A program made the position numbers and the translations under genes. Of a DNA stretch of 64,000 bases, positions 1 to 64,000 are shown in pieces (within the stretch, counting starts at the first letter, position 1; each line of letters starts with the position of its first letter). This stretch comes from Cyanidioschyzon merolae (Eukaryota). The notes beneath the pieces were generated by a model. It worked only from the letters and a program-made list of their open reading frames with translations. It was not told the origin of the DNA and did no database searches. Where the stretch lies: assembly GCA_000091205.1 (NCBI GenBank), contig AP006488.2. The stretch is one strand, 5' to 3'.

Positions 1-832
1 GGTCTAGAGCAAAGAATCGCGGTACACTGGCACCGCCGGTAGGTACGTGCGCCAGCGCGCCTTCTTTTCGTTCCATAATCCAGCGTTCCAGGGTTTCGAA
101 TCGGAAACGCGCTGCGAAGAACGTGCTTCTCTAGCGCGAATCTGCGGCAACCGCCTCGGAAAGCATCGGCGCTCGTACCGTTTTCTTGTCAGCGCCGAAG
201 ACACATGTGACGAGTGCTCCAGTTTTTGCCTGCTCTGAACTCAGTACACCTGTCCGGAAACTTTCCAAAACGGCTGCGTGACTGCTGTCGTCGTTCAGAG
301 AAGCGACCACCAAGCCGGTCCACGCGCTTCTGCGTCGTATCGAGTCCAAAGCAGACGTCGGGCTGGGATATGGCTAGCTCAAACCAGCAACACTCCTGGT
401 GCCAGAAGCACGGTAAGTACTCGCTCCAGTGGACAGCCACGAATGCGAACGGTGTTCGTCGAGCGCCCGATCTCCATGTGCAGATGCGACCACAGGCCTG
501 CAGCACGTGCGACCAGCCAAGCGCTGAGTCCTCATATGTCGCTATTTGACGCATGCACCCATTTATACCGTTTTGAACATGATTGTCCACCCTTCACAAT
601 CGAAACACGACAACCGGCGCTCGCTGCCGATGACGCTTCGATGGCGCCCGGCTGGCACCGCGGCTGGTACGCGCCTACCGGTACCAGCATCGTCTACCGT
701 TATAGCTGCGCTTGCCGTTCTGTGTGGTGGCTTTCCACTGAGCAGCCAAAGCGGTGGTAGGGCACTAGCCACCTGGCTGCTAACGTGCGTCGTTCGAAGC
801 GACGCGAAGCGCTTGGTCTTCAATTTGCTTCT

Positions 833-1822
833 ATGAAACGGGTTCAGGCTCTCGTCGAGCTTGGTGCACGGCTTGCAGAACTCTCAGGGACGCTGGAGCA
901 GACCCTAAGCGATGTCGAGTCACGCTATGGCAAGCTGCGCACGCTCTCTGACCTCTATAGTTCGGGCTTCCTCCTCTACGGCTTTGCACTGTGGTGGTCG
1001 ATCTTCCTTGCGAGCTTCCTAGTGTACTCGGTGGTGCCCGTATCGCGAACGTTTCGCACTTGCTTGTCGTTCAGTCAAAAGGTAGAGTGGATATCACGTG
1101 TTGTATCGAACGTGAACGCCGTCATCATGGTCGTCGTGTCTTCGGGACTGCTGCAACAAACGTTCTGGTCTTTGATCCAGGGGAAGGTGCTTGGGCGTGC
1201 CTTACCCCATGAGGCGTCTTTCTACATATCGCAGGCGCTGTTGTTATCTTATTTCTGCTATGATGCTGTGCTGATTCTCTTGTTCATGCGGTCTATCTCT
1301 TCACCATGCTCATCACTCGCGCATCACTTATTTTCCGCCTTATCGATCATGTTCTGTTTCTATATTGGGGAAAAACAACCACTAGCGCTCATCTGGGCCA
1401 CTGGAATCGCCCTCACAGAAGTATCGACACCACTTGTGAATGCTCGCTGGTTTCTCAGTTTCCGTTACCGCGAGCGCTGGCAGTACAAAGTCATTGGCCT
1501 CGGGATGTTGGTTGCTTTTGTTCTGGGCCGCGTAATTTACATTCCCGTCCTCGTCGCTGGTATCGTGCTCGCTGCACCGATGTACCTGAATCCGGGAGAA
1601 GCGCTGTGCGCTTTCTGGCTAGGGCTAGTTGGCAGTGCGAGCTCCGTAACAATTTGGATATTGAATGTATACTGGACGATGCTTATGCTGCGGGGAGCAC
1701 GGAAACTCTTCAAAAGCCAGGCGCGGAATTCGATGACAGACCAAGCAGCGATGTATTCGGCGATACGTGGGCGTCCGCCCGCTCTCGGGGACAACGAAAA
1801 TACGCATCTGAAAACTGTTTGA
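833..1822 (+). CDS. TLC (TRAM/LAG1/CLN8) domain multi-pass membrane protein. The ORF-track start at 785 is GTG; the first ATG is at 833.
   Basis: Hydrophobic multi-TM ORF with a conserved HH motif (HHLFSALSIMF) and overall TLC-domain-like pattern. Uninterrupted 329-345 codons. Confidence 0.5.
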   Translation: MKRVQALVELGARLAELSGTLEQTLSDVESRYGKLRTLSDLYSSGFLLYGFALWWSIFLASFLVYSVVPVSRTFRTCLSFSQKVEWISRVVSNVNAVIMVVVSSGLLQQTFWSLIQGKVLGRALPHEASFYISQALLLSYFCYDAVLILLFMRSISSPCSSLAHHLFSALSIMFCFYIGEKQPLALIWATGIALTEVSTPLVNARWFLSFRYRERWQYKVIGLGMLVAFVLGRVIYIPVLVAGIVLAAPMYLNPGEALCAFWLGLVGSASSVTIWILNVYWTMLMLRGARKLFKSQARNSMTDQAAMYSAIRGRPPALGDNENTHLKTV

Positions 1823-2509
1823 CACAGAACGAACGATACCGGGTAGTTCATGCTGCCGAGCCGCGGCATTAGCGGCACAGGATGCGCTGTTTCGCGAAAT
1901 GAAGCAAGTTTTTCCGTTCTCTACGACTTGCTTCCGCACCGTCCACAGCTCGCGACGGGTTTGCTGTGCGGCACGGTGCTTCTAAGCGGCAACCGGTTCG
2001 GGGCACAGGTCGAGTTCGCGCGTCAGCACTGAGTGTCGTCTCCGAGCAGGGTCGCGTGTTGCCTCCGCGTCCTGGTGCGTATCTTGACCGCATCGGATTC
2101 GACTTGCTCCAGATGACTGTAAAAATCGAACAGACGTAATCTTCATTGGAAAATAAGCGGTAATACAAGTCACCAGGGATCCATCTGCTGTCATTTCCTG
2201 CGGACCGTTGCTGAGCAATGCCCCCAGCGCCATGCAACGTACTCATTTTGCTGATCCACACACCATAACCAGACATCATCCCTTATGATGGTCGGATCAA
2301 TGAACCTGCTATTTCCGTGGAACGGCAACATGCGGTACGCGTGTTCTTCGGCGATACCTGGAGACGCGACACGCGTTCGCTGCTGGCAGCGTCGACATGC
2401 GGACCCAGCAAACGGGAACACTAGTGCTGAGCACTTTACGCTGATGCACGCTCCACATAGCTCGAAGCAAAACCCAGTACCTGCACGTCACCTGTAATTT
2501 TTCTTGTTT

Positions 2510-3292
2510 TTATAAAGTGGATTCTTCGACCATTTTCCGATGCTCGGGGATCGATGGTCCCGACGGTGCTCCTGATCCTGCATTCGCGTTCGATGTTGGT
2601 GTCGCTGTCGTCGCTCGAGAGACTGCCCGCGAGTCTGCCTTACGGAACTGACACAACACCGGATAAAGCCGCTGAAATGCTTCGTTGAGATCATCGCGTG
2701 ACTTGGCCCCAGTGATGACGACCTTGCCACTGACAAATATCAAAAGAGCTAATCTCGGTTCCAGCATGCGATAAACAAGTCCGGGGAACAGCTCGGGTTC
2801 ATAGTGGGCATAGTTGCTATGGGCGTGTGCGAGCGCCTCCAGTCGGATCGGGAAACGCACGTCCGCGCTCGCTACGAGGTTGTGCAGCTCAAAATCAGCA
2901 AGCTTGACATCTGCATACCCCAGCTTGCGAACGATCTTCGCATATTTGCGCGCTGCGAGACGAGCATCTTCCTCGGAACGTGCACCCGTGATAACCACCT
3001 TACCGCTACTGAAAATCAGCGCAGTGGTACGAGGGTCTCGTATTCGCATAATCACGGCCGCAAAGCGCTGCGGGTTGTACTCGGCGTTCCGCGCACGCAT
3101 CGCGATATGACGCAGGTCCAGAGGACACAACAGGTTCACAGATGCGACCACGTTCTGCAGCCGTACTTCAACGTCCGCTACTACTACTGGCCGCCGGAGT
3201 CGCTCCGGTGTCGTCGTTGAGACACTGTTTTCTACGGAGCTTTCGCCAGCTTTGCTCTCTTCCGGCCGTTCGGGTGTCGAAGAGTCCGTCAT
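2510..3292 (-). CDS. TBP: TATA-box-binding protein (TBP). The track start at 3382 is TTG; the first in-frame ATG is at 3292.
   Basis: Two direct TBP repeats with canonical blocks, e.g. [37 protein letters not shown] and [23 protein letters not shown]. The acidic/Ser-rich N-terminal tail is typical. Confidence 0.9.
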
Positions 3293-6200
3293 GGCAGCCT
3301 CTTGTGACTCGACGCACGACTGAGGCACAGGAATCTGCAGGGCAAGCTGCGAAAAGCGTCGACGCGATGCAGTAGGTGCCAATAAGCGTTACACCGTCGC
3401 GGTCGAGATGGCGTGCGCGGTTTCGCCCGGTCGGCTAGCGCGCGCTCCGGAACACCTACCAGGCTCGATACTGCTGCAGCCGGTGCTGTTGTCCTCTACA
3501 GAACGTATCGCCGGTCACAGTCCCGGAGTTCCTGGAGCCTTCTGCGCGGTCCAGCGCTCACCGTGCGGGTTACCAGCACCGGGGCACCGCCACAGCCCCA
3601 GGGCGTGTCAGGTTTCGTCGGCGTTGCCAAGGCGCCGCCGCACAGCCGCATCCGCGGCACGGGGCGCAGTGCGTCGACCATTCTGTGGAGAGTTCAGCGC
3701 ACTGCATGCTGTAGTACCGGGAAAAAGACGCATTTTTGTTTCCGAGTGTTCTTCTAACAGGCATTGGATTGAAGGAATTTATTTGTTAAAAAGGAGTTTG
3801 GTGGGCGAATAGGGTGTATGTTCTCGCATCTGAATGAGGAAGGAGCGGAAATGGACGTACAACTTCGTCATACTACAGTCACCAGGTGGATGCGCCATGC
3901 TTCTCGAAGCCCATACTCAGAGCGTCGTGCACCCGACATGGAACGTTCCGAAAGCTATATACACGCTTATCTTTACGAAATCTATTCCAGTCCAAATGCT
4001 CGCACCGTAATGCCACCAAAGATGCAATTCCATGTAAACTTTCGGTAACGTTTCCTCGAGCGGAGATGAAGAGACGCGGATGGATCAAGAAACAGGCACG
4101 CCTCAACAGGAGACCGCACCATTTCGAACAATACACAACAGATTCTGTATAGAAATGCGAATACTTTTCGTGGAAGCGACGGGCGTTCATCTCGCATGAT
4201 GACAAATTCATCGATGACCAATGCGAGACTTGTATAGACGTTGCCGTAGAGGGGCAAGCCGCTGTTTGTGAAGAAGAGTCAAGCGAGCATTCCGACAACG
4301 TCAGTTCTCGCGACGATTCAATACTGTATTCGCCCATGAATCGCAACACAGAGAGCAGCGCTCAGCACCTGATCCTCCGATGAAACACGCCTCGAGTTCC
4401 ATCTTTTCGTGTCCTTCTCCTGGGCAATATCTCTCAGTCCATCACTGATGTAGGTCGGGGGGCGGGGGCGCGGTTTGTAGCTGCTCTTCGTGCTAGCACA
4501 CGCTCGCGGGTTCCATCCGCTTAAAGACGTCGTATAGGATTTCAAACGCCATTTTGATCTACCGGAAGAACAGACGAGTCGTACGTAACCGTGTTACAGA
4601 AGTTCTTCGACAAATCACTCTTTGTGTTCACCAGAACCGAATCCATGCATTGATTCTCCGCTCATTGGCAGCTGAGAAGGGAAAGGTGCGCTCCGGTCTG
4701 GGAGCGGGCATGCGATGGCTAAGGCGACGAAAAAGCACTTGAGAAACAGTGCGTACATTCAAAGAGAAGACGAGTTTCAGGCACGTCGAGCGATCAGTGC
4801 GTCTGAGTGCCAAGAAAGAAAACGTATACAGCGTATCATGAAAAAATCCATGCTACCTAGCCGAGTAAGCGAAAAGGCAAAGATGTCGAAGCCGAAAGAG
4901 ATGCAACCACACGTCAAAGCAGAGAAATAGCTTCCCTAAAAGATGACGAGTTCCGACGGGAACGGAGCACCTTCCGATCGGAAAGATCATTGTTGGACCG
5001 CTGTCAACGCCTCACCAATAAATCATATCCATTGGGAGAATCCTTGAAGGCGTCAGGCACACGACGCCATTAGAGATCGCGTAGCTTCTTACGCGCACAA
5101 GTCTGGCCTATTTCGTCTTGTCTTGGTGCACCGCGCCACGCGACGCTTCGGTGGAGTTCCAGACACGGGCGGCAAGCTCTCGGCATTTCTCTGGATTTTT
5201 TTCGGATCAGACCTTCGTGCGAGAACACAACTTATGCTCCGGATAGAAGGCGCAACACGGCCTGTTCATAGGATTCCGGATGTACTCGCACGCTTCCCAG
5301 AATACCTTGACACATTACCGCGCCACCTCGGCGATCTGAGGATCGACAACGCAGATGCCAGAAAGTACGGAACTACATTCAACATACCAAATTAGGTTCA
5401 GTGTCGAGCGCTTCACGAAACACCTCCCATGCGCATTGTATCCTCACGTCACATACGCGATAAAATACGGATGGATGGACGGGATGCTTAGCGGGTCGAT
5501 GGAGGAAAATGACGAGCGATTGGCGGCAAGAGATCGAGGTGGCAGCGAGTTCGGAACTGATGTGCCAGCGATAGGGAGTATCGCTTCAGGTAATCCAAGC
5601 TCGTCGTGTTGCCGTCAGCCTCGGGTCGGCGGATTTCGTACCGAAAAGGATCGTTGAGACGCAACGCCTACCTTGCTTGCATCTACGGTTCCATGTTTCG
5701 CTGAGCAGATCTTCCCAGAGCAGACCAGAGCAGATTCCATCAGACCGTCGCCTCGAATCCAAGCGCCGTAGCCTCCGAAATCGCCAAGTGGATGTGCTCC
5801 CAGCACCTCAGATGGAAGCCCAGTCGATCACCCGAGACGCTTCTGCTCTGTACTGTATCGCATCTTCAGTGAGCTACAGCTGGTCTGTCTGCGCGCAGCT
5901 ATTCCGCATTCCACTTTAGAGGCTAGGAGCATTGCAGAGCTCGTTCAAGGCTCCTCGTGTACGGAGAAGGAATGGAACGAATTCTACAGTGCCGATGAAG
6001 CTCGCTGGAATACAAATCCGCATGTACTTGTGAGATCGAGGCCCAAGTCAAGCGATGCGACTCGGTCTCAGCCAAAGAAGACATATCAAGAGAGAAACAT
6101 CATGGTGGGCCCGGATCCCCAGGTCTGAGAATATCATGACGGTTGTCGTACCTCTGAATCGAGAGAACGTATCGAGGGATATGCAGGGAATGCAAATGAA

Positions 6201-7993
6201 GCTACTCAGCTTTTCCCGGGCTCGATTTCACCCAGGAATGGGCATGATGAATGCGAGAAGGCACACGAAAACTGGAAAGACGGCGTCAGGGACCAGACCC
6301 CGGTGCTCTGAGCACACTGTCCTGCGGACGAGGATGCTTTGTGTGCTGCATTCAGAGAGAACACGAGCGTCCAAATGGCGTATGTCGACGATCTCTGGCA
6401 GAAATACCTGCGGACGCACGGGAATGGCCAACGATTTTCGGCGTACAGGGGCAAGACGCGAGTATTCAGCGACTTGTTTCATGAACAGGAAAAGAAATAC
6501 GACGGATCGTTCGTCTCGTTGGGTGACGGTACCCTATGGCGCAAGACGTGCTGTGGCGCTCGTGGGCTGCACGCCTGCTCCTCTGACGAGAACGTAGAAC
6601 GAGTGCAGGAAACGATTCTGTACGACGCCTGTCGATGAGTTACGGCCAAAAGAGAAACGTCACGAGCACGAGTGCCCGTTGAAACAGCCAGAAACGAAGC
6701 GCTTGAAACAGAGCACAATGGGCGAGATGGGGTACGGCAGGCTGCCCGAAGTTCGAATGGCAAGGCAATGGAAGGTCAGCGGCCTGCGTTCATGTGCGCA
6801 TACTGGCAACCATGCGAGCCAGCTCCTTCTGCAACGAGACTTCGCCTCGATCAACATCTGGATATGTCTGGTGCCTCGTGCAAGTTCAGTAGCTTTACGT
6901 CGAGCAAAGTTTCCTGGTACTCGTTTCGTACTCGGTGCGTGCATTACGCTGAAACGCAGAAGAATTCCGATGACGTAGAAATACGCAGTCAAAAGGGAGG
7001 GAATCTTATTGCAGCTCGGAGCAACGCACTGGTATACTGCGGTTCAGCAATTCAGCGCCGCTGCACTGTGTATCGATACCCGGAAAACCATTCGCATTGC
7101 CATTAGGTAGGCGGTACTGGATTCCCGTGATTCTCGATTCGTAAGTATAATCAATGTTATTTGACCGAGTTGTTCTGGGAAACGAGCGACAACAGCTGCG
7201 ATCATTGCACAGCAGCTGGCAACCTGGTGTCTGTCTCACACACGGTCCGAACGTTGAACGCCTGGACACGTGCCGGTGCGTCACGCTTGCATTTCAACAA
7301 GTTCGTGGCGAATAGGCGTTTCCATTTCAACATTGTGGCAGCGACGCTGACCCCTGAACCAGAGGACAACGATAAAATCAGGGCATTGCAAAAAGAAGCG
7401 CACGCGGAAACCTGTAGCCACCTCCATAGCAATCCCTGTCGTTCAACGATACGAACGCTGTGTCGAGGACTGCTGGGGGCGCTGCCAAACCACTGGATCT
7501 TCTATTGCGAAGTTCGCACACTCTTGACAAAGATAAACCTCACGGAGCCGTCTGCCGCGCACAGACGACATTTGGCGGAGCGAAAACGCGTCTACTGTGG
7601 GAGGCTCATCAGTGGCTTTGCGAAAGCAACTAGCTTCGCTTCCCTGCGATACGATGCTGGCACTGTGAAGAGGCAAACCGCTTGAAACGGTAGCACCCGG
7701 ACACACAGATCGGGCTTGTAGCTGCGGAACAGCAGCGACTCGTTCGCTCTTCGATGCTTTTGATGGATGCGGAATCACAACATCTGAGGAGGTACCGAGT
7801 TCGTTGAAGAGATTGAGAGAAAGAGAGAAAACGTAGGAGAGCGCAAGGGAGCGGCGCAGTAGCTCGCGCGCTCTGATTGCCGACCTCGCCCTGGGCACGA
7901 TTTATGATTCTTGGATACGAAAGCCGCGGTTTCCGTTGCCTCCAAGGCAACAAACAGTTCCCTGTAATACTATAGACCCATGTAATTCAACTG

Positions 7994-10285
7994 ATGCAGC
8001 CTCTTCCTGTTTATTTAAGTATCGACGTGGGCACTGGGAGCGCACGAGCTGCGCTCTTCGACGAACTGGGACGCTGTCTAGCTAGGGCAGATGCGCCGTT
8101 TCCCACTCATAACCCTAAACCAGACTATTTTGAACAGTCGACTGTTCACATCCTTAAAGCGGTTGCCAGCTCCACACGCCAGGTACTGGAAACACTGAGT
8201 CAAAACGCAACGACGAGCGTCAGCACCGCTGGTACCGTACTGACACGCTCTCTGCAGACGCTGGGCGCGTCGGAGAGAGCAGAGCTAGGGCCTGCGGTAC
8301 CCCAGCCAACAGGCCATGGAAACGAGCAGCGACCTGCCTGGCAACTGTGTGGCGTTGGTGTCGACGCAACCTGCTCTTTGGCGCTTGTCAGTGCTGAGCA
8401 AGCAGCATTCTTCAGGAACTGCTATAGCGACGAATGCGCTTCACCGGAGGGTCTGTGGTCATGTGTACCTGGCGGCGTCGCGCTGGACGTGGAACACAAT
8501 GACGACGATGGCGGAACGTTGCCCCAAGCCGTCTGGGATATTATCGTATGGATGGACCATCGTGCCGAAGCAGAGGCGGCTGAAATGAACGCTGACACTG
8601 CCGAATGCACCCAGGATGTGCTTCGCTTCTACGGGGGATCCCTGTCTCCGGAGAGCGAGCCCCCGAAGCTGCTCTGGTTGCTGCGTCATCGACCGGAGCT
8701 GTTCCTGCGATGCACTGCCGTCATGGACCTCTCTGACTTTATTGTATTTGCGCTAACTGGGAACTTGGAGGCACGCGGACTCTGTCCCCTGGCTGCAAAG
8801 TGGGCATATCGCACCGATGAAATGCGGTGGGATACGAGCTTCTATCAACGATGGGGACTCGGGGACCTGTTTACGCGCGGATGCTTCGGTCGAGAGATTC
8901 GTTTACCGGGGCAGCGAGTCCACGGCATCGGGGATTCGGTTGGACTTTCAAAGATTGCAGCGTTTCTGTTGTTTGGCTCCCCGACATCGGACGTGACATC
9001 CCGAGCCTCCAACTGCACGTTAACCGCAAGAGGTGAGCCCGTCGATGGAGGTGCTGCAGCGCAGCTCGTCTGGGACTATCGCGAAGTTGTCGTTGCTGCC
9101 GGCATGGTCGATGCACATGCGGGTGCCGTGGGAGCCTACAGTATGCGTATTCCAGCAACAGGAGAACGATCTGACTGGTGGATCCAGCCGACTGGGATGA
9201 AGGAGGCACCATCGGGCCTCAGTGCGGGAACAAGGCCGATGTCCGCTGCCTGTACTCCAACGGGTCACGCCTGTACAACTGCAAACACGCAAGCGATGCA
9301 CGTTCTAGATGAGCACGGCCTCAACATTACCCAGTGCGCAACGGGATCCATTGTAGACGACCGCTCAAACATATCAAATGAAACCGCACCGAGCCTCATG
9401 ACTATCGATCTGACAGGGGCACGCGTTACTTCAGTGGGTACAGCTGCTGCTGCTGCTGCCGCTGCTGCCATGGTGCCTTTCGACTGGTGTCAACGCATTG
9501 CCTTGATTGCTGGCACGTCAACGTGTCACATGGTCTGCTCGCGGGAACCTGTTTTCGTTCGTGGTGTATGGGGTCCGCACCGCACCGCGGTGCTCCCAGA
9601 CCTGTGGCTCAACGAGGGAGGCCAGAGCGTCACCGGTCGATTACTCGATTATCTGGTCGAGAGTCATGCGCATGCTCTCGGCTTCGGAAACACACCGCTC
9701 GCCGTGGTCCACGCTCGACTCTGTCAACTTGGCAAGCACCAGATGAAAAGAGCAGCGGGCATCCATGTGTATCCGGATTTCCATGGGAATCGTTCCTTGC
9801 TCGCGGATCCACGCATGAGTGGAGCGATTGTCGGGCTACGTCTGGACACCTTCGCCAACGAGGAGGCTTTTGCTGCGCTTTACCTGGCCACCGTGCAATC
9901 CCTGGGCTACGGAACGCGTCAAATCATTGAGCGTCTTAACGAGGCAGGTCACGACATTCGCGTGATCCTGCTCTGTGGTGGCATGCTGAAGAACGAGCTG
10001 TTTGTGCAATCACTTGCAGACACGTGTCAGCTGCCGGTAGTATTCGCAGAGCGCCCTTTCGACGTCATGCTCCTGGGTGGCGCTATCTGCGCGCGCTGTG
10101 CGCACCTGGAAGGCGATCTTTTGCAGGTAATAGAAGCCATGAACGGCGGGCCTGATCAGCTTTTTTATCGACTGGATCCGGATCCGAAATGGCGGATGTA
10201 TCACGAAGCGAAATATCGAATTTTTCAGCGAATGCAACAAGAGCAGATAGCGTATCGAGCAGCGATGATGAATGTTTGGACATGA
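7994..10285 (+). CDS. FGGY-family carbohydrate kinase (FGGY/ribulokinase-like) with low-complexity insertions
   Basis: ATG start. The N-terminus LSIDVGTGSARAALFD matches the FGGY N-terminal phosphate-1 motif. The C-terminal ILLCGGMLKNELFVQSLADTCQLPVVF ... MLLGGAICA matches the FGGY C-terminal domain. It contains a poly-Ala run from a GCT/GCC repeat at about 9436-9470. Confidence 0.7.
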   Translation: MQPLPVYLSIDVGTGSARAALFDELGRCLARADAPFPTHNPKPDYFEQSTVHILKAVASSTRQVLETLSQNATTSVSTAGTVLTRSLQTLGASERAELGPAVPQPTGHGNEQRPAWQLCGVGVDATCSLALVSAEQAAFFRNCYSDECASPEGLWSCVPGGVALDVEHNDDDGGTLPQAVWDIIVWMDHRAEAEAAEMNADTAECTQDVLRFYGGSLSPESEPPKLLWLLRHRPELFLRCTAVMDLSDFIVFALTGNLEARGLCPLAAKWAYRTDEMRWDTSFYQRWGLGDLFTRGCFGREIRLPGQRVHGIGDSVGLSKIAAFLLFGSPTSDVTSRASNCTLTARGEPVDGGAAAQLVWDYREVVVAAGMVDAHAGAVGAYSMRIPATGERSDWWIQPTGMKEAPSGLSAGTRPMSAACTPTGHACTTANTQAMHVLDEHGLNITQCATGSIVDDRSNISNETAPSLMTIDLTGARVTSVGTAAAAAAAAAMVPFDWCQRIALIAGTSTCHMVCSREPVFVRGVWGPHRTAVLPDLWLNEGGQSVTGRLLDYLVESHAHALGFGNTPLAVVHARLCQLGKHQMKRAAGIHVYPDFHGNRSLLADPRMSGAIVGLRLDTFANEEAFAALYLATVQSLGYGTRQIIERLNEAGHDIRVILLCGGMLKNELFVQSLADTCQLPVVFAERPFDVMLLGGAICARCAHLEGDLLQVIEAMNGGPDQLFYRLDPDPKWRMYHEAKYRIFQRMQQEQIAYRAAMMNVWT

Positions 10286-10435
10286 AACGAATGCTGGATG
10301 CGGTGCTAGATCTGGAAGCCGCAGTGTGCGTTGCGGTCGCGAAGCGCCCCATGGAGTGCTTCAAACCGCTGTGAACACCGAAATCAATCTGAAGAGCGAA
10401 GTAGATACCCGGGAGGGTCGAGTTCTGGAGACGTT

Positions 10436-10460
10436 GGGCTGGGCTGGGCTGGGCTGGGCC
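10436..10460. repeat. (GGGCT)5 microsatellite
   Basis: gggctgggctgggctgggctgggcc read directly. Confidence 0.9.
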
Positions 10461-12576
10461 TTGTCCGACCAGGGAACCGGCACACGAATCTTCGGGGTGC
10501 CCGTTTGAGCTGGGCAAAGACAAAGCACGGGGGTTTGCTGGAAACAGCTGCAGTGTGCCCCGATAATGAGACCATCAAACCTCCTATATACACCGATGTC
10601 AGATTGGTACGGAACAGGTCCAACGACGTGACTCGGGCGTAAACGCGAATATTTGGATCGCTTCCCACGATGATCAAAACTAGCCTTTGCGGTGTTTTTT
10701 TGGTGACTGTTGTCCTTTGAACCCTGATCTCGGACTTTAAATATGCTGGTCTGTCCTGGTCCTGCAGCTCCATTGTCCGCAGTCGGAGGATGGCGGTTGC
10801 TGTCAGCAGGTCCCTGTGTCGCAGCTCGGGCTGTTGTTGACGCACTGCATGCAATCCAGGAAGTTGTGCTCTACGCCTCGCTTGCCACTTTCATTTTTGT
10901 TTTCCATAGAGCGTCTGTGCGACCTTCGCAGCGGCGACGCTGGATTGCTGTCAGGGTTCGCCATAGATCGACCATACCTTCTTCTCCGAAACGTATCCTG
11001 TGGCGCGTAAAGGCTTGCTTCATCGATCAGTACATAGCCGTGACTGGTGCGGAATGCTCCGGTGGATTATAACTTTTGTTTCCGCGCTCGATGCCGTCCC
11101 GTACGACCACGGGCTTCCTCAGGGTAACACGCTCGGAGACGCCTTTGAATAAAGCACACACACGAGGACGCTGCTCCATTGGATAAAGCGTTTATGGTAT
11201 GCGATATGGTCGACGATCAAACAATACGGAAAGGACACACGAGCCTCGAGATCAAGTCGACGAATACCGATTTGTCGACGCTTCATTCGTGCTAAAGCGT
11301 GATGCATTCTGCAATGAAAGCGACCGCTGCAATGATTCAAATCCGAATACAAGACCCCCTTTCTATTCAATGAGAAACGTCGGGAGACATTTCGGTAGCG
11401 TATACCATGATATGCTCGCTGATGCTGTGGAACCTCGATCGTCGAAGTGCCACGAATAGAGGATGATTTGTCTTCTGGACGGTATCCATTACGATCCATT
11501 GGTCTCAAAAGTTCGGTGAAGTCTCGGCACGAGCTTGTGGGCAAGTCGCCCTGGGACGAAGTCGAGACGATCCCTTCGTCAGCTCAGCGACGCGAATCGC
11601 TGTGCATACGAGCTGCCTCGAAATAGTTAGATCTAGATCTTGAAGATTGCATAACCTGAGCATGCTGAACCCATGGACAGGAGAAGCGTGGAGGCTCGCG
11701 CTCCAGCATCGCATGAGGCTATCGGTTATTTTACGAAGCGGTGCTCGAGGTCGTCGCGTATGATCTTGATGCAGGCGACGCCACATATTCCAGCGGCAAG
11801 GCGCCGAAGAAACCGCTCCGATCAGATTGCAGAGCATCCTCCAGCAACTCATGAATTAGTAAGCGTTTTTTTACTGCACTTTGCATTTTGAGGCTGTGTA
11901 ACTGAAATAAAACTTCGAAATAATCGCAAAACAAGTGCAAGACGAGCAATGCAGGGCTCTGCTTGCATCTGAGTTGGGTCCAGCGCTGCATGCTCGGACA
12001 CGAGGCTTGCGCTGGGTACGCATCGGTAGACGGCGTCGCCTTTATTTGTGACCCAGGCAACACAGAGCTGCTGGGTCGCCATCAAGGGAACGCGAGATCG
12101 CCCTATGCGTAACATTGCTTCGGTTCTCTTGAAGTCTGCGGTGTCTCGAGTGGATGACTCTGGGTTTGAGCAGATGCGGCAGCGGCGCCTGCTGGCCGCC
12201 TCGATCCGTACCAGACGGATTCGTGGTAACCAGTGCGTCTCAGTGTACCTGGACCATTCGAATGACTTTTACGTGGTCGATACAGAATCATTAAATCTAT
12301 CCTTAGATAAAGGCACTTTATACGAACTGGATCGAGCACAACATCGCAGACTACAGCCAGTGCAAACGTCACGTTTGGTGCTGCGGCAACTCCCGGGAGC
12401 GAGCCCGTCAATGCGCATAGCTTCGGGGTCCTGAAGCTATTGGCGCATCACCCGCAAACCTTGTGCAACGATTTCCCGACTTGTCATCGAACAGAGGGAT
12501 TCACGATCGATCGGTGTCTCGGGATGTGTTCGCGCTCGCTGCATGCCCTCGCGTCCGTCGAGCGCACACCTAGGCG

Positions 12577-13131
12577 CTAGTGATGCTCGGATGCCACATG
12601 CTCCTCATACGCCTTCGCATCCATCAAATCCTGAAGCTCATCGGCATTGCTCACCCGTACTTTGATCATCCAGCCAGCATCATGCGGGTCTTTGTTCACC
12701 TGGGCGGGGTCCTCACTCAGCACCGCGTTGACTTCAACCACCTCGCCGCTCACAGGGGAATACACGTCGCTCGCAGCCTTGACAGACTCCACGGCCCCGA
12801 ACGTCGCTCCTTTCTCAAGCTGCGAGCCGATTGCTGGAAGATCCACGAAAACGATATCACCGAGCTGGCTTGCAGCGTGACTCGTGATGCCAACCGTCCC
12901 GGTGCCGTTCTCAACCTTGACCCATTCGTGGGACTTCATGTACTTCCGATCCGCTGGAAACGTCCCAGCTGCACTCGCCAACAATCGCCTACCTCGATCG
13001 TGTGCCGCCTGTGGAGCCATTTGCACGAGCTCTCCAGCGGGCCCCGCGACCCGACGGAACAGACTCGGCGTCCGTTGCCGCAATGCACTGGGCCAGCTCG
13101 CGGTCATACAACGCACAAGTACTCGGTTCAT
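12577..13131 (-). CDS. GCSH: Glycine cleavage system H protein (lipoyl carrier), probably mitochondrial
   Basis: ATG start. YMKSHEWVKVENGTGTVGITSHAASQLGDIVFVDLP ... ESVKAASDVYSPVSGEVVEVN is the canonical GcvH lipoyl-lysine region (ESVKA). The N-terminal extension looks presequence-like. Confidence 0.9.
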   Translation of the reverse strand: MNRVLVRCMTASWPSALRQRTPSLFRRVAGPAGELVQMAPQAAHDRGRRLLASAAGTFPADRKYMKSHEWVKVENGTGTVGITSHAASQLGDIVFVDLPAIGSQLEKGATFGAVESVKAASDVYSPVSGEVVEVNAVLSEDPAQVNKDPHDAGWMIKVRVSNADELQDLMDAKAYEEHVASEHH

Positions 13132-13753
13132 GATTTGAATTCAAGGACGCCTACAATAGGAAACCAATAGAAAACGAAGCAGACACACAACAGACTCTTG
13201 GTCAAGTAAGTATGCAGCACCGTTGTACACGCTGCGGACCAGGTGCTTCAAAAGTTTGTCGCCTAAGCTGTCAGCTGCTCCCCGCGAGGCACGCAAGGTG
13301 TAGAGCGCACAGGCGGCGTGCTCGCGCATCGATCCGAAGCGGCGGCGGGTATCGGGCCAGTACGCCGCCAGCGCAACCGCCGGATCGCCAGCGCTGGCGA
13401 TCCGGCGACGCGTTCCAGGCGCGTCCGCTGCAGCAAATGGCGCCTCATCAAACGCTCGGTCTGATACGAGGGTGGTGTCGGTAGCTGGTCGACCACACCT
13501 ACGATACGATCCGAAGACAGGGGCGTTTATGGAGTGCTCGCTTGATCGAACGCTGGTGCTTTGAATGCGAGGCGCACGTGCTCCATGGAGCAACAGGATT
13601 CGTGGCAAGCGCAGGCATCGCCCGCAACGACCAGGTAAAAACTGCAATAGAGATGGAAGCAGCGGTTGCGGGCACGCGTACGCCGGACACGCACATAAAC
13701 GTATGATGAGGCATGCATGGAGGCTACAATGCGCGATCCACGCCAGCAACGGG

Positions 13754-13872
13754 GGCATCAGATCGCGATCCGGTGATGCGTGCACTGCACGGCCCCGGAC
13801 GGCATGCACATGCACGACCATTCGACACATGACGACAACCGGCATCAGATCGCGATCCGGTGATGCGTGCAC
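13754..13872. repeat. Two direct copies, 87 bp apart, of a 32-bp motif ggcatcagatcgcgatccggtgatgcgtgcac containing the palindrome gatcgcgatc. They lie in the intergenic region upstream of GCSH.
   Basis: Read directly at 13754-13785 and 13841-13872. Confidence 0.7.
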
Positions 13873-14051
13873 AGCATCATTGCACTGTGCGCCTTGCGAC
13901 GATTTACGTCGTAACAGCGGCAACGTCCGGCACGATCCATCGCATCGTGCACGGCAAGCGATGACGTCTTGCGAAACAAATCAACACCCAACGTTGTCGG
14001 TATCGCTCGGTACTGCCGAAACATGCTCGGTTGTCAGATCCTCAATCGCGT

Positions 14052-16373
14052 TCAAGTGATACGGCCAAAGGCCGTCGCCGTGATGAACAGTCCGTCGCTC
14101 CAGTCCTCGCGAATCTTGCACAAGGGCCCATGACTCGTGCGCGTGCAGCGTTGCTCTTCACCAGACGCGTGTCCACGACTCATCACATAGGCCGATATAT
14201 CTGATCCGCAAGCAACTGCCGTCAGCATGTAGCCCTCGTCCCAGCGGTGATGAATGCTCTCACTGGGATACCCAAATTCGAGTTCGACCACCTGCTCCTT
14301 GAACGCTGTGCCTCGGCTCATGACGACGAGCCACTGCTCGGCAGAGGGCGGCCCCTGGACACAGAGGCTGGTGATGGCATAGCCGTTCGTCCACTTGTCG
14401 GCACACCACTTGGCCGGGAAGGTCGAGCTCACGATATAGCTCTGTTGCTTGTAGCGTTTGTTGCGATTCATGGTCGATGCGACAATCCCCCAACTTGTGT
14501 GATTCGCTGAGCAAGCAGTGATGTAGAAGCCCTCGTCCCATTTGCTGCGAATCCAATCTCGAGGCACTTCATTGCCGGGGCAATAGTGCATGGCTTGCTC
14601 CACCAGCACGGGATCTCTGGCGTTGAGGACGCTGGTCCACATCCCGCCGTCGAAGCACAACACGCTGATGCGCATGCCCTGAGCCCATTTGCGCTCCACC
14701 TCGCGCACCAGATTCTTGTACGAGGTATGACTCGTGTACACCTGGCTCGCTGGGGCACATGACGAGGCGTTGTTCGCTGAGGTGCTTATGATTACCCACT
14801 GATGTGTTTTCGTCGTTCGTGGTGCAATAATTTCAAAGCGTCCTCGTCGCATGCCCACGTCCTGGAGCGCCAAGGATAGCGCATGTTCAGCGAGCGCGCC
14901 ACCACGAATGCCCACGTCCGGCTCTGTGGAGCTCGCTCGCGAGACCGCTTGCGCCGTGTTCTGCAGCTCGGCCGCCGCACCCGGCGTTCGCGCTCGCTTT
15001 GGTGCCTGGGCAGATGCTTGCCCTGACATACCATTCCGCCGCTTACCACCGACCGTGCCCGGCACTGACGACTCCACAAGAAGAACTTCTGCTGCTCCTG
15101 CGCTGTTCTGCGAGACATCGCTGGCCAAGTTGATGATATTCGCACTCGGTGCGGCACTATCGACATCAACAGTCTCGGCGGCAGGGGTACGTGCCTGATA
15201 CGGGGGGACAAGCGGCACTCCCTCGGCCATGAGGCGCATTTGCTGATGAATCCAAACGATTCCCTGCTTGCAATCCAAAATCCGTGCCATGTACTCGTAG
15301 TCTGGCTGTTCAGCGAATTTCAGCTGCCGCACGTAGGCCAAAAAGTAGCGCAACTCATCCGGCACTGCTCGACAGATGTCATTAACTAGCATGCGTCCCT
15401 TGCTTTCGCAGACTTGCATATTCTTGTCGTCGCCGACAAAACCTTGCCACGGGAGCTGCCCTTTCAACAGATAAATCAGCATGTAAGCGAGTGATTCCAG
15501 ATCGTCTCTCCGAGACAGGTGGCGGCCGAGGTGCGCGTTCACCGACGCGTACCGCACCGTGCCGCTAAAGTGATCAATACGTTGACCGTATGGGACGTGC
15601 TTGCCCGTGGCGTCATCCTCGCGCCAACGGGTGGCGAGGCCCATGTCAATAATATAGAGAGGCACGTTGACGTCGATTTTCGCCGGCGTCACGCGAGCGT
15701 ACTTTGGGTCACTCACGGATGTCGTTCCATTGGCGCCCGTCCCGGAGGCATCGCGTGCGTCTATATTCACCTCTAGTAGCGCCAAGGGGTCCACGCACGA
15801 CCCCCCCGTATTCTGGCGACTTGACGTCTGGTTTTTCGGTTCGCGGTATTCGAGGAGGAAATTCTCGGGCTTCACATCCCCGTGAACATAACCGATGTCG
15901 TGGACTCGCTTGATCAACGCCAAACACTTGAGCGCGATCTGAGACACTTGTGGCCAGGTAAATCGTCGCGAAACTCGAGATTCAAGGGCCTTCTGGAGCG
16001 TAGGTCCCAACAGCTGCATAACACAGACAAAATATCGCCCGACATGTCCAGTGTAGTAGACAGTGGGAGCGCCGAGTCCCTGCATCCGCATCAGAACCTC
16101 CCACTCGCGATACGCAATCGTTCGGGAGCGATACTCCAGTTTCACCGCTACTGGCTCGCCTGTAAGCGCGTTGCGGCCCTTGTAAACGTCGCCAAAGTGG
16201 CCAGAGCCAAGAAAAACGTCCTTTTCCACGATGAAACCTTTGCCGCCAGTGCAAGGGCACGACTGCCCCACCACCGTTGGAACTGGATCCTTCGGCTCCG
16301 ACGCACTCGCTGCGGGTGTCGCACCGACCGCTGGCTCGACAGCGGCTGTGCGCCCTCCCACTGGGCCCCGCAT
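14052..16373 (-). CDS. Casein kinase I (CK1)-family Ser/Thr kinase with an approximately 250-aa C-terminal extension of five tandem approximately 49-aa W-x2-G-[FY]-x-[IL]-T repeats
   Basis: ATG start. CK1 hallmarks are present: LGSGHFGDVYKG, VAVKLE, GTVRYASVNAHLGRHLSRRDDLESLAYMLIYLLKGQLPWQG. The catalytic loop reads HGDVKPENFLL (HGD rather than HRD) and the activation motif is DMG rather than DFG. The C-terminus carries the repeats WAQGMRISVLCFDGGMW, WDEGFYITACSANHTSW, WTNGYAITSLCVQG, WDEGYMLTAVACGSD and WSDGLFITATAFG. Confidence 0.8.
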   Translation of the reverse strand: MRGPVGGRTAAVEPAVGATPAASASEPKDPVPTVVGQSCPCTGGKGFIVEKDVFLGSGHFGDVYKGRNALTGEPVAVKLEYRSRTIAYREWEVLMRMQGLGAPTVYYTGHVGRYFVCVMQLLGPTLQKALESRVSRRFTWPQVSQIALKCLALIKRVHDIGYVHGDVKPENFLLEYREPKNQTSSRQNTGGSCVDPLALLEVNIDARDASGTGANGTTSVSDPKYARVTPAKIDVNVPLYIIDMGLATRWREDDATGKHVPYGQRIDHFSGTVRYASVNAHLGRHLSRRDDLESLAYMLIYLLKGQLPWQGFVGDDKNMQVCESKGRMLVNDICRAVPDELRYFLAYVRQLKFAEQPDYEYMARILDCKQGIVWIHQQMRLMAEGVPLVPPYQARTPAAETVDVDSAAPSANIINLASDVSQNSAGAAEVLLVESSVPGTVGGKRRNGMSGQASAQAPKRARTPGAAAELQNTAQAVSRASSTEPDVGIRGGALAEHALSLALQDVGMRRGRFEIIAPRTTKTHQWVIISTSANNASSCAPASQVYTSHTSYKNLVREVERKWAQGMRISVLCFDGGMWTSVLNARDPVLVEQAMHYCPGNEVPRDWIRSKWDEGFYITACSANHTSWGIVASTMNRNKRYKQQSYIVSSTFPAKWCADKWTNGYAITSLCVQGPPSAEQWLVVMSRGTAFKEQVVELEFGYPSESIHHRWDEGYMLTAVACGSDISAYVMSRGHASGEEQRCTRTSHGPLCKIREDWSDGLFITATAFGRIT

Positions 16374-18088
16374 GGTGCCCGCTCACCCCTGGTACACAGC
16401 CACAGACACGCTTGCTTCAGCAGCTTCAAAAACCTCCTGGTATCCAAACACGCTCCGCTTCAACCCGACTCACGGCTTCTCTGAGCAAAATCTGTCGAGC
16501 GAACAATAGACAACTCAACCAAAACCACCACAGAGTCGCAGCCCAGAGTCTTTTGTAGACGTGACAAGTCGTCCGTGCGAACTGGCGCTGCCACTACCGC
16601 TGCGTCGCGCGAGGGTTTCCACTACAACCGACTCGTGCAACCTCGAAACAGCCTAAAAACGGAAACTGACCTCTATCGTTGGATACTGAGTATTCCTGCT
16701 TTCACGTCAAGTACTATAGCACCAAACAGGAACCTACTCGAAACGTGTATACCCGCTCATATGGTCCATGCGTTCAGGGTAGTCACGCGCTGAGCGTCTA
16801 TCGAACGCGCGCTGTCTCGAGGCGCTGTTCATACATCCCCGCGTGACGCGACCCTGCGGGCGCTGATGCGCAAGCGCGCGCTGCAATGGACATCGCTGCA
16901 TCAAGATCGATGGTGCAATCCTGATTCGATTGCGATGACAAAACGTTTCCATGGAGCAGGGATCCCTGGTTTCGGGAAGGATGGGTGGTGGCGTTCGGGA
17001 AAGCGTCCATCATGATGTTACCTCCAGGTTCCTTTTGGATATACTGGCCGTTTCGTATGGTCTATCGTTTGCCGAGTACTTGATGTGAGCGCTCGCCTCG
17101 GGGCTTGTATCGCTGGAGCAGATATATCATGGGGATAGAACGGCTTTGGCACGCCATTGAGGGCGTCGGATCGAGGAACGCTTCACCTGATACGTAGTCG
17201 GAGTATATGATCAATCTGCGAGCCTGCAAGCTGCGCTGGCAGACGGACTGCCTGCGGCAGTTTGACGCGATATACTAGGAGTCCACTGCGACCAGATCGA
17301 CGCCCAGATGGAGCCTAACTGCCCCTGATCCCAGAATGAATTGCGTTTTGCGGACGCATTGTTCAGGTCTCGCCACAGCACCTGCCACTGGAGGAAGCAT
17401 GAAGCACGAGCTTGGTAGATTCGTCCGTCTCGCGGGACCTTACGCCTAGAAGGTAAACTTTCGAAGATACGGAAACCTTTCCCCTTTGTAACGTTTATCG
17501 TAGATGGGGATAGAAATACATAAATATTTGCAGGTGAATCGTGAGTCTATGTTCCTTATTCTAAATAACGCGCTCGGTACGCGCATCCCAAATTTGGTAG
17601 TACGAAATACGACGCGAATGTCGCTGTTGAAGGGAAACGCGATCGAGACAACACGTTTTCTTTTTTGGGAGCATTCGATCTCGTACTCGCAGCGTGCACT
17701 GTTGGTGAGGGTCTTGTCCCATGGATGACAACGGCATTGCACGGCTAGATCTAGTGTGTTGTTCTACTGTAAAAGTCGGATTTCCTTTGAGGCCATAGCA
17801 AAGTCTAGTTTCCCAGTTCAATTGTGTTTCAAACCTCAAGTAAGAATATTCCATTGAATTTTCGCAGCATATAACAAATGCGTTCGAAGAGGGCTCTTTT
17901 TCAAAAGAAACTAAGAAAAAGGAAAGTTGTGAAAAAGCAACTGGACGATCCTTGAAGTCCAGGATCCTCGGCTGCCAGAAAAAAAAACGAAAAACAGTGC
18001 CGAGTCCAGAAGAAAAGGAAGAGAAGAGGACCGAAAGGGGGAGGCCCTGCGTCGAAGACGGCCAGAAAGACGACTGTACGACGAGACG

Positions 18089-20020
18089 GTGGTGAAAGCC
18101 TTTCTTCTTGGACATATCAAGGGGTCGTACAAGGAAAGGTTGCGAGACGCTATCGAAAAACGTGTCGATTCGTACACCAAGAGCACCATAAAGACGTCGT
18201 CAGGACTGATGCATTTGGTGAGAGAGATGTATCGCGACGTGACGCACATGGAAACGGTCGAGATTCCAGACGAGTTGTTCGACCAGACCTTTATTCGGCA
18301 CCTGATGCTTGGCACAGGGAAACGCGGAGGGGAAATGAGTTCGTGCATGCTCTCCACGGAAAACATCCCTTTTATAGCTTCGAGGGTACTCGATACAAGG
18401 CTGACCAGGATATTTACACATACGGGGCAATGAAGTACCTCACGAATCTGAAGAACCATTTGACAATGAACCTCGAACGTTTCATGATACGCTCCGTGTT
18501 TGCACTCTACCCGGGTCTGTCTCGCAATGGAAAATGGGCGATTATCAATGGCATCACGAAAGATCGTAAGCATGAAGATGAGACGGAGATCGTTGACAAG
18601 AAGTCGTCAAACGAGAGCACGAATGAAGCTTCTGTAATCCGTGCGCCTAGTAAAGAGTACCGCGCAGACCTGGGGCTGGCGAATCCAGCAGAAAAGATGT
18701 CAGAGTTGAAAAAACATATGGAAAAATACAATCGCCTCATCCTGCGGTATTTCTTGTTTCTGGACCGAGAGCTCGAATGCAAGGCAGATGTGAAGCTAAG
18801 TGAGGAAAACAATGAAGAGTCGGAGAGACGGACGGCTTTCCTAATGGGGAAGCGCGTCAACGTGGTTCCAATGTGCAACATCAAGTCACATTTTGTGACT
18901 ACCGACTCCAGAGTCCTTCATGGCATCATCAGGAAGATCAGTCTTGAGTTCAATGTTAGCAGGGAGGAGTTCACCGGCGAGAACCGGGAGCCGTACTGGA
19001 AGAATATCTTCGATTTCAAACGTCTCAAAGTGAGCAAGCAAAAGGTATTCACTTGGATGATCGAAACCGATGGAGTAGCCATGGACGTACACTATCGGCG
19101 CTTGAAGGCAGATCGTCCAGTTCCGCCCTCTGCTGCGCCCTCGACGAGCCATGCAGAAAAGAAGGAGGCGGATCCTGCGATGCAGGAGGTGCAGGATAAC
19201 GACTTTGTCGTGGGTGCGGACCCTGGGAATACGAATATCATAACCATCGCAGCACCCAAGCCTGGGGAAGATGATACTGACGGTGACTTACGTCAGAGAG
19301 ACAAGCGTCTTTTGAGGTTCTCGACAGCGAGATACTATCGAGAATCCGGTATAATGAATGCAAGGAAGAAAATTGATACGTGGAATGCAGGAATGAAGGA
19401 TCACCTGGAAGCTTTGAGTGAGGTGACGAGCCGAGGAGCGGGCTTACAAGCTTTTCGGAAACTCATGGAAATACGCGTTGCTCATTGGGAGGCGCTGTGG
19501 GAGGAGTATACAAATCCCCGGTGGGCTCGTCTGCGAATGAATCTATATTGTGGGAAGCAGCGGGCGTTCGCGGACTTTTTCAATCAGTTGAGTGCCCTCA
19601 AAGAGGATGAAACTCAGAGGCTGGAAGTAGCTTATGGGGCAGGGCGCTGGAAGAACCGAAAAAAGGGACTACGCCAGCTCCAACGACAACAACGTACAAA
19701 GAGTGTGCACGGCGTTTCGCTACGATACCTGTAGATGAGTTTCGAACGTCCTACACACACCATGAACTGGGGTGTACACTTCAAAGGGTCGAGATGGAAA
19801 AGTGCCAGCGGAGCGCTGAAGACTTAAAAAGCACGGACCACTGACAGAAGAGCATATGGAATAGAGGGCAAAAGTTCGTGGACTACTCGCATTCGTAAGT
19901 ACAACCATTTGCAAAAAACGTATGGAATTTCTGAACCGGGACTTGAACGCCGCGATCAATATCAGGAGACGTGCGGTGATAGAACAGAGACCTCCACAGT
20001 CGACAAGAGCGAAAAGCGTT
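18089..20020 (+). pseudogene. Fanzor/TnpB-like RuvC nuclease gene split over at least 4 frame segments (18089-18433, 18343-19734, about 19710-19841, 19922 onward). It is either frameshifted/degenerate or interrupted by short introns.
   Basis: The RuvC-I-like [17 protein letters not shown] lies at 19201-19251. The zinc-finger-position motif VDEFRTSYTHHELGCTLQRVEMEKCQ lies in a different frame at about 19731-19810, and the CxxC pairs are mostly lost. The RuvC-III NRDLNAAINIRRR lies at 19934-19972, in a third frame. The segment starts are GTG, GTG and ATG. Confidence 0.6.
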
Positions 20021-20082
20021 GGCTGGCGTGATCATTTCGTTCATGAGAAAAATCAACGGCGCGCTCGAGCGACTCTCCAGCC

Positions 20083-20134
20083 ACGCCCGAGATATTCTCG
20101 GTCCGTCGTTACGCCCGAGATATTCTCGGTCCGT
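20083..20134 (+). repeat. Tandem duplication (period 28) of acgcccgagatattctcggtccgt. Each unit forms a perfect hairpin ccgaga-tat-tctcgg (20087-20101 and 20115-20129).
   Basis: Read directly. It lies about 150-210 bp downstream of the RuvC-III motif at the presumed right end of the Fanzor-like element. Confidence 0.75.
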
Positions 20135-20150
20135 AGCTCCGCCAACTCAA

Positions 20151-20167
20151 ACGAACGAACGAACGAA
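20151..20167. repeat. (ACGA)4 microsatellite immediately after the hairpin pair
   Basis: acgaacgaacgaacgaa read directly. Confidence 0.9.
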
Positions 20168-20189
20168 AGCTCTTCTATCGGGTGCGAAA

Positions 20190-22154
20190 ATGCGCTCCGA
20201 CTCAGTGCGTCTTGTCAGTACAACTTTTCCGAGTCTAGTAGATATTCACAGGAATATTCATGACGCAGTTACAGTGCAAGCTGAGCTCTTGAGAGCTGCT
20301 TCGCCACGCGCAACTCCAGTGATGGCTGGTGCGCGCTCCCCAATCGCTAAAGCCTCACCGCGTCCTCGCACGGTCGTGTACTTTGGCACGTACACGCGTG
20401 TGCTACACCACAGTCGTGGGACCGGAAAAGGTGTGTTCGGGTTTTGGTTGGACAACGACACAGGCTACCTGGCTCCTCTTAAAACTGATTCCCCGGAGGA
20501 GGCTGACGAGTCTGGACTCGTCGTCCGTGCTGACGGGCTACTGTGTCCAGCGTATTTCTGTCGCGATCGTGGCCCTTCAGGCGAGTACCTCTGGGCAGTC
20601 AATGAAACGTCCAAGTTCGACTATGCTCGCCCGGATATTTTCGGGTCGGTGACCCTGTTCCGCTGGCTGCGGCGCGAGGGCGGCCTGCTAGAGCGGCTCG
20701 GAGAGTTTGCGACCGCGGGACACGGCGCTTGCCATCCGTGGACGGATCACCTTGGACGGTTTCTTCTTATAGCAAACTACTGGAGTGGATCTGTTGTGGT
20801 CTTCCATATCGAGCGTGAGGCAGTGGAGCGTGAGCATACGACGAGTCCACGTCTGCACCTGGTGCAGCATGTGCAGTTTATATCCCCAGTCGATGCAGTC
20901 GACGAGGAAACGAAACCGTGCGCAGCGTCGCTCCTAGGTCTCACTGAAGCGATGCAACAGGCACAGAAAGCAAAATCAAGTCTCTTGGGTTTCCGCCGCG
21001 ATCGGCAGGATGGACCACACTCACACCAGATCGTGGTTGACCCCACCGAGCGCTTCCTCTATGTCCCAGATCTAGGAACGGACCGCATCTATCAATTTAT
21101 CCTCCGGTTTGATGAGGTAGCTTCCGAGCTGGCACACGGAAAAGACCAAGAGTCTCTGCGGTGCGTACCGCACGCTGCGTTATCGGGAAGCGATGCGCAG
21201 TTGTGTACAGAGGCACAGGATGCTGTCGCTGCGCATGTACGGGGCACATCGCCTGGTCCTGATGAGCAGAACGGTCGCCCCATTCAAGCGCAGCAGCAGC
21301 GTTTCATCACTCCGGCTGGTGTGGTGTCTGACTACCCGTTCCAAGCGCCCCAGGGTGGCGTACTGTACCAGACCGAGTTCGCACGAGCCACCGGGACGGC
21401 GTGCTGTCTCCTGCCGCATCCCTCTGCGGCGTTCGTTTCCGTGCCGCCGAGCGGTGCGGGACCTCGCCACATGTTGTTGCATCCATCTGGCCGTTGGGCG
21501 CTCGTTCTCTGTGAACTGAACGCGACCCTGCTGTGCTACGCCTGGGACGGACCAACGCCAGTGGAGACGGTGCTTGGGCATCAGACTGCCAGCGGGCTGC
21601 TGTCGAGCACGCCTGCGTCCATGTTGGACTTGCTCCCGGCCCACTATCGTCAGAGGTACTCGCCGGAAATACTGCACCAGTACAACATCTCGTCGGCGTT
21701 GCGTCTGCATCCATTGAGAACGGATCGGCTCTATGCGAGCAACCGTGGACACGACTCAGTTGCGGTTATCGAGTTCTCCGAACAGAATGGCTGTATGCGG
21801 ATTCTGCAGTGGGTTCCGTCTGGTGGACGCACCCCACGTGATATCGCCCTGGATCCCCGCGCAGAGTTCCTCTACGTGGCTAACCAAGATTCAGATCGAG
21901 TAGCGGTGTTCAAGCTGGATCCCGATACTGGCTTGGTTTTGTCGACTGGCCACCATGCGCCATGTCATGAACAAGCTGCAGATGCTGGTCAGAGTGCCGA
22001 CTTGGGCGCTGCACCAAATCCCGAACAAGATGGCATGTCCGCGGACTCAATGGATGATCTAACGCTTGCGGGCTGCGAACAACGGTGCACACCTTACCAA
22101 ACGCTCTCGATCCGCGAGCCTTGCACGGTATTCGTCGAGGAGGTACCCCTCTAG
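20190..22154 (+). CDS. Lactonase, 7-bladed beta-propeller family (6-phosphogluconolactonase / carboxy-cis,cis-muconate cyclase-like). The track start at 20019 is TTG. In-frame ATGs are at 20043, 20190 and 20322; 20322 is an equally plausible start.
   Basis: Conserved SGAGPRHMLLHPSGRWALVLCELNATLLCYAWD (the GxGPRH motif), HQIVVDPTERFLYVPDLGTDRIY and NRGHDSVAVIEF blocks typical of PF10282-type lactonases. Long low-complexity inserts are present. Confidence 0.7.
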   Translation: MRSDSVRLVSTTFPSLVDIHRNIHDAVTVQAELLRAASPRATPVMAGARSPIAKASPRPRTVVYFGTYTRVLHHSRGTGKGVFGFWLDNDTGYLAPLKTDSPEEADESGLVVRADGLLCPAYFCRDRGPSGEYLWAVNETSKFDYARPDIFGSVTLFRWLRREGGLLERLGEFATAGHGACHPWTDHLGRFLLIANYWSGSVVVFHIEREAVEREHTTSPRLHLVQHVQFISPVDAVDEETKPCAASLLGLTEAMQQAQKAKSSLLGFRRDRQDGPHSHQIVVDPTERFLYVPDLGTDRIYQFILRFDEVASELAHGKDQESLRCVPHAALSGSDAQLCTEAQDAVAAHVRGTSPGPDEQNGRPIQAQQQRFITPAGVVSDYPFQAPQGGVLYQTEFARATGTACCLLPHPSAAFVSVPPSGAGPRHMLLHPSGRWALVLCELNATLLCYAWDGPTPVETVLGHQTASGLLSSTPASMLDLLPAHYRQRYSPEILHQYNISSALRLHPLRTDRLYASNRGHDSVAVIEFSEQNGCMRILQWVPSGGRTPRDIALDPRAEFLYVANQDSDRVAVFKLDPDTGLVLSTGHHAPCHEQAADAGQSADLGAAPNPEQDGMSADSMDDLTLAGCEQRCTPYQTLSIREPCTVFVEEVPL

Positions 22155-22406
22155 AGCCGAGTATTTGCGCTTGGGCCAATGCAAACCTAGTCGTCAGCGT
22201 TCGGGCAGGCCCAGCGCTTGGGGAACAAGTTGAGACGCAACTCGTTGTTGTTCCCAACCAAAGTCACAGTGTCGATCACGACACTGGCAATACGATTATT
22301 CAAGTACTAGTAAGCAGGCAGACGCGCTATTCGTTTTCCATGTGACGGTGGCAGAAAACACGCATATATTTCAATCAAATACGAGAAAATCACAATGAAT
22401 ATGATC

Positions 22407-22427
22407 ATGAAGAAGAAGAAGAAGAAG
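22407..22427. repeat. (GAA)7 microsatellite
   Basis: gaagaagaagaagaagaagaa read directly. Confidence 0.9.
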
Positions 22428-22854
22428 AATCCACTTAAAGAAGTTTATCGTGCGAAATCGCTCTTCGACGCAGATTCTGTGCATCACAGCGCTTTCCCAG
22501 TGCATCTGTCTTGGATCATGTCTAGACGCAGACACGTAGCGGAGCGTTGCAACACGCGATGCTGTTCGCTGTTGAGACATTCCCCCGAATCCTCGGTTCA
22601 ACGTCATCGGCTACGGGGGAAGTACAGACGCGCATACGACCCGCGTTGCTCGCACGCTGAAACCAACAGCGAGAACGTGCGCTCAGCGCATGATTGTACG
22701 ACAGCTGCGGTGTACGCTGCGTCAATCCTTGAACGCATCCAGCTCGTGAACATTGCATGAACGCAGGTAACCAAGCTGTCGAAGCAGGTACGTGCGGCGT
22801 TACCGAGGGCAAGGCTTCACGAGCGCGACGCTGATATCGCGTACCAGAGCTCGG

Positions 22855-24822
22855 TCATTCCGTGGTGGCTATTTCGCTGATCGACTGCATAGCCAGCTCA
22901 TCTACAGCGCGTTCAAGGAGCGCGTCCAGAAGCAGCGTGCTCCCGTTGATACCGGCAAGCGCAAGTTCCCGGGCAGCCTCGTGATAGAGCTGAGCAGCTC
23001 TCTGCACGCTGCCCCGCACATGTTCCACATAGCCAAGCGCTGACAAGGTATCCGCCCGTGCCAGCGCATCGGACCCAGCGCAGCCCGGGGCAAGTCGAAC
23101 AGCGTGTCCGACCAGTAGCGCTTCTTCGAGCGCTTCGGCAGCTAGGTCTATCGCCTGCAGTCGAATGAGCGCATGTCCAAGATTACTGCAAATGGTTGCC
23201 AGCAGACTACGCGCTTCTTGGCAGCCATAAAACGTGCTCGTGGGATCGCACCAGACGGATGTTGCCGAGGGAGCGTTGGTATCCGAGCTTGTGCTTTGGC
23301 TGTTCTCGATGCCGCTCTGTTGTAGCACAGGTCGTTGGACAGCCGCTTCAGCCTGTTTCTCTGGAGCAAACCCTCCACCACCATCGGAGATGCGATATCT
23401 TTGGTCTAGGCCTAGGCGCATCGACCATGCTTTCTTGTACGCTTGGAGTGGACGTGCTGCCTTTTGAAAATAAGCGACTGCCTCGGCGTACTCCCCGTCC
23501 CGATAGCATAGCACACCGAGTTCATTCCACGGGCGGGAACGCTCGATGCCGTTTGCCAGTGCGTCCTCGTCTGCGTCCGAGTCGGCACTCGAGGTCAATA
23601 CAGGCGCTACTACTACTGCTGCTGCTGCTGCTGCCCGTTCAAAAAAGTTGCGCGCAATTGCCAGATGATTCTGCCGAGCAAACTCCATCCCGACATGAAG
23701 CAGCGGTGTCGGGTCATTCGGTCGGAGACGCATTGCAGTCCGATATGCCGCAAGCGCCTGTTCGCTGTCGTCAACAGCGGCAAAGGCGTGGCCATACGCA
23801 ACCCATACGTATGCAAGATTGCTGTTTAAGAGCGTCGCCTTTTGAAAGTACGCGCGTGATGCATCATATTTCCCCGATGCGAAGTAGTACATGCCAACAG
23901 CGTACCAGGACTCTGCCGCTCGCGGAAATTCCTGCACGAGCTGATGCGCGTACCGGAAGAGGGTGATAAGGTCCTGGTGGTGAGCCAGCAGCGCAACAAA
24001 CAAGGGAAAGCTCCGCTTCAGTTCCAGTTCCTTTCGTTCAGCGACCAAAAATGAGACCAGTCTGTACGCTTCTTGGCAGAAACCGAGGCGCCAGAACCGG
24101 GTAGCGACCATGGTCAAGAAGAAGCAAGGTACCAGGGACCAACGTTTCCGCCAGTCATCGAACCGAAGATCGTTCGCAAGCATGAGATATACCTTCGAAG
24201 GGGAACTATCCTTGGGAAACGGTGTTTCGAATGGCCATAGCGCCTGGAGTGCGATCTGGTCAACAGAGAGTGCCTTGTGCTGAGCACCGGACGACGTGCT
24301 CGGGGGTAAAGCGCCCAGCGGCACTGACGCTACCACCGCGTTGCTATAGAAGAGTCGTTCAAGCGCTTCCACACAGCTTTCGTCAGCCTGCAGTGCTGCA
24401 ATATAGCATTCGCTTGCTTTTTGAGGGTTCTCCAGGGCTTCATACGCATCGCCCACGAGAACGTAATAGGCGGCGATGAGCGGATTCGCGTTCCCGCGTG
24501 CAGCGTCGCGCTCTCCTGTCGTGGATGGGAGGCCACGCTCCTCGAAAATCGCGACCTGGTCCTCGTATAGCCTCAGTTCCGCCAGACATCGAGCTTCGAT
24601 CAAGCGAATAAAAACAGTCTCTTCCAAAGGCAGCCTTGTCCGATAGCGCTCGAGTCGGTGTAGCGCACGCCGCGCCTCACCCGCTGAAAGCAGCGCCTGC
24701 GCGAGCACCTCTACTGCAGCGGGGTTTTCTGGTTCACCTGCAAGCAAACGCTCAGCGTTGTATGCTGCACTTTCGAATCGACCAAGACGCAAGTCTTCTC
24801 GTGCGCGGAGAATATCGCTCAT
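22855..24822 (-). CDS. CDC16: Anaphase-promoting complex subunit CDC16/APC6 (TPR protein). The track start at 24825 is TTG; the ATG is at 24822.
   Basis: The block WYAVGMYYFASGKYDASRAYFQKATLLNSNLAYVWVAYGHAFAAVDDSEQALAAYRTAMRL aligns closely with the human CDC16 block WFAVGCYYLMVGHKNEHARRYLSKATTLEKTYGPAWIAYGHSFAVESEHDQAMAAYFTAAQL. Further N- and C-terminal TPRs are present. Recalled from memory, not searched. Confidence 0.8.
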   Translation of the reverse strand: MSDILRAREDLRLGRFESAAYNAERLLAGEPENPAAVEVLAQALLSAGEARRALHRLERYRTRLPLEETVFIRLIEARCLAELRLYEDQVAIFEERGLPSTTGERDAARGNANPLIAAYYVLVGDAYEALENPQKASECYIAALQADESCVEALERLFYSNAVVASVPLGALPPSTSSGAQHKALSVDQIALQALWPFETPFPKDSSPSKVYLMLANDLRFDDWRKRWSLVPCFFLTMVATRFWRLGFCQEAYRLVSFLVAERKELELKRSFPLFVALLAHHQDLITLFRYAHQLVQEFPRAAESWYAVGMYYFASGKYDASRAYFQKATLLNSNLAYVWVAYGHAFAAVDDSEQALAAYRTAMRLRPNDPTPLLHVGMEFARQNHLAIARNFFERAAAAAAVVVAPVLTSSADSDADEDALANGIERSRPWNELGVLCYRDGEYAEAVAYFQKAARPLQAYKKAWSMRLGLDQRYRISDGGGGFAPEKQAEAAVQRPVLQQSGIENSQSTSSDTNAPSATSVWCDPTSTFYGCQEARSLLATICSNLGHALIRLQAIDLAAEALEEALLVGHAVRLAPGCAGSDALARADTLSALGYVEHVRGSVQRAAQLYHEAARELALAGINGSTLLLDALLERAVDELAMQSISEIATTE

Positions 24823-25828
24823 CAACGAGCGGGCTGCTCAGCTTCCGTGCGAGTCCTCCAGCGAAAGCGAACAGCCTCTTCGCAAAATACCTGCCACTGC
24901 GTCGCGGCGCACGTGTCCACTGCGGGAGCGCCCGCATCGCTGCGACGCGTTCACGAAGCCTCTGTTCGGGTACCTCAGTGCACAAGGTGCTCCACGCAAG
25001 TGCCTGGGACTCTATGCTGGCTATTGGAAGCACGTGTCTGCTTAGGAGAATCTAGTTTGCGTTATGCATCCTGCTCGTCATGAGAAACGCTGCCAATAGC
25101 CGACAATTGCGTCTCTGGGGGCATCACGGTTTTGTTATGCATGCCGCTTATCATGAGAAGAAAAGCCACTCGTCCGTGACCCAGTATCCAGAAACCGCGC
25201 TGTGCTTGTCCGCCGTGCAAATCCTGCATGCGCTGCATCCCGTGTCTTCGAACTGCACCCCATCAGGGGGCATGAAATCCTTCGCGTCGCTCTTTTTCTC
25301 AGAACCGGCAAAGACCGACCGATTTCGCGTGCATATACCGTGAACCTGGTGCATACGCATCTCATCGTCAAATGATAGCTTCCACCAGCACCACCAGCAT
25401 CACCAACGCTGGAAATACCTTCTATGAACAGCATCGACGGGCGAGGCGGTGCGCCTGGGAGCAGCGCATCGCAGCAATTGCCGCCATAGGCGCCGCCTCT
25501 CCAGCGTCCGTTGCATCACACAGTGCCGTGGCGGCGACTGCCGCTGCTGCTGCTCTTCGGCGAGAAACGTCCCGATGCAATCGCGCTGGCGCACGCATAC
25601 ACGCATCGATGGATGTGCACGCATGCGCCTGGACACGTGTGCATGGCTGGGCAGCGCACGCATCCGTTTCTGCGCGCCGCCTTGGTAGTCTAATTGGGTT
25701 AAAGTGTCTGTTTTGCGGCTCGGGAGGCCTTTCTGTACACCAGCAACCTCTTGAGCGTTGTTTGTTGGCTTGTTGGGTAAAGAGGTACTTCACCGGAGAA
25801 TAGTTTGTGGAGGTTGCTGCGTTGAAGC

Positions 25829-28800
25829 ATGGCGGCGGCACCTGTTGTTTTCGAGGAGCTGTTCACGCTGCCCTCGGTGGGCATCAGCCCGACGCATATC
25901 AGCTTCAGCAACGTCACCATGGAGTCAGACCGTGTCATCTGCGTTCGGGAGACCTCTGACCAGGGAAATAAGCTGGCGATTATAGATGTTACAAAGCCCG
26001 ACCAGATCGTGCGGCGACCGATAACCGCGGACTCGGCAATAATGAACCCCGAGAGCCGCATCATTGCCCTGAGAGCAGGTGCGCAGATCCAGTTATTCGA
26101 CATCACATCTAAGACGCGTATCAAGTCATACCTGTTGTCAGAGGGCGATATTGTGTTTTGGAAATGGCTCTCTGGGCGCACCTTGGGGATCGTTACTGCG
26201 AACGCGGTGTACAGCTGGTCGATTGACGCTTCGAGCACCGCGCCGCCTGCAAAAGTATTCGATCGACACCCAGCGCTGGCCGCCTGCCAAGTTATTAACT
26301 TAGTTGCTGGTGTAGGTGAACGCTGGTTAGCTCTGGTTGGGATCCGCGCCGACGACACCGCTCCCGGTGGTGTGCTGGGCAAGATCCAGCTGTATGCTGT
26401 GGATCGCGGTGTGAGTCAGATTCTCGATGGCTATGCAGCAGGCTTCTGTGATCGCTACCGGATTGATTCTCAGGATGTTACGGGTACGCATCTGTTCGCG
26501 TTCGCGAGCAAGACCAAATTCCACGTGGTGGAGGTCGCTCAGGATAGGAAGCCAGATGGTGCTCCGCGCTTCGAGAAACGCATCACGAATATCGTATACG
26601 CACCTGGCATGGATAACGATTTTCCCGTGGCATTGCAGGTATCGAGCAAACTGTCGGTGGCGTATCTGCTGACCAAGTACGGCTACATCCATGCGTTTGA
26701 TTTGGAATCGGGCAAGTTGATCTACGCGAATCGCATTAGTGAATCTCCTGTTTTTGTTAGCACATCACACAGAGAGACAGGCGGATTAATAGGAATCAAC
26801 CGACGGGGGCAGGTTCTTGTTTTTGCAATCGACCCATCTCTGGTCGTTGAGTACATCCTGAGGGAGACAAACGACCTGGATCTGGCCATCAAGTTCGCGG
26901 CACGGAATGCGCTGCCCGGTGCAGATGATCTTTTCGCGCAACAATTTCGCCTCCTCTTTGATTCGGGAAAATACCGTGAGGCGGCTCAGGTCGTTGCGGA
27001 ATCGCCTGCTGGGAATCTGCGCACGCCTCAAACCATGGAGATGTTCAAGGCGGCGACACCACAACCGAATGTACCATCGCCTCTCCTTTTGTACTTGCAG
27101 GTGCTCTTGGAGCACGGCAACCTCAACAATGTTGAATCGATCGAACTTGGTCGGCAGGTCGTCGCATATTCCCGGCTGGGTTTGCTTGAGCGATGGATCA
27201 AGGAGAACCGAATCGAATGCTCTGAGGAGCTTGGCGATCTAGTAAGAGCTGCCAACGATCATCGCTTGGCTCTGGCGATTTACCTGAAAGCCGGTGCGCA
27301 TCGCAAGGTGTTTGATGGTCTCATTCAACTCGGCGAATACAAGCGAGCCGCGGAATACGCGAAACGGAATGGTATTCCAGTGGACGCGCTTTCCCTGATC
27401 CAGAGCGCTTTGGCAACCAGCCCAAAGGTCGCGCTCGAGGTCGCGGAGTCGCTGGCAACAGATACCGCAGACCACGCGGCGGTAGCGGACCTGTTTCTGC
27501 AACGCGGGATGGTGCAGGAAGCGACCTCATATCTTTTGGATGTTATGCGCGAGGATCGCCCGGAGCAAGGTGACTTGCAGACCAAAGTCCTTGAGATCAA
27601 CTTGACCTTGGGTGCTCCGCAGGTAGCTGATGCGATACTTGCTCAGGAGATGTATACACATTTTGATAAGCAGCGGATTGCTGTGCTTTGCGAGCGGGCG
27701 GGACTTGCTCAGCGCGCTTTGCAGCTGTACACTCGTCTTAGCGATGTCAAAAGGATACTGGTTACATTGTCGCATGCAATTCAACCGGAGTACTTTCTCT
27801 CAATTTTCGCGAATCTTTCTCCCGACGACAGCCTCGAGCTGCTCGATGAACTATTGACCAACGACTTGCGCGGCAACATACAGCGGGTGGTGCAGGTTGC
27901 CATCCGCTACTCAGATGCTCTGGGACCATCACGTCTGATTGACCTCTTCGAGAAGCACCAGTGCTATGAAGGAATGTATCTGTACCTCGGGGCAATTTTG
28001 GCAACCAGCAAGTCGCCCTATGTCGTTGCCAAATACATCGAAGCAGCCTGTCGAACGCAGCAGTGGTCTGAGGCGGAGCGCGTCACCCGCGAATCGGATC
28101 TGTACAATCCCGAGCAAGTGAAGGAATTGCTCTTTGAATTGAGACCCAAAGACCCTCGTCCGATCATCAATGTGTGCGAAAAAGGCGGTGATGTCGAAGA
28201 CATGGTTCGGTACTTTGTGAAGCAGAATCAGCTTGAAATCGTGAAAGGCTATGTTCAGCGAATCAACCCCGGCAATACGCCAGCCGTCGTGGCTGCGCTA
28301 CTCGACTCTGACAGCTCTTCGGTTGACGACGTCTATATCAAGTCGCTGCTGATGAGCATCAAATCACTGGTGCCTATCGAGGCCGTCACGCAGGTGCTCG
28401 AAGAACGTCAGAAGCTGAAACTGATGCTGCAGTTGCTGGAAGCACTGGTTGCCGAGGGCAGCAAAGACAGAGCGGTTCATACCGCGTTGGCCAAGGTCTA
28501 CGTCGACGCCAACATCAACCCGGAGCATTTCCTCGAGACGAACGAGTTTTATGATGCTCGAATTGTGGGCAACTTTTGTGAACGGCGTGATCCGCTTCTC
28601 GCGTTCATTGCGTACGCGCACGGTGCATGTGATGACGATGTGCTGCGCGTAACAAGCGATCACGGCCTCTGGCGGGAGCAGGCACGCTACGTTATCGAGC
28701 GGATGAACCCGGAACTCTGGGCACGCGTCCTCGAGGAGAGCAACCCCAATCGGAAGACCCTGCTCACGCAGGTAATCGGGTCTGCCCTGATGGAGAATCG

Positions 28801-31009
28801 TAATCCGGAGCAAGTCAGTGCCGCAGTGAAAGCACTCATGCGAGCTGGATTACAGAACGAGCTTCTAGAACTTTTGGAGAAGCTGGTTTTGCAGGCGGGC
28901 GGAACTTTTGCGAACAATACATCTCTCCAAAACCTGCTGCTGTTGACGTCAATTCGATCAGCACCCGAGCGCACCGGTGACTATATTCGCCGCCTGGACG
29001 CGTTTGACGGCGCAACAATCGGCCAGCTGTGCTTGGAGCACGACCTCTACGATGAGGCATTTGCGACTTTCGCCAAGTTCGAAATGCACGTCGAGGCTGT
29101 GAGCGTTCTCATTGACCAAAAGAAGGACATTGTCATGGCGAACGAGTACGCAGCACAGCACGACCGTGCGGATATCTGGGCACGGCTCGGCGACGGCTTG
29201 CTTCGTCTGGGAGAGCTTACCAAGGCCGTTCAAGTGTACATGCGCGCTGGTGTGACCAATCGCTACCGGCCACTGATCCAGGCGTGTCGCAAGACCGGCG
29301 CCTTTGCTGACCTCGCCACATACCTCCAGTTTGTGCGCAGCAAGCAGCTCGGCATTGACGAGGAACTCATCGACAGCGAACTGGTGTACGCGCTTGCCTG
29401 CTGTGATCCTCCAAAGTTGTCACAGTTGGAGGAGCTTCTCGCTTCGCCGCAGTCAGCGGATTTAGACGCTGTCGGGGACCGTCTCTTCAGTGAAGGTAAG
29501 TACGAAGCCGCCCGTTTGTTGTTTGTCGCTGCCAACAACTACGCACGTTTGGCCGAGTGCCTGGTATACATGCGGGAATTTACGGCAGCACTGGAGGCGG
29601 CACGCAAAGCGAACAAACTGCGTACCTGGAAGACTGTTTGCTATGCGTGTGTGGAGGCACAGGAGTTTCGCATTGCAGAGCTGTGCGCGTTGCATCTGAT
29701 TGTGGTCCCCGAGGAGCTCGACGAGGTCATTCGGGTCTACGAGACGCGTGGCTATTTCGATCAGATTATGAGTGTACTGGAGAACGGTCTCGGACTGGAC
29801 AAAGCGCACAATGGCATGTTTACCGAGCTCGCGGTGCTCTATAGCAAGTACGCAGAGCAAAAGGTCATGGAGCACCTCCTCGTTTACTGGTCGCGCTGTA
29901 ATCTGGCCAAAGTCATCCGGGCTCTGGAGAGTGCACACCTGTGGAATGAGCTTTGCTTTGCCCACATGCGGTACGAGGAATACGACGCTGCTGCAATGAT
30001 TATGATGGAACATGCACCACTTGCTTGGTCGCACAAGGGCCTCGAAGAGTGTCTTGCCGCCGTCACTGGCGCCGAAGTCCTCTATCGCGCAGTCTCATTC
30101 TACATGGACGAGCACCCTGATTTGCTCATTGAGCTCTTGGGCGTGCTGCAATCGCGCCTGGACCCGGGCCGCGTGCTCTCCATGGCTCGTCAGCACGGCC
30201 TCGACAAGTTCGGTCCTCTAGGCCACGTTCCCTTGTTGAAGCCGTACATGCTGCGCGTACAGGATAAGAATTTGGCCGAAGTTAATGAAGCGTTGAACGA
30301 AGTCCTCATCATGGAAGAAGACGTGGACGCCCTGGTTCTCTCCGTGGAGCGCTACCCGAACTTTGACCAAATGGCACTGGCTCAGCGTCTGGAGAAACAC
30401 GAGCTCCCGCTCATGCGTCAAGTCGCTGTGCTGCTGCTCCGCCGCAGCCAGAAATACGAACGAGCACTTGAGCTCTGCAAACGAGATATGGCATTCCGGG
30501 AGGCTGCTGAGATCGCCGCAGAATCAGGCTCTGCGAGCCTCGCTGAATCCATAGCGCGCTACTTTTTAGAGAGCAATCTGAAGGAGGCCTTTACCATGGC
30601 CCTGTACTTGTGTTATCCGCTGCTGCGCCCCGATCTTGTTCTGGAGTGGACCTGGCGCTTTGGTGCTTCGGACTATGCGATGCCGTTCTACATCCAAACC
30701 CTGCATGATTACGGGAAACGCTTGGAAGCACTGGAACGTGCAGAGCGCGATCATCGAACCACGAATCGCAAGGAGCGCACGAACGCTGCCAGCGGCTCGG
30801 AGTCGTTGCTGCGCAGTCTGACGGCATCGACACCGATGCTTATGGCGGGCACGCCACCAACTGGACCGACGCCGCCCTCGAGTCTCTACTTTGGCGCTAG
30901 TGGACCGGTGCCGTCGATGCGCATGCCATCTCCTGCGGCGTCTGCACCAGCAGCAGCGGGTATGGCAGGGAATAGCGCACGCGGCCGCAATCCGTATTTC
31001 GGAACGTAA
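25829..31009 (+). CDS. CLTC: Clathrin heavy chain, a single uninterrupted 1726-codon ORF
   Basis: ATG start. The length (about 1700 aa) and architecture fit clathrin heavy chain: an N-terminal beta-propeller region followed by a long series of alpha-helical CHCR repeats (e.g. ...YVVAKYIEAA...RESDLYNPEQVKELL...), ending in a Pro/Ala/Gly-rich tail. Confidence 0.95.
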   Translation: MAAAPVVFEELFTLPSVGISPTHISFSNVTMESDRVICVRETSDQGNKLAIIDVTKPDQIVRRPITADSAIMNPESRIIALRAGAQIQLFDITSKTRIKSYLLSEGDIVFWKWLSGRTLGIVTANAVYSWSIDASSTAPPAKVFDRHPALAACQVINLVAGVGERWLALVGIRADDTAPGGVLGKIQLYAVDRGVSQILDGYAAGFCDRYRIDSQDVTGTHLFAFASKTKFHVVEVAQDRKPDGAPRFEKRITNIVYAPGMDNDFPVALQVSSKLSVAYLLTKYGYIHAFDLESGKLIYANRISESPVFVSTSHRETGGLIGINRRGQVLVFAIDPSLVVEYILRETNDLDLAIKFAARNALPGADDLFAQQFRLLFDSGKYREAAQVVAESPAGNLRTPQTMEMFKAATPQPNVPSPLLLYLQVLLEHGNLNNVESIELGRQVVAYSRLGLLERWIKENRIECSEELGDLVRAANDHRLALAIYLKAGAHRKVFDGLIQLGEYKRAAEYAKRNGIPVDALSLIQSALATSPKVALEVAESLATDTADHAAVADLFLQRGMVQEATSYLLDVMREDRPEQGDLQTKVLEINLTLGAPQVADAILAQEMYTHFDKQRIAVLCERAGLAQRALQLYTRLSDVKRILVTLSHAIQPEYFLSIFANLSPDDSLELLDELLTNDLRGNIQRVVQVAIRYSDALGPSRLIDLFEKHQCYEGMYLYLGAILATSKSPYVVAKYIEAACRTQQWSEAERVTRESDLYNPEQVKELLFELRPKDPRPIINVCEKGGDVEDMVRYFVKQNQLEIVKGYVQRINPGNTPAVVAALLDSDSSSVDDVYIKSLLMSIKSLVPIEAVTQVLEERQKLKLMLQLLEALVAEGSKDRAVHTALAKVYVDANINPEHFLETNEFYDARIVGNFCERRDPLLAFIAYAHGACDDDVLRVTSDHGLWREQARYVIERMNPELWARVLEESNPNRKTLLTQVIGSALMENRNPEQVSAAVKALMRAGLQNELLELLEKLVLQAGGTFANNTSLQNLLLLTSIRSAPERTGDYIRRLDAFDGATIGQLCLEHDLYDEAFATFAKFEMHVEAVSVLIDQKKDIVMANEYAAQHDRADIWARLGDGLLRLGELTKAVQVYMRAGVTNRYRPLIQACRKTGAFADLATYLQFVRSKQLGIDEELIDSELVYALACCDPPKLSQLEELLASPQSADLDAVGDRLFSEGKYEAARLLFVAANNYARLAECLVYMREFTAALEAARKANKLRTWKTVCYACVEAQEFRIAELCALHLIVVPEELDEVIRVYETRGYFDQIMSVLENGLGLDKAHNGMFTELAVLYSKYAEQKVMEHLLVYWSRCNLAKVIRALESAHLWNELCFAHMRYEEYDAAAMIMMEHAPLAWSHKGLEECLAAVTGAEVLYRAVSFYMDEHPDLLIELLGVLQSRLDPGRVLSMARQHGLDKFGPLGHVPLLKPYMLRVQDKNLAEVNEALNEVLIMEEDVDALVLSVERYPNFDQMALAQRLEKHELPLMRQVAVLLLRRSQKYERALELCKRDMAFREAAEIAAESGSASLAESIARYFLESNLKEAFTMALYLCYPLLRPDLVLEWTWRFGASDYAMPFYIQTLHDYGKRLEALERAERDHRTTNRKERTNAASGSESLLRSLTASTPMLMAGTPPTGPTPPSSLYFGASGPVPSMRMPSPAASAPAAAGMAGNSARGRNPYFGT

Positions 31010-31476
31010 CTCGAATACAAGTAAAGAGAGATCGGGCGCAGAGCTGATCACCGAAGAGACCTGCACATACAAACAGGCGCATTTGAATACGTCTTTCATC
31101 GGTAGGTGCACGGTGCACTGTTCGGGAGCGCACACGCTGGAAGCAAGCTCGCTTCTCGAAGGCGTGTAGCGCGATCTCGGAATACCGCATATCGATACGC
31201 ATGTTTGCGTGGAGGAGGACGCGTGCGCGAACCCAGACGCCGAAGCGAACCTTGGGGTCTGTTCGCAGTGGCGGCGAAACTAGTCGTGGCGGGGAATGGT
31301 CTCCGACTGCTTCATGTTACGCTCACGTATCCCCTGCTTGTAGAACGCCGGTCTACTGTTTCTCTAGCCCTGTTGTCAGCAGTCGAAGATGACGGATGCT
31401 CGTGTTCATTCCCCTGCTTTCGCTGCATACAGCCGTTGTCGACGCATATGGTGCTCAGGCGGACGTTGCTATGTAC

Positions 31477-31784
31477 GCATCGCTTGCCATGTTCTTCGTG
31501 TTTGTATATAAGTCAGTGCGTTTGTTGCAGCGTTGACACCTGCATGTGGTCAGGTGTCGCTTGCCATGTTCTTCGTGTTTGTATATAAGTCAGTGCGTTT
31601 GTTGCAGCGTTGACACCTGCATGTGGTCAGGTGTCGCTTGCCATGTTCTTCGTGTTTGTATATAAGTCAGTGCGTTTGTTGCAGCGTTGACACCTGCATG
31701 TGGTCAGGTGTCGCTTGCCATGTTCTTCGTGTTTGTATATAAGTCAGTGCGTTTGTTGCAGCGGTGACACCTGCATGTGGTCAG
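31477..31784. repeat. Tandem array of four 77-bp units: gtgtcgcttgccatgttcttcgtgtttgtatataagtcagtgcgtttgttgcagcgttgacacctgcatgtggtcag. Each unit junction forms the hairpin gacacctg-catgtggt-caggtgtc (8-bp stem). Each unit contains TATATAAG.
   Basis: Read directly. Full units start at 31554, 31631 and 31708. The first unit (from 31477) is slightly diverged at its 5' end, and the last has one substitution. The array lies in the intergenic region 470 bp downstream of the clathrin stop. Confidence 0.85.
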
Positions 31785-33462
31785 GTGTCCAGCGTATGTC
31801 CATCGCGCCGCCACCGAGTCGTCAGAAACCCATATTGCAGGGAATCATTCCTTGCCGCAGCGCTCGGTACGTGCACTTGAGGCCTACAGAAGGCCTCCAT
31901 CGATGTCCTAGTCGGTTTCCGCGGCAGGTGCCGTTGCCAACGATCACCAGCTTGTTTTATTTCTAGACGGAACCCAGAGTGAGCACTCTGTCTGCTGCCC
32001 AGGCAAGCGCACGCTGGTTCTCTCAGTCGAGGATTTCTGAAACGCGATGTTGGCCATAACGAAGCAGGTACCGCAGGGGCGGGTATCCAAACCGGAGAGC
32101 AACTCGAGGTATTCGATCGGTGGACGCTCCCTTCTTGCACAGCTTCGACGCACGCTTCACGAAAAGCGATCGCTGCGATAACTCATGTCCGAGTCCAGGC
32201 TTCATTTTCGTGAAGACTCAAGAGATCCAAGCCTCCAGGCACGTAATCCGTGAGTAGTATGGCGCGGCTCCTGTGGAATCCAGTATCGTCGACGGCCAAA
32301 AGATAGGAGGATATGTATGTCTCGAACGGATTCCATTGTTTGATTTGTCAAGTTCAATGAACTTTGAGCATGAGCTTGTGAACAGTTCACAAAGAGAAGA
32401 CGTCCTCGCGTATTTTTCCTCGTTATTCGGGCGGCGCGAATTGCTGCGCTCACAAGTTGCCTTGAAAAATGGTAGATCGAAAACATGAAGCTCCCGTGGT
32501 CTGAGCAAACGACACCTGAACGGGACGCGGGCAGTGGGCTTCTTTCTAATCATTAAATCATGATAAGGGTTATTTTACGAGAGCGTATTGAAAGGCATCG
32601 CGAATCATTTTGATTCTGGTGTCGTCAAGAATTCTAGTAGCGAAACGTCGAAGATGCCACCCCAGAAAAGTACCAAGAAGCATCGTAAAACTACGTATGC
32701 GCGCGGAAGCCCTCGTTGCTGCGCATCGAATGTCGCAGCTGCACATGTGGCAAAAGAAACGCCCCGAGAAAAATCGAACTGCAGGAAGCATCAAGCATTT
32801 GAATGTTCCGTCTTCATCTGACACGGGTAGAGCCGGCGTCCTCTGTTCATGAATCAAGACCCAAATGCAAGGCGCGTACCTTCCGACACTTTCCGCTATG
32901 GTCTTGTTAGGCGCGACGGCGCACCTGATGGCATCGCTTTGGATACACGAAGCCCATGTTCTTTGGTTTGATGCTGGGAAGCCGCGGATGCCACCCATGC
33001 CTTACCCGTCGGGGCAAGAGCGGTGTCGCTGCTGTGCTCGTACGCGACGACGGAACGCAGTCCGAGTTCCACTGGTGCTCGACGTGTGCCTTGGGCATGT
33101 GCACAATGCACCGCGCATATGCTTGCTCTTTGTTTTTTTCGCATGATGCGGTCGTAGCAAACCGTAAGCACGTGCAAAGTTGCCGTGCAGGGCGCTCGGT
33201 ACCTGGAACCTCATTAGGCATCTTCGTGGCATTTTCAGGTCAATCATTATCACGTCAAAACATCGGTCGTTGCCGGGTCGCAGCACCGACGCTGAATATG
33301 TTAATGGTGCGAACACATCCATGCGTCAGCTCACGTCCACGCGCACGTTCCTCGACAGTTCCGTGCGAAGCCAGCTCGCCAGCGCGCACAGCCACAAACA
33401 AAGGCTTGCGCGCAGTCTCGATTCTTAAGAAGGCTAAACCAGATCCATTGCCCCAATTCCAT

Positions 33463-33861
33463 CTATGGAAGCTCCTCAAGCGGCGCTAACCAGCTCGCTA
33501 TGAAGCCAGAGCCCGCGCACCGCGTGCAGCGTTGCTGGCCCCTGGCGCGACACGCGTAGCAGTCGCAGTTCCGGGCAGTCACAGAGCAGGCGAGTCGGTC
33601 GCCAAGGGCCATCACGCCGGTGCCGTGACAGAACCTACAAGGCACTGAACCGCTCCCGCGACAAACACGACACACTACTGGTGGTGCTTGACGGTCTCGT
33701 GTCTGGTACGCCCAACCGAGCTCGAGGGAACGGCGCTGCTGCCAGAGCTGCGTCCCGTGCCCTACCGCCCTCTCGTCTATCCAGTCACCCTCAGAGGCGT
33801 TTTCTCCACCGTCTGTCACAGCGGTTAACTTGCAACCTTTAAACGGAGTTAAGATGAACAT
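33463..33861 (-). CDS. Small protein with a DnaJ-type CxxCxGxG zinc-finger (BSD2/PSA2-like cysteine-rich domain). The track start at 33915 is TTG; the first ATG is at 33861. Gene model uncertain.
   Basis: CRVCRGSGSVPCRFCHGTG ... CDCYACRARGQQRCTRCAGSG gives four CxxC(x)GxG units in a 130-150 aa ORF. Confidence 0.4.
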   Translation of the reverse strand: MFILTPFKGCKLTAVTDGGENASEGDWIDERAVGHGTQLWQQRRSLELGWAYQTRDRQAPPVVCRVCRGSGSVPCRFCHGTGVMALGDRLACSVTARNCDCYACRARGQQRCTRCAGSGFIASWLAPLEELP

Positions 33862-34746
33862 GTGTTCAGAGGGCACCACCGCTTGGCAGTGGACACCGTA
33901 CCTGTGAAACACCAAAGTTTCTAGAGCACGCTGTATTCAATGTTTTTGCGCACGCGATGCTCCTTGTTCGCGACTGCCGTTGCCGCTCGCCGTGTACGCA
34001 TGCACGGCTGCCGCCCCACTGCTCCATGATGCAGACGAGTTTCTATCGCCAGCGCAAAACACCTTCATGTCTATCACGATCGAGCAACCACGTCTGACCT
34101 CCTTTCTTTGCAGAAACAACGTGCTCGCCTCTGCATAGCTGCAGCTGACGTTCAAGATATTCCAGTGCCTGGCAACCTACCGAGCGACGCGCTTCACCAG
34201 GCCAGTCTCCAAACAGCACAGCAAGAACGGATCATTTCATGAATAGGAGCTGGTGCGTTTCCAGGCACCGACGACGTCAGGCGTAGCTACCCATCAACTG
34301 CGATCGCTGCTGTTTTGATGAGCGCTTGCTGATGGTGATCCTCCGAGACCCACATCAACGTCAACTGGAGCACGCCCTGGCAATGCGATCGCCAGCAGCA
34401 ATGTGCCTGAGCAAAGCGCCAGCGGGCAACGGGTTTACCGCGAATTGCAGGCGCTGCGGCATCACCGCCTTGTTCAGCGTGACACGTAACAGCGGCATAC
34501 ACGCATGCACGCACGCATACACGCATCCACGCACGCATCCACAACCGGCGTACGAGCGCTTTGAACCCGCTCTGCTTTGCCTACAGCGTGCTGGTGTACT
34601 AGACGTGTGGTTTGTTCGCTTCTTCGCGTCATCTGGTTGCTTTCTAGGGCATCAGGAGGGGCAGCGACCGCCGAGACGATACAAAAAAGTTTACTGCACG
34701 CAGAAGGACCCTAAGCGCGGTCCTAGTGTACACTGCTCGTGGAGGC

Positions 34747-34778
34747 AGTGGTGGTGGTGGTGGTGGTGGTGGTGGTGG
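34747..34778. repeat. (TGG)11 microsatellite. It would encode W11 if the upstream ORF were translated.
   Basis: gtggtggtggtggtggtggtggtggtggtggt read directly; about 130 bp upstream of the SWEET ATG. Confidence 0.9.
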
Positions 34779-34904
34779 TATCGGTGTTCGCGGTGGTGTC
34801 GGACTTTACCCTTGCTGGGTGCAGTCAAGCCGCGGGGCTTGTCATCATCCGTTTGTCGATCGTGCGCGTCGGTCTGCGTACCAACTGGTGTTTGTGTGTT
34901 GCGA

Positions 34905-36437
34905 ATGTTTGCGACACAGGGCACAGCTCGGATAATTTTAGACTATGTCGTACCGTCTATAGGGATCGTTTTGTCCTTTCTTCTGTTTTTGGCACCCTTT
35001 CCGCGTGTGCTCGCAGTGCGACGTCGCCTTACTGCGGTAGCGAATAGTGTGCGCGTCAGCGCTGAACGCGCTCGCTGCGATGCTCCGTTGCCAACGCAGC
35101 CAGCTGCTACGCCCATGTTCTCTGAAACGATTCTCGAGTACAATGTCCATAGCAATGTGGCTACGGGACATCATAGTGGAGCGGACTCGAGTGATCTGGC
35201 CTCCGTGCCGAGCACCGGGGATAGCACGGAACTCGCCCCCGTCGAGCTGGTTCTTCAGGTGACCCCAAACGAGCTGAATGGCCGCATAGCGGGGATTCCA
35301 ATGAACGAGGTGCCTACTCCTTTGAGTTCAAAATTTGGCCCAACAATGGACGAACCATCTGTCGATGAAAATATCCTGGGTCCGGTGAATCCGCTGCCGT
35401 ACCCGCTCATGTTAGGCAACGCCATTGGCTGGATTTCCTATGCATTTGTGCAGAGCGATTATTTCGTGTTTTGGGCAAATGCGCCCGGAATGATGCTTTG
35501 CATATTTTACGTTGTGGTTGCGTATGCTGCATTACGCCTCGATGAGTGGCGCAAGCGTCAAATCACGTCCGGCGAGCGGCAGCGACCGGAAGCGGTGCGG
35601 GCGCTTCCGCTGGCACCCGCTTCTAGTGGGCACTGGTGGACCCACATCCGCAACGCCTCAGGTCTTTTAAATCGTCGCAACGCAACGGGTGCCGTTTCTG
35701 GAACCCAGTCCGAGAGCAACACGGGTTTGCCACCCCGGATAGAGGATCCTTTGCGTCCAACTGACTTACCGATCGGGAACGGGGCACTGACAAGTTCTCT
35801 GGTGCGCTCCGACACCACGGAGTCTTTGGTTCCCAAGCCGTTGCCTGCTGAGTTGCAGCGGCATCCGTGGGTTGCGGGACTCTCCATGCGTCGGATGTTT
35901 GAAGGCCTGCTCTTCATTATCGCCCTGGTCCTGACCGTATCCGCATTCTTTGTATTCATCCCGTTGGCGAGCAATGGTGTTTGGCGCAACCAAAGCGCCC
36001 GAGTCTTGATCTCAGGGCTCGTCGCGAATATTATTCTCGGATTCATGTACAGTTCACCCCTGTTTCTTATTCGTACTGTTTTCCGCACTCGCGATGCTTC
36101 CATGATCGACCGTAACCTGGCAATCATGTCGCTTGTGAACGGAACACTGTGGACGGCCTACGGCTTCGCAAAGCAGGAACCCTTCATTTATGTCCTGAAT
36201 ATTTTTGGCGCATCGCTTGGAGCCATTCAACTTGCACTCATTGGAATTTTTGGTGGAAGACGCTCTCACCGCAATCCGGCTGTCGTGCAATCCGGGGTCG
36301 AGCCGGCCTTCACGACAGCGCCTGCACAACTGGTCAATGTGGCTCGGAATGAGCCCGACACGACGATGCCATCGACGACGCTGGTTCTCGCTGAGCGCCC
36401 CCTGCACCTTCCTGTTGCAACTGTTGTGGTATCGTGA
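34905..36437 (+). CDS. SWEET/MtN3-family sugar transporter with unusually long inserted loops (about 510 aa). The track ORF start at 34326 gives an implausible low-complexity N-terminus; the ATG at 34905 is preferred.
   Basis: First MtN3 half: GIVLSFLLFLAPFPRV ... PLPYPLMLGNAIGWISYAFVQSDYFVFWANAPGMMLCIFYVVV. Second half: ASNGVWRNQSARVLISGLVANIILGFMYSSPLFLIRTVFRTRDASMIDRNLAIMSLVNGTLWTAYGF ... NIFGASLGAIQLALIGIF. A roughly 130-aa insert lies between TM1 and TM2, and a roughly 190-aa linker separates the halves. Confidence 0.65.
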   Translation: MFATQGTARIILDYVVPSIGIVLSFLLFLAPFPRVLAVRRRLTAVANSVRVSAERARCDAPLPTQPAATPMFSETILEYNVHSNVATGHHSGADSSDLASVPSTGDSTELAPVELVLQVTPNELNGRIAGIPMNEVPTPLSSKFGPTMDEPSVDENILGPVNPLPYPLMLGNAIGWISYAFVQSDYFVFWANAPGMMLCIFYVVVAYAALRLDEWRKRQITSGERQRPEAVRALPLAPASSGHWWTHIRNASGLLNRRNATGAVSGTQSESNTGLPPRIEDPLRPTDLPIGNGALTSSLVRSDTTESLVPKPLPAELQRHPWVAGLSMRRMFEGLLFIIALVLTVSAFFVFIPLASNGVWRNQSARVLISGLVANIILGFMYSSPLFLIRTVFRTRDASMIDRNLAIMSLVNGTLWTAYGFAKQEPFIYVLNIFGASLGAIQLALIGIFGGRRSHRNPAVVQSGVEPAFTTAPAQLVNVARNEPDTTMPSTTLVLAERPLHLPVATVVVS

Positions 36438-36606
36438 GTAGTGGCAGCGGCTATTCCCGCGTGCCTGGTCGTAATAGAGTTTGTCCGAGTAACAGCAAAG
36501 CGATGCAAAGAGGTGCGCGCATCTTTGCACGCGCGATACAATGTTCATCACGTGTACAAGACCCTTCTTCCATCCCCACAAGCAGAATAGGACACAACTG
36601 TGTCCG

Positions 36607-36628
36607 TCTGTGTGTGTGTGTGTGTGTG
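36607..36628. repeat. (TG)n microsatellite
   Basis: tgtgtgtgtgtgtgtgtgtgtg read directly. Confidence 0.9.
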
Positions 36629-39600
36629 CATCTAACCTTTCGATTCGAAGATCATTCGGGTAATGCTGCGGCGGCGAACTCCCGGCATCATACCATTTTG
36701 TTAGGGATGCGACTGCTTGGTGCATACACTACTCTGTTTGAAAACGGAAAACAAGCTGTTGCCGAGTAAGGTCGCTGACGGACCATGACAAGGACGCCTT
36801 TGCATATCTGGGTATTTGTGACCCGTAAATTCTATGATTCGCCCTCTGTATATTCCGGAAAACTGAACAGTTGAACGCTCTCCTGGTTCACCATTTGTGC
36901 TGGAAAAATGCTCCCGGTTCATTCAAGCGACGTTATAAACTTTCCGGCCAGCTGACCGGCACCATAGCAATGCCGAGCTTCGTGCGAGACTCCAGTCTCC
37001 TGGCGACTTTTGTTTCCTACGGAAATGCCGAGGATTTCCGCACAAAACCCACTCGGAATACGAAACGTTGCCGCGGAGGTTTCGCTCCCTGCAAAGCCGC
37101 TGGGCGCTCTATGGGCACGAGACATTGCCGGATGTTGATCGAGGAGTAAAGGTGTCAGAGCGGAAACTGCTTGCAAGCATTTAACCTGGTGGAATCATTC
37201 TGTGGCAAACCCCTCACCTTGGATTGCCTCGGAATTTGATGTATCGCTCGGTTTACTGGACCGCTGTCTTGGTTCAGGATCCCCATGTTTATTCTTCTAC
37301 CCACGCGCTTCTTTGTTTTATCCAGGTTCCTCTTACTTGCCCAGCGATTCAAACCTCTGACGTCCCCAGAGCGAATCATATGCGGAGACGAAGTACGAGC
37401 GGCGAGGATGAAAACACGGAGCAGATAACGAGTTTGTGGATTGTGCTCAAGGAGAATGATGACATGACGTGCCGCTGTGTGTCACTTGCGCATCTGAGAA
37501 GTTCTCCACTTTTCCAGTGTCCTCGACACACTGGAAGGACACTAACCTGAGAGTGAGCAGAGCACATTGCCGCGGCCGAGTGCGATGCCATGCATAATCC
37601 TCTACGAGCGCTCTGTGTTCCGGCAACAGCAATGACACTCCGGGGTACTCCTTAACGACCCTAGTGCCTGAGTTTAGCGATGCGCGCAGCTTCTCGTCTG
37701 AGAAGACACCCAAGCGATGAGCTCCGTCCAGCAATGCTTTTCGTCCGAGAGTAGTAACGTTCTCTGGGAACGCTATACATCCTGCGTGCGGAACGCTCCA
37801 GGATATCTGTGAAGCTCTCACACCGCTGCTTCTTCGGCGTAATTGGTATGCACGGACACTGCATTTCCGTTGTGAACCATGTAATTCATATTTATTCTTC
37901 ATACATTTTTGACCTCTCTTCTCTATCGCTCTTCGGAAAATGCGATCTGCAAACCTGACCAAGTGTTGCAAACAAAGCGTTGAGCCCTGCAGCCCCGGTC
38001 GTTGAGCCCAAAGCATCGAGCACCAATCCACGTCGGGGACGGTACGCGTTATCGAATATGTATTTGCTGAACTGAGCCCTTGCTTCACGGCCTCGATGAC
38101 CCTATCAATAGGGTCTTAACCACAGAGAGCAATTTGTGGTGTCTAAGATAACCCATCCTCCGATCTCTGCTGTTTTCCAAAAAAGAGGATATGTGGAACA
38201 CGATGTTGTCCACCGTGCGACAAGCACCGAAACCAAATCCAGACTGGAGAACACGTTGGACCATTTCGATTGGTCTGCATTCCCATCGTGCAAAGCGATG
38301 ACACAATCTCCTCTGGGAAGCGATCGCTGCAACGACTGTAGTCTGAATCCATTGCCCATTTCCATGCAAGAACAAGAGCCGGGCGTCTCTGAAAGCATAT
38401 CCACTTATTGATATCGAGCTGCAGTCGAATGGCGTTCCGTCGATGTCTACAAAGAGAAAAGAAGTCGGCTTTCGAACAGATTGAATTTTCTGACGTTCCA
38501 AGTTTCAGAAGCTTTCTGCATGAGCCTGTGAACATGTCGTCCATTCTCGACGCCAATGGTTTTTCTTCGTTATTCCAGCAGCATGCATTGCTGCGCCCAG
38601 CGGATGTCTTAAGACACACCGATCAGAGACCTGAGGCATGCGTTATCTGAGCATGCTATACGGACGGAGCAGAGAAGCGTTGAGTCTCGTTCCAAAAACT
38701 TGGATAATGAAATCAAGTATTTTGCGAATCCTGAGTTCGAGGGCGTTGCGAATCATTCTGATACCGTTGACAAGACGCATTCCAGCGAGCGGCGTCGAAG
38801 GAGCCACTCCGAAACCCCGACCGAGAATACTCAAACTATTTATGCATTCGAAAGCCCGTATGGCTGCACTGCGAAGGCTGCAAGCGTAACTCTAAAAAAG
38901 CGCGAGCGACATATCGGAATGCACGATCAGAAGAACCAGTTTTGTTTTCCACGTTCATCTGATCGCTGTAGCATGGTGCAGACGGGTGCAGGCCTAGCGC
39001 ACCATCGACGGGATATCCTTGACGCTATGCTATGGGTGCCACTCGGGTACAACGCCTACGTTTCAAGCGAATCATTAAGAATCGCTCTTATTGGAAGCGC
39101 GTCCCCCATAAACGCATCGCTCGGCGCTGAATCGCAGATGAGCAGTCTGCGTACTAGCGAACGCAGGCTTTCTCGTGAAACTCATTGGTCAGCACTCACC
39201 TGCGGTTCAAAAAAGAACGGCGCAGCGCCGACACCGCAATCAAGTGCGCTTGACTCGTGCAGGAATAAACCACTTGGACCCTGCTATCGGTTGTATAAAG
39301 CGTGAAAGCTCGTATAGACGTCTTGCTCCCCGGCGTTGTTCAGAACAGCACGCTGCGCTGCTGGGCGCTTCCCTGGAACACGTGTCGACGCAGCCGAGGA
39401 GCGCCATCCTTGCTCTACGAAACATATTGACCAGCAGCGAAAATTGCGTGCCATGGCATACACTTGAAACTGCATTTCGCTCTATCGAAACTGCAGACAA
39501 ACCCTAGATAAGCCCGCTACCTATGCCTCGAGTCCAGCCTCTGAGCCAACGCCAAGGCCAACCACTGGGGTTATCCGTAAAGCGCCGCCCCGCCCCGCGC

Positions 39601-39741
39601 TGCACCGCACCCGCTTCAACGTTCGAACGTTCGACTGTTGCCGCTGTAGAGTTGCACTTGTTAGGGACACACTTGAGCACTTGCCTACGGTCGGAACGAA
39701 TTTGCAACGGCTGTCAGAGGCCGACACACGCTGTGAAAGGC

Positions 39742-41943
39742 ATGCCAGGGGCGTCTGGTCCCAAACGGGATGCAGCGGATCGCGTGCAAGACGGCGACTT
39801 TGTTATTCTGCAGTACGGAGAAGGTCGCTATGAGAAACATCGCAAGATCCTGCAAGTTCGGAAGACTACAGCGACTTTGCAAGACGTGCATGACGCTGCA
39901 GGCACTGCTGCTGCTGCGGACACACTGATCAGAGTTGGTACCAGGTACGTGCACCCAAGTGCACTGATCGGCGTTCCGTGGGGCGTGCGTCTCTCTTACC
40001 CGGATCCAGCTGAACAAGCGGTATCGCCTGCACCGCAGGCAACAGACAAACAGATGTTACTCGCTTTGCGAACTGATGCCGATGCCGTTGCAACAGATGG
40101 GCAGGACGTGGACGCGGAGGCACCTGAACAACGAAGCAACCCTAGCGCGACAGCGTGCGCTACGACCGAAAAGCCTCCAACGCTTACCCAGGTCGTTCCT
40201 GGTACCAGTCAGGAAAGTTTCACGTCCCAGTTTCGTGGCACCAATCATCAAACTCGAGCCACAGCGGAAACGGTTTCAGAACGCGTATCCGCTGCACAGT
40301 CCAAACGCTTGGAGCGAAAACATCAGCGGCACGGATTCTCCTTGCGCGTCATCCGTCCTAGTTTATGCACACTTACAGACACCCTTTACCAGAAAATGGA
40401 AGGCAAATCATTGTGGATGCATGCCGAAGCGCTTGGGTTTGTTCTTCTGCAGGCCGGCGTCTGGGCGGGTACCAAACGCGTGTTGATCCTCGAGGAGCTC
40501 GCAGAACGAACAGGTCTTGTAACCGCGGCGTGCACCCAACGGATGCGCTATCCTGGACGAGTTCCAAATCCTGCAGAGGGTATTCTGGTCATCACAGCTG
40601 CAGGAGTTGGCATGAAGACCAGTCATGGTGCTGCACTGCGGATACTTGGCTTACGTCGATCGAAACGAGCTGAGCACAGCGCATCCACTGATCCGTTACG
40701 AGGTGATGCGGAGAACGCATCGAGACAATCGTATTCAAATTCCACTTCAGAAGATCGCCTGGAAGCAGCTGGTCTACCGCTGATTCAGCATCTGCCCTTG
40801 GAATGGTTACAGAAGACGCCAGGGTCATTCGGAGGCCGTCCTCGTGGACATCTCCATGACGCCCGGGCGCCAACCGGGGGCACGGTACCGCCTATGGGTA
40901 CGGACGGTTCGATCGGGGCGGAAAATTCTGGCGATGTGGATGCCCAGCTCCTCGAAGTGAACGATCATCTGCAACATCATGCTGTCAAGAGATCGCCGGA
41001 AGGACCAGAGGAACGCGAGGAGCGTCCCGAATCATCTAAAACGATGGATGTACTGGAATCCTCTGTGCAGAGGTGGCTCGACAATGCCGATCGGGGAAAT
41101 GAGGCAATCATTATTGCCTTCAAAGAGCAGGTCCCTGGTGGAGCAGGCGATCTGGTTCAGCTCATGGCACTGCTTCTTCCATTACTATCGCCTGGTTATC
41201 CCTTTGTCATCTGGAGTCCATGGCTACAGCCTCTGGCGGAACTGCAAGCGTTTATGAGCATTTCAGATGATTCTCGCAGCGAGTCAGCGCCAGTTTCCAT
41301 CGATGCACCTGGGAATCTAGCCAGTTCAGCTCGAAAACTGGATACGAGCACGTGGCAAGGGGTCGGTATCGAAGCGATCGACGATGCGAAACTCGATCAG
41401 TGGAAGCGAAGCAGACGGCAGCCGTTTGTAAACCGACCGGAACGCGAGCGCATGGTGACGACACCGGACAGCATCGCGGTTGCAGAGATACCTCGGAAAC
41501 CTCCAGGGATTCCAGAGGGATCCACTCGCCCCGCACACGCTCCAGACGAATCGTCTGTGAACCGAGCAGTCATGTCAGCGGCAGAGCATCCTGCAGATAC
41601 GGAGTCGCTTATTCCGGCGGCAGAGCGAATAGCGCAGCGTGAATCCCCTTCAACACAGTCTCTATCGATGGACGCTGTGGCAGATTCGCGTCAGGCTCAT
41701 GTCAAGGATCCAAATCCGGTGCCTGTGGGTCACGTTGGGCAGGTTTTCCAAGACGATCACGCGGGTACGACCGATGACGCAACTGGAGACGTGGACCTGC
41801 GTGTGTTACAGCAGGTCGCGCACGTTCGTTTGACGGAAATCACGACGTTTGGGCACCAGTTTGCAGCCGAAAGAACGCACCCCTGGATGTCGCAGACACC
41901 ACCCAGCGGATTCGTGCTGTCCGGGTTCCGAATCCAGCCATGA
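39742..41943 (+). CDS. TRM6: tRNA (m1A58) methyltransferase non-catalytic subunit TRM6/GCD10-like, with long low-complexity insertions. The track start at 39523 is ATG too, but the upstream 73 aa look non-coding; ATG 39742 is preferred.
   Basis: The N-terminal DGDFVILQYGEGRYEKHRKILQVRK ... IGVPWGVRLSY resembles the TRM6 N-terminus. The central KRVLILEELAERTGLVTAA ... GILVITAAG and the C-terminal LLPLLSPGYPFVIWSPWLQPLAELQAFM match TRM6 blocks. Recalled by eye. Confidence 0.5.
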   Translation: MPGASGPKRDAADRVQDGDFVILQYGEGRYEKHRKILQVRKTTATLQDVHDAAGTAAAADTLIRVGTRYVHPSALIGVPWGVRLSYPDPAEQAVSPAPQATDKQMLLALRTDADAVATDGQDVDAEAPEQRSNPSATACATTEKPPTLTQVVPGTSQESFTSQFRGTNHQTRATAETVSERVSAAQSKRLERKHQRHGFSLRVIRPSLCTLTDTLYQKMEGKSLWMHAEALGFVLLQAGVWAGTKRVLILEELAERTGLVTAACTQRMRYPGRVPNPAEGILVITAAGVGMKTSHGAALRILGLRRSKRAEHSASTDPLRGDAENASRQSYSNSTSEDRLEAAGLPLIQHLPLEWLQKTPGSFGGRPRGHLHDARAPTGGTVPPMGTDGSIGAENSGDVDAQLLEVNDHLQHHAVKRSPEGPEEREERPESSKTMDVLESSVQRWLDNADRGNEAIIIAFKEQVPGGAGDLVQLMALLLPLLSPGYPFVIWSPWLQPLAELQAFMSISDDSRSESAPVSIDAPGNLASSARKLDTSTWQGVGIEAIDDAKLDQWKRSRRQPFVNRPERERMVTTPDSIAVAEIPRKPPGIPEGSTRPAHAPDESSVNRAVMSAAEHPADTESLIPAAERIAQRESPSTQSLSMDAVADSRQAHVKDPNPVPVGHVGQVFQDDHAGTTDDATGDVDLRVLQQVAHVRLTEITTFGHQFAAERTHPWMSQTPPSGFVLSGFRIQP

Positions 41944-43118
41944 TACAGCCAGACTAGTAGATTCCTCTGTCTAGTGCTACTGCTGCCGCTGCTGCTGAAG
42001 AGATCCACAGATGCAGCGTGTCTCGTATGGGGGTTTGGCGTTTCACGCCACCCATCGCTAGTCACACACAGCTGAAGCGAAGATCATCAGCAGTCCATGC
42101 AATTCCAAGGCAAACGGCAGGCCAAAGATGGAAACCTTCTTGTCCGGGAAGCGACATCTTCGTAACGTATCCTCCCTGCCGTTGAGTGGTGGCACCTGAG
42201 GTTGGACGCGTCACGACGTCGTCGTCTGTTGCTGCGGCCGCCGCCACCAAACATGAAAGCGTAGACGAAAGTAGGTACGTTTGCCTGCGCGAGACCCGAT
42301 TCTCGTCATGAATGGGTATCAAGGCCCTGGCCAGATTACGACCCGGCAAAGGCGGAGCACCTTGGATTGCACCATTTGGTTTGTAGCGCTTCGTACAGGC
42401 TGCGTTACCCGGACGCTGGACATGGCGCGGCTTGCGTTTTACGCGAACCTTTCATCCGCAGCGCAGCAGTCGTGTCCATAGGTACCATTCCCTCGTATCC
42501 TTGCTGTTCATGCCTCGAATACACATGTTCCAGTAGCTCTATGCCCCCAAAGGACGATATCTATTGTTCGCGTACCTGCTTTGAATCGCCTTTGTGCTCT
42601 TCGTGATTGCGCCGCTATGCAGCACCAGCAGAAACTCGTCTTGCAGTAGCCTCCGCGGTGCTTTTCACTGGTACCTAGGAACTCGCGCAGCATCGTTCCC
42701 AGCGTGAATTATCACACCGCAGTACCGTACGAGCGGTCTGGACGCGTCGCCAGCAATCGTTTTTTTGCATCCCTACTGACGCTAGCTCTACGACCCGCCA
42801 CCGTTTCGCTCCCGGATGACAGTTTCTGGTGTCAGGCTGCAAAACGGCATTTGGGGCACGTTCCTGTGCGTCGCCGCCGTGCAGTGATCGAGACAAGTTT
42901 CCCTCCTGCCGCAACCCAAGCGCATTGCTCTAATGCATTCGCTGAGCTTTCCCGCCGCCCTCATGCTCTTCTGCCTGACTAAAAGATAGCCACGACTGCC
43001 AACAAATCCAATGCGAGCGCTACGTACCTGCAGGCCGATGCATGCCCTATGAGAATGTGTCTGCAGCTCTTCCAGATTGCTGGACGGACACTCTCGAGAC
43101 CTCCAGCACTTTCGAGTG

Positions 43119-44021
43119 CTAGCGCCGGGCAGCCATTTGCATCCGGAACGCAAGCACCTGTTGCCGTTGATCCGGAGGCAGCGCTTGAATCTGCGCTGGG
43201 GTCAGCGACATTAACTGTTGAATCAGAGCCTCTTCAGTCGCAGCGCCTTGACCCGGAACGATGCCTCCAGGCAGCGGTGCAGCAGCGCCGGCTGCAGCAC
43301 CAGACTGCACCCTCTGCATCGCCGCCAGGCTCGCATTCGTAGTCACCGATGCCGTCATACTCTGCAGATATTGCTGTGCCTGTTGAGCGCTGAGCAGGCC
43401 CAGTAAAACCTGGGCTTGGAGAATCGCATGCGCTATCGGTGGATGCGCAGCCAACATCGCGCGTACTTCATTGGGATTCTGCTGGGCGATCGTCTTCAGT
43501 TCAGCGAGCACATCGAAGATCTGCTGGAGACTGAGACCCTGCAGAGATGGCTGTCCGCTTGGGAGCAAAAACGGTTGAACTACCTGTGCAGCCGTCACTG
43601 TCGGTCCAGTCGGCTGTGACGGTGCGGTAGCGTCCGCAAGAGCGTCGTAAGCGCCCCAGGATGCTGCTGAAGCTCCAGGACCCAGCCCAGGGCCCGATCG
43701 TCCGCCCTCGGGCGCTGCTCCTGCCCCCGGTGCAGTGGACCCGCCAGCACTTGCCTGATTCCGAGTCTGCGAACTCGGGGCGATCCGCAGCATTCGTCCT
43801 CCGAACTCTATGCGCTCATTGAGGTTCCGTACAGCACTCTCAGCTGTCTCAGGGTCGCGGTACTCACAGAAACCGTAGCCCTTCGGTTTGCCGGTCTCTT
43901 TGTCGTAAAGGATGCGTAGACTCACCACCGGACCTACTTGCTGCAAGCGTTCTAGCAGCATATCCTCCGTGACTCCATAGGGTATGTTTCCGATAAACAC
44001 AGTGCAGGAACCGCGACTCAT
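43119..44021 (-). CDS. CSTF2: Cleavage stimulation factor 64 kDa subunit (CstF-64 / Rna15-like): RRM, hinge domain and C-terminal domain. The track start at 44303 is TTG; the ATG is at 44021.
   Basis: RRM: CTVFIGNIPYGVTEDMLLERLQQVGPVVSLRILYDKETGKPKGYGFCEYRDPETAESAVRNLNERIEFGGRMLRI. Hinge: LQQIFDVLAELKTIAQQNPNEVRAMLAAHPPIAHAILQAQVLLGLL. C-terminal pentapeptide-like region and conserved CTD: LPPDQRQQVLAFRMQMAARR. Confidence 0.8.
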   Translation of the reverse strand: MSRGSCTVFIGNIPYGVTEDMLLERLQQVGPVVSLRILYDKETGKPKGYGFCEYRDPETAESAVRNLNERIEFGGRMLRIAPSSQTRNQASAGGSTAPGAGAAPEGGRSGPGLGPGASAASWGAYDALADATAPSQPTGPTVTAAQVVQPFLLPSGQPSLQGLSLQQIFDVLAELKTIAQQNPNEVRAMLAAHPPIAHAILQAQVLLGLLSAQQAQQYLQSMTASVTTNASLAAMQRVQSGAAAGAAAPLPGGIVPGQGAATEEALIQQLMSLTPAQIQALPPDQRQQVLAFRMQMAARR

Positions 44022-44240
44022 TGCGGTTCCGAAGCCAGCGTAACCCGAAGAGGACTGCCAGTGTTCCCAGAACCTCCCTGAACTATTCCGCCTCGACTTT
44101 GCAAGGCAGAGAGCCGCAAGAACGCCACCTTGTTGACCTGGTGTGCGTACACTGTTCGTTCGACTTGGAGGCGGATCAGTGTCAAAATAAGAACACCAGA
44201 TGTGAGCGTGCAATTGTGGCGAGCTAGTCGATGCCACAAC

Positions 44241-44275
44241 GGCAGGCAGGCAGGCAGGCAGCCAGGCAGCAGGAT
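44241..44275. repeat. (CAGG)n microsatellite in the CSTF2 5' region
   Basis: ggcaggcaggcaggcaggcagccaggcagcagg read directly. Confidence 0.85.
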
Positions 44276-44504
44276 AGGAAAACGTCAGTCGTTTCCGCGA
44301 CAATTGCGAATGCTGTACGAGCCTGCGAGCGCTTCCTGCTTAGCGGTGTCAGCAGGGCGAAGGCCCGTTGACGGAAATTCTTCTCGACTGTTTAGCAGAA
44401 GACCGAGACGCTGGTCTAAAAGCACAGTATGTTTGTGTGCTCCGTTCAAGAAACACGAGGAAGCGGCAGAGAACTTTTCACCAGCTTCGTTGCTGGCGTC
44501 AGTT

Positions 44505-45790
44505 CCTGTGTGATCAGGAAAACGAACGACGTTTCACGACCACAGTGTAACTGTGTATATGTCCAATCACAGACGCCTCCCAGCCTTTTTTGATCGGTTG
44601 CATGCTATCGATTTCTCCTTCTCCTTATACACTTTGACCTTGAGAGGCGGCCCGACGACGTTGGATCGCGTCAGCTCCCCTGGTCTCGTCTTCAGAACTG
44701 CACATCTCCTAATATTGACAGCGGCACTGAAGTCTCCGTTCACGAACTCCATGCGTTAATCGCCGTTGGTGGAACTCGTTTTTTTCGAGCATTCCTGGGA
44801 CTCGTGCCTTCTGACCCATTTCCGGGTCTGTCAGCTCTCCGTGCTTTCGCATCGCCGAGGCGCTCCGCTCCTGTTCCTCCATCTCGATCTTCTAAAGCGT
44901 GCACCGCTGCCCATCTTTTGGACTCTTCATTTCTTCTAATGAACGCACTTGTTCGTATGCTTCGGTGAGGAACTTCCCAGATCGGAAAGGACTTGCACAA
45001 GAACGACGACATGTGCCCCGGTGTCAACGTGTGGTGAGCGCTTCAGCGACTCGCCCAGTGGAGCGAACACTGCGTTTCACGATACAAAACCCTCCCTCGA
45101 TGTGGATCAGCCACGGAGCGTACGCAGGAATCCAGAGCAGCTCTACTCCCAAAAGAAGAATTGGCAAAAGCCCGAACGCAAAGTGAAATGTCTTGAATGA
45201 TTCGACGAAATGGTTGGTGTTGATGGATAAGCCTTCTCTAGGAGCGAAACCGAGGTCGCCAAATGAAGCCACTGCAGCTAGAACAGATGACGATGTCGTC
45301 GTTCTCTTCGAGACTGATCGTCAATGCAACGGGCTCCCTGCTCCGCGAGTACCCATAGACACTCTGGGCGCTTCGTCCGAAGAAAGCCTCATCAACTGAA
45401 AAACAAACCAACCGATATTCCTGTGCTTTACACAGATCGTGACTTTCCAGGAACGCTGCAGTCGTTGGGAGTTCGGCGGAAGATGGCCGAGCGTGAACTA
45501 GGACTTTATTGCGACTGTGTCCCAGTGTTTTCAGGACCGCACGAGCCGGCTGTTGAGAATGAGTGTCGCCCCTGGTGGCTGTTATCATCGCTTCTGCCGT
45601 CCGCAAGTAGATCAAGGGGTCGTTTTCTACCAGTAACCGGCAGCAATTTTTGAGAACGTTGGTTATTTGCATAGAGCGCATATCCTGCTTTTTTCAGTGT
45701 TCCTCAGCCATCTGAGAACTCTGGTACGACTGGCGTTGAGGAGGAATGCAATCTTCCAAGCACGGCTCAGTAAAGAACATATCCTAAAGG
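44505..45790 (-). mobile_element. Copy A of a 1.24-1.28 kb deletion-derivative Fanzor/TnpB-like element (minus orientation), in the divergent CSTF2-RFC2 intergenic region
   Basis: The minus-strand ORF MEFVNGDFSAAVNIRRCAVLKTRPGELTRSNVVG is a RuvC-III-like tail homologous to MEFLNRDLNAAINIRRRAVIEQRPPQSTRAKSVG of the long copy. It is about 98% identical to copy B over its whole length. Sequence similarity to B stops at about 44527 and about 45780 on both sides, so these are independent insertions. Confidence 0.6.
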
Positions 45791-46199
45791 AGATTCTTCT
45801 ATGATCTTTATGGTGCGTTGAAACGTGATGCTTATCCCGAGCTCTACACAGCGAAGAAGCATTCCATTCCATGGCTCGGCAGGGGAAACAGAATTGAGTT
45901 GAAAGACTGGAAACAGTACTGGCGCGAAAAAACTGGCCATTTCAATCGATGTCCCACGGCGGGCTAGAACTGAGCAAACAAGCTATTATCCTCGTATTCA
46001 AGCCTGGCTTTTACGTGTTGGGTGCCCCGTTATCCGGAGCAAAGTGTTGCGTACTTCTTTAGCTGCGGATAACCGGCGTGCACCAAGGGATCTTCGGTTA
46101 GCTTCAACGAACCCAAACTAGCGAAAAAATCAGCACGAGGTTTGCTCATTGCGTTGCCATTCAACGAAGAGCTGCGCACTTTGATAAAAGCACTGTTAA

Positions 46200-47198
46200 A
46201 TGCTTGATCATCAACCATGGATTGAGAAATACAGACCACGGACGCTCTCTGAAGTCGTCGGCAACCAACCAGTTGTCGAACGACTGCGAGCACTGGCTCT
46301 TAGCGGGAACGTGCCGCACTTGCTGCTCGTTGGTCCACCGGGCGTCGGCAAGACGACCGTAGCGCTTGCTTTGGCGCGGGATACTCTGGGCGATGCGCTC
46401 ATCCAGCAAGCAGTTTTAGAATTGAACGCATCAGATGAACGAGGTATTGACGTGGTGCGAAACAAGATCAAAATGTTTTGCCAACAGCACGTGACCTTGC
46501 CGCCGGGACGACATAAGCTCATCATTCTCGACGAAGCGGACTCGATGACGCCCGCAGCACAGCAAGCTCTACGCCGTATCATGGAACTCTACTCAAGTAC
46601 CACACGATTCGCGCTTGCCGCAAACGTCTCCAGCAAAATCATCGAACCAATACAGAGTCGTTGTGCTGTCATTCGGTTTCGTCGTCTTGGCGATGAAGCG
46701 GTGCGCAGTCGCCTTGTCAGCGTTCTGGAAGAAGAGCACGTTCCGTACGAGCCGGACGGAATCGAGACCATTGTCTTCACGGCCGATGGTGATATGAGGC
46801 AGGCCCTGAACAACGCCCAAGCGACGTGGTTTGGTTTCGGAGTCATTACAACGGAGCATGTGCTGCGTGTATGTGACTCACCGTCGCCAGCACGGCTGCG
46901 TCGATTTCTCGAATTATGTGAGACACAGAAATTTGAGCAAGCAGTTGGCGAGATTGAGGCGATCTGGCGTAGTGGGTACGCAGCGTCGGACCTAGTTGCC
47001 ACGCTGTTTCGGGTGGCTCGAACTCAGGCCATGATCACCGAAGGTGGAGAGCGTGGGCGAGACCTGCGGCTCGAGTTCCTGCGTGAGATCGGTCTAACGC
47101 ATATGCGGATCACGGACGGCTTATCAAGTCTGCTGCAACTCACTGCATTGGCATCGAAGCTGGTCCGTTGTGCTGAACGTATCCACACAGCCCAATAA
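46200..47198 (+). CDS. RFC2: Replication factor C small subunit (human RFC2 / yeast Rfc4 type), AAA+ clamp-loader ATPase
   Basis: ATG start. WIEKYRPRTLSEVVGNQPVVERL, Walker A LLVGPPGVGKTT, ELNASDERGIDVVRNKIKMFCQQHVTLPPGRHKLIILDEADSMT (DEAD box), SRC motif IEPIQSRCAVIRF. This is a near block-for-block match to human RFC2 as recalled. Confidence 0.9.
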   Translation: MLDHQPWIEKYRPRTLSEVVGNQPVVERLRALALSGNVPHLLLVGPPGVGKTTVALALARDTLGDALIQQAVLELNASDERGIDVVRNKIKMFCQQHVTLPPGRHKLIILDEADSMTPAAQQALRRIMELYSSTTRFALAANVSSKIIEPIQSRCAVIRFRRLGDEAVRSRLVSVLEEEHVPYEPDGIETIVFTADGDMRQALNNAQATWFGFGVITTEHVLRVCDSPSPARLRRFLELCETQKFEQAVGEIEAIWRSGYAASDLVATLFRVARTQAMITEGGERGRDLRLEFLREIGLTHMRITDGLSSLLQLTALASKLVRCAERIHTAQ

Positions 47199-48167
47199 GT
47201 TGGAACTGAGCGTGTGCGTTGGTCTCCGAACCAGGGCGAGAACTTGCTTCGGCGGTTGCAACATGCTCTGCGGGACTGGGCTCTAGCGAAACAAGCGGGT
47301 GCGTTCCAGTGGGAAGATGTTATTCAAGCCTGGTCCAGCATGGCTGCCGCACCACAACTAGCAACTTTGTATCTGTTTTGATTTATCCGTGTTCGTGTGT
47401 GGATCGCTCAGTGAAGCAGCATGGGCGTTCTGCCGGCATATCCAGCGTGATGTTGGGGGCGCTGCTATCTTTGGGTGACGATTTCACCATGCGCGTTAGA
47501 ACACGAGCTGGGTATTCGAATGCAGTCTGGTACAGGAGTCGAGCTCGGGCGTATGCATGACCTTCAGTCGACACATGCTTTTGAGCTTTATCGAAGGCAT
47601 GGTTCAGCTGCAAAGGCGACACGGGGCAGAATGTATTTGCGTTCGTGAGGCATACCCACCCGCGGGCTCGATGGCGTCGATGCTCGGGAGAAGCATCCGC
47701 CTCACGTACGTCCCGATTTGGCGCCCTGCAGTCGTCAAGAACTCATGGGTAGCTCGAGTGCCAGGGAGAAGCATCCGCCTTGGGAGGAAACGCTTCGAAG
47801 ACCCTTGAATCGTCAGAAAATGGCTGGTAGCTCGACATAGACAGCGGCTTCTTGCGTACATGGCCTTTCTACATTCGTCGCTGTGCAGAGTATCGGAAGC
47901 TTCAGGCTTCAGCGCGTCACACCATGCGACTAGACGCCGCCTCAACCCAATCATCTAAATACCAGTGCGCTTTGTGGATGCGACAGCGCCAAATAACATA
48001 TCCATACACAACGACTGCGCGCGCTCGCATCAGTGCAGCCTTGCACGGTCAGTGCGAACCTGACGCTGTATGCCCCATTGCCTCTACAGAGGCGCTCATC
48101 GAGGCTCTCTGAGCTCATTCACCAGGATGCACCATCTTTCGGATCATATGCGAAAAATTGAGCCGAA

Positions 48168-48881
48168 TCAGGTAAAACCTGCAGTGGCACCTCGCCCACG
48201 TAGCTTGAAAAACCACAAGAGTACCGCAATGATGACCAAAATCACCATCATAGGCCCGTACTGTCGAATCCGTAGCATCCAACGAGCATGTTTCGCTCGA
48301 CGGAGGTACTTGCGCGACTCTGCTGATAGCATGGCGCTGGTATTCTGCAGTGATTCGAGACGTTCGCCCCGTCCAAGCACTTCCTGAATACTCCTCGTCA
48401 TGATGTCGCGCACATCCAAAAGCTCTGAGTTGAGGCGTTCCAGGTTTCGGACAGCACTGGCGTCCAAGTACACTTTCTTCGTCTTTTGGATGAAGCTGTC
48501 GAAGCGAATCATCTCATAGGGTCGGTTCGCCAGTGCCACCTGGGCTCCATAAACTGCTTCAAACTCCCGTCGAAGTTCGTCGAGAAACGCGAACGCCAAC
48601 TTTCGCGGATAAGCTTTTTCGCTCAGCGTCAAGAAAGCCACCTGGTCACCAAGCAAATAGTGAAACGTGAAGGCGCCCGATTCGATGCTGGCGGCTTTCC
48701 GAGAAGCCGGAACGCTGCCGCGTCCGCCAGCCAAGTACTCGGCAGTGAGACCCTTGAGGATCCGTTTCGCCTGTCGCTCGTACTCTTGAAGCTCTAGCGC
48801 GAACGCGTCCTTTTCGTCGGCCAGGGAAGCTGCGAGCGGCAGTCCATCCGTCAATCGCGAGATGAACGTTATCTTTGGCAT
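48168..48881 (-). CDS. SEC22: R-SNARE Sec22 (longin domain, SNARE motif and C-terminal TM). The track start at 48944 is TTG; the ATG is at 48881.
   Basis: The longin-type N-terminus begins MPKITFISRLTDGLPLAASL. The SNARE motif reads NLERLNSELLDVRDIMTRSIQEVLGRGERLESLQNTSAMLSAESRKYLRRAK (R-layer Arg present), followed by the TM segment MMVILVIIAVLLWFF. Confidence 0.85.
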   Translation of the reverse strand: MPKITFISRLTDGLPLAASLADEKDAFALELQEYERQAKRILKGLTAEYLAGGRGSVPASRKAASIESGAFTFHYLLGDQVAFLTLSEKAYPRKLAFAFLDELRREFEAVYGAQVALANRPYEMIRFDSFIQKTKKVYLDASAVRNLERLNSELLDVRDIMTRSIQEVLGRGERLESLQNTSAMLSAESRKYLRRAKHARWMLRIRQYGPMMVILVIIAVLLWFFKLRGRGATAGFT

Positions 48882-49779
48882 CAAAACCTGTTGCGAAGCG
48901 TCACTAGATGTGGTTGTTCGGAGAGCGGGCCACAGCGATGCCAACGATACATCGGAAAGTGCTGGATTGCCCAGCGGACCCTAGTGCGATGCCTAGCGCT
49001 GCGGCTGACTCTGAACCGAGTACCGTTCGCGAATGGAAGCGATGAGCCTAAGTCTTCGGTCGCTACGGAACGAGTTCTGGAATCTTACACAGTTCTCGCA
49101 AGATTTCGTGTCACAGGATGGAATACAGAGCGGAAGCACACATGGAACGCGCTCTCAGGGACTGGGGCGTAGTGTCTGCGTCACCAGCCTCGATTCTCGA
49201 ACACTACATCGGTAACGTCTCTAGTCTCAATAAAGAGGATCGTCCGGTACAGGCTGCGCTTTATTACGGTCTTTGTGCCTCGTTCGCATGCATATTCGGG
49301 GACAATACGGAGGCTGAGTAGAAGACATGCCTGTTTCGATCGAAGGGAGATCGCGACGTAGGTATTCTCGCGATGGTGACAAGCATCCCTGGCCAGCTTT
49401 TACCTGTGTCATGGTGAAAATCGAGGCAAGCAAACGATTCGCAACGAGTACGCAATATGCAAGTGTAGCAACGCTGCATAGAACAGGGCATGCAAAGAGG
49501 TTGCATCTCATGGCGAGAAGCTTGGCGGTGAAGCGCGCATTCCAATGCACTCGAGAAGCGAGTTTTCCCAGTACACGTATTTCAAGATCATAGCGTTACG
49601 GTCTTTTGAGTTTCAAAGCTTTGAATATGGTTGGGAAGCAGACCTGAGGATGAGTAGCGCTGCAGAGGTAACGCGATACCGGCCTTTGTTAACGTCTTTC
49701 AACTCAAATTTTGTTCGGCCCCGGTTTGGTGAATAGCAGGAGATCGAAATGACCAAGCAATGTACCCTATAGATCGAGG

Positions 49780-51060
49780 ACGAATTGCCCGTACGGTATA
49801 CAATCTTTACTGAACAGTGCATGGAAGATTGCATTCCTCCTCAACGCCAGTCGTACCAGAGCTCTCAGATGGCTGAGGAACACTGAAAAAAGCAGGATAT
49901 GCGCTCTATGCAAATAACCAACGTTCTCAAAAATTGCTTCCGGTTACTGGTAGAAAACGACCCCTTGATCTACTTGCGGGCGGCAGAAGCGATGATAACA
50001 GCCACCAGGGGCGACACTCATTCTCAACAGCCGGCTCGTGCGGTCCTGTAAACACTGGGACACAGTCGCAATAAAGTCCTAGTTCACGCTCGGCCATCTT
50101 CCGCCGAACTCCCAACGACTGCAGCGTTCCTGGAGAGTCACGATCTGTGTAAAGCACAGGAATATCGGTTGGTTTGTTTTTCAGTTGATGAGGCTTTCTT
50201 CGGACGAAGCGCTCAGAGTGTCTATGGGTACTTGCGGAGCAGGGAGCCCGTTGCATTGACGATCAGTCTCGAAGAGAACGACGACATCGTCATCTGTTCT
50301 AGCTGCAGTGGATTCACTTGGCGACCTCGGTTTCGCTCCTAGAGAAGGCTTATCCATCAACACCAACCATTTCGTCGAATCATTCAAGACATTTCACTTT
50401 GCGTTCGGGCTTTTGCCTATTCTTTTTTTGGGAGTAGAGCTGCTCTTGATTCCTGCGTACGCTCCGTGGCTGATCCACATCGAGGGAGGGTTTTGTATCG
50501 TGAAACGCAGTGTTCGCTCCACTGGGCGAGTCGCTGAAGCGCTCACCACACGTTGACACCGGGGCACATGTCGTCGTTCTTGTGCAAGTCCTTTCCGATC
50601 TGGGAAGTTCCTCACCGAAGCATACGAACAAGTGCGTTCATTAGAAGAAATGAAGAGTCCAAAAGATGGGCAGCGGTGCACACTTTAGAAGATCGAGATG
50701 GAGGAACAGGAGCGGAGCGCCTCGGCGATGCGAAAGCACGGAGAGCTGACAGACCCGGAAATGGGTCAGAATGCACGAGTCCCAGGAATGCTCGAAAAAA
50801 ACGAGTTCCACCAACGGCGATTAACGCATGGAGATCGTGAGCGGAGACTTCAGTGCCGCTATCAATATCAGGAGATGTGCAGTTCTGAAGACGAGACCAG
50901 AGGAGCTGACGCGATCCAACGTCGTCGGGCCGCCTCTCAAGGTCAAAGTGTATAAGGAGAAGGAGAAATCGATAGCATGCAACCGATCAAAAAAGGCTGG
51001 GAGGCGTCTGTGATTGGGTATATAGACTCTCTATGGTCATGAATCGTTTAACTAATCAAT
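49780..51060 (+). mobile_element. Copy B of the 1.24-1.28 kb Fanzor/TnpB-like derivative element (plus orientation), upstream of SEC22. Together with copy A it forms an inverted pair about 4 kb apart.
   Basis: The plus-strand tail MEIVSGDFSAAINIRRCAVLKTRPEELTRSNVVG is RuvC-III-like. The upstream frames carry NARKKR and IRTSAFIRR segments homologous to the long copy's ICKKR and FRTSYTHH. A weak RuvC-I-like GLSINTNHF lies at about 50340. About 98% identical to copy A. Confidence 0.6.
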
Positions 51061-53765
51061 GATCGAATATCACGAATGCTTTTGTGTAGTCTATGCTAGT
51101 TTCAGATTATACTGGAACACTGAATCACGCACTCTGTTCCTGCCTTGCGAATGTTTGAGAGCATATTTAAAGATAAAGCCTCGAGATTCGAAGTTGAACA
51201 GAAAGGCTTCGCGGATGCATGCGTGGTAGTAGAATTCCCGGGCGTCTTCTCGGAAAGGCAACTGTCAACTTCTGCCTCTGGAATCCGTTACAGTACCATA
51301 ATCAGGATATTTCGAGGCATTCTCGAACAAGAGTTCTTCAAGTATGCCATGTCATTATCCAGCCCATTCATGCAAGCCCCCAGGCGGCTCCTTTCCTGAC
51401 ATGTTGCATCGCTCAAATGAAGCAGTCTTCAATGTTTCGCTCTTTCTGCTTCAAGGCAGCTCGTGTCCGCAGTGATTCGCATCTCTGGACGGTTACGGAA
51501 AAATCTTGAATTGGTCCCTTGATAACTTATCCGCAAGCTCATGCCAAATATTCTCTGAGCTTCTAACTTCAAAAAACGAATTCCATTCCAAAGATAGTTC
51601 CTGATCTTCTTGTGCGCATCAACGATACAGCGTCGGACTGCACCGAGATCCATTCTCAGGATATACTCTCAAAGCCTCCTGTCTCTTCTGTATGCGTGGA
51701 ATTGGGTCTTGCGCTTGGGCTTTAGTCATCGCAGCGATCATGTGTAGTGGAAATAGCGTCACCGCAGTGAATGCAGGAGGCGCAGAAGTATCAAAAGGTG
51801 CTGGCATTTTCTGCGCCATGGCAGTTTCCGTCCGATACTTGTTCCATCGTGGACAACATCGTTTGCCAAGAATCCTATATACAAATCGGAATACCGTGCC
51901 CACGCATGTGCAGCGGACAGAGAACGTACCAATGGGATCGTCCGATGAATCCTGTGATCTTAGGGTACAGCACGGATTACGGAAACTGAGAAGAGCATGC
52001 GGGAGTGCTTTCCCCATCCGTCATGGATACGTACCTAGCGATGTAACAAGCTTTTGCGCGCGACAAGGCACCTCTCGGAGAACAAGGTAAGGTGGATGTA
52101 TGCTAATAACTCAGTACAATCAAGTGCCACCGGTGCGTAGAACGCACCAAGGATGTATACTAGGACGGGAATCGGCAAGCGGACCTTAGAACGCAACTTG
52201 TTCGAGAGCATGGAACTCGTCGACGAGTGCTGGAAGCTACAAAATGGGGACTCGGACGCTTTTAGCAACATACTTCGACTGCCGAATATGGAGCCGGAGG
52301 AAAATGAGAGACTCGAGCTTTTAACGCCAGAAATAAACGAGCAAACTTGAGATCAATCGCAGAAAACGCACGTAAGGTCCAGTTTTGATGAAAATAGGAA
52401 GAGTCCAAAACTTTAGAGTGCACGCCCGGGTCACTGAACCCGTTCATCTTTCATCCACCCTGGTTGTAGGAATGATTTTATGAACCAGGAGTCCCACAAG
52501 GGTGCTCCTAATCGATACTCAGAGAAGTGCCCTCTACACTGCTCTGCTCCGACGCCCCGGCGCTCCATTTGCCACAGACCGGACTTGTCTTTGGGGCAGG
52601 GGCATGAAAAACCAAGGAGCACCTCGTATGAAGCATTGATCCTCTGGCAGCGACACAGTGAACGATGCAGTCTGCGAGTCGACGTCCGCAGAATTATGCA
52701 TGAAGATGTAGCCGTCTCTAAGTGCGCCCCATCAGAGCCTTGAAGTCTTAAGTCCGTGAGTAAGCGTCCGCAAGGATGTGTCCTAAGTTACTGTGAAATT
52801 TCCGTATAATAGAGCTGTTGTTTTCGGCACTCCAAGAGTCAGGAAATCGATCAGAGCTCTTTTCCTGAGGAGAATGCTGCCGAGCTGGAGCTACTGGGAT
52901 ATAAAGGCGTTTCCGGAGGAGCCAGTACCTCTTGTTCTAATAAACGGCAGCAGTTGCATATCCTGCAGGTTCTCGTTAGATACACCGATGGTGCCTCAAT
53001 TTAAATAGGAATCTGCACCTGCACGCGAAACGCTGTGTTGTCCAGTAGCTCGGCTGCAGCGAGCTTCCTGGGGCGGCACAGGGCAGCTTGTAGACGAGTT
53101 TACACAAATTGCGATGCCGTAGACGCTCGCCTCGTTCGACTCCAGTCCTGACTGCAGGCAGTAACGAGCGCTTGCATCGGTGCCGATAAGAAGCACAGAC
53201 CTTTACGTTTCGACCGCTGATGCATTGTGGATTCGACTCGAGCCAACGACCAACTGAGCAGGCGACGTCTTGAGAAACAAGCAAACGGCACACTGGTCAT
53301 GTAATGAAAAGCAAGTTGCGAGCATTTCTCGTCGGGCTCCGGACGTGGCGAGAGCAGGTCTCAACGCGAAAGCCAACGTCCAAGTGGCGCAGCCGAAGCT
53401 TGGTATTCGACTCTGCTTCATCGAACCAAACTGAGGTATATACTTTTAAAAAAAAAGTAATGTGACTGTCATTGCAACAAACAGTCCCTTTAAGGATCAA
53501 TACAGGTAGCAAAGCCGTAAGGTCAGGCTCCTGCCATCGAATGCCCACCAGAACGATTGTATCGCAAGGTCATCCTTCGCTGCAAAAGGTACAGTGCGCA
53601 GTAGTGGTGCCGCTCTCCTCGTATGCATTTTACCAATAGATTCGTCAGACGCTTATTTCCTGATGTGAACGGCAGGCACGACAACCGCTTAACGGACCTT
53701 GGACGCCGACAGGCACAAAACCTGTTCTCGTAGAGCTCCAAATCTACACAAACATACAAAAGCAT

Positions 53766-54398
53766 TCACACTAGCGCCGGACTTTTCGCTCCGCTTTCGT
53801 TTGTTTTGTTGAGCGTCCCTTGCTTTGTATCGACTAGCTCGATGGTTTCGCGCTCGGTGCCATCGCCATCGTTGCTGATCGAGTGGCTTCGTGAACTCGA
53901 CTGCCGTGTTGCGGCTGCTTTCGCTTCAGCGGTGTACGCCCGTCGCCTCTGGAGTTTGTCCCAGCCAAGCCTTACGCAGTTCACCGCAGAGAAGAAGCAC
54001 CAGATTCCCTCGTAGACAACAAAAGGCCAATAGAAAATCATAGCTGCTGCAGCTGTCGCTAACGCTCCGCCCAGAAAGTTCGCAAATGAATAAAGAATCG
54101 AATCCGGCCAGCGCTCCAGTCGCCATACTCGAAACAGGTTCAACAAGAATGCTAGTAGCATCAGTGCGACGCCTACTGCGCCTATCGCCGTGGAAGCGGG
54201 ACTCTCCGTACTGAACATTTCACTGAAAAGCGAAACATAAAACCTTGAATAGATTCTGAACGCAAACAGAACCAACCCCAAGACTCTTTGCGTTGCAAGG
54301 CGACTTGGAAATCTAGTTTGTATCAAGAAATGAGTCCCAAGGCCAAAGCTTGTAAAGCACGCGGGCAGTGTTCCGCGTTCACGACTCCAAATTTGCAC
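53766..54398 (-). CDS. Hypothetical multi-pass membrane protein of unknown family. The track start is GTG; the first ATG is at 54218.
   Basis: Hydrophobic segments (ALMLLAFLLNLF, ALATAAAAMIFYWPFVVYEGIWCFF). No recognisable family motifs. Confidence 0.25.
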   Translation of the reverse strand: MQIWSRERGTLPACFTSFGLGTHFLIQTRFPSRLATQRVLGLVLFAFRIYSRFYVSLFSEMFSTESPASTAIGAVGVALMLLAFLLNLFRVWRLERWPDSILYSFANFLGGALATAAAAMIFYWPFVVYEGIWCFFSAVNCVRLGWDKLQRRRAYTAEAKAAATRQSSSRSHSISNDGDGTERETIELVDTKQGTLNKTNESGAKSPALV

Positions 54399-55499
54399 AA
54401 GTGCTTCCCAAATGAGTTGTGCAAGCAGTGTTTCGAAAACTGGATTCTATGCTGATTACGGCGAGTTTGCTTCGCCCAAATTTAGAGTGAGGATACGAGC
54501 TATGCAATGTTCGTCGACGTTAGTCGCTAGCATGCCAACACGTCCCGGACGTATCTCACTCTTCTCAAAGCGTCGAGCGACACGCGTTCTCGGCGGTAGA
54601 ACGGTGTCCGTTGGATCGATCCCGGCGGATGCCGCCGTAGAAGTTCCGCTTTGTACTACACTGTCTCAGGTGCCTCGCGCACTCGTGATGCGAATCCCTG
54701 AACGCTGTCTGCCTTCGACAGGGTATAAGCTACCACGCATGAAGAGGTGGATGGATTTGCAATTCGTGAGTTGTGCGTTGCCATGCATCAAACGATGTAC
54801 GCAGCTATGCATTGCAAGAAGTATGCGCTTTCGTGTGTGAAAACGAAAAAGCAGCCATGTCGTGAAGCGCTCCTGGTAAACAGCTGGTAGTGGGCACTGA
54901 CTGCATATCTCTTGTATGGTGATCTCCGCAATCGACATGTGACGGAAACGGTGTGGAATCTCGCAAAGCATGCGAAACTCGGCAGTATCTGATGGGATGT
55001 CTCTTGCAAGCGGACTCGGGAATTCCTCTGGAAATGATTGACAGTCTTTATTAATGTTAGTCGCGGGTCTTTTGTGAGACACAACATTTCGTTGCACAGG
55101 CGCAGTTGCGACTCGGGCTTTACCCGAATGTTGCAAGAGCCTCACAGGTGATTACAGAGTATTCGATGTTGTTTTGCATGCATGCCATTATGGGCATGAA
55201 AAGCCATTGCTGTCGGTTTCGATGCAGTCGTCGTCAATGACGAGTGTTCATCGGACGCTTGCTCACAGAACAGAGCATCCCTTGCGAATCACACCTGAAA
55301 ACTCGGATAGGTGCACGCGCGATAGGAAACGTGGTATCACTTGTGTGCGCTGGGCTCCGTTTCAATCGATTTGGACAACGCGTATCCTCGCATGAACCTG
55401 CACCCAGAAGAATAGGGCTCTGTTCAAAGAGCTTTCTTTGAGGCCCAAGATCGGCATTCGTCTAGCCCATGAACGAGCTGCATATAGTCTCTCACCTCA

Positions 55500-56070
55500 G
55501 TTGAGTTCCGCCTCCAGGTGCATACCATCAAGTGCTGTCTCGCGGTACATAGCAGATGTGCTCGATGTGCAGTCGTTTCCACAAATCAAGTATCCGACGT
55601 AAAGTATGGACATGGTAGTCAAGGATCCTGGCGGGCCGTCATCTCCAGGTGTTTGAAAAAACGAAAATTCCCCTTCTCGCCAAACATCGAACGAAGAAGA
55701 GCAAGTGGCGAAGAAAAGGAATGAGCAGATAGACCAGAAAAAGTGTTTGCCCGACGGGCTGATGACTGTACTCTAGTGGCACAGAGGGCATGAGTTCTAG
55801 TAATTCGTACCAATGTGCTTTCAGCCAGTGTCAAGAAACGCAAGGTGTTGGTGAAGTGAAACCTCAGCGCCGCCATCAATATCAGAAAATGTGTGGTGCT
55901 GAAGACGAGACACGAAGAGCTGACGCGATCCAACTTCACGGAGCAGCCTCTAATACTCGAAATATACACGGAAAAGCTGAGGCCTATTGCGGGGAGGCGG
56001 TCAACATAAGGCTGCGAAGTGTCTGTGAGTTGGCGTATACGCATATATACGCTATGGTCGCGAAAAGTTT
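55500..56070 (+). mobile_element. Copy C: a shorter, more diverged copy of the same element family (3' portion only), ending about 480 bp upstream of the kinase gene start. Left boundary uncertain.
   Basis: The plus-frame tail SAAINIRKCVVLKTRHEELTRSNFTEQPL is preceded by an in-frame stop. KRKFPFSPNIERRRASGEEK aligns with copy B KSFPIWEVPHRSIRTSAFIRRNEESK. The 3' terminus ...gtctgtgagttggcgtatacgcatatatacgctatggtc matches the B terminus ...gtctgtgattgggtatatagactctctatggtc. Confidence 0.45.
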
Positions 56071-56529
56071 TCCCTTCATTGTCCCGAACACCAGATATCG
56101 TGAGAACTCATGACAGGCTTTTCCGCAACAGTCCATAGAAACCAGTATTGTAGGTCGTGGTTCCGGGTGCTGTACCTAGTTACCAGCGCAGTACTGAGAC
56201 AAGGCGAATGGCCCGTATCCGATGCTCGCAATTCGCTTCCCCGTGAACACCGTTCGAGAGTTCTTGTCGGGTACACGTTTGCTCTGGTCGTCGAAGGCGC
56301 CGTCGTTGGTATACTGGCTACTGGCTAGCGGAGAAATAGAGCATTCTGGGTACAGGTTGCTTCTGAGGGTACTCGAGGCTTCGAAGCGATAGGGCAGGTG
56401 TCATGCCTGGGTGAGTCAGCTGATCGGCAACCGCGCAGCGCTTCGTGTCATCCACACGGGAACGAAGCGAAATTGCTGCGGTTTCTGCACCCTAGTCGTG
56501 CGATCGCGCTGTTCTACATTCGTGGGTGA

Positions 56530-58641
56530 ATGATAAGATCGCATACGCGACGTATGGAATCAGCTGCTTCGGTGCCTTCGGTTTTCGCTGTTCCGATAGA
56601 GGACGTTCTGGCCGCTGTTCAGGGTACACGCGTTCAGTGCATAGATCCTAGTTTCTTTTCGTGTTGGGGTCGCCAAGAACGAGCACGATCGTATCGAGTC
56701 TGGGTGACAGACGACTTTCTGGAGTTACGCAGTTGCCCGTCGTGGCCAAACCTCTTCTGTCTATTCGATCTTGTCGCTGTGCGTGCTGATACGTGTGCGC
56801 TATCTCTTGAGTTCCAGGTATCGAGTATGCGCCTGGAGCGCAGCAATAGCGGCTCGCTGAATTCCTTTGTCGATGAAACCGTGCCGGCAAGTCGAGGTCA
56901 TACGAATTCTGTTCCCATCGCAAAAGTACGACGACTTGTTCTCGTCTTTGAACAACAGCGGATCATGCATCAGTGGTTGAACGCATTAACCGCATGTGCA
57001 CCCTCGTCATGTCAGTTTATGCTGCATGCGCTACCAGTCCAGGGATCAAGGAGGTCGAGCAATGAGCGGCGTTGGCAGGGAGCACACATTCTCGGATTCC
57101 ACGACGAGCTGGGCCCCATCGATGGACTCCACTGGCGCGGGAAACCCTTGACCAATTATCCTAAACACGGCGCTGACGGGCGTTACGTGTTCTTACGTGT
57201 CCTTGGTCGCGGATCGATGGGGGAAGTCCTACTCGCGATGGACTTGTATTCCCGTCGCTTCTACGCTGTGAAACAAGCTATTCTTCGTTGTAGATTTGAT
57301 GCGCAAACGGGCTCGCTCCGTGATACGAGCGCTTGCTGTGACCACAACAACGAGCGAATGTTGATGGAAATGGAGCTCATGCGAGGTCTCCGACACCCTA
57401 ACCTCGTGGAGTTGATCGATATCCTACCCGCTGAACGTCGAGATGCCTCACAGGCACCATCGGACGCCGGCACTGAAGCGATCGTGAATGGCGACACTGG
57501 CCGCGATTCCGCGCAGCCTCTGCCGCCTTTGTTTCATGGCGCTGGTGACCGTCGCACTTGGCAAAAAACTGATGCGAGCCTGGTGTCGAGCACAGATCCC
57601 AAGTCTTGTAGTGCTTCACCCACAGAGCAAATGAACGGTCAGTCGATGGATTCGGATCTGCCTACTGCGAGTGATTCACTCGTGCTTGCTCGCGAGCGTG
57701 ATCGTTTGCGTTGGATCCGCGATTCGGGGCTGAAGCCTCTAGTATCCGATGGGTCATCGCGAGAGCTGAGTGTACCGCTCCAATTGGTCGTCGAGTTTGT
57801 ACCCGGCTTCCCGGTGCTTCAATCCAACCAACTCGTGATGAATCAGTCTTTATCGGAAGATGTTGCGCTTTTCGTACTCTGGCAGGTTGCGAACGGTCTT
57901 GCTACCTTGCATGCTCGAAACATCGTTCATCGCGACATCAAACCGGATAACCTGCTGCTCCATGTGGACGGCACCATTAAGCTGAACGATTTTGGCACAG
58001 CATGCGTCGCCGATGCACCCGATGTCCAATGTCTGGTCGGGGCACCCGCTTTTGTGGCGCCCGAAATTATTTCCAGAGTGTGCCAGATCTGCGATGAAGA
58101 GGACGACGACGTGAGTACGCACACAGCGAGATCCCTGGTTATCGATCCAATAAGAAATCCCGGAGAGCGCGGCGCTCCCCAGTGCCCTACCAGTGGAGCA
58201 ACCCCGGATTCCGAGATCAGTAAGCGGAGCGACATCTGGTCGTTAGGGGCAACGCTCTATTACCTTTTGTTTGGTCGACCACCATTTCTCGGGGACACCC
58301 TATACGAACTCTGTGAGAACATCATGCATCAGTCGGTATCTTTCGACCGAGAGCTTCACCGAAAATGGAGCAACTCGAGCGGGCGTAGTACGGATCGGGC
58401 ACGACCTGCACCCTGGTATCGCAGGCGCCTGTCGCGTACCCGTTCTAACGCGCTCAGCGAAGCGTGCACTGCGCTTCTCCAGGGCATGCTCACAAAAGAC
58501 CCGCGAATCCGACTTGATATTCACGGTGTGCTTGCTCATGCAGCACTGGATAGGTATAGACACATGACCGTTACCGAAATGGAGTACTTTACAGAACGCC
58601 TGCGCGACCAATCAACCAAATCAGGTGCGTTCCGTCGGTAA
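56530..58641 (+). CDS. Ser/Thr protein kinase, CAMK/CaMKK-like catalytic domain with an N-terminal PH-like domain and a long insert in the N-lobe
   Basis: ATG start. LGRGSMGEVLLAMD ... AVKQ (VAIK-type Lys), HPNLVELIDIL, HRDIKPDNLLL, DFG, APE, DIWSLGATLYYLLFGRPPF. The N-terminal roughly 190 aa have a PH-like pattern ending in the helix MHQWLNALTA. Confidence 0.85.
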   Translation: MIRSHTRRMESAASVPSVFAVPIEDVLAAVQGTRVQCIDPSFFSCWGRQERARSYRVWVTDDFLELRSCPSWPNLFCLFDLVAVRADTCALSLEFQVSSMRLERSNSGSLNSFVDETVPASRGHTNSVPIAKVRRLVLVFEQQRIMHQWLNALTACAPSSCQFMLHALPVQGSRRSSNERRWQGAHILGFHDELGPIDGLHWRGKPLTNYPKHGADGRYVFLRVLGRGSMGEVLLAMDLYSRRFYAVKQAILRCRFDAQTGSLRDTSACCDHNNERMLMEMELMRGLRHPNLVELIDILPAERRDASQAPSDAGTEAIVNGDTGRDSAQPLPPLFHGAGDRRTWQKTDASLVSSTDPKSCSASPTEQMNGQSMDSDLPTASDSLVLARERDRLRWIRDSGLKPLVSDGSSRELSVPLQLVVEFVPGFPVLQSNQLVMNQSLSEDVALFVLWQVANGLATLHARNIVHRDIKPDNLLLHVDGTIKLNDFGTACVADAPDVQCLVGAPAFVAPEIISRVCQICDEEDDDVSTHTARSLVIDPIRNPGERGAPQCPTSGATPDSEISKRSDIWSLGATLYYLLFGRPPFLGDTLYELCENIMHQSVSFDRELHRKWSNSSGRSTDRARPAPWYRRRLSRTRSNALSEACTALLQGMLTKDPRIRLDIHGVLAHAALDRYRHMTVTEMEYFTERLRDQSTKSGAFRR

Positions 58642-61600
58642 ACTGCGTTTCACGCAGCACTTGGATTTTATGGAGGTCGTCACCAGCGCGTACCCCATGA
58701 CATTGTAAACTGTACCCTAAATGTCGAGTGACCGCGAATTGCCTCCCCATGCAATCCGGAGCATAGATAACCTCTGTGCTTCGACCATTCCACTCTAAAA
58801 TTCCGAAAACTAGTTTGCACTTGATCACTGGATTCGCTGTGGTGCACATGCTGCGTTGTGTCATTCGAGTCGTCTTGTGCAACGACGGTGAGGTTTGCTC
58901 CAAACCCGTCTCAGATTGCAATGGGTTTCCGAACCGCTCGATCTGTTCATGACCAGCGCTTTTTCTCGAACTTTTTCTCAGAAGTAAGTTCCCGACATTG
59001 GAAGTGCAGCGAGAATTGCGTATGCATTCATACGTAGGTTACGGTTTTTCGGTCATCTTTTGCAGTGGCTCCTTCGATGCTGTGCCGCTGAAATCCGTTA
59101 CGTTACCGCCACCAAAATGAGTTAGGATGTCCTCAAACTAGGGTTCTTAAACTAATTGATTCCATTGTCCAGTTTATTCGTCCGAGCGTCCACATTTATC
59201 CATATCTTACGAGTGGGATGCTCAAATCGCCCATTCTTGAACTTGTCGATCTGTCTGTTTCAAAGCAACTCGCGATCACAGTCATTCGCGCCACTGGATT
59301 GACGACGATTAAAACTCGACGTGAGCCTTGATGACTTGTTTACAAGCTCGTGCTATACGTTCACTGACCGTGTCGCGCCAAAGAAACGATTCCGTTTGAA
59401 AAACGAATCCGCTCTTCTTTGTCGCCATCAACGAAACAGCATTCAACAGCAGTGAGATACCGCTCACGGCATATGCTCCAAGCGGGTCAAGTCTCCTCAG
59501 GTTTGCGTGGGAAAGGGTCGTTGACCTGTACTTGAGTCATCGCAGCGATTGCTTCCAGTGCAGCGTGCGTGACCGTTTTACACGAAAGAAGCGTAGATCG
59601 GTAGAGATGTTTTGGTTGCTCCTGTAATCTGGATTCTCAGTAAGGTACTTGTTTCGTTATGGACATCATCGCGCCCAAAAATCCTCTGTCAAATGGAACA
59701 GCATGCAAGTGCGTCGGACAAAGCTCTCGCGGATGGCATCACCCAGAGCAAACCCGTTGTCACAGGATAAGGCACCGGACATGGCAACGGAGGAAGGCAT
59801 CGAGGCGAGCCTTCTGTACATGTCAAGTCCATGAACCGAGCGATGAAGCAGGCGTTCACGCACCACAGAACTGACTTCGGAGAAAAAGATGTAGTGGCCG
59901 CACGGGAATACCCGACTATAGTGAATCGTGATCGTTGTGAAAAACGCACAGAGGCTCCATACATCTAAGAAGAAAGTTGAAAACGATGCGTAGATCGCAA
60001 CGTTTGCCCTTGAATGAAAAGCGTGAACCAGAACCTGAAAAAGCATCATCAGAACTTTGACGCTACCATCAACATCTTGCGACTGCTTACAATCAAGAGT
60101 GACAAACAGTATAGATAGCTGTTTTTAAACCCGGATATAATACGCAGCAGAATGAAGCAGTTGCAGAAACTGCCCGCCAAGGCTCGTGTTGATGCTGATG
60201 TGAAGAGACCCCAACGTTCGCATCTGCGCTCGACTAAGCTGAGTTTACCTGTTCCATACTAATCTGACATGGGTGTTAAATCTGTGCGGCAAGGCGTACA
60301 TTGACAGCTACAGACGCACTTGGCTAGTGTCCGCATGTGGGACAACGCCCGTATTTCGAGCATGCCTACGCAGGATAAAACCCCGAGGGCACCCAACGAG
60401 GTCGGGCGTGCATCCACCAGCATAGCAAGCGATACCGCTCTCGCTGCTTCGCTCTTCGGCTAGCCCAGGTTCCTGGTGTTGAGTCACGTACCGTGCGAAA
60501 GCCGCGCGCGAGCAGTTCACTTTTTTTCACGTATACGCAGTCATATCGAGTGATGGAAAATCATTTTTTCTATAATTGCCCAGGAAATACGTTCTTGGTT
60601 TATGCATTCGGCGCTCGAGCCGCACCATTCCAGAGCCTTGCTCCAGGTGAGAACGCATGCCTCAGTGTTGGCGAGGAAAATCGAAAGCGCTCATCCAACG
60701 CTCGCTGTGAATTTATTCGAAAGCCTCGTGCTCGCTCGCCGAGACCAGGCCAAACAGAATAGCTTATAAACACAGAATCGTCTAGGGGATATCATGCACT
60801 TTGAAGCGATATATGACAACCACATTGAAGAGGCGCTTGAGGAAGCATTGGGGCTCGCATTCGCGAAGGAAATCTGCTTCGCGCTCGAGCGCTGTATTCA
60901 AGACCGCATGTTATCCCAAGATGCAATGAAGTCAGTTATCGTGTTTCGCAAATTCTTCGGATACCACATCCATCCGTCCGAGGCCGAGATGCACACGACA
61001 AACATCGACCATCTGAAACGGTTCTCGGGAACTTTGCAGCGTCTCTTCCGAACCTGCTGCCACCGCGATCTCCTCAGTCACTATTTCGTCGTTTGTCTCC
61101 ATCGACGCCCATGTATCGCTTCCGCCAGTCCCCCAGGTCTGGGGTTACCAGGGTTCGGGTCCAACGCCAAAAGGGTGCGCCTCATGTAGCGCTCAAAATT
61201 AACCTACGTACGCTAGGGCTTATTGAGGTTGGTTTGATCCTATCGGGAGCTGTGCTCTGGATCTTCCGATCGCTGAAGTAACAGGGGGCGCATCAAGAGA
61301 CTCCATGAAGGCCGTGTTCAAGTCTCTGAACCTGCGATCAGGCCGCGCTCCATCTTGTGTCCCGAGCGTGCCTTCAATTGTCAAACGAAGGTTCGATCGA
61401 AACCCTTCCAGAGGATTATGGACAACTAGCAGCGCTGCGTCCGGAGCTCCTACAAGCAGTTGCTTGGCAAGGTACGTCAACCGGAGAGCAGCTGGGCGTG
61501 GCTTGCTTGAGAAAGAAGCTATGCAATCTGGGACGGCGTGTTGCATCTCACGTTGTTTGGAATATTCTTCCTATTGACATGTTTTCGTAGGGATGCTTCA

Positions 61601-62926
61601 GCAATAGCCTCAGACTGATTCTTCTGCTCCGACAGGTTTTGTCTCCTGTTACGCAAGGTCCTTTCATTCAAGAAGAACTTGCTCTTCATTGTATGGTGGA
61701 CTCTATGCCTTCTCCTGTGCTTCTCCGGGTGAGATGGCTGCGGTCGCTGCACCCATCTCCCACTGTACCATCGGAATTCAGATGGTCTGGGTGTAGAGCG
61801 TGCCCGGAATTCTTCCTTTTCTAAGTTCGTGCTATCGACTATCCCTCGAATATGTTTTCATTACCGTTACCCTGCCGAGCACATCAGCGGACTGAATCGC
61901 ACGTTTTCGCTCCCTCCCGCGAACGAGAAGAGCAGCAACAGAGCAGTTGTCAGCTAATGAGCATCGAGAACGACTTTTCTTGAGAAGAATTATCAAAGAA
62001 TGGCATCACGAATGCGAAGGATCCGTCCCTTAGTCCCTGAGCGTGAAAATGGTGTTTGACAAATACGACAGCGCCGTCGACTCGATTGAGACAGCAGGAA
62101 AATCTTGGAAACGAGCTGCTCTCCGCCAGTCTCAGGTGTGTACTCCTTGACCGCTTTTGAATGACAGGAAGCAACGCAGTCGATGAGAATGACACAAGAG
62201 CTTAGGAAGGAGAGGCCATGAAACGCGTCGTCGAAGGATGAGATGTTGGACGATTCTGTCCGTTTGCCGAGTCATTTGCGACGAAACACTTGAATCGCCG
62301 CCAGCTCTAATGTTGTCGGAATGCTCGCTTGCGTCTTCTTTAAAAAACGGCGGTTTGTCTCTCTTTGGCCACTCATGCGCAGGTCTATCTTTTCTCCCGA
62401 ATGCAGTCTCATCGAGTGAGAAGAACACTCGTCCCAGCTGAAAGAAGCGTTCGTGTTTCAGTACTATATCGATAGCGTGTGCTCTTCAAGGCGCGAATTT
62501 ATCGCATACAAGCGCACGTCTTCCACTGTCAATCCGCGTCTCTCCATCACCGCTGTATAAATGGTATGGAAACACTACATCCTGTGGCTTCTCTGACGGT
62601 ACCTCTCAGAGAGCGTAACGAACGGAGAGGATTCATCACGAGACTGCCGTGGACGTAGCGTTTGGTGCGTTACGTGTCGAGTGCACGACGTTCAGAATAT
62701 GGACAAGAAAAAGAATCCACCATCCACGTGCTTACCTTTGCAAGATTGACTTGCATAATTGAGGTCGTTTTTCGCAAGCCAGCGGTGGCAGCATCAAGTC
62801 ATTCTGCGACTTTTCTCTAATCTACAGGATGCATTGCTTTTCTTGGGACCCTGCGAGAAAGACAAACCAAAACGAAAAGCGCGTGCTGTACACGTGTTCC
62901 AGAATTCACTGGTCTGAGTATAACGA

Positions 62927-63751
62927 CTACAAATCTTTCTTGGTATAGGATGGAGGTACCAGTGTGCGGCTATCTTTGGATGCTGCTAGGCGCGGGCGTG
63001 GCGTCATGGCCAGCCGGGGCTCCACATCATGCTGTGGGCGATCCCAGGCCTGCTCCGAGGCGTCGGATGATTCTGGTGCTGTTTCGGAGTGCTCCTCGCT
63101 CATAACCTCGGGGATGGCGTAATTATGCGGTGGCCCAACAAAGGGATCCTCCTGAGGCGGTGCACGAGTAGAGCGAGACGCTGAACGATACTCACCGACC
63201 CAGGACTGCACCGTGTCCTTGACGCCGTGCCACCAGTGGCTTATCGTTTCTTGGGCTTGATCAAGCACCTCTCGCACATCTGTGCTCAGCGATCGGTCCG
63301 TTTCTTGGGGTCCACGATGCTGCTCGCCAGGCGTAGGCGGCGAGGAGGTTCCGCGCGACCCCAATCCGTCTCGGTTGCGCTCTCGAACGCTAAGTGCGAC
63401 TGCCCACTCGCGATCGAACTCTGCTTGTAGGTGGCGAGCTAAAAGGGCGTCCTCGTCAACAACGTTGTCGTCTGTGCCTGCTACAGGTTCCGCGTCGTTA
63501 TCCACGCTCCCGGACGTGCACTGTACTAGGTCACAGTCCCGCAACACTTCTTCGACATTCTGCGGTTCAGAGTTACCTTCTTCCGGTTCGGAAAGGTTGA
63601 CAGCGCTTAGATGCCCCGTGTCATGCGCTTCCTCCAGGAGATAAGCCGCAGCCCGCTCCACGTTGTTTCGATGAGCTTCAAGCACTAGCTCCAGCTCCTT
63701 TCTACTGCGTTGCGGAAAGAGCGCCGCTAGCGCCTCGAGCGCGTCTGTCAT
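62927..63751 (-). CDS. CUE-domain (ubiquitin-binding) protein with an acidic/Ser-rich C-terminal region. The track start at 63766 is GTG; the ATG is at 63751.
   Basis: The N-terminal LEALAALFPQRSRKELELVLEAHRNNVERAAAYLL fits the CUE-domain consensus, including the conserved FP motif. Confidence 0.55.
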   Translation of the reverse strand: MTDALEALAALFPQRSRKELELVLEAHRNNVERAAAYLLEEAHDTGHLSAVNLSEPEEGNSEPQNVEEVLRDCDLVQCTSGSVDNDAEPVAGTDDNVVDEDALLARHLQAEFDREWAVALSVRERNRDGLGSRGTSSPPTPGEQHRGPQETDRSLSTDVREVLDQAQETISHWWHGVKDTVQSWVGEYRSASRSTRAPPQEDPFVGPPHNYAIPEVMSEEHSETAPESSDASEQAWDRPQHDVEPRLAMTPRPRLAASKDSRTLVPPSYTKKDL

Positions 63752-64000
63752 GCCGCTGACGTCCACCAGCCGCCTTGTTCACTAGACACGCACTCACGAG
63801 TGAGAAAATACACCCGGTTACGTTCGCAACTGCTTCTCGGCGAATGCCCTGTTCACAAGACACGCAATCACGCGTACGATGCTCAGAGTCGTGGCGTTCC
63901 TAATTTCTATTCAACGAATGCCGTGTCGATCGCCTCACGAGCATTCAATGCATCTCGATTGTTTGCAGAAGCGTGGGGGCGTCTCCGATAGCGAGTTCTG

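Follow-up and report, generated by a model that had tools for sequence, protein, structure and literature searches.

The closest described system is CMe-1A, an element of Cyanidioschyzon merolae reported in the study that named Fanzor (Bao and Jurka 2013, Mobile DNA 4:12; PMC3627910), where it appears as an unclassified transposon of about 150 copies without terminal inverted repeats (TIRs). Its consensus ORF (nucleotides 906-3110) encodes the 734-aa Fanzor1 protein CMe-1, its 5' 635 bp are 95% identical to the repeat TE-N2_CMe, and some copies elsewhere in the C. merolae genome are still intact (PMC3627910). The 2013 definition of Fanzor1 includes a C4 zinc finger, set after RuvC-II and before RuvC-III, and the same authors nevertheless listed CMe-1 as Fanzor1 (PMC3627910); according to PMC10711439, only 'many' Fanzors carry the finger. 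An arrangement of RuvC-II around an alternative Glu has been described (PMC10530073, PMC10711439), and in characterised Fanzor systems the guide RNA arises at the 3' or right end (PMC10432273, PMC10530073). Helitron2 non-autonomous elements, which carry Chlamydomonas Fanzor1, possess a 5' hairpin with asymmetric terminal inverted repeats and a 3' hairpin.

We analysed a 64-kb stretch of C. merolae DNA, here called the window, whose encoded RFC2 and ribulokinase exactly match the C. merolae 10D entries BAM79482.1 and BAM79472.1. Results indicate that window 16933-20013 is almost certainly a CMe-1A copy that lacks its 3' end and no longer functions, CMe-1A being a TIR-less, unclassified, Fanzor1-coding DNA transposon of about 3.2 kb, and that this copy is now inert. 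The published 3169-bp consensus (PMC3627910, supplementary file 2) aligned to the window by blastn in two segments, consensus 1-725 to 16933-17644 (78.9% identity) and consensus 734-2992 to 17752-20013 (86.3% identity). Judged by sequence comparison, the element is one already known and published in 2013, and its identification as Fanzor1 is correct. The copy and its parts are as follows.

16933-20013, plus strand: CMe-1A copy, 5'-complete and 3'-truncated, consensus 1-2992 of 3169 (blastn of the published consensus)
16933-17644, plus strand: 5' non-coding CMe-1A module, the first ~635 bp corresponding to the separate repeat TE-N2_CMe (blastn; Bao and Jurka)
17645-17751, plus strand: about 107 extra bp, found in neither the consensus nor the paralogues (gap between the two blastn segments)
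17929-20013, plus strand: Fanzor1 (CMe-1) coding relic, consensus ORF nt 906-2992 (tblastn, hmmsearch)
20014-20189, no strand: flank outside the element, in place of the expected last 177 bp of CMe-1A; holds a 28-nt tandem duplication (identity drop, end of nhmmer match)

The first-pass annotation had set the element at 17440-20263, an interval that starts inside it and overruns its end into the flank 5' of the lactonase gene. Past 20013, identity to the consensus drops from 0.85-0.95 to 0.46, nhmmer no longer matches the family's tail profile, and 35 of about 70 paralogous metagenome loci cease matching the window at exactly this position. The last 177 bp of CMe-1A are absent, and with them 39 codons and the conserved 3' tail. 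At the other end, the boundary drawn from metagenome paralogues was ambiguous because 5' modules differ among subfamilies, and the published consensus settled it at 16933. In metagenome loci the 5' module also occurs apart from the coding part or in the opposite orientation to it, and the ~107-bp break recurs in comparisons with the paralogous loci L021, L024 and L045. The paralogues carry a 3'-terminal hairpin, and a comparison by eye, made with the Helitron2 features in view, showed no match between the 5' end of the element (CGATGACAAAACG) and the sequence upstream of that hairpin. A search of the element ends gave no inverted repeat pairing 16933 with 20013, a weak test on this copy because it lacks the true 3' end. 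A kinase/DUF7477 gene and the lactonase gene flank the element, no TnpA lies among the neighbouring genes, and the antisense ORFs inside the element gave no Pfam match; the initial reading that the locus lacks a partner transposase and TIRs is supported.

The CMe-1 protein matched the coding relic by tblastn in four collinear pieces of 61-91% identity. A 62-member family profile searched against the six-frame translation (hmmsearch) gave four collinear matches as well (18023-18322, 18322-19665, 19659-19829 and 19862-20017), which jointly span profile positions 8-601 of 619, with E = 7e-93 for the central piece. The nuclease motifs are therefore not isolated, as collinear homology extends across the family members. 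Three-frame translation bore out the three motifs, each in a different frame, on which the first-pass annotation was built: RuvC-I at 19201-19251 in the frame of 17401, VDEFRTSYTHHELGCTLQRVEMEKCQ from 19731 in the frame of 17400, and NRDLNAAINIRRR at 19934-19972 in the frame of 17402.

18343-19734, plus strand: longest surviving ORF, 463 aa, GTG start; REC/WED-like protein middle and RuvC-I (ORF list)
19142-19219, plus strand: one unit of a 75-nt (25-aa) tandem repeat, directly 5' of RuvC-I (repeated blastn matches within single loci)
19219-19221, plus strand: RuvC-I catalytic Asp codon in GADPG, 19213-19227 (three-frame translation, family alignment)
19737-19739, plus strand: alternative RuvC-II Glu codon in VDEFRTS, 19731-19751 (three-frame translation, family alignment)
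19940-19942, plus strand: RuvC-III catalytic Asp codon in NRDLNAAINI, 19934-19963 (three-frame translation, family alignment)

The 463-aa ORF is 81% identical to CMe-1 residues 131-578. The tandem repeat numbers one to five units in the paralogues, with a 225-nt in-frame length difference from paralogue L006. In the family alignment the RuvC-I DPG is conserved as D 62/62, P 58/62 and G 62/62, and GADPG aligns to the DPG/DPN of solved Fanzor1 proteins. The alternative Glu, which precedes a [TS][TS] motif, occurs in 62/62 members, while the strand of the canonical RuvC-II reads AYG[SA]A and contains no acidic residue. The R, D and N of RuvC-III are each present in 62/62, so that the catalytic triad Asp-Glu-Asp (DPG Asp, alternative Glu, RD Asp) is invariant across all 62 members. 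The CMe-1A consensus has GKKRKT and KKQKREARRQR at its N-terminus, and the relatives P0060 and P0063 open with K/R-rich stretches.

The coding relic is dead: its start codon is lost, two premature stops and five frameshifts interrupt it, and its 3' end is gone. Lesions were mapped against two independent references, the paralogue L006 and a new consensus of 32 paralogues. At the position of the lost start the published consensus reads ATGGAAAAG.

17929-17931, plus strand: lost start codon, ATG to GTG (alignment to the 32-paralogue consensus)
17953-17955, plus strand: premature stop TGA, consensus GGA (consensus alignment)
17979-17980, plus strand: frameshift 1, +2 nt in an A-run against the 32-paralogue consensus, +3 against L006 (alignment)
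18027, plus strand: frameshift 2, -1 nt (both references agree)
18318, plus strand: frameshift 3, -1 nt (both references agree)
19658-19659, plus strand: frameshift 4, +2 nt, not in the orthologous copy of a related strain (alignments; protein P0001 on contig L080 reads through)
19828, plus strand: frameshift 5, -1 nt (alignments to the references)
19862-19864, plus strand: in-frame stop TAG, consensus AGG, in MERRAKVRG (translation, consensus alignment)

The gene had been called possibly decayed, and the consensus alignment confirms as much through the lost start, the stops and the frameshifts; the reading frame, taken to change twice, changes five times by both references. A recent death, which had also been proposed, is at odds with the divergence of the copy, which is 79-86% identical to the published consensus and about 90% identical to the 32-paralogue consensus over the coding body. 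The orthologous metagenome contig L080 carries the same relic; relic and flanks together match window 14430-20228 at 98.97% identity. Since this identity of about 99% runs across relic and flanks alike, the relic is an old one, shared with a close relative and not recently dead.

Conservation of the locus at 99% in the related strain, together with a truncated end 177 nt upstream of the lactonase ATG (20190), could suggest that the relic was co-opted, for example to serve the lactonase gene as a promoter or other 5' regulatory sequence or to yield a small RNA, and has been kept for that purpose. We consider this very improbable. The flanks share the 99% identity equally, and the figure therefore reflects only the closeness of the two strains. 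The frameshifts differ between the strains, the +2 at 19658 being missing from L080/P0001, and Rfam gave no match.

We next consider the zinc finger, whose cysteine pairs the first-pass annotation had reported as largely lost here and in three sister copies. CxxC pairs are indeed absent from the window copy, from the window's other relics and from the family at large. The residues at the four zinc-finger positions are H, L, F and I in the window and H, L, L and none in CMe-1; in the 62-member alignment, the columns at the cysteines of solved Fanzor1 hold H25/C7/other at C1, D25/T23/C3 at C2, C48/62 at C3 and no Cys at C4. By these alignments the loss is real and extends to the clade as a whole (Pfam DUF8286); the CMe-1 sequence as published shows it already. 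It had led to the suggestion of a new Fanzor subfamily, distinct from published ones and defined by a degenerate finger. Pfam knows the family only as DUF8286, the standard TnpB/Fanzor models miss it, and regular-expression screens for CxxC...CxxC (PMC10711439) would skip it. However, the window aligns to both the CMe-1A consensus DNA and the CMe-1 protein, which were published in 2013 as Fanzor1 with the cysteine loss in plain view. A new subfamily is thus very improbable and is refuted for the window locus, which belongs to the CMe-1A/CMe-1 family.

The clade itself comprises 443 clusters at 50% identity with E <= 1e-30, including many intact proteins of 600-700 aa, and retains the invariant Asp-Glu-Asp triad. 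We propose, tentatively and with more doubt than confidence, that it may be a large branch of Fanzor1 whose members gave up the CCCC zinc finger and still cut DNA under RNA guidance. A finger-less Fanzor1 clade of retained activity is not described in the Fanzor literature examined, and screens built on CxxC...CxxC (PMC10711439) would have passed the clade over. In the TnpB/Fanzor literature the finger counts among the conserved elements of the nuclease lobe, and the clade includes many intact members that do without it. If such proteins are active, the finger would be dispensable and a distinct engineering scaffold would be gained.

Frame changes within a gene whose three catalytic motifs are all readable, and in which a 463-aa ORF persists, might instead point to a live Fanzor gene, its exons joined across frames by very short introns or by programmed frameshifting, as some Fanzor genes elsewhere contain introns (PMC10530073). 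The alternatives of frameshifts or very short introns had both been left standing at first reading, and only the former survives: set against the consensus and paralogues, the changes are five indels of 1-2 nt rather than inserts bounded by splice sites, and are therefore not introns. The gene starts with GTG, two codons that have sense in the consensus are stops here (TGA at 17953, TAG at 19862), and the last 39 codons are gone. Few genes of C. merolae, only about 26, contain introns. The published CMe-1 gene has a single exon, entered as '734 (1)' in the supplementary table (PMC3627910). A live gene is accordingly the next thing to impossible, and the locus is best read as a decayed CMe-1A copy.

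The homology to Fanzor1 escaped standard searches. Single-sequence searches of Pfam, NCBIfam and, by phmmer, the PDB, using the repaired window ORF or the published CMe-1, all fell below threshold: PF07282 (OrfB_Zn_ribbon) scored 17.2 bits against a cut-off of 26.3, NF040570 (NCBIfam guided_TnpB) scored 11.6 bits against 100 (E = 0.12), and PF01385 gave no match. The first-pass annotation had held that a lack of significant HMM hits would speak against it, and these results nearly overturned it; the significant matches came from the family profile. In the PDB, a profile built from nine close relatives had no match, and success there needed an exhaustive search for relatives and the 62-member profile of diverse relatives. 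This profile matched the Parasitella (9cf0, E = 1e-23), Spizellomyces (8gkh, E = 2.2e-16) and Guillardia (9cer, E = 2e-12) Fz1 structures, and the alignments set DPG, DEFRTS and NRD on corresponding Fanzor1 residues. Among the sequence comparisons, it is only through the family profile that homology to Fanzor1 emerges, and with the consensus alignment it upholds the call of a eukaryotic TnpB homologue, of Fanzor1 type. Foldseek with an AlphaFold2 model of P0060 ranked six Fanzor1 chains at the top (E 3e-9 to 2e-6), which lends weak support, the model being poor (pLDDT 52.5 from a 9-sequence alignment; TM-scores 0.2-0.3). Chance resemblance in non-coding DNA, to which the shortness of each motif and the subthreshold Pfam and NCBIfam scores might incline a reader, is dismissed by the collinear profile matches and by the 69 close and 3512 distant protein relatives. 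Contamination by a prokaryotic TnpB was rejected on the DPG and alternative Glu of the protein and on the eukaryotic flanks, and a domesticated host gene was rejected as the element is multi-copy and decaying.

Three sister copies had been counted in the window, which in fact holds six other relics.

44570-44914, minus strand: sister relic, CMe-1A consensus 2737-3083, 69% identity, in a 1224-nt inverted repeat (consensus and CMe-1 alignment)
50666-51010, plus strand: sister relic, again CMe-1A consensus 2737-3083, in the second arm of the 1224-nt inverted repeat (consensus and CMe-1 alignment)
55528-55979, plus strand: sister relic, CMe-1A with an internal deletion that joins consensus 832-968 to 2888-3038 (blastn of consensus)
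4973-6909, plus strand: older, nearly full-length Fanzor1-like relic, DPG Asp lost, 27-30% identical to family proteins (protein and profile matches)
37074-37232, minus strand: C-terminal Fanzor1-like fragment that CMe-1A DNA does not detect (profile E = 6.5e-4)
60668-61665, minus strand: N-terminal Fanzor1-like fragment (profile E = 1.4e-6 for 60668-61048)

By homology, the ancestral CMe-1A would have encoded a nuclear RuvC endonuclease of TnpB/Fanzor type, with a predicted active site formed by the Asp residues of DPG and RDxNAAxNI and by the 'alternative' Glu of DEFRTS. We infer that ancestral CMe-1 was RNA-guided: a guide (omega) RNA from the element's 3' end would direct cutting beside a transposon-adjacent motif, and such cutting would favour retention or spread of the element. 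The window copy lies between the kinase and lactonase genes and is inherited as inert intergenic DNA. The paralogues share a conserved 3' tail of ~180 nt, gone from the window copy; this tail may form a long-range stem and has a hairpin at its end. Its folding was only modestly more stable than that of shuffled sequences (z = -2.5), RNAalifold yielded no consensus structure for 37 paralogue tails, and Rfam gave no credible match. Manual pair counts indicate that the tail helices are conserved but barely covarying, and therefore no omega RNA is claimed for CMe-1A.

The locus itself matters little, as one of about 150 decayed CMe-1A copies, unable to make protein or guide RNA. It serves as a worked example of a Fanzor1 relic missed by Pfam, NCBIfam and single-sequence PDB search; since standard models miss the clade and Pfam labels it only as a DUF, annotation pipelines will keep missing it.

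Compared with known systems, CMe-1A shares the RuvC fold with prokaryotic TnpB of IS200/IS605 and IS607 (e.g. ISDra2), and the two are also laid out alike, with the nuclease gene towards the 3' side of the element and a guide RNA that would come from its right end. TnpB differs in its canonical RuvC-II Glu, D-hydrophobic-G rather than DPG, zinc ribbon and TnpA partner (PMC10711439), none of which occurs at the window locus. The solved Fanzor1 proteins SpuFz1 (8gkh), PpFz1 (9cf0) and GtFz1 (9cer) show collinear homology to the family over ~450 residues and have in common with it the RuvC-I DPG, the alternative Glu in D/E-E-[FY]-x-T-S, the RuvC-III RD, an apparently basic N-terminus and a length of 600-750 aa. 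They carry a CCCC zinc finger (CxxC ... CxxxxC) directly after the T-S motif, which the family lacks, and the SpuFz1 element is flanked by TIRs and TA whereas CMe-1A has no TIRs. Closest of all is the published CMe-1A (Bao and Jurka 2013), from which the window copy differs in its missing last 177 bp, the ~107 bp added at 17645-17751 and its disrupted ORF, and with which it shares the C. merolae host, the TE-N2_CMe-like 5' module, the single-exon gene, the lack of TIRs and the level of divergence from the consensus (~80%) that the paper reports for the ~150 copies.

The relic at window 16933-20013 (+ strand) is a copy of CMe-1A, an element already known since 2013 from Bao & Jurka (PMC3627910), the paper naming Fanzor, which catalogued one Fanzor1 family in C. 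merolae. CMe-1A was described as having about 150 copies, each about 80% identical to a consensus of about 3 kb, with no TIRs, undetermined TSDs and an unknown class; its 5' 635 bp are equivalent to a separate repeat, TE-N2_CMe, and the 3169-bp consensus and 734-aa CMe-1 protein are given in the supplement (PMC3627910). A blastn comparison matched consensus 1-725 to 16933-17644 (78.9% identity) and consensus 734-2992 to 17752-20013 (86.3% identity), while tblastn with CMe-1 returned four collinear pieces of 61-91% identity. The two blastn segments indicate that the copy begins at base 1 of the element, lacks the last 177 bp and contains about 107 extra bp at 17645-17751. The novelty proposed by the first-pass annotation therefore fails, and the locus itself is of low interest.

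Three-frame translation of 17400-20400 located the three motifs reported earlier in exact agreement with their claimed positions, each in a different frame. The G+C content of the relic region is 0.48-0.50, compared with about 0.57 in the flanks. Its main features and neighbours are as follows.

14052-16373, minus strand: kinase/DUF7477 gene, one neighbour of the element
18343-19734, + strand: longest ORF in an ORF search, 463 aa with a GTG start
19201-19251, + strand: RuvC-I segment, 17 residues
starting at 19731, + strand: VDEFRTSYTHHELGCTLQRVEMEKCQ
19934-19972, + strand: NRDLNAAINIRRR
ATG at 20190: lactonase gene, the other neighbour

Farther away, the ribulokinase (7994-10285) and RFC2 (46200-47198) genes encode proteins identical to C. 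merolae 10D BAM79472.1 and BAM79482.1, respectively. A 24-nt core, ACGCCCGAGATATTCTCGGTCCGT, is duplicated in perfect tandem at 20083-20138 with a 28-nt period and a hairpin (CGAGA-TAT-TCTCG) within each unit; it has no further occurrence in the window, and the lactonase start codon lies 51 nt downstream of the tandem end. A separate array with a 77-nt period occupies 31403-31787, giving four 154-nt matches that overlap one another; identity is 99-100% in three.

Lesions were mapped against the open paralogue at metagenome locus L006 and against our own consensus of 32 metagenome paralogues, all on the + strand.

17929: start codon loss, ATG to GTG
17953: premature stop, TGA
17979: indel, +2
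18027: indel, -1
18318: indel, -1
19658: indel, +2
19828: indel, -1
19862: premature stop, TAG

The five indels account exactly for the frame succession observed in translation. Because they are only 1-2 nt long, the frame changes are frameshifts and not introns, which refutes the earlier alternative of very short introns. At the 3' side, a DNA profile built on the family tail matches as far as 20013, past which identity to our consensus falls from about 0.9 to background (0.46); the paralogues remain alike among themselves for about 180 nt beyond the corresponding point. The lost part comprises the last 39 codons and the conserved 3' tail. The window copy of CMe-1A is dead. A metagenome contig (L080) aligns to 14430-20228, both flanks included, at 98.97% identity and carries the same relic without the +2 indel at 19658. 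This makes the insertion an old one that a close relative of the host also has and that continues to decay; the suggestion of a recently dead element is not supported.

The first-pass annotation correctly recognised a TnpB/Fanzor homologue without any database search. Standard models scarcely detect the repaired ORF, which scored 17.2 bits against Pfam PF07282, below the cut-off of 26.3, and E = 0.12 against NCBIfam guided_TnpB. A word-indexed protein search yielded 69 relatives, nearly all from JGI metagenomes of hot-spring type and carrying the precomputed label PF26935 (DUF8286), among them seemingly intact proteins, 614-702 aa long, whose N-termini are rich in K/R. A profile of nine relatives found no match in the PDB; run exhaustively over 1.84 billion cluster representatives, it collected 3512 relatives, and for 443 of these E was 1e-30 or lower. 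A second profile, built from 62 diverse full-length members, matched three solved Fanzor1 nucleases in the PDB (Parasitella 9cf0, E = 1e-23; Spizellomyces 8gkh, E = 2.2e-16; Guillardia 9cer, E = 2e-12), with DPG, DEFRTS and NRD falling on the matching Fanzor1 motifs in the profile alignments. The same profile gave four collinear matches in the six-frame window translation over 18023-20017 (best E = 7e-93), spanning positions 8-601 of 619. The top six Foldseek hits of a low-confidence AlphaFold2 model (pLDDT 52.5) of P0060, an intact relative, were Fanzor1 chains, which weakly supports the homology. For the DUF8286 clade, single-sequence searches give no tie to TnpB or Fanzor and the diverse profile alone does; distant members lie on metagenome contigs of 2-4 kb.

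Further Fanzor1 relics were detected in the window.

44570-44914, - strand: CMe-1A 3' fragment inside an inverted repeat
50666-51010, + strand: CMe-1A 3' fragment inside the same repeat
44553-45776 and 49804-51027: 1224-nt inverted repeat, arms 98% complementary, a CMe-1A 3' fragment at the end of each
55528-55667 and 55829-55979: short, internally deleted CMe-1A copy, 832-968 joined to 2888-3038 in the consensus alignment
4973-6909, + strand: divergent Fanzor1-like relic, protein profile only
37074-37232, - strand: divergent Fanzor1-like relic, protein profile only
60668-61665, - strand: divergent Fanzor1-like relic, protein profile only

The two 3' fragments are each just 69% identical to the consensus, and an old relic together with about 860 nt of further sequence appears to have undergone recent inverted duplication or gene conversion to give the 1224-nt repeat. 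The RFC2 gene lies between the arms of this repeat, as does a longin/synaptobrevin gene on the minus strand (48168-48944). The CMe-1A DNA consensus had no match at the three divergent relics, which at the protein level are 27-48% identical to relatives such as P0060. These relics suggest at least one older Fanzor1 lineage in C. merolae; the catalogue of 2013 has just one family.

By analogy with its homologues, the ancestral CMe-1 would have acted in the nucleus as a DNA endonuclease guided by an omega RNA, in the service of its own transposon. Characterised Fanzor systems derive their guide RNA from the 3' end and right end of the element (PMC10432273, PMC10530073). A conserved tail of about 180 nt is present at paralogue 3' ends (for example L006 8246-8430, L046 and L051) and absent from the window copy. 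It contains a possible long-range stem (AGTAGTGG / CCACTACT) and a terminal hairpin in two sequence variants (CGTCGTTCGA-CTT-TCGAACGGCG and AACGTTTTTC-TTT-CGAAAGGCGTT), with folding energy modestly better than shuffles and slight covariation. This structure may serve as a signal for transposition or belong to the scaffold of a guide RNA.

The catalytic triad is conserved throughout the family, the DPG Asp, DEFRTS Glu and RD Asp each being present in 62/62 aligned members, while AYG[SA]A is the sequence of the canonical RuvC-II strand. The stretch directly 5' of RuvC-I (window 19142-19219) is an acidic/basic tandem unit of 75 nt (25 aa), of which paralogues (L006, L011, L020, L021 and L028) have between 1 and about 5 and the window relic a single one. 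The combination of DPG and an alternative Glu is the Fanzor signature of two 2023 papers (PMC10530073, PMC10711439), and the family has the same arrangement. The zinc finger differs: the four Cys of solved Fanzor1 correspond in the family to H/other, D/T, C (48/62) and a non-Cys residue, and CMe-1 has lost the third as well. P0060 still has His and Cys at H576, C581, C621 and H631, possible ligands of a substitute metal site. The earlier observation of zinc-finger loss is thus correct: the loss is a property of the whole clade, present already in published CMe-1. The one point that merits further attention is that this Fanzor1 clade without a zinc finger is large and seemingly intact. The C4 finger was called strictly conserved by the paper that published CMe-1 (PMC3627910), and is ascribed to no more than 'many' Fanzors elsewhere (PMC10711439).

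Follow-up and report, generated by a model that had tools for sequence, protein, structure and literature searches.

The RFC2–SEC22 segment of Cyanidioschyzon merolae 10D is inverted between two near-identical relics of a transposase- and Fanzor1-carrying transposon

Inversions produced by NAHR between inverted repeats are known for Ty elements in yeast, IS elements in bacteria and inverted segmental duplications in humans, and concerted evolution of inverted-repeat arms is known from Y-chromosome palindromes and plastid inverted repeats. Staggered breaks with fill-in and replication template switching can also duplicate breakpoint sequence in inverted orientation. Among described transposons, CMe-1A has a 3169-bp consensus (Bao & Jurka 2013, PMC3627910; Repbase) and its class was given as unknown, and PUl-1 spans 3620 bp and has an inverted repeat of 24 nt and a duplication of TA (Bao & Jurka 2013, PMC3627910). 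We analysed a 64,000-nt stretch of chromosome 6 of C. merolae 10D (the window), which includes CSTF2 (CMF108C), RFC2 (CMF110C) and SEC22 (CMF111C) in this order.

A repeat search of the window confirmed the original prediction of an inverted near-identical pair around RFC2 and SEC22. The search returned one inverted pair, whose arms are the cores of copies A and B (Table 1). Each arm measures 1224 nt, 4027 nt separate them, and their ungapped alignment contains 25 mismatches (15 transitions and 10 transversions) and 0 indels, i.e. 97.96% identity. The arms lie head-to-head as had been described, with their 5' ends inward and their 3' ends outward, copy A having its 3' end toward CSTF2 and its 5' end toward RFC2. 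Both enclosed genes, which had been assumed to be essential, are intact: RFC2 is an exact match to a C. merolae 10D protein, and the SEC22 ORF, 100% identical to P0118, encodes 258 aa from a TTG or 237 aa from an ATG. Repeat search and blastn found no repeats within the segment between the two units.

Table 1. Coordinates of the features of the RFC2–SEC22 locus, as positions in the window.
Feature	Position	Strand	Remarks
CSTF2-like gene, CMF108C	43119..44021	-	Pfam RRM_1, CSTF2_hinge, CSTF_C
Copy A, full homologous unit	44529..45907	-	Degenerate transposase+Fanzor1 transposon relic
Copy A core, putatively homogenised	44553..45776	-	98% identical to copy B core
Fanzor1 C-terminal relic, copy A	44564..44903	-	Last ~115 codons; tblastn with intact family proteins
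DDE_3 transposase pseudogene, copy A	44952..45820	-	tblastn, queried with DDE_3 transposases of ~300 aa and with degenerate ORFs of the family
147-aa ORF, copy A	45238..45681	-	Carries FSVDEAFFGR with the first catalytic Asp
Unique inter-arm segment	45908..49693		Inverted in 10D relative to outgroups (gene order comparison)
RFC2, CMF110C (BAM79482)	46200..47198	+	332 aa, intact; Pfam Rep_fac_C/AAA
SEC22, CMF111C (BAM79483)	48168..48881/48944	-	Intact; Pfam Longin, Synaptobrevin
Copy B, full homologous unit	49694..51047	+	5' end toward SEC22, 3' end toward right flank
DDE_3 transposase pseudogene, copy B	49760..50628	+	tblastn; frameshifts, stops
Copy B core, putatively homogenised	49804..51027	+	1224 nt, ungapped against copy A core
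Fanzor1 C-terminal relic, copy B	50677..51019	+	tblastn and family HMM; ORF stop codon ends at 51013
Small conserved ORF, CBU_0592-like	53766..54398	-	Right syntenic anchor outside the inversion

We observed that a sister lineage (L014-L016) and Cyanidiococcus (L017) share the order TRM6(+) CSTF2(-) SEC22(+) RFC2(-) CBU_0592-like(-) kinase(+), whereas the window reads CSTF2(-) RFC2(+) SEC22(-). The ancestral order CSTF2-SEC22-RFC2 was also found in the T2T gene tables of Cyanidiococcus NIES-4659 and Cyanidium NIES-551 (PMC13353863 supplement). CSTF2, whose strand and neighbour TRM6 are the same in the outgroups, anchors the left side outside the inversion; on the right, the small conserved ORF, probably CMX034C, matches the PF26604-bearing gene of the outgroups at 79-80% on the nucleotide level, and its position is also backed by the gene tables in PMC13353863. 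Compared with three outgroup lineages, 10D thus has the ~4-kb RFC2-SEC22 segment in the opposite orientation, and the arms occupy the two breakpoints, which bears out the earlier view of the pair as a substrate for inversion. Recombination between A and B is the most likely cause. As in other NAHR inversions, there is an inverted repeat at each breakpoint, the exchange of outer flanks falls inside the repeat, the inner genes are intact and the arms appear to evolve in concert. The case is clean but textbook; it differs from the others in being tiny, the spacer measuring 4 kb and the arms 1.2 kb in a streamlined 16.5-Mb genome, and in having relics of a Fanzor1-carrying element as arms.

Protein-level searches found no relic at the outgroup loci, where CSTF2 and SEC22 are separated by just 1083 and 259 nt, less than the unit needs. 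With coding DNA ~73-75% identical, the outgroups are too divergent for aligning intergenic DNA, so the absence of the element there is judged by spacer length and protein-level searches. Within the repeat, internal SNPs gave a mosaic pattern with no single exchange point, and the crossover itself is not visible. Divergence between strains (~1-1.5%) about equals that between A and B, so many seemingly diagnostic sites are mere 10D-specific mutations.

The duplicated ORFs in the 5' part of the unit had been ascribed to Fanzor. Protein comparisons instead assign these ~870 nt to a frameshifted transposase pseudogene of the DDE_3 (IS630/Tc1-mariner) type. A phmmer search with the 147-aa ORF of copy A against 1.84 billion proteins (representatives of clusters that cover about 15 billion) returned 65 homologues, of which those of ~300 aa are Pfam DDE_3 proteins with an HTH domain. 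The ORF also matched P0294 (BLASTP E=1e-14) across the FSVDExxFGR motif, and its closest other relative shares 58% protein identity. Around the second catalytic Asp, both copies are degenerate. In copy B the pseudogene opens with ATG MYPIDRGRIARTVYNLY and stops after 17 codons, with an extra stop at 50049. Neither A nor B holds an intact transposase, both being disrupted, and a search for terminal inverted repeats and a target-site duplication of the two copies found neither.

Fanzor1 ancestry, by contrast, is confined to ~350 nt at the 3' end, or ~27% of the unit. The family HMM matched the relic of copy A with E=9e-11, and that of copy B matches the 3' region of the CMe-1A consensus over 188 nt at 74% identity; the Fanzor1 family profile itself matches the solved structures 9cf0 (1.3e-11) and 8gkh (3e-9). 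The RuvC-III-like tail is kept in both copies as predicted, its translation reading GDFSAAVNIRRCAV at 44696-44737 (-) in copy A and GDFSAAINIRRCAV at 50843-50884 (+) in copy B. Similarity to the long copy at 18-20 kb, with which collinearity had been expected, extends over the last ~260-350 nt but not over the rest of the unit. Furthermore, the loss of zinc-finger cysteines is not particular to A and B, as the whole C. merolae Fanzor1 family, its intact ORFs and the published CMe-1 protein among them, is devoid of CxxC pairs (...VDEFRTSYTHHELGCTL...).

Since a DDE_3 pseudogene is joined to a Fanzor1 tail and the two genes are adjacent in intact relatives, the unit is what an internal deletion has left of a transposon with transposase and Fanzor1, a relic related to Repbase CMe-1A. 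In the intact 3.64-kb relatives (L028-L031), a 699-aa Fanzor1 directly follows a DDE_3 ORF in the same orientation; their terminal inverted repeat is imperfect and ~30 nt long, and their ends fit a TA duplication. In the window, the transposase also lies directly upstream of Fanzor1 in a relic at 62834-61223 (-), this adjacency is partial in another at 3773-6957, and the long copy (16933-20023) is a transposase-less CMe-1A form, 79% identical to CMe-1A. The CMe-1A family, of unknown class in PMC3627910, is here tied to a DDE_3 transposase.

Copies A and B share their host and Fanzor1 lineage with CMe-1A/CMe-1, and their tail is collinear with the CMe-1A 3' region up to ...GGCTGGGAGGCGTCTG, the last ~35 nt being different. 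As in CMe-1A, terminal inverted repeats are absent and a target-site duplication is not recognisable. Unlike it, they lack the first ~2.8 kb (the 5' ~900 nt and about 600 Fanzor1 codons) and carry the transposase pseudogene in its place. Mariner/Tc1-type Fanzor1 carriers such as PUl-1 and PGv-1 (Bao & Jurka 2013) resemble the presumed parent of A and B in gene arrangement, with a transposase ORF and, after it on the same strand, one for Fanzor1. In contrast to these carriers, A and B are dead, with ~85% of the Fanzor ORF deleted, a frameshifted transposase and unrecognisable inverted repeats, in agreement with the proposal that they are transposon-derived, non-coding and non-autonomous.

The locus had also been called composite-transposon-like, and the inverted arms with their 3' ends outward do have that geometry. 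It is nevertheless hardly credible that they form a functional module, whether one that moves RFC2 and SEC22 as a composite transposon or one that works as a regulated, invertible switch: both transposases are disrupted, terminal inverted repeats and a target-site duplication are lacking, no site-specific recombinase is encoded, RFC2 and SEC22 each keep their own upstream region within the block, and no search ever found the block a second time.

Arm identity drops to background within ~20 nt at both ends, as the original prediction of an abrupt stop implied, but the flanks are not wholly unrelated. Judged against random window pairs, low-identity homology continues for 75 nt beyond the 5' edge of the core (44/75 identical, z=4.5; 45777-45849 on the copy A side) and for ~22 nt beyond the 3' edge (about 16/20-24 identical, z=4.0, p=0.0004), and no homology was detectable further out by the same comparison. 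A further 22-nt motif common to A and B lies ~110-130 nt upstream (45887-45907 in copy A). Gapped blastn of A against B set the outer limit of copy A, and the outer coordinates first proposed (44505 and 51060) proved about 13-24 nt too wide. The transposase reading frame is unbroken across the 5' boundary of the core. At the other end, the diverged 3' edge belongs to a family terminus common to an independent relic ending at 56070, which shares the 3' terminal motif of copy B, CTATGGTCATGAATCGT.

This step from edges of ~60-70% identity to a 98% core bears on how the pair arose. The original prediction saw one deletion derivative inserted twice; recent independent insertions, mobilised in trans, with the inversion incidental, would explain the internal deletion common to both copies, the 1224-nt ungapped alignment and the 3' end at the family terminus, and active relatives with 98-99.9% identical copies do exist in other organisms. 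We consider this improbable: uniform similarity would be expected, yet the transposase N-terminus and the 3' terminus are only ~60-70% identical, and an intact transposase, terminal inverted repeat and target-site duplication are all lacking. Nor was any sibling or source copy seen. A word-indexed search yielded only one orthologous cluster and no close copy beyond this locus, a 22-mer scan yielded only two orthologous loci, and no further copy above 58% protein identity occurred among the 1.84 billion cluster representatives.

Because diverged edges surround a 98% core and the searches gave no further close copy, homogenisation of two old copies by gene conversion appears to fit better than two recent insertions. 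Conversion could also have spread the internal deletion between the copies. In one metagenome project the paralogues differ at 5/1197 core sites, a similarity that may be inflated if the arms were collapsed in assembly, and orthologues differ between strains at 16-20; the A copy of another strain has 9 differences from 10D-B and 22 from 10D-A. The identity step is sharp rather than the gradient expected from long-term conversion with variable tract ends, and may reflect one or few recent conversion events.

Overall, it is probable that A and B are old, dead DDE_3+Fanzor1 relics whose cores were kept alike by gene conversion and that a crossover in the core flipped RFC2-SEC22. In such a scenario, a ~2-2.6 kb internal deletion in a Tc1/mariner-type transposon with a Fanzor1 gene would have fused the ~870-nt transposase pseudogene to the last ~115 Fanzor1 codons and the 3' end. 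The two copies, inert as mobile elements, would then have served the host's homologous recombination as a passive 1.2-kb inverted repeat. Repeated non-crossover exchange would have kept the 1.2-kb core 98% identical as the extremities, ~75-130 nt on the 5' side and ~22 nt on the 3' side, drifted to family-level divergence, and a crossover within the core would have turned CSTF2-SEC22-RFC2 into the CSTF2-RFC2-SEC22 of 10D, leaving RFC2 and SEC22 intact with their upstream regions inside the flipped block.

Both arrangements occur among metagenome contigs that share about 99% identity with 10D. Nine or ten show the ancestral orientation with the repeat, their outer flanks being swapped inside it: in L001, L002, L003, L005, L019 and L022-L025 the SEC22-side 5' edge is joined to the CSTF2-side 3' edge. 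Four others (L004, L007/L013, L011 and L012) have the 10D joins. L002, in the ancestral orientation, carries 235 nt of the repeat by RFC2 and a full copy by SEC22. That the repeat was instead born with the inversion, through staggered breaks or template switching and never as two insertions, would agree with arms exactly at both breakpoints and no close copy outside the two sites. This origin is very improbable, as the repeat already stands on both sides in ancestral-orientation contigs such as L002, the unit is a whole element from transposase 5' region to 3' transposon terminus rather than arbitrary breakpoint DNA, and a single duplication does not predict edges far more diverged than the core.

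Like Y palindromes and plastid inverted repeats, the arms of A and B are highly identical despite their apparent age and decayed at their boundaries; unlike them, they give no sign of equimolar flip-flop isomers within one cell line, and the finished 10D sequence has one orientation. The contigs suggest that both orientations coexist in nature, although assembler ambiguity is possible, the ancestral-orientation contigs being short-read assemblies in which a 1.2-kb near-identical repeat can be passed by either path. The inversion could thus be real but fixed in C. merolae, with assembler path errors producing the ancestral contigs. The repeat core may be identical over hundreds of nt in those strains, contigs often break in the RFC2-side copy, the first 122 nt of L005 are unrelated sequence, and L004 takes the 10D path though it comes from the same project as the ancestral contigs. 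We regard fixation as rather unlikely, though a serious alternative: the ancestral path was taken by 9-10/11 contigs of one project, each from a different sample, and the 10D path by 4/4 contigs from other projects (binomial p ~0.01 against a 50:50 choice), and the recombination model needs exactly such an intermediate, ancestral in orientation and with both repeats.

A repeat search of the whole window returned one large inverted pair, 1,224 nt long, 98% complementary, with a spacing of 4,027 nt between its arms. These arms are the cores of two head-to-head transposon relics, copies A and B. That a near-identical inverted pair surrounds RFC2 and SEC22, as anticipated by the original prediction, was thus confirmed by the repeat search and by ungapped alignment, both genes lying between the arms. 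Ungapped comparison of the cores revealed 25 mismatches and no indel (97.96% identity), and identity fell to background within about 20 nt of either core end. The same prediction held that similarity stops abruptly against unrelated flanks. The sharp drop is real, but the edges beyond the cores are still homologous at about 60-70%: 44 of 75 nt are identical at the 5' edge (z = 4.5 versus random window pairs), and about 22 nt can be aligned with an indel at the 3' edge (z = 4.0). The 5' edge encodes codons 1-15 of a transposase in frame with the core, and the 3' edge is the terminus of the family, also present in an independent relic ending at 56070. A 22-nt motif common to A and B lies further upstream of the 5' edge; no A/B homology was detectable beyond the edges and this motif. 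Rfam and tRNA scans of the arm region gave no match.

Exact protein matches, obtained for TRM6 (CMF107C/BAM79480), RFC2 (BAM79482) and CaMKK (BAM79484), assign the window to chromosome 6 of C. merolae 10D. SEC22 is dispensable in budding yeast. Locus tags CMF108C (CSTF2), CMF110C (RFC2), CMF111C (SEC22) and CMX034C (probably the CBU_0592-like ORF) are taken from the gene tables of a 2026 paper (PMC13353863 supplement). CMF109C, in the CSTF2-RFC2 gap, and CMF112C/CMF113C, in the SEC22-kinase gap, are missing from the series; ORFs within the transposon relics (44.5-45.9 kb and 49.7-56 kb) may have been called as genes by earlier annotations.

Coordinates of the inverted arms, the bracketed genes and other features of the window
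Feature	Position	Strand or remark
CSTF2, left anchor	43119-44021	-
Copy A	44529-45907	-
Core of A	44553-45776	
Fanzor1 tail of A	44903-44564	tblastn, intact metagenome family proteins
Transposase relic of A	45820-44952	tblastn
RFC2	46200-47198	+
SEC22	48168-48881	-
Copy B	49694-51047	+
Core of B	49804-51027	
Transposase relic of B	49760-50628	tblastn
Fanzor1 tail of B	50677-51019	tblastn, intact metagenome family proteins
CBU_0592-like ORF, right anchor	53766-54398	-
Family relic	3773-6957	
Family relic, CMe-1A-like long copy	16933-20023	
Family relic	37047-37262	
Family relic	51273-51738	
Family relic	55528-56070	
Family relic	59083-59549	
Family relic	62834-61223	
Old repeats pairing with 59.2-60.3 kb	10590-11059 and 32029-32483	
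tRNA-Cys(GCA) call	13339-13432	94 nt
Palindrome in tRNA-Cys(GCA) call	13378-13407	30 nt, perfect
Direct repeat near tRNA-Cys(GCA)	13754-13789 / 13841-13876	36 nt
Clathrin heavy chain ORF	25829-31009	
Tandem array	31403-31787	77-nt unit, 4-5 copies

Homology searches point to a DDE_3 (IS630/Tc1-mariner type) transposase as the source of the 5' part of both arms. A word-indexed protein search had retrieved the orthologous cluster only, as if this part were unique host DNA, a reading overturned by an exhaustive HMMER search that found 65 homologues of its 147-aa ORF among 1.84 billion proteins. Homologues of about 300 aa were recovered at E = 4e-6 to 7e-4 over the whole library; these full-length proteins match Pfam DDE_3 (E = 1e-22 to 1e-26) and are HTH_33/Tc3-like at the N terminus. 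Direct Pfam comparison of the 147-aa ORF gave no match, and its pairwise alignment with a DDE_3 transposase (E = 1e-14) runs across FSVDExxFGR, which contains the first catalytic Asp. The transposase relic spans nearly all of the 5' part of each arm and shares the strand of the Fanzor tail. In B, it retains an ATG start (MYPIDRGR...), but the frame closes after codon 17, and several frameshifts and a further nonsense codon (50049) follow. The region corresponding to LLDNxxFHH has decayed or been lost, and an intact D-D-E triad in an open frame is absent from A and B. Comparison of the 5' 860 nt with the rest of the window by blastn, tblastx and nhmmer gave nothing significant, other transposase relics in the window being visible at the protein level only.

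Fanzor1 homology is confined to the 3'-most ~350 nt of each arm, so that the proposed Fanzor derivation stands for this 3' stretch and fails upstream, where the transposase relic fills the 5' part and where sequence and profile searches found no Fanzor homology. Fanzor1 family proteins matched the A/B tails by tblastn at 1e-18 to 1e-19 and the family HMM at 1e-10 (positions 576-619 of 622 aligned), a match that spans only the last ~115 of about 700 Fanzor1 codons. The family assignment is sound, since the family profile matches solved Fanzor1 structures (9cf0, 1.3e-11; 8gkh, 3e-9; 9cer, 0.02). The RuvC-III-like peptides quoted in the original prediction were found in both arms, as (S/N)GDFSAA(I/V)NIRRC, and the reported loss of the RuvC-I Asp was verified by tblastn and the family HMM, which showed that the RuvC-I region is deleted. 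Neither arm carries in one frame the full Fanzor1 triad of RuvC-I Asp (GxDPG), RuvC-II Glu (VDEFRT) and RuvC-III Asp (NRDxNAAxNI); LTEAYEQ, in another frame, is a possible but uncertain RuvC-II remnant. The Fanzor1 portion of A and B is therefore a relic rather than a gene. Loss of the zinc-finger cysteines is not peculiar to the two arms, as had been supposed, since the whole C. merolae-type Fanzor1 family is devoid of CxxC...CxxC cysteines between RuvC-II and RuvC-III (VDEFRTSYTHHELGCTLQRVEMEK...), judging from the metagenome proteins P0038, P0041 and P0093 and the CMe-1 protein (PMC3627910 supplement). Intact ORFs of 700-750 aa persist in this zinc-finger-less family. Pfam searches of the A/B and long-copy ORFs gave no match and likewise missed the intact family proteins; the only Pfam label for the family is DUF8286 (PF26935). 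With regard to a structured guide RNA (omega/fRNA) at the 3' end, folding of the 3' 248 nt was at the level of shuffled sequences on both strands (z = 0.12 and -0.06), with few independent copies from which to judge covariation.

Intact relatives of the element in other metagenomes (L028-L031) carry a 300-aa DDE_3 ORF directly upstream of a 699-aa Fanzor1 ORF within a 3.64-kb element, for instance at L029:734-4379. At different sites, its copies share 98-99.9% identity and end in an imperfect, TA-compatible terminal inverted repeat of about 30 nt (TATACTC...GGAACACC); this element is apparently active. At A and B, the best end-to-end inverted matches were no better than those of shuffled sequences, and neither a flanking direct repeat of at least 5 nt nor a TA target-site duplication was recognised. 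The comparison of the pair to a composite transposon holds for the geometry only: the transposase is dead, terminal inverted repeats are absent, and RFC2 and SEC22 have kept one syntenic position across all the lineages compared.

The published C. merolae element CMe-1A was assigned to an unknown class, without terminal inverted repeats (Bao & Jurka, PMC3627910). Its 3,169-bp consensus is 79% identical to the long copy. In contrast, only 188 nt of its 3' region align with the A/B tails (74%), and the 5' part of A and B stays unmatched; conversely, its 5' 980 nt, the stretch tested, gave no match in A or B. On these comparisons, A and B are relatives of the CMe-1A family rather than members. 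The CMe-1A consensus begins near the point where the ancestral element's transposase ORF ends, which may be the reason why the family stayed unclassified and without terminal inverted repeats. Since a degenerate read-through ORF (P0306) connects a transposase relic to CMe-1A positions 44-357, we infer that CMe-1A and A/B are complementary derivatives, transposase-less and Fanzor-less, respectively, of one ancestral transposase-Fanzor1 element. Mariner-type transposons carrying Fanzor1 are known from other organisms (PMC3627910). A Tc1/mariner-type ancestor with a DDE_3 transposase of its own seems likely for the unclassified CMe-1 Fanzor1 family. The window is unusually rich in such relics, as it contains at least seven further ones of the transposase-Fanzor1 family.

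Outgroup loci were reached via SEC22 homologues in a sister lineage (L014-L016, 86% protein identity) and in Cyanidiococcus yangmingshanensis (L017, GCA_013995675.1). All have the order TRM6(+) CSTF2(-) SEC22(+) RFC2(-) CBU_0592-like(-) kinase(+), and the window reads TRM6(+) CSTF2(-) [A] RFC2(+) SEC22(-) [B] ... CBU_0592-like(-) kinase(+). Telomere-to-telomere gene tables of Cyanidiococcus NIES-4659 and Cyanidium caldarium NIES-551 likewise give CSTF2-SEC22-RFC2 (PMC13353863 supplement). The ancestral order is thus found in three outgroup lineages, the sister lineage, Cyanidiococcus (two strains) and Cyanidium; therefore, the order in strain 10D is derived, with A and B placed at the two inversion breakpoints. 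No transposase or Fanzor relic was found at the outgroup loci, and their CSTF2-SEC22 spacers measure 1,083 and 259 nt when about 2.3 kb would be needed to host the unit. Therefore, the A/B copies were probably gained in the C. merolae lineage, with the proviso that outgroup intergenic DNA is not alignable. A transposase-like match in the sister-lineage CSTF2-SEC22 spacer (E = 0.04) was discarded when the family HMM gave no confirmation.

Metagenome contigs 98.5-99% identical to 10D fell into two orientation classes. In the ancestral type (L001, L002, L003, L005, L019, L022-L025, and L006 by its end SNPs), one full repeat connects the SEC22-side spacer with the CSTF2 flank; L002 also begins with 235 nt of repeat adjoining RFC2. 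The joins of 10D were found in L004, L007/L013, L011 and L012. The count is thus 9-10 ancestral-type versus four 10D-type contigs, in short-read metagenome assemblies where path choice through the repeat may be ambiguous. The ancestral-type contigs come from different samples of a single JGI project, in which the ratio of ancestral to 10D type is 9-10 to 1; in other projects it is 0 to 3. This split argues against random assembler paths (binomial p ~0.01) and is compatible with a systematic path choice. L005 begins with 122 nt that have no match, probably a chimeric contig end.

In the variable-site matrix of these short-read assemblies, the SEC22-side 5' edge is joined to the CSTF2-side 3' edge in all ancestral-type contigs, the unique DNA being otherwise unchanged. 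Inner edges travel with the segment and outer edges with the flanks, which, on this short-read basis, places the exchange point within the repeat. The 25 A/B-diagnostic sites did not reveal a single crossover point, their pattern being a mosaic confounded by strain-specific mutations. Recombination between the arms requires an intermediate with the ancestral orientation and both arms, and the ancestral-type contigs match it. If the repeat had instead been created by the inversion itself through staggered breaks, an ancestral orientation already equipped with both arms would not be expected; such an origin is unlikely.

The arms also show a pattern that repeated exchange would produce. In the finished 10D sequence, cores are 98% identical and edges about 60-70%; since the edges have diverged despite being part of the element, this contrast argues against recent insertion, for which uniform similarity would be expected. 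The next best match of the arm ORF is only 58% identical, and a metagenome DNA scan for other close copies with a 22-mer from the 5' part retrieved three contigs only, all orthologous (two loci). Arms L012 and L011, from one project and ~99% identical to 10D, differ at 5 of 1,197 core sites, a comparison open to assembly collapse, whereas orthologous arms of different strains differ at 16-20 core sites. Furthermore, B of 10D is nearer to the A copy of another strain than A of 10D is. Paralogues closer than orthologues, and identity that drops sharply at the tract ends, are the signature of gene conversion. Concerted evolution would predict this similarity pattern, although arms can be blended by short-read assemblers. 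In one wild haplotype (L001:1-250), the RFC2-side copy has lost ~130 nt (window 45567-45695) and shares only 93-94% identity with 10D; the arms are therefore unequally conserved among strains.

C. merolae, a laboratory model, performs efficient homologous recombination, the standard route for gene targeting in this alga. The most likely origin of the inversion is a passive one, through recombination of the arms. Two dead transposon copies, separated by 4 kb, would have supplied 1.2 kb of inverted homology; host homologous recombination would have converted one arm to the other repeatedly, and at least one exchange resolved as a crossover would have flipped the RFC2-SEC22 block. RFC2 and SEC22 keep upstream regions of 350 nt and about 800 nt, respectively, inside the block, so no gene was disrupted. 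The sole effect of the flip is to exchange the genes that face CSTF2 and the right flank.

Alternatively, the block could be a recurrently flipping cassette whose two orientations coexist in natural C. merolae populations because a recombination-proficient nucleus keeps exchanging the arms, the same exchanges keeping them identical. The coexistence of L004 with the 9-10 other contigs of its project would fit such flipping within one hot-spring population, yet we consider this reading improbable. In a bolder variant, a still-active Fanzor1 nuclease of the family, cutting the conserved 3' ends, would start the arm exchanges.

At nearly base resolution, the locus illustrates how gene order is reshaped by a pair of transposon relics, in a genome that is among the smallest of free-living eukaryotes. 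Fanzor-family elements, though dead, still shape genome structure as recombination substrates, and 1.2-kb inverted repeats around housekeeping genes can misdirect short-read assemblies. Both inversion between repeats and the concerted evolution of their arms belong to textbook knowledge; we describe a well-documented instance that changes no concept. The element family itself (CMe-1A, Fanzor1) was already known. New are the make-up of the arms, a transposase pseudogene with a Fanzor tail, and the apparent connection between CMe-1 and a DDE_3 transposase. The micro-inversion on chromosome 6, not visible in whole-genome dot plots, and its likely polymorphism are new as well. In a 2026 strain comparison, the only rearrangements reported are an inversion plus a translocation that involve chromosomes 3 and 19 (PMC13353863).

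Elsewhere in the window, the clathrin heavy chain ORF has a tandem array close downstream, the last three copies of which are 99-100% identical. Finally, the palindrome within the tRNA-Cys(GCA) call, near which a direct repeat was also found, points to an intron or to an unusual structure of the tRNA gene.
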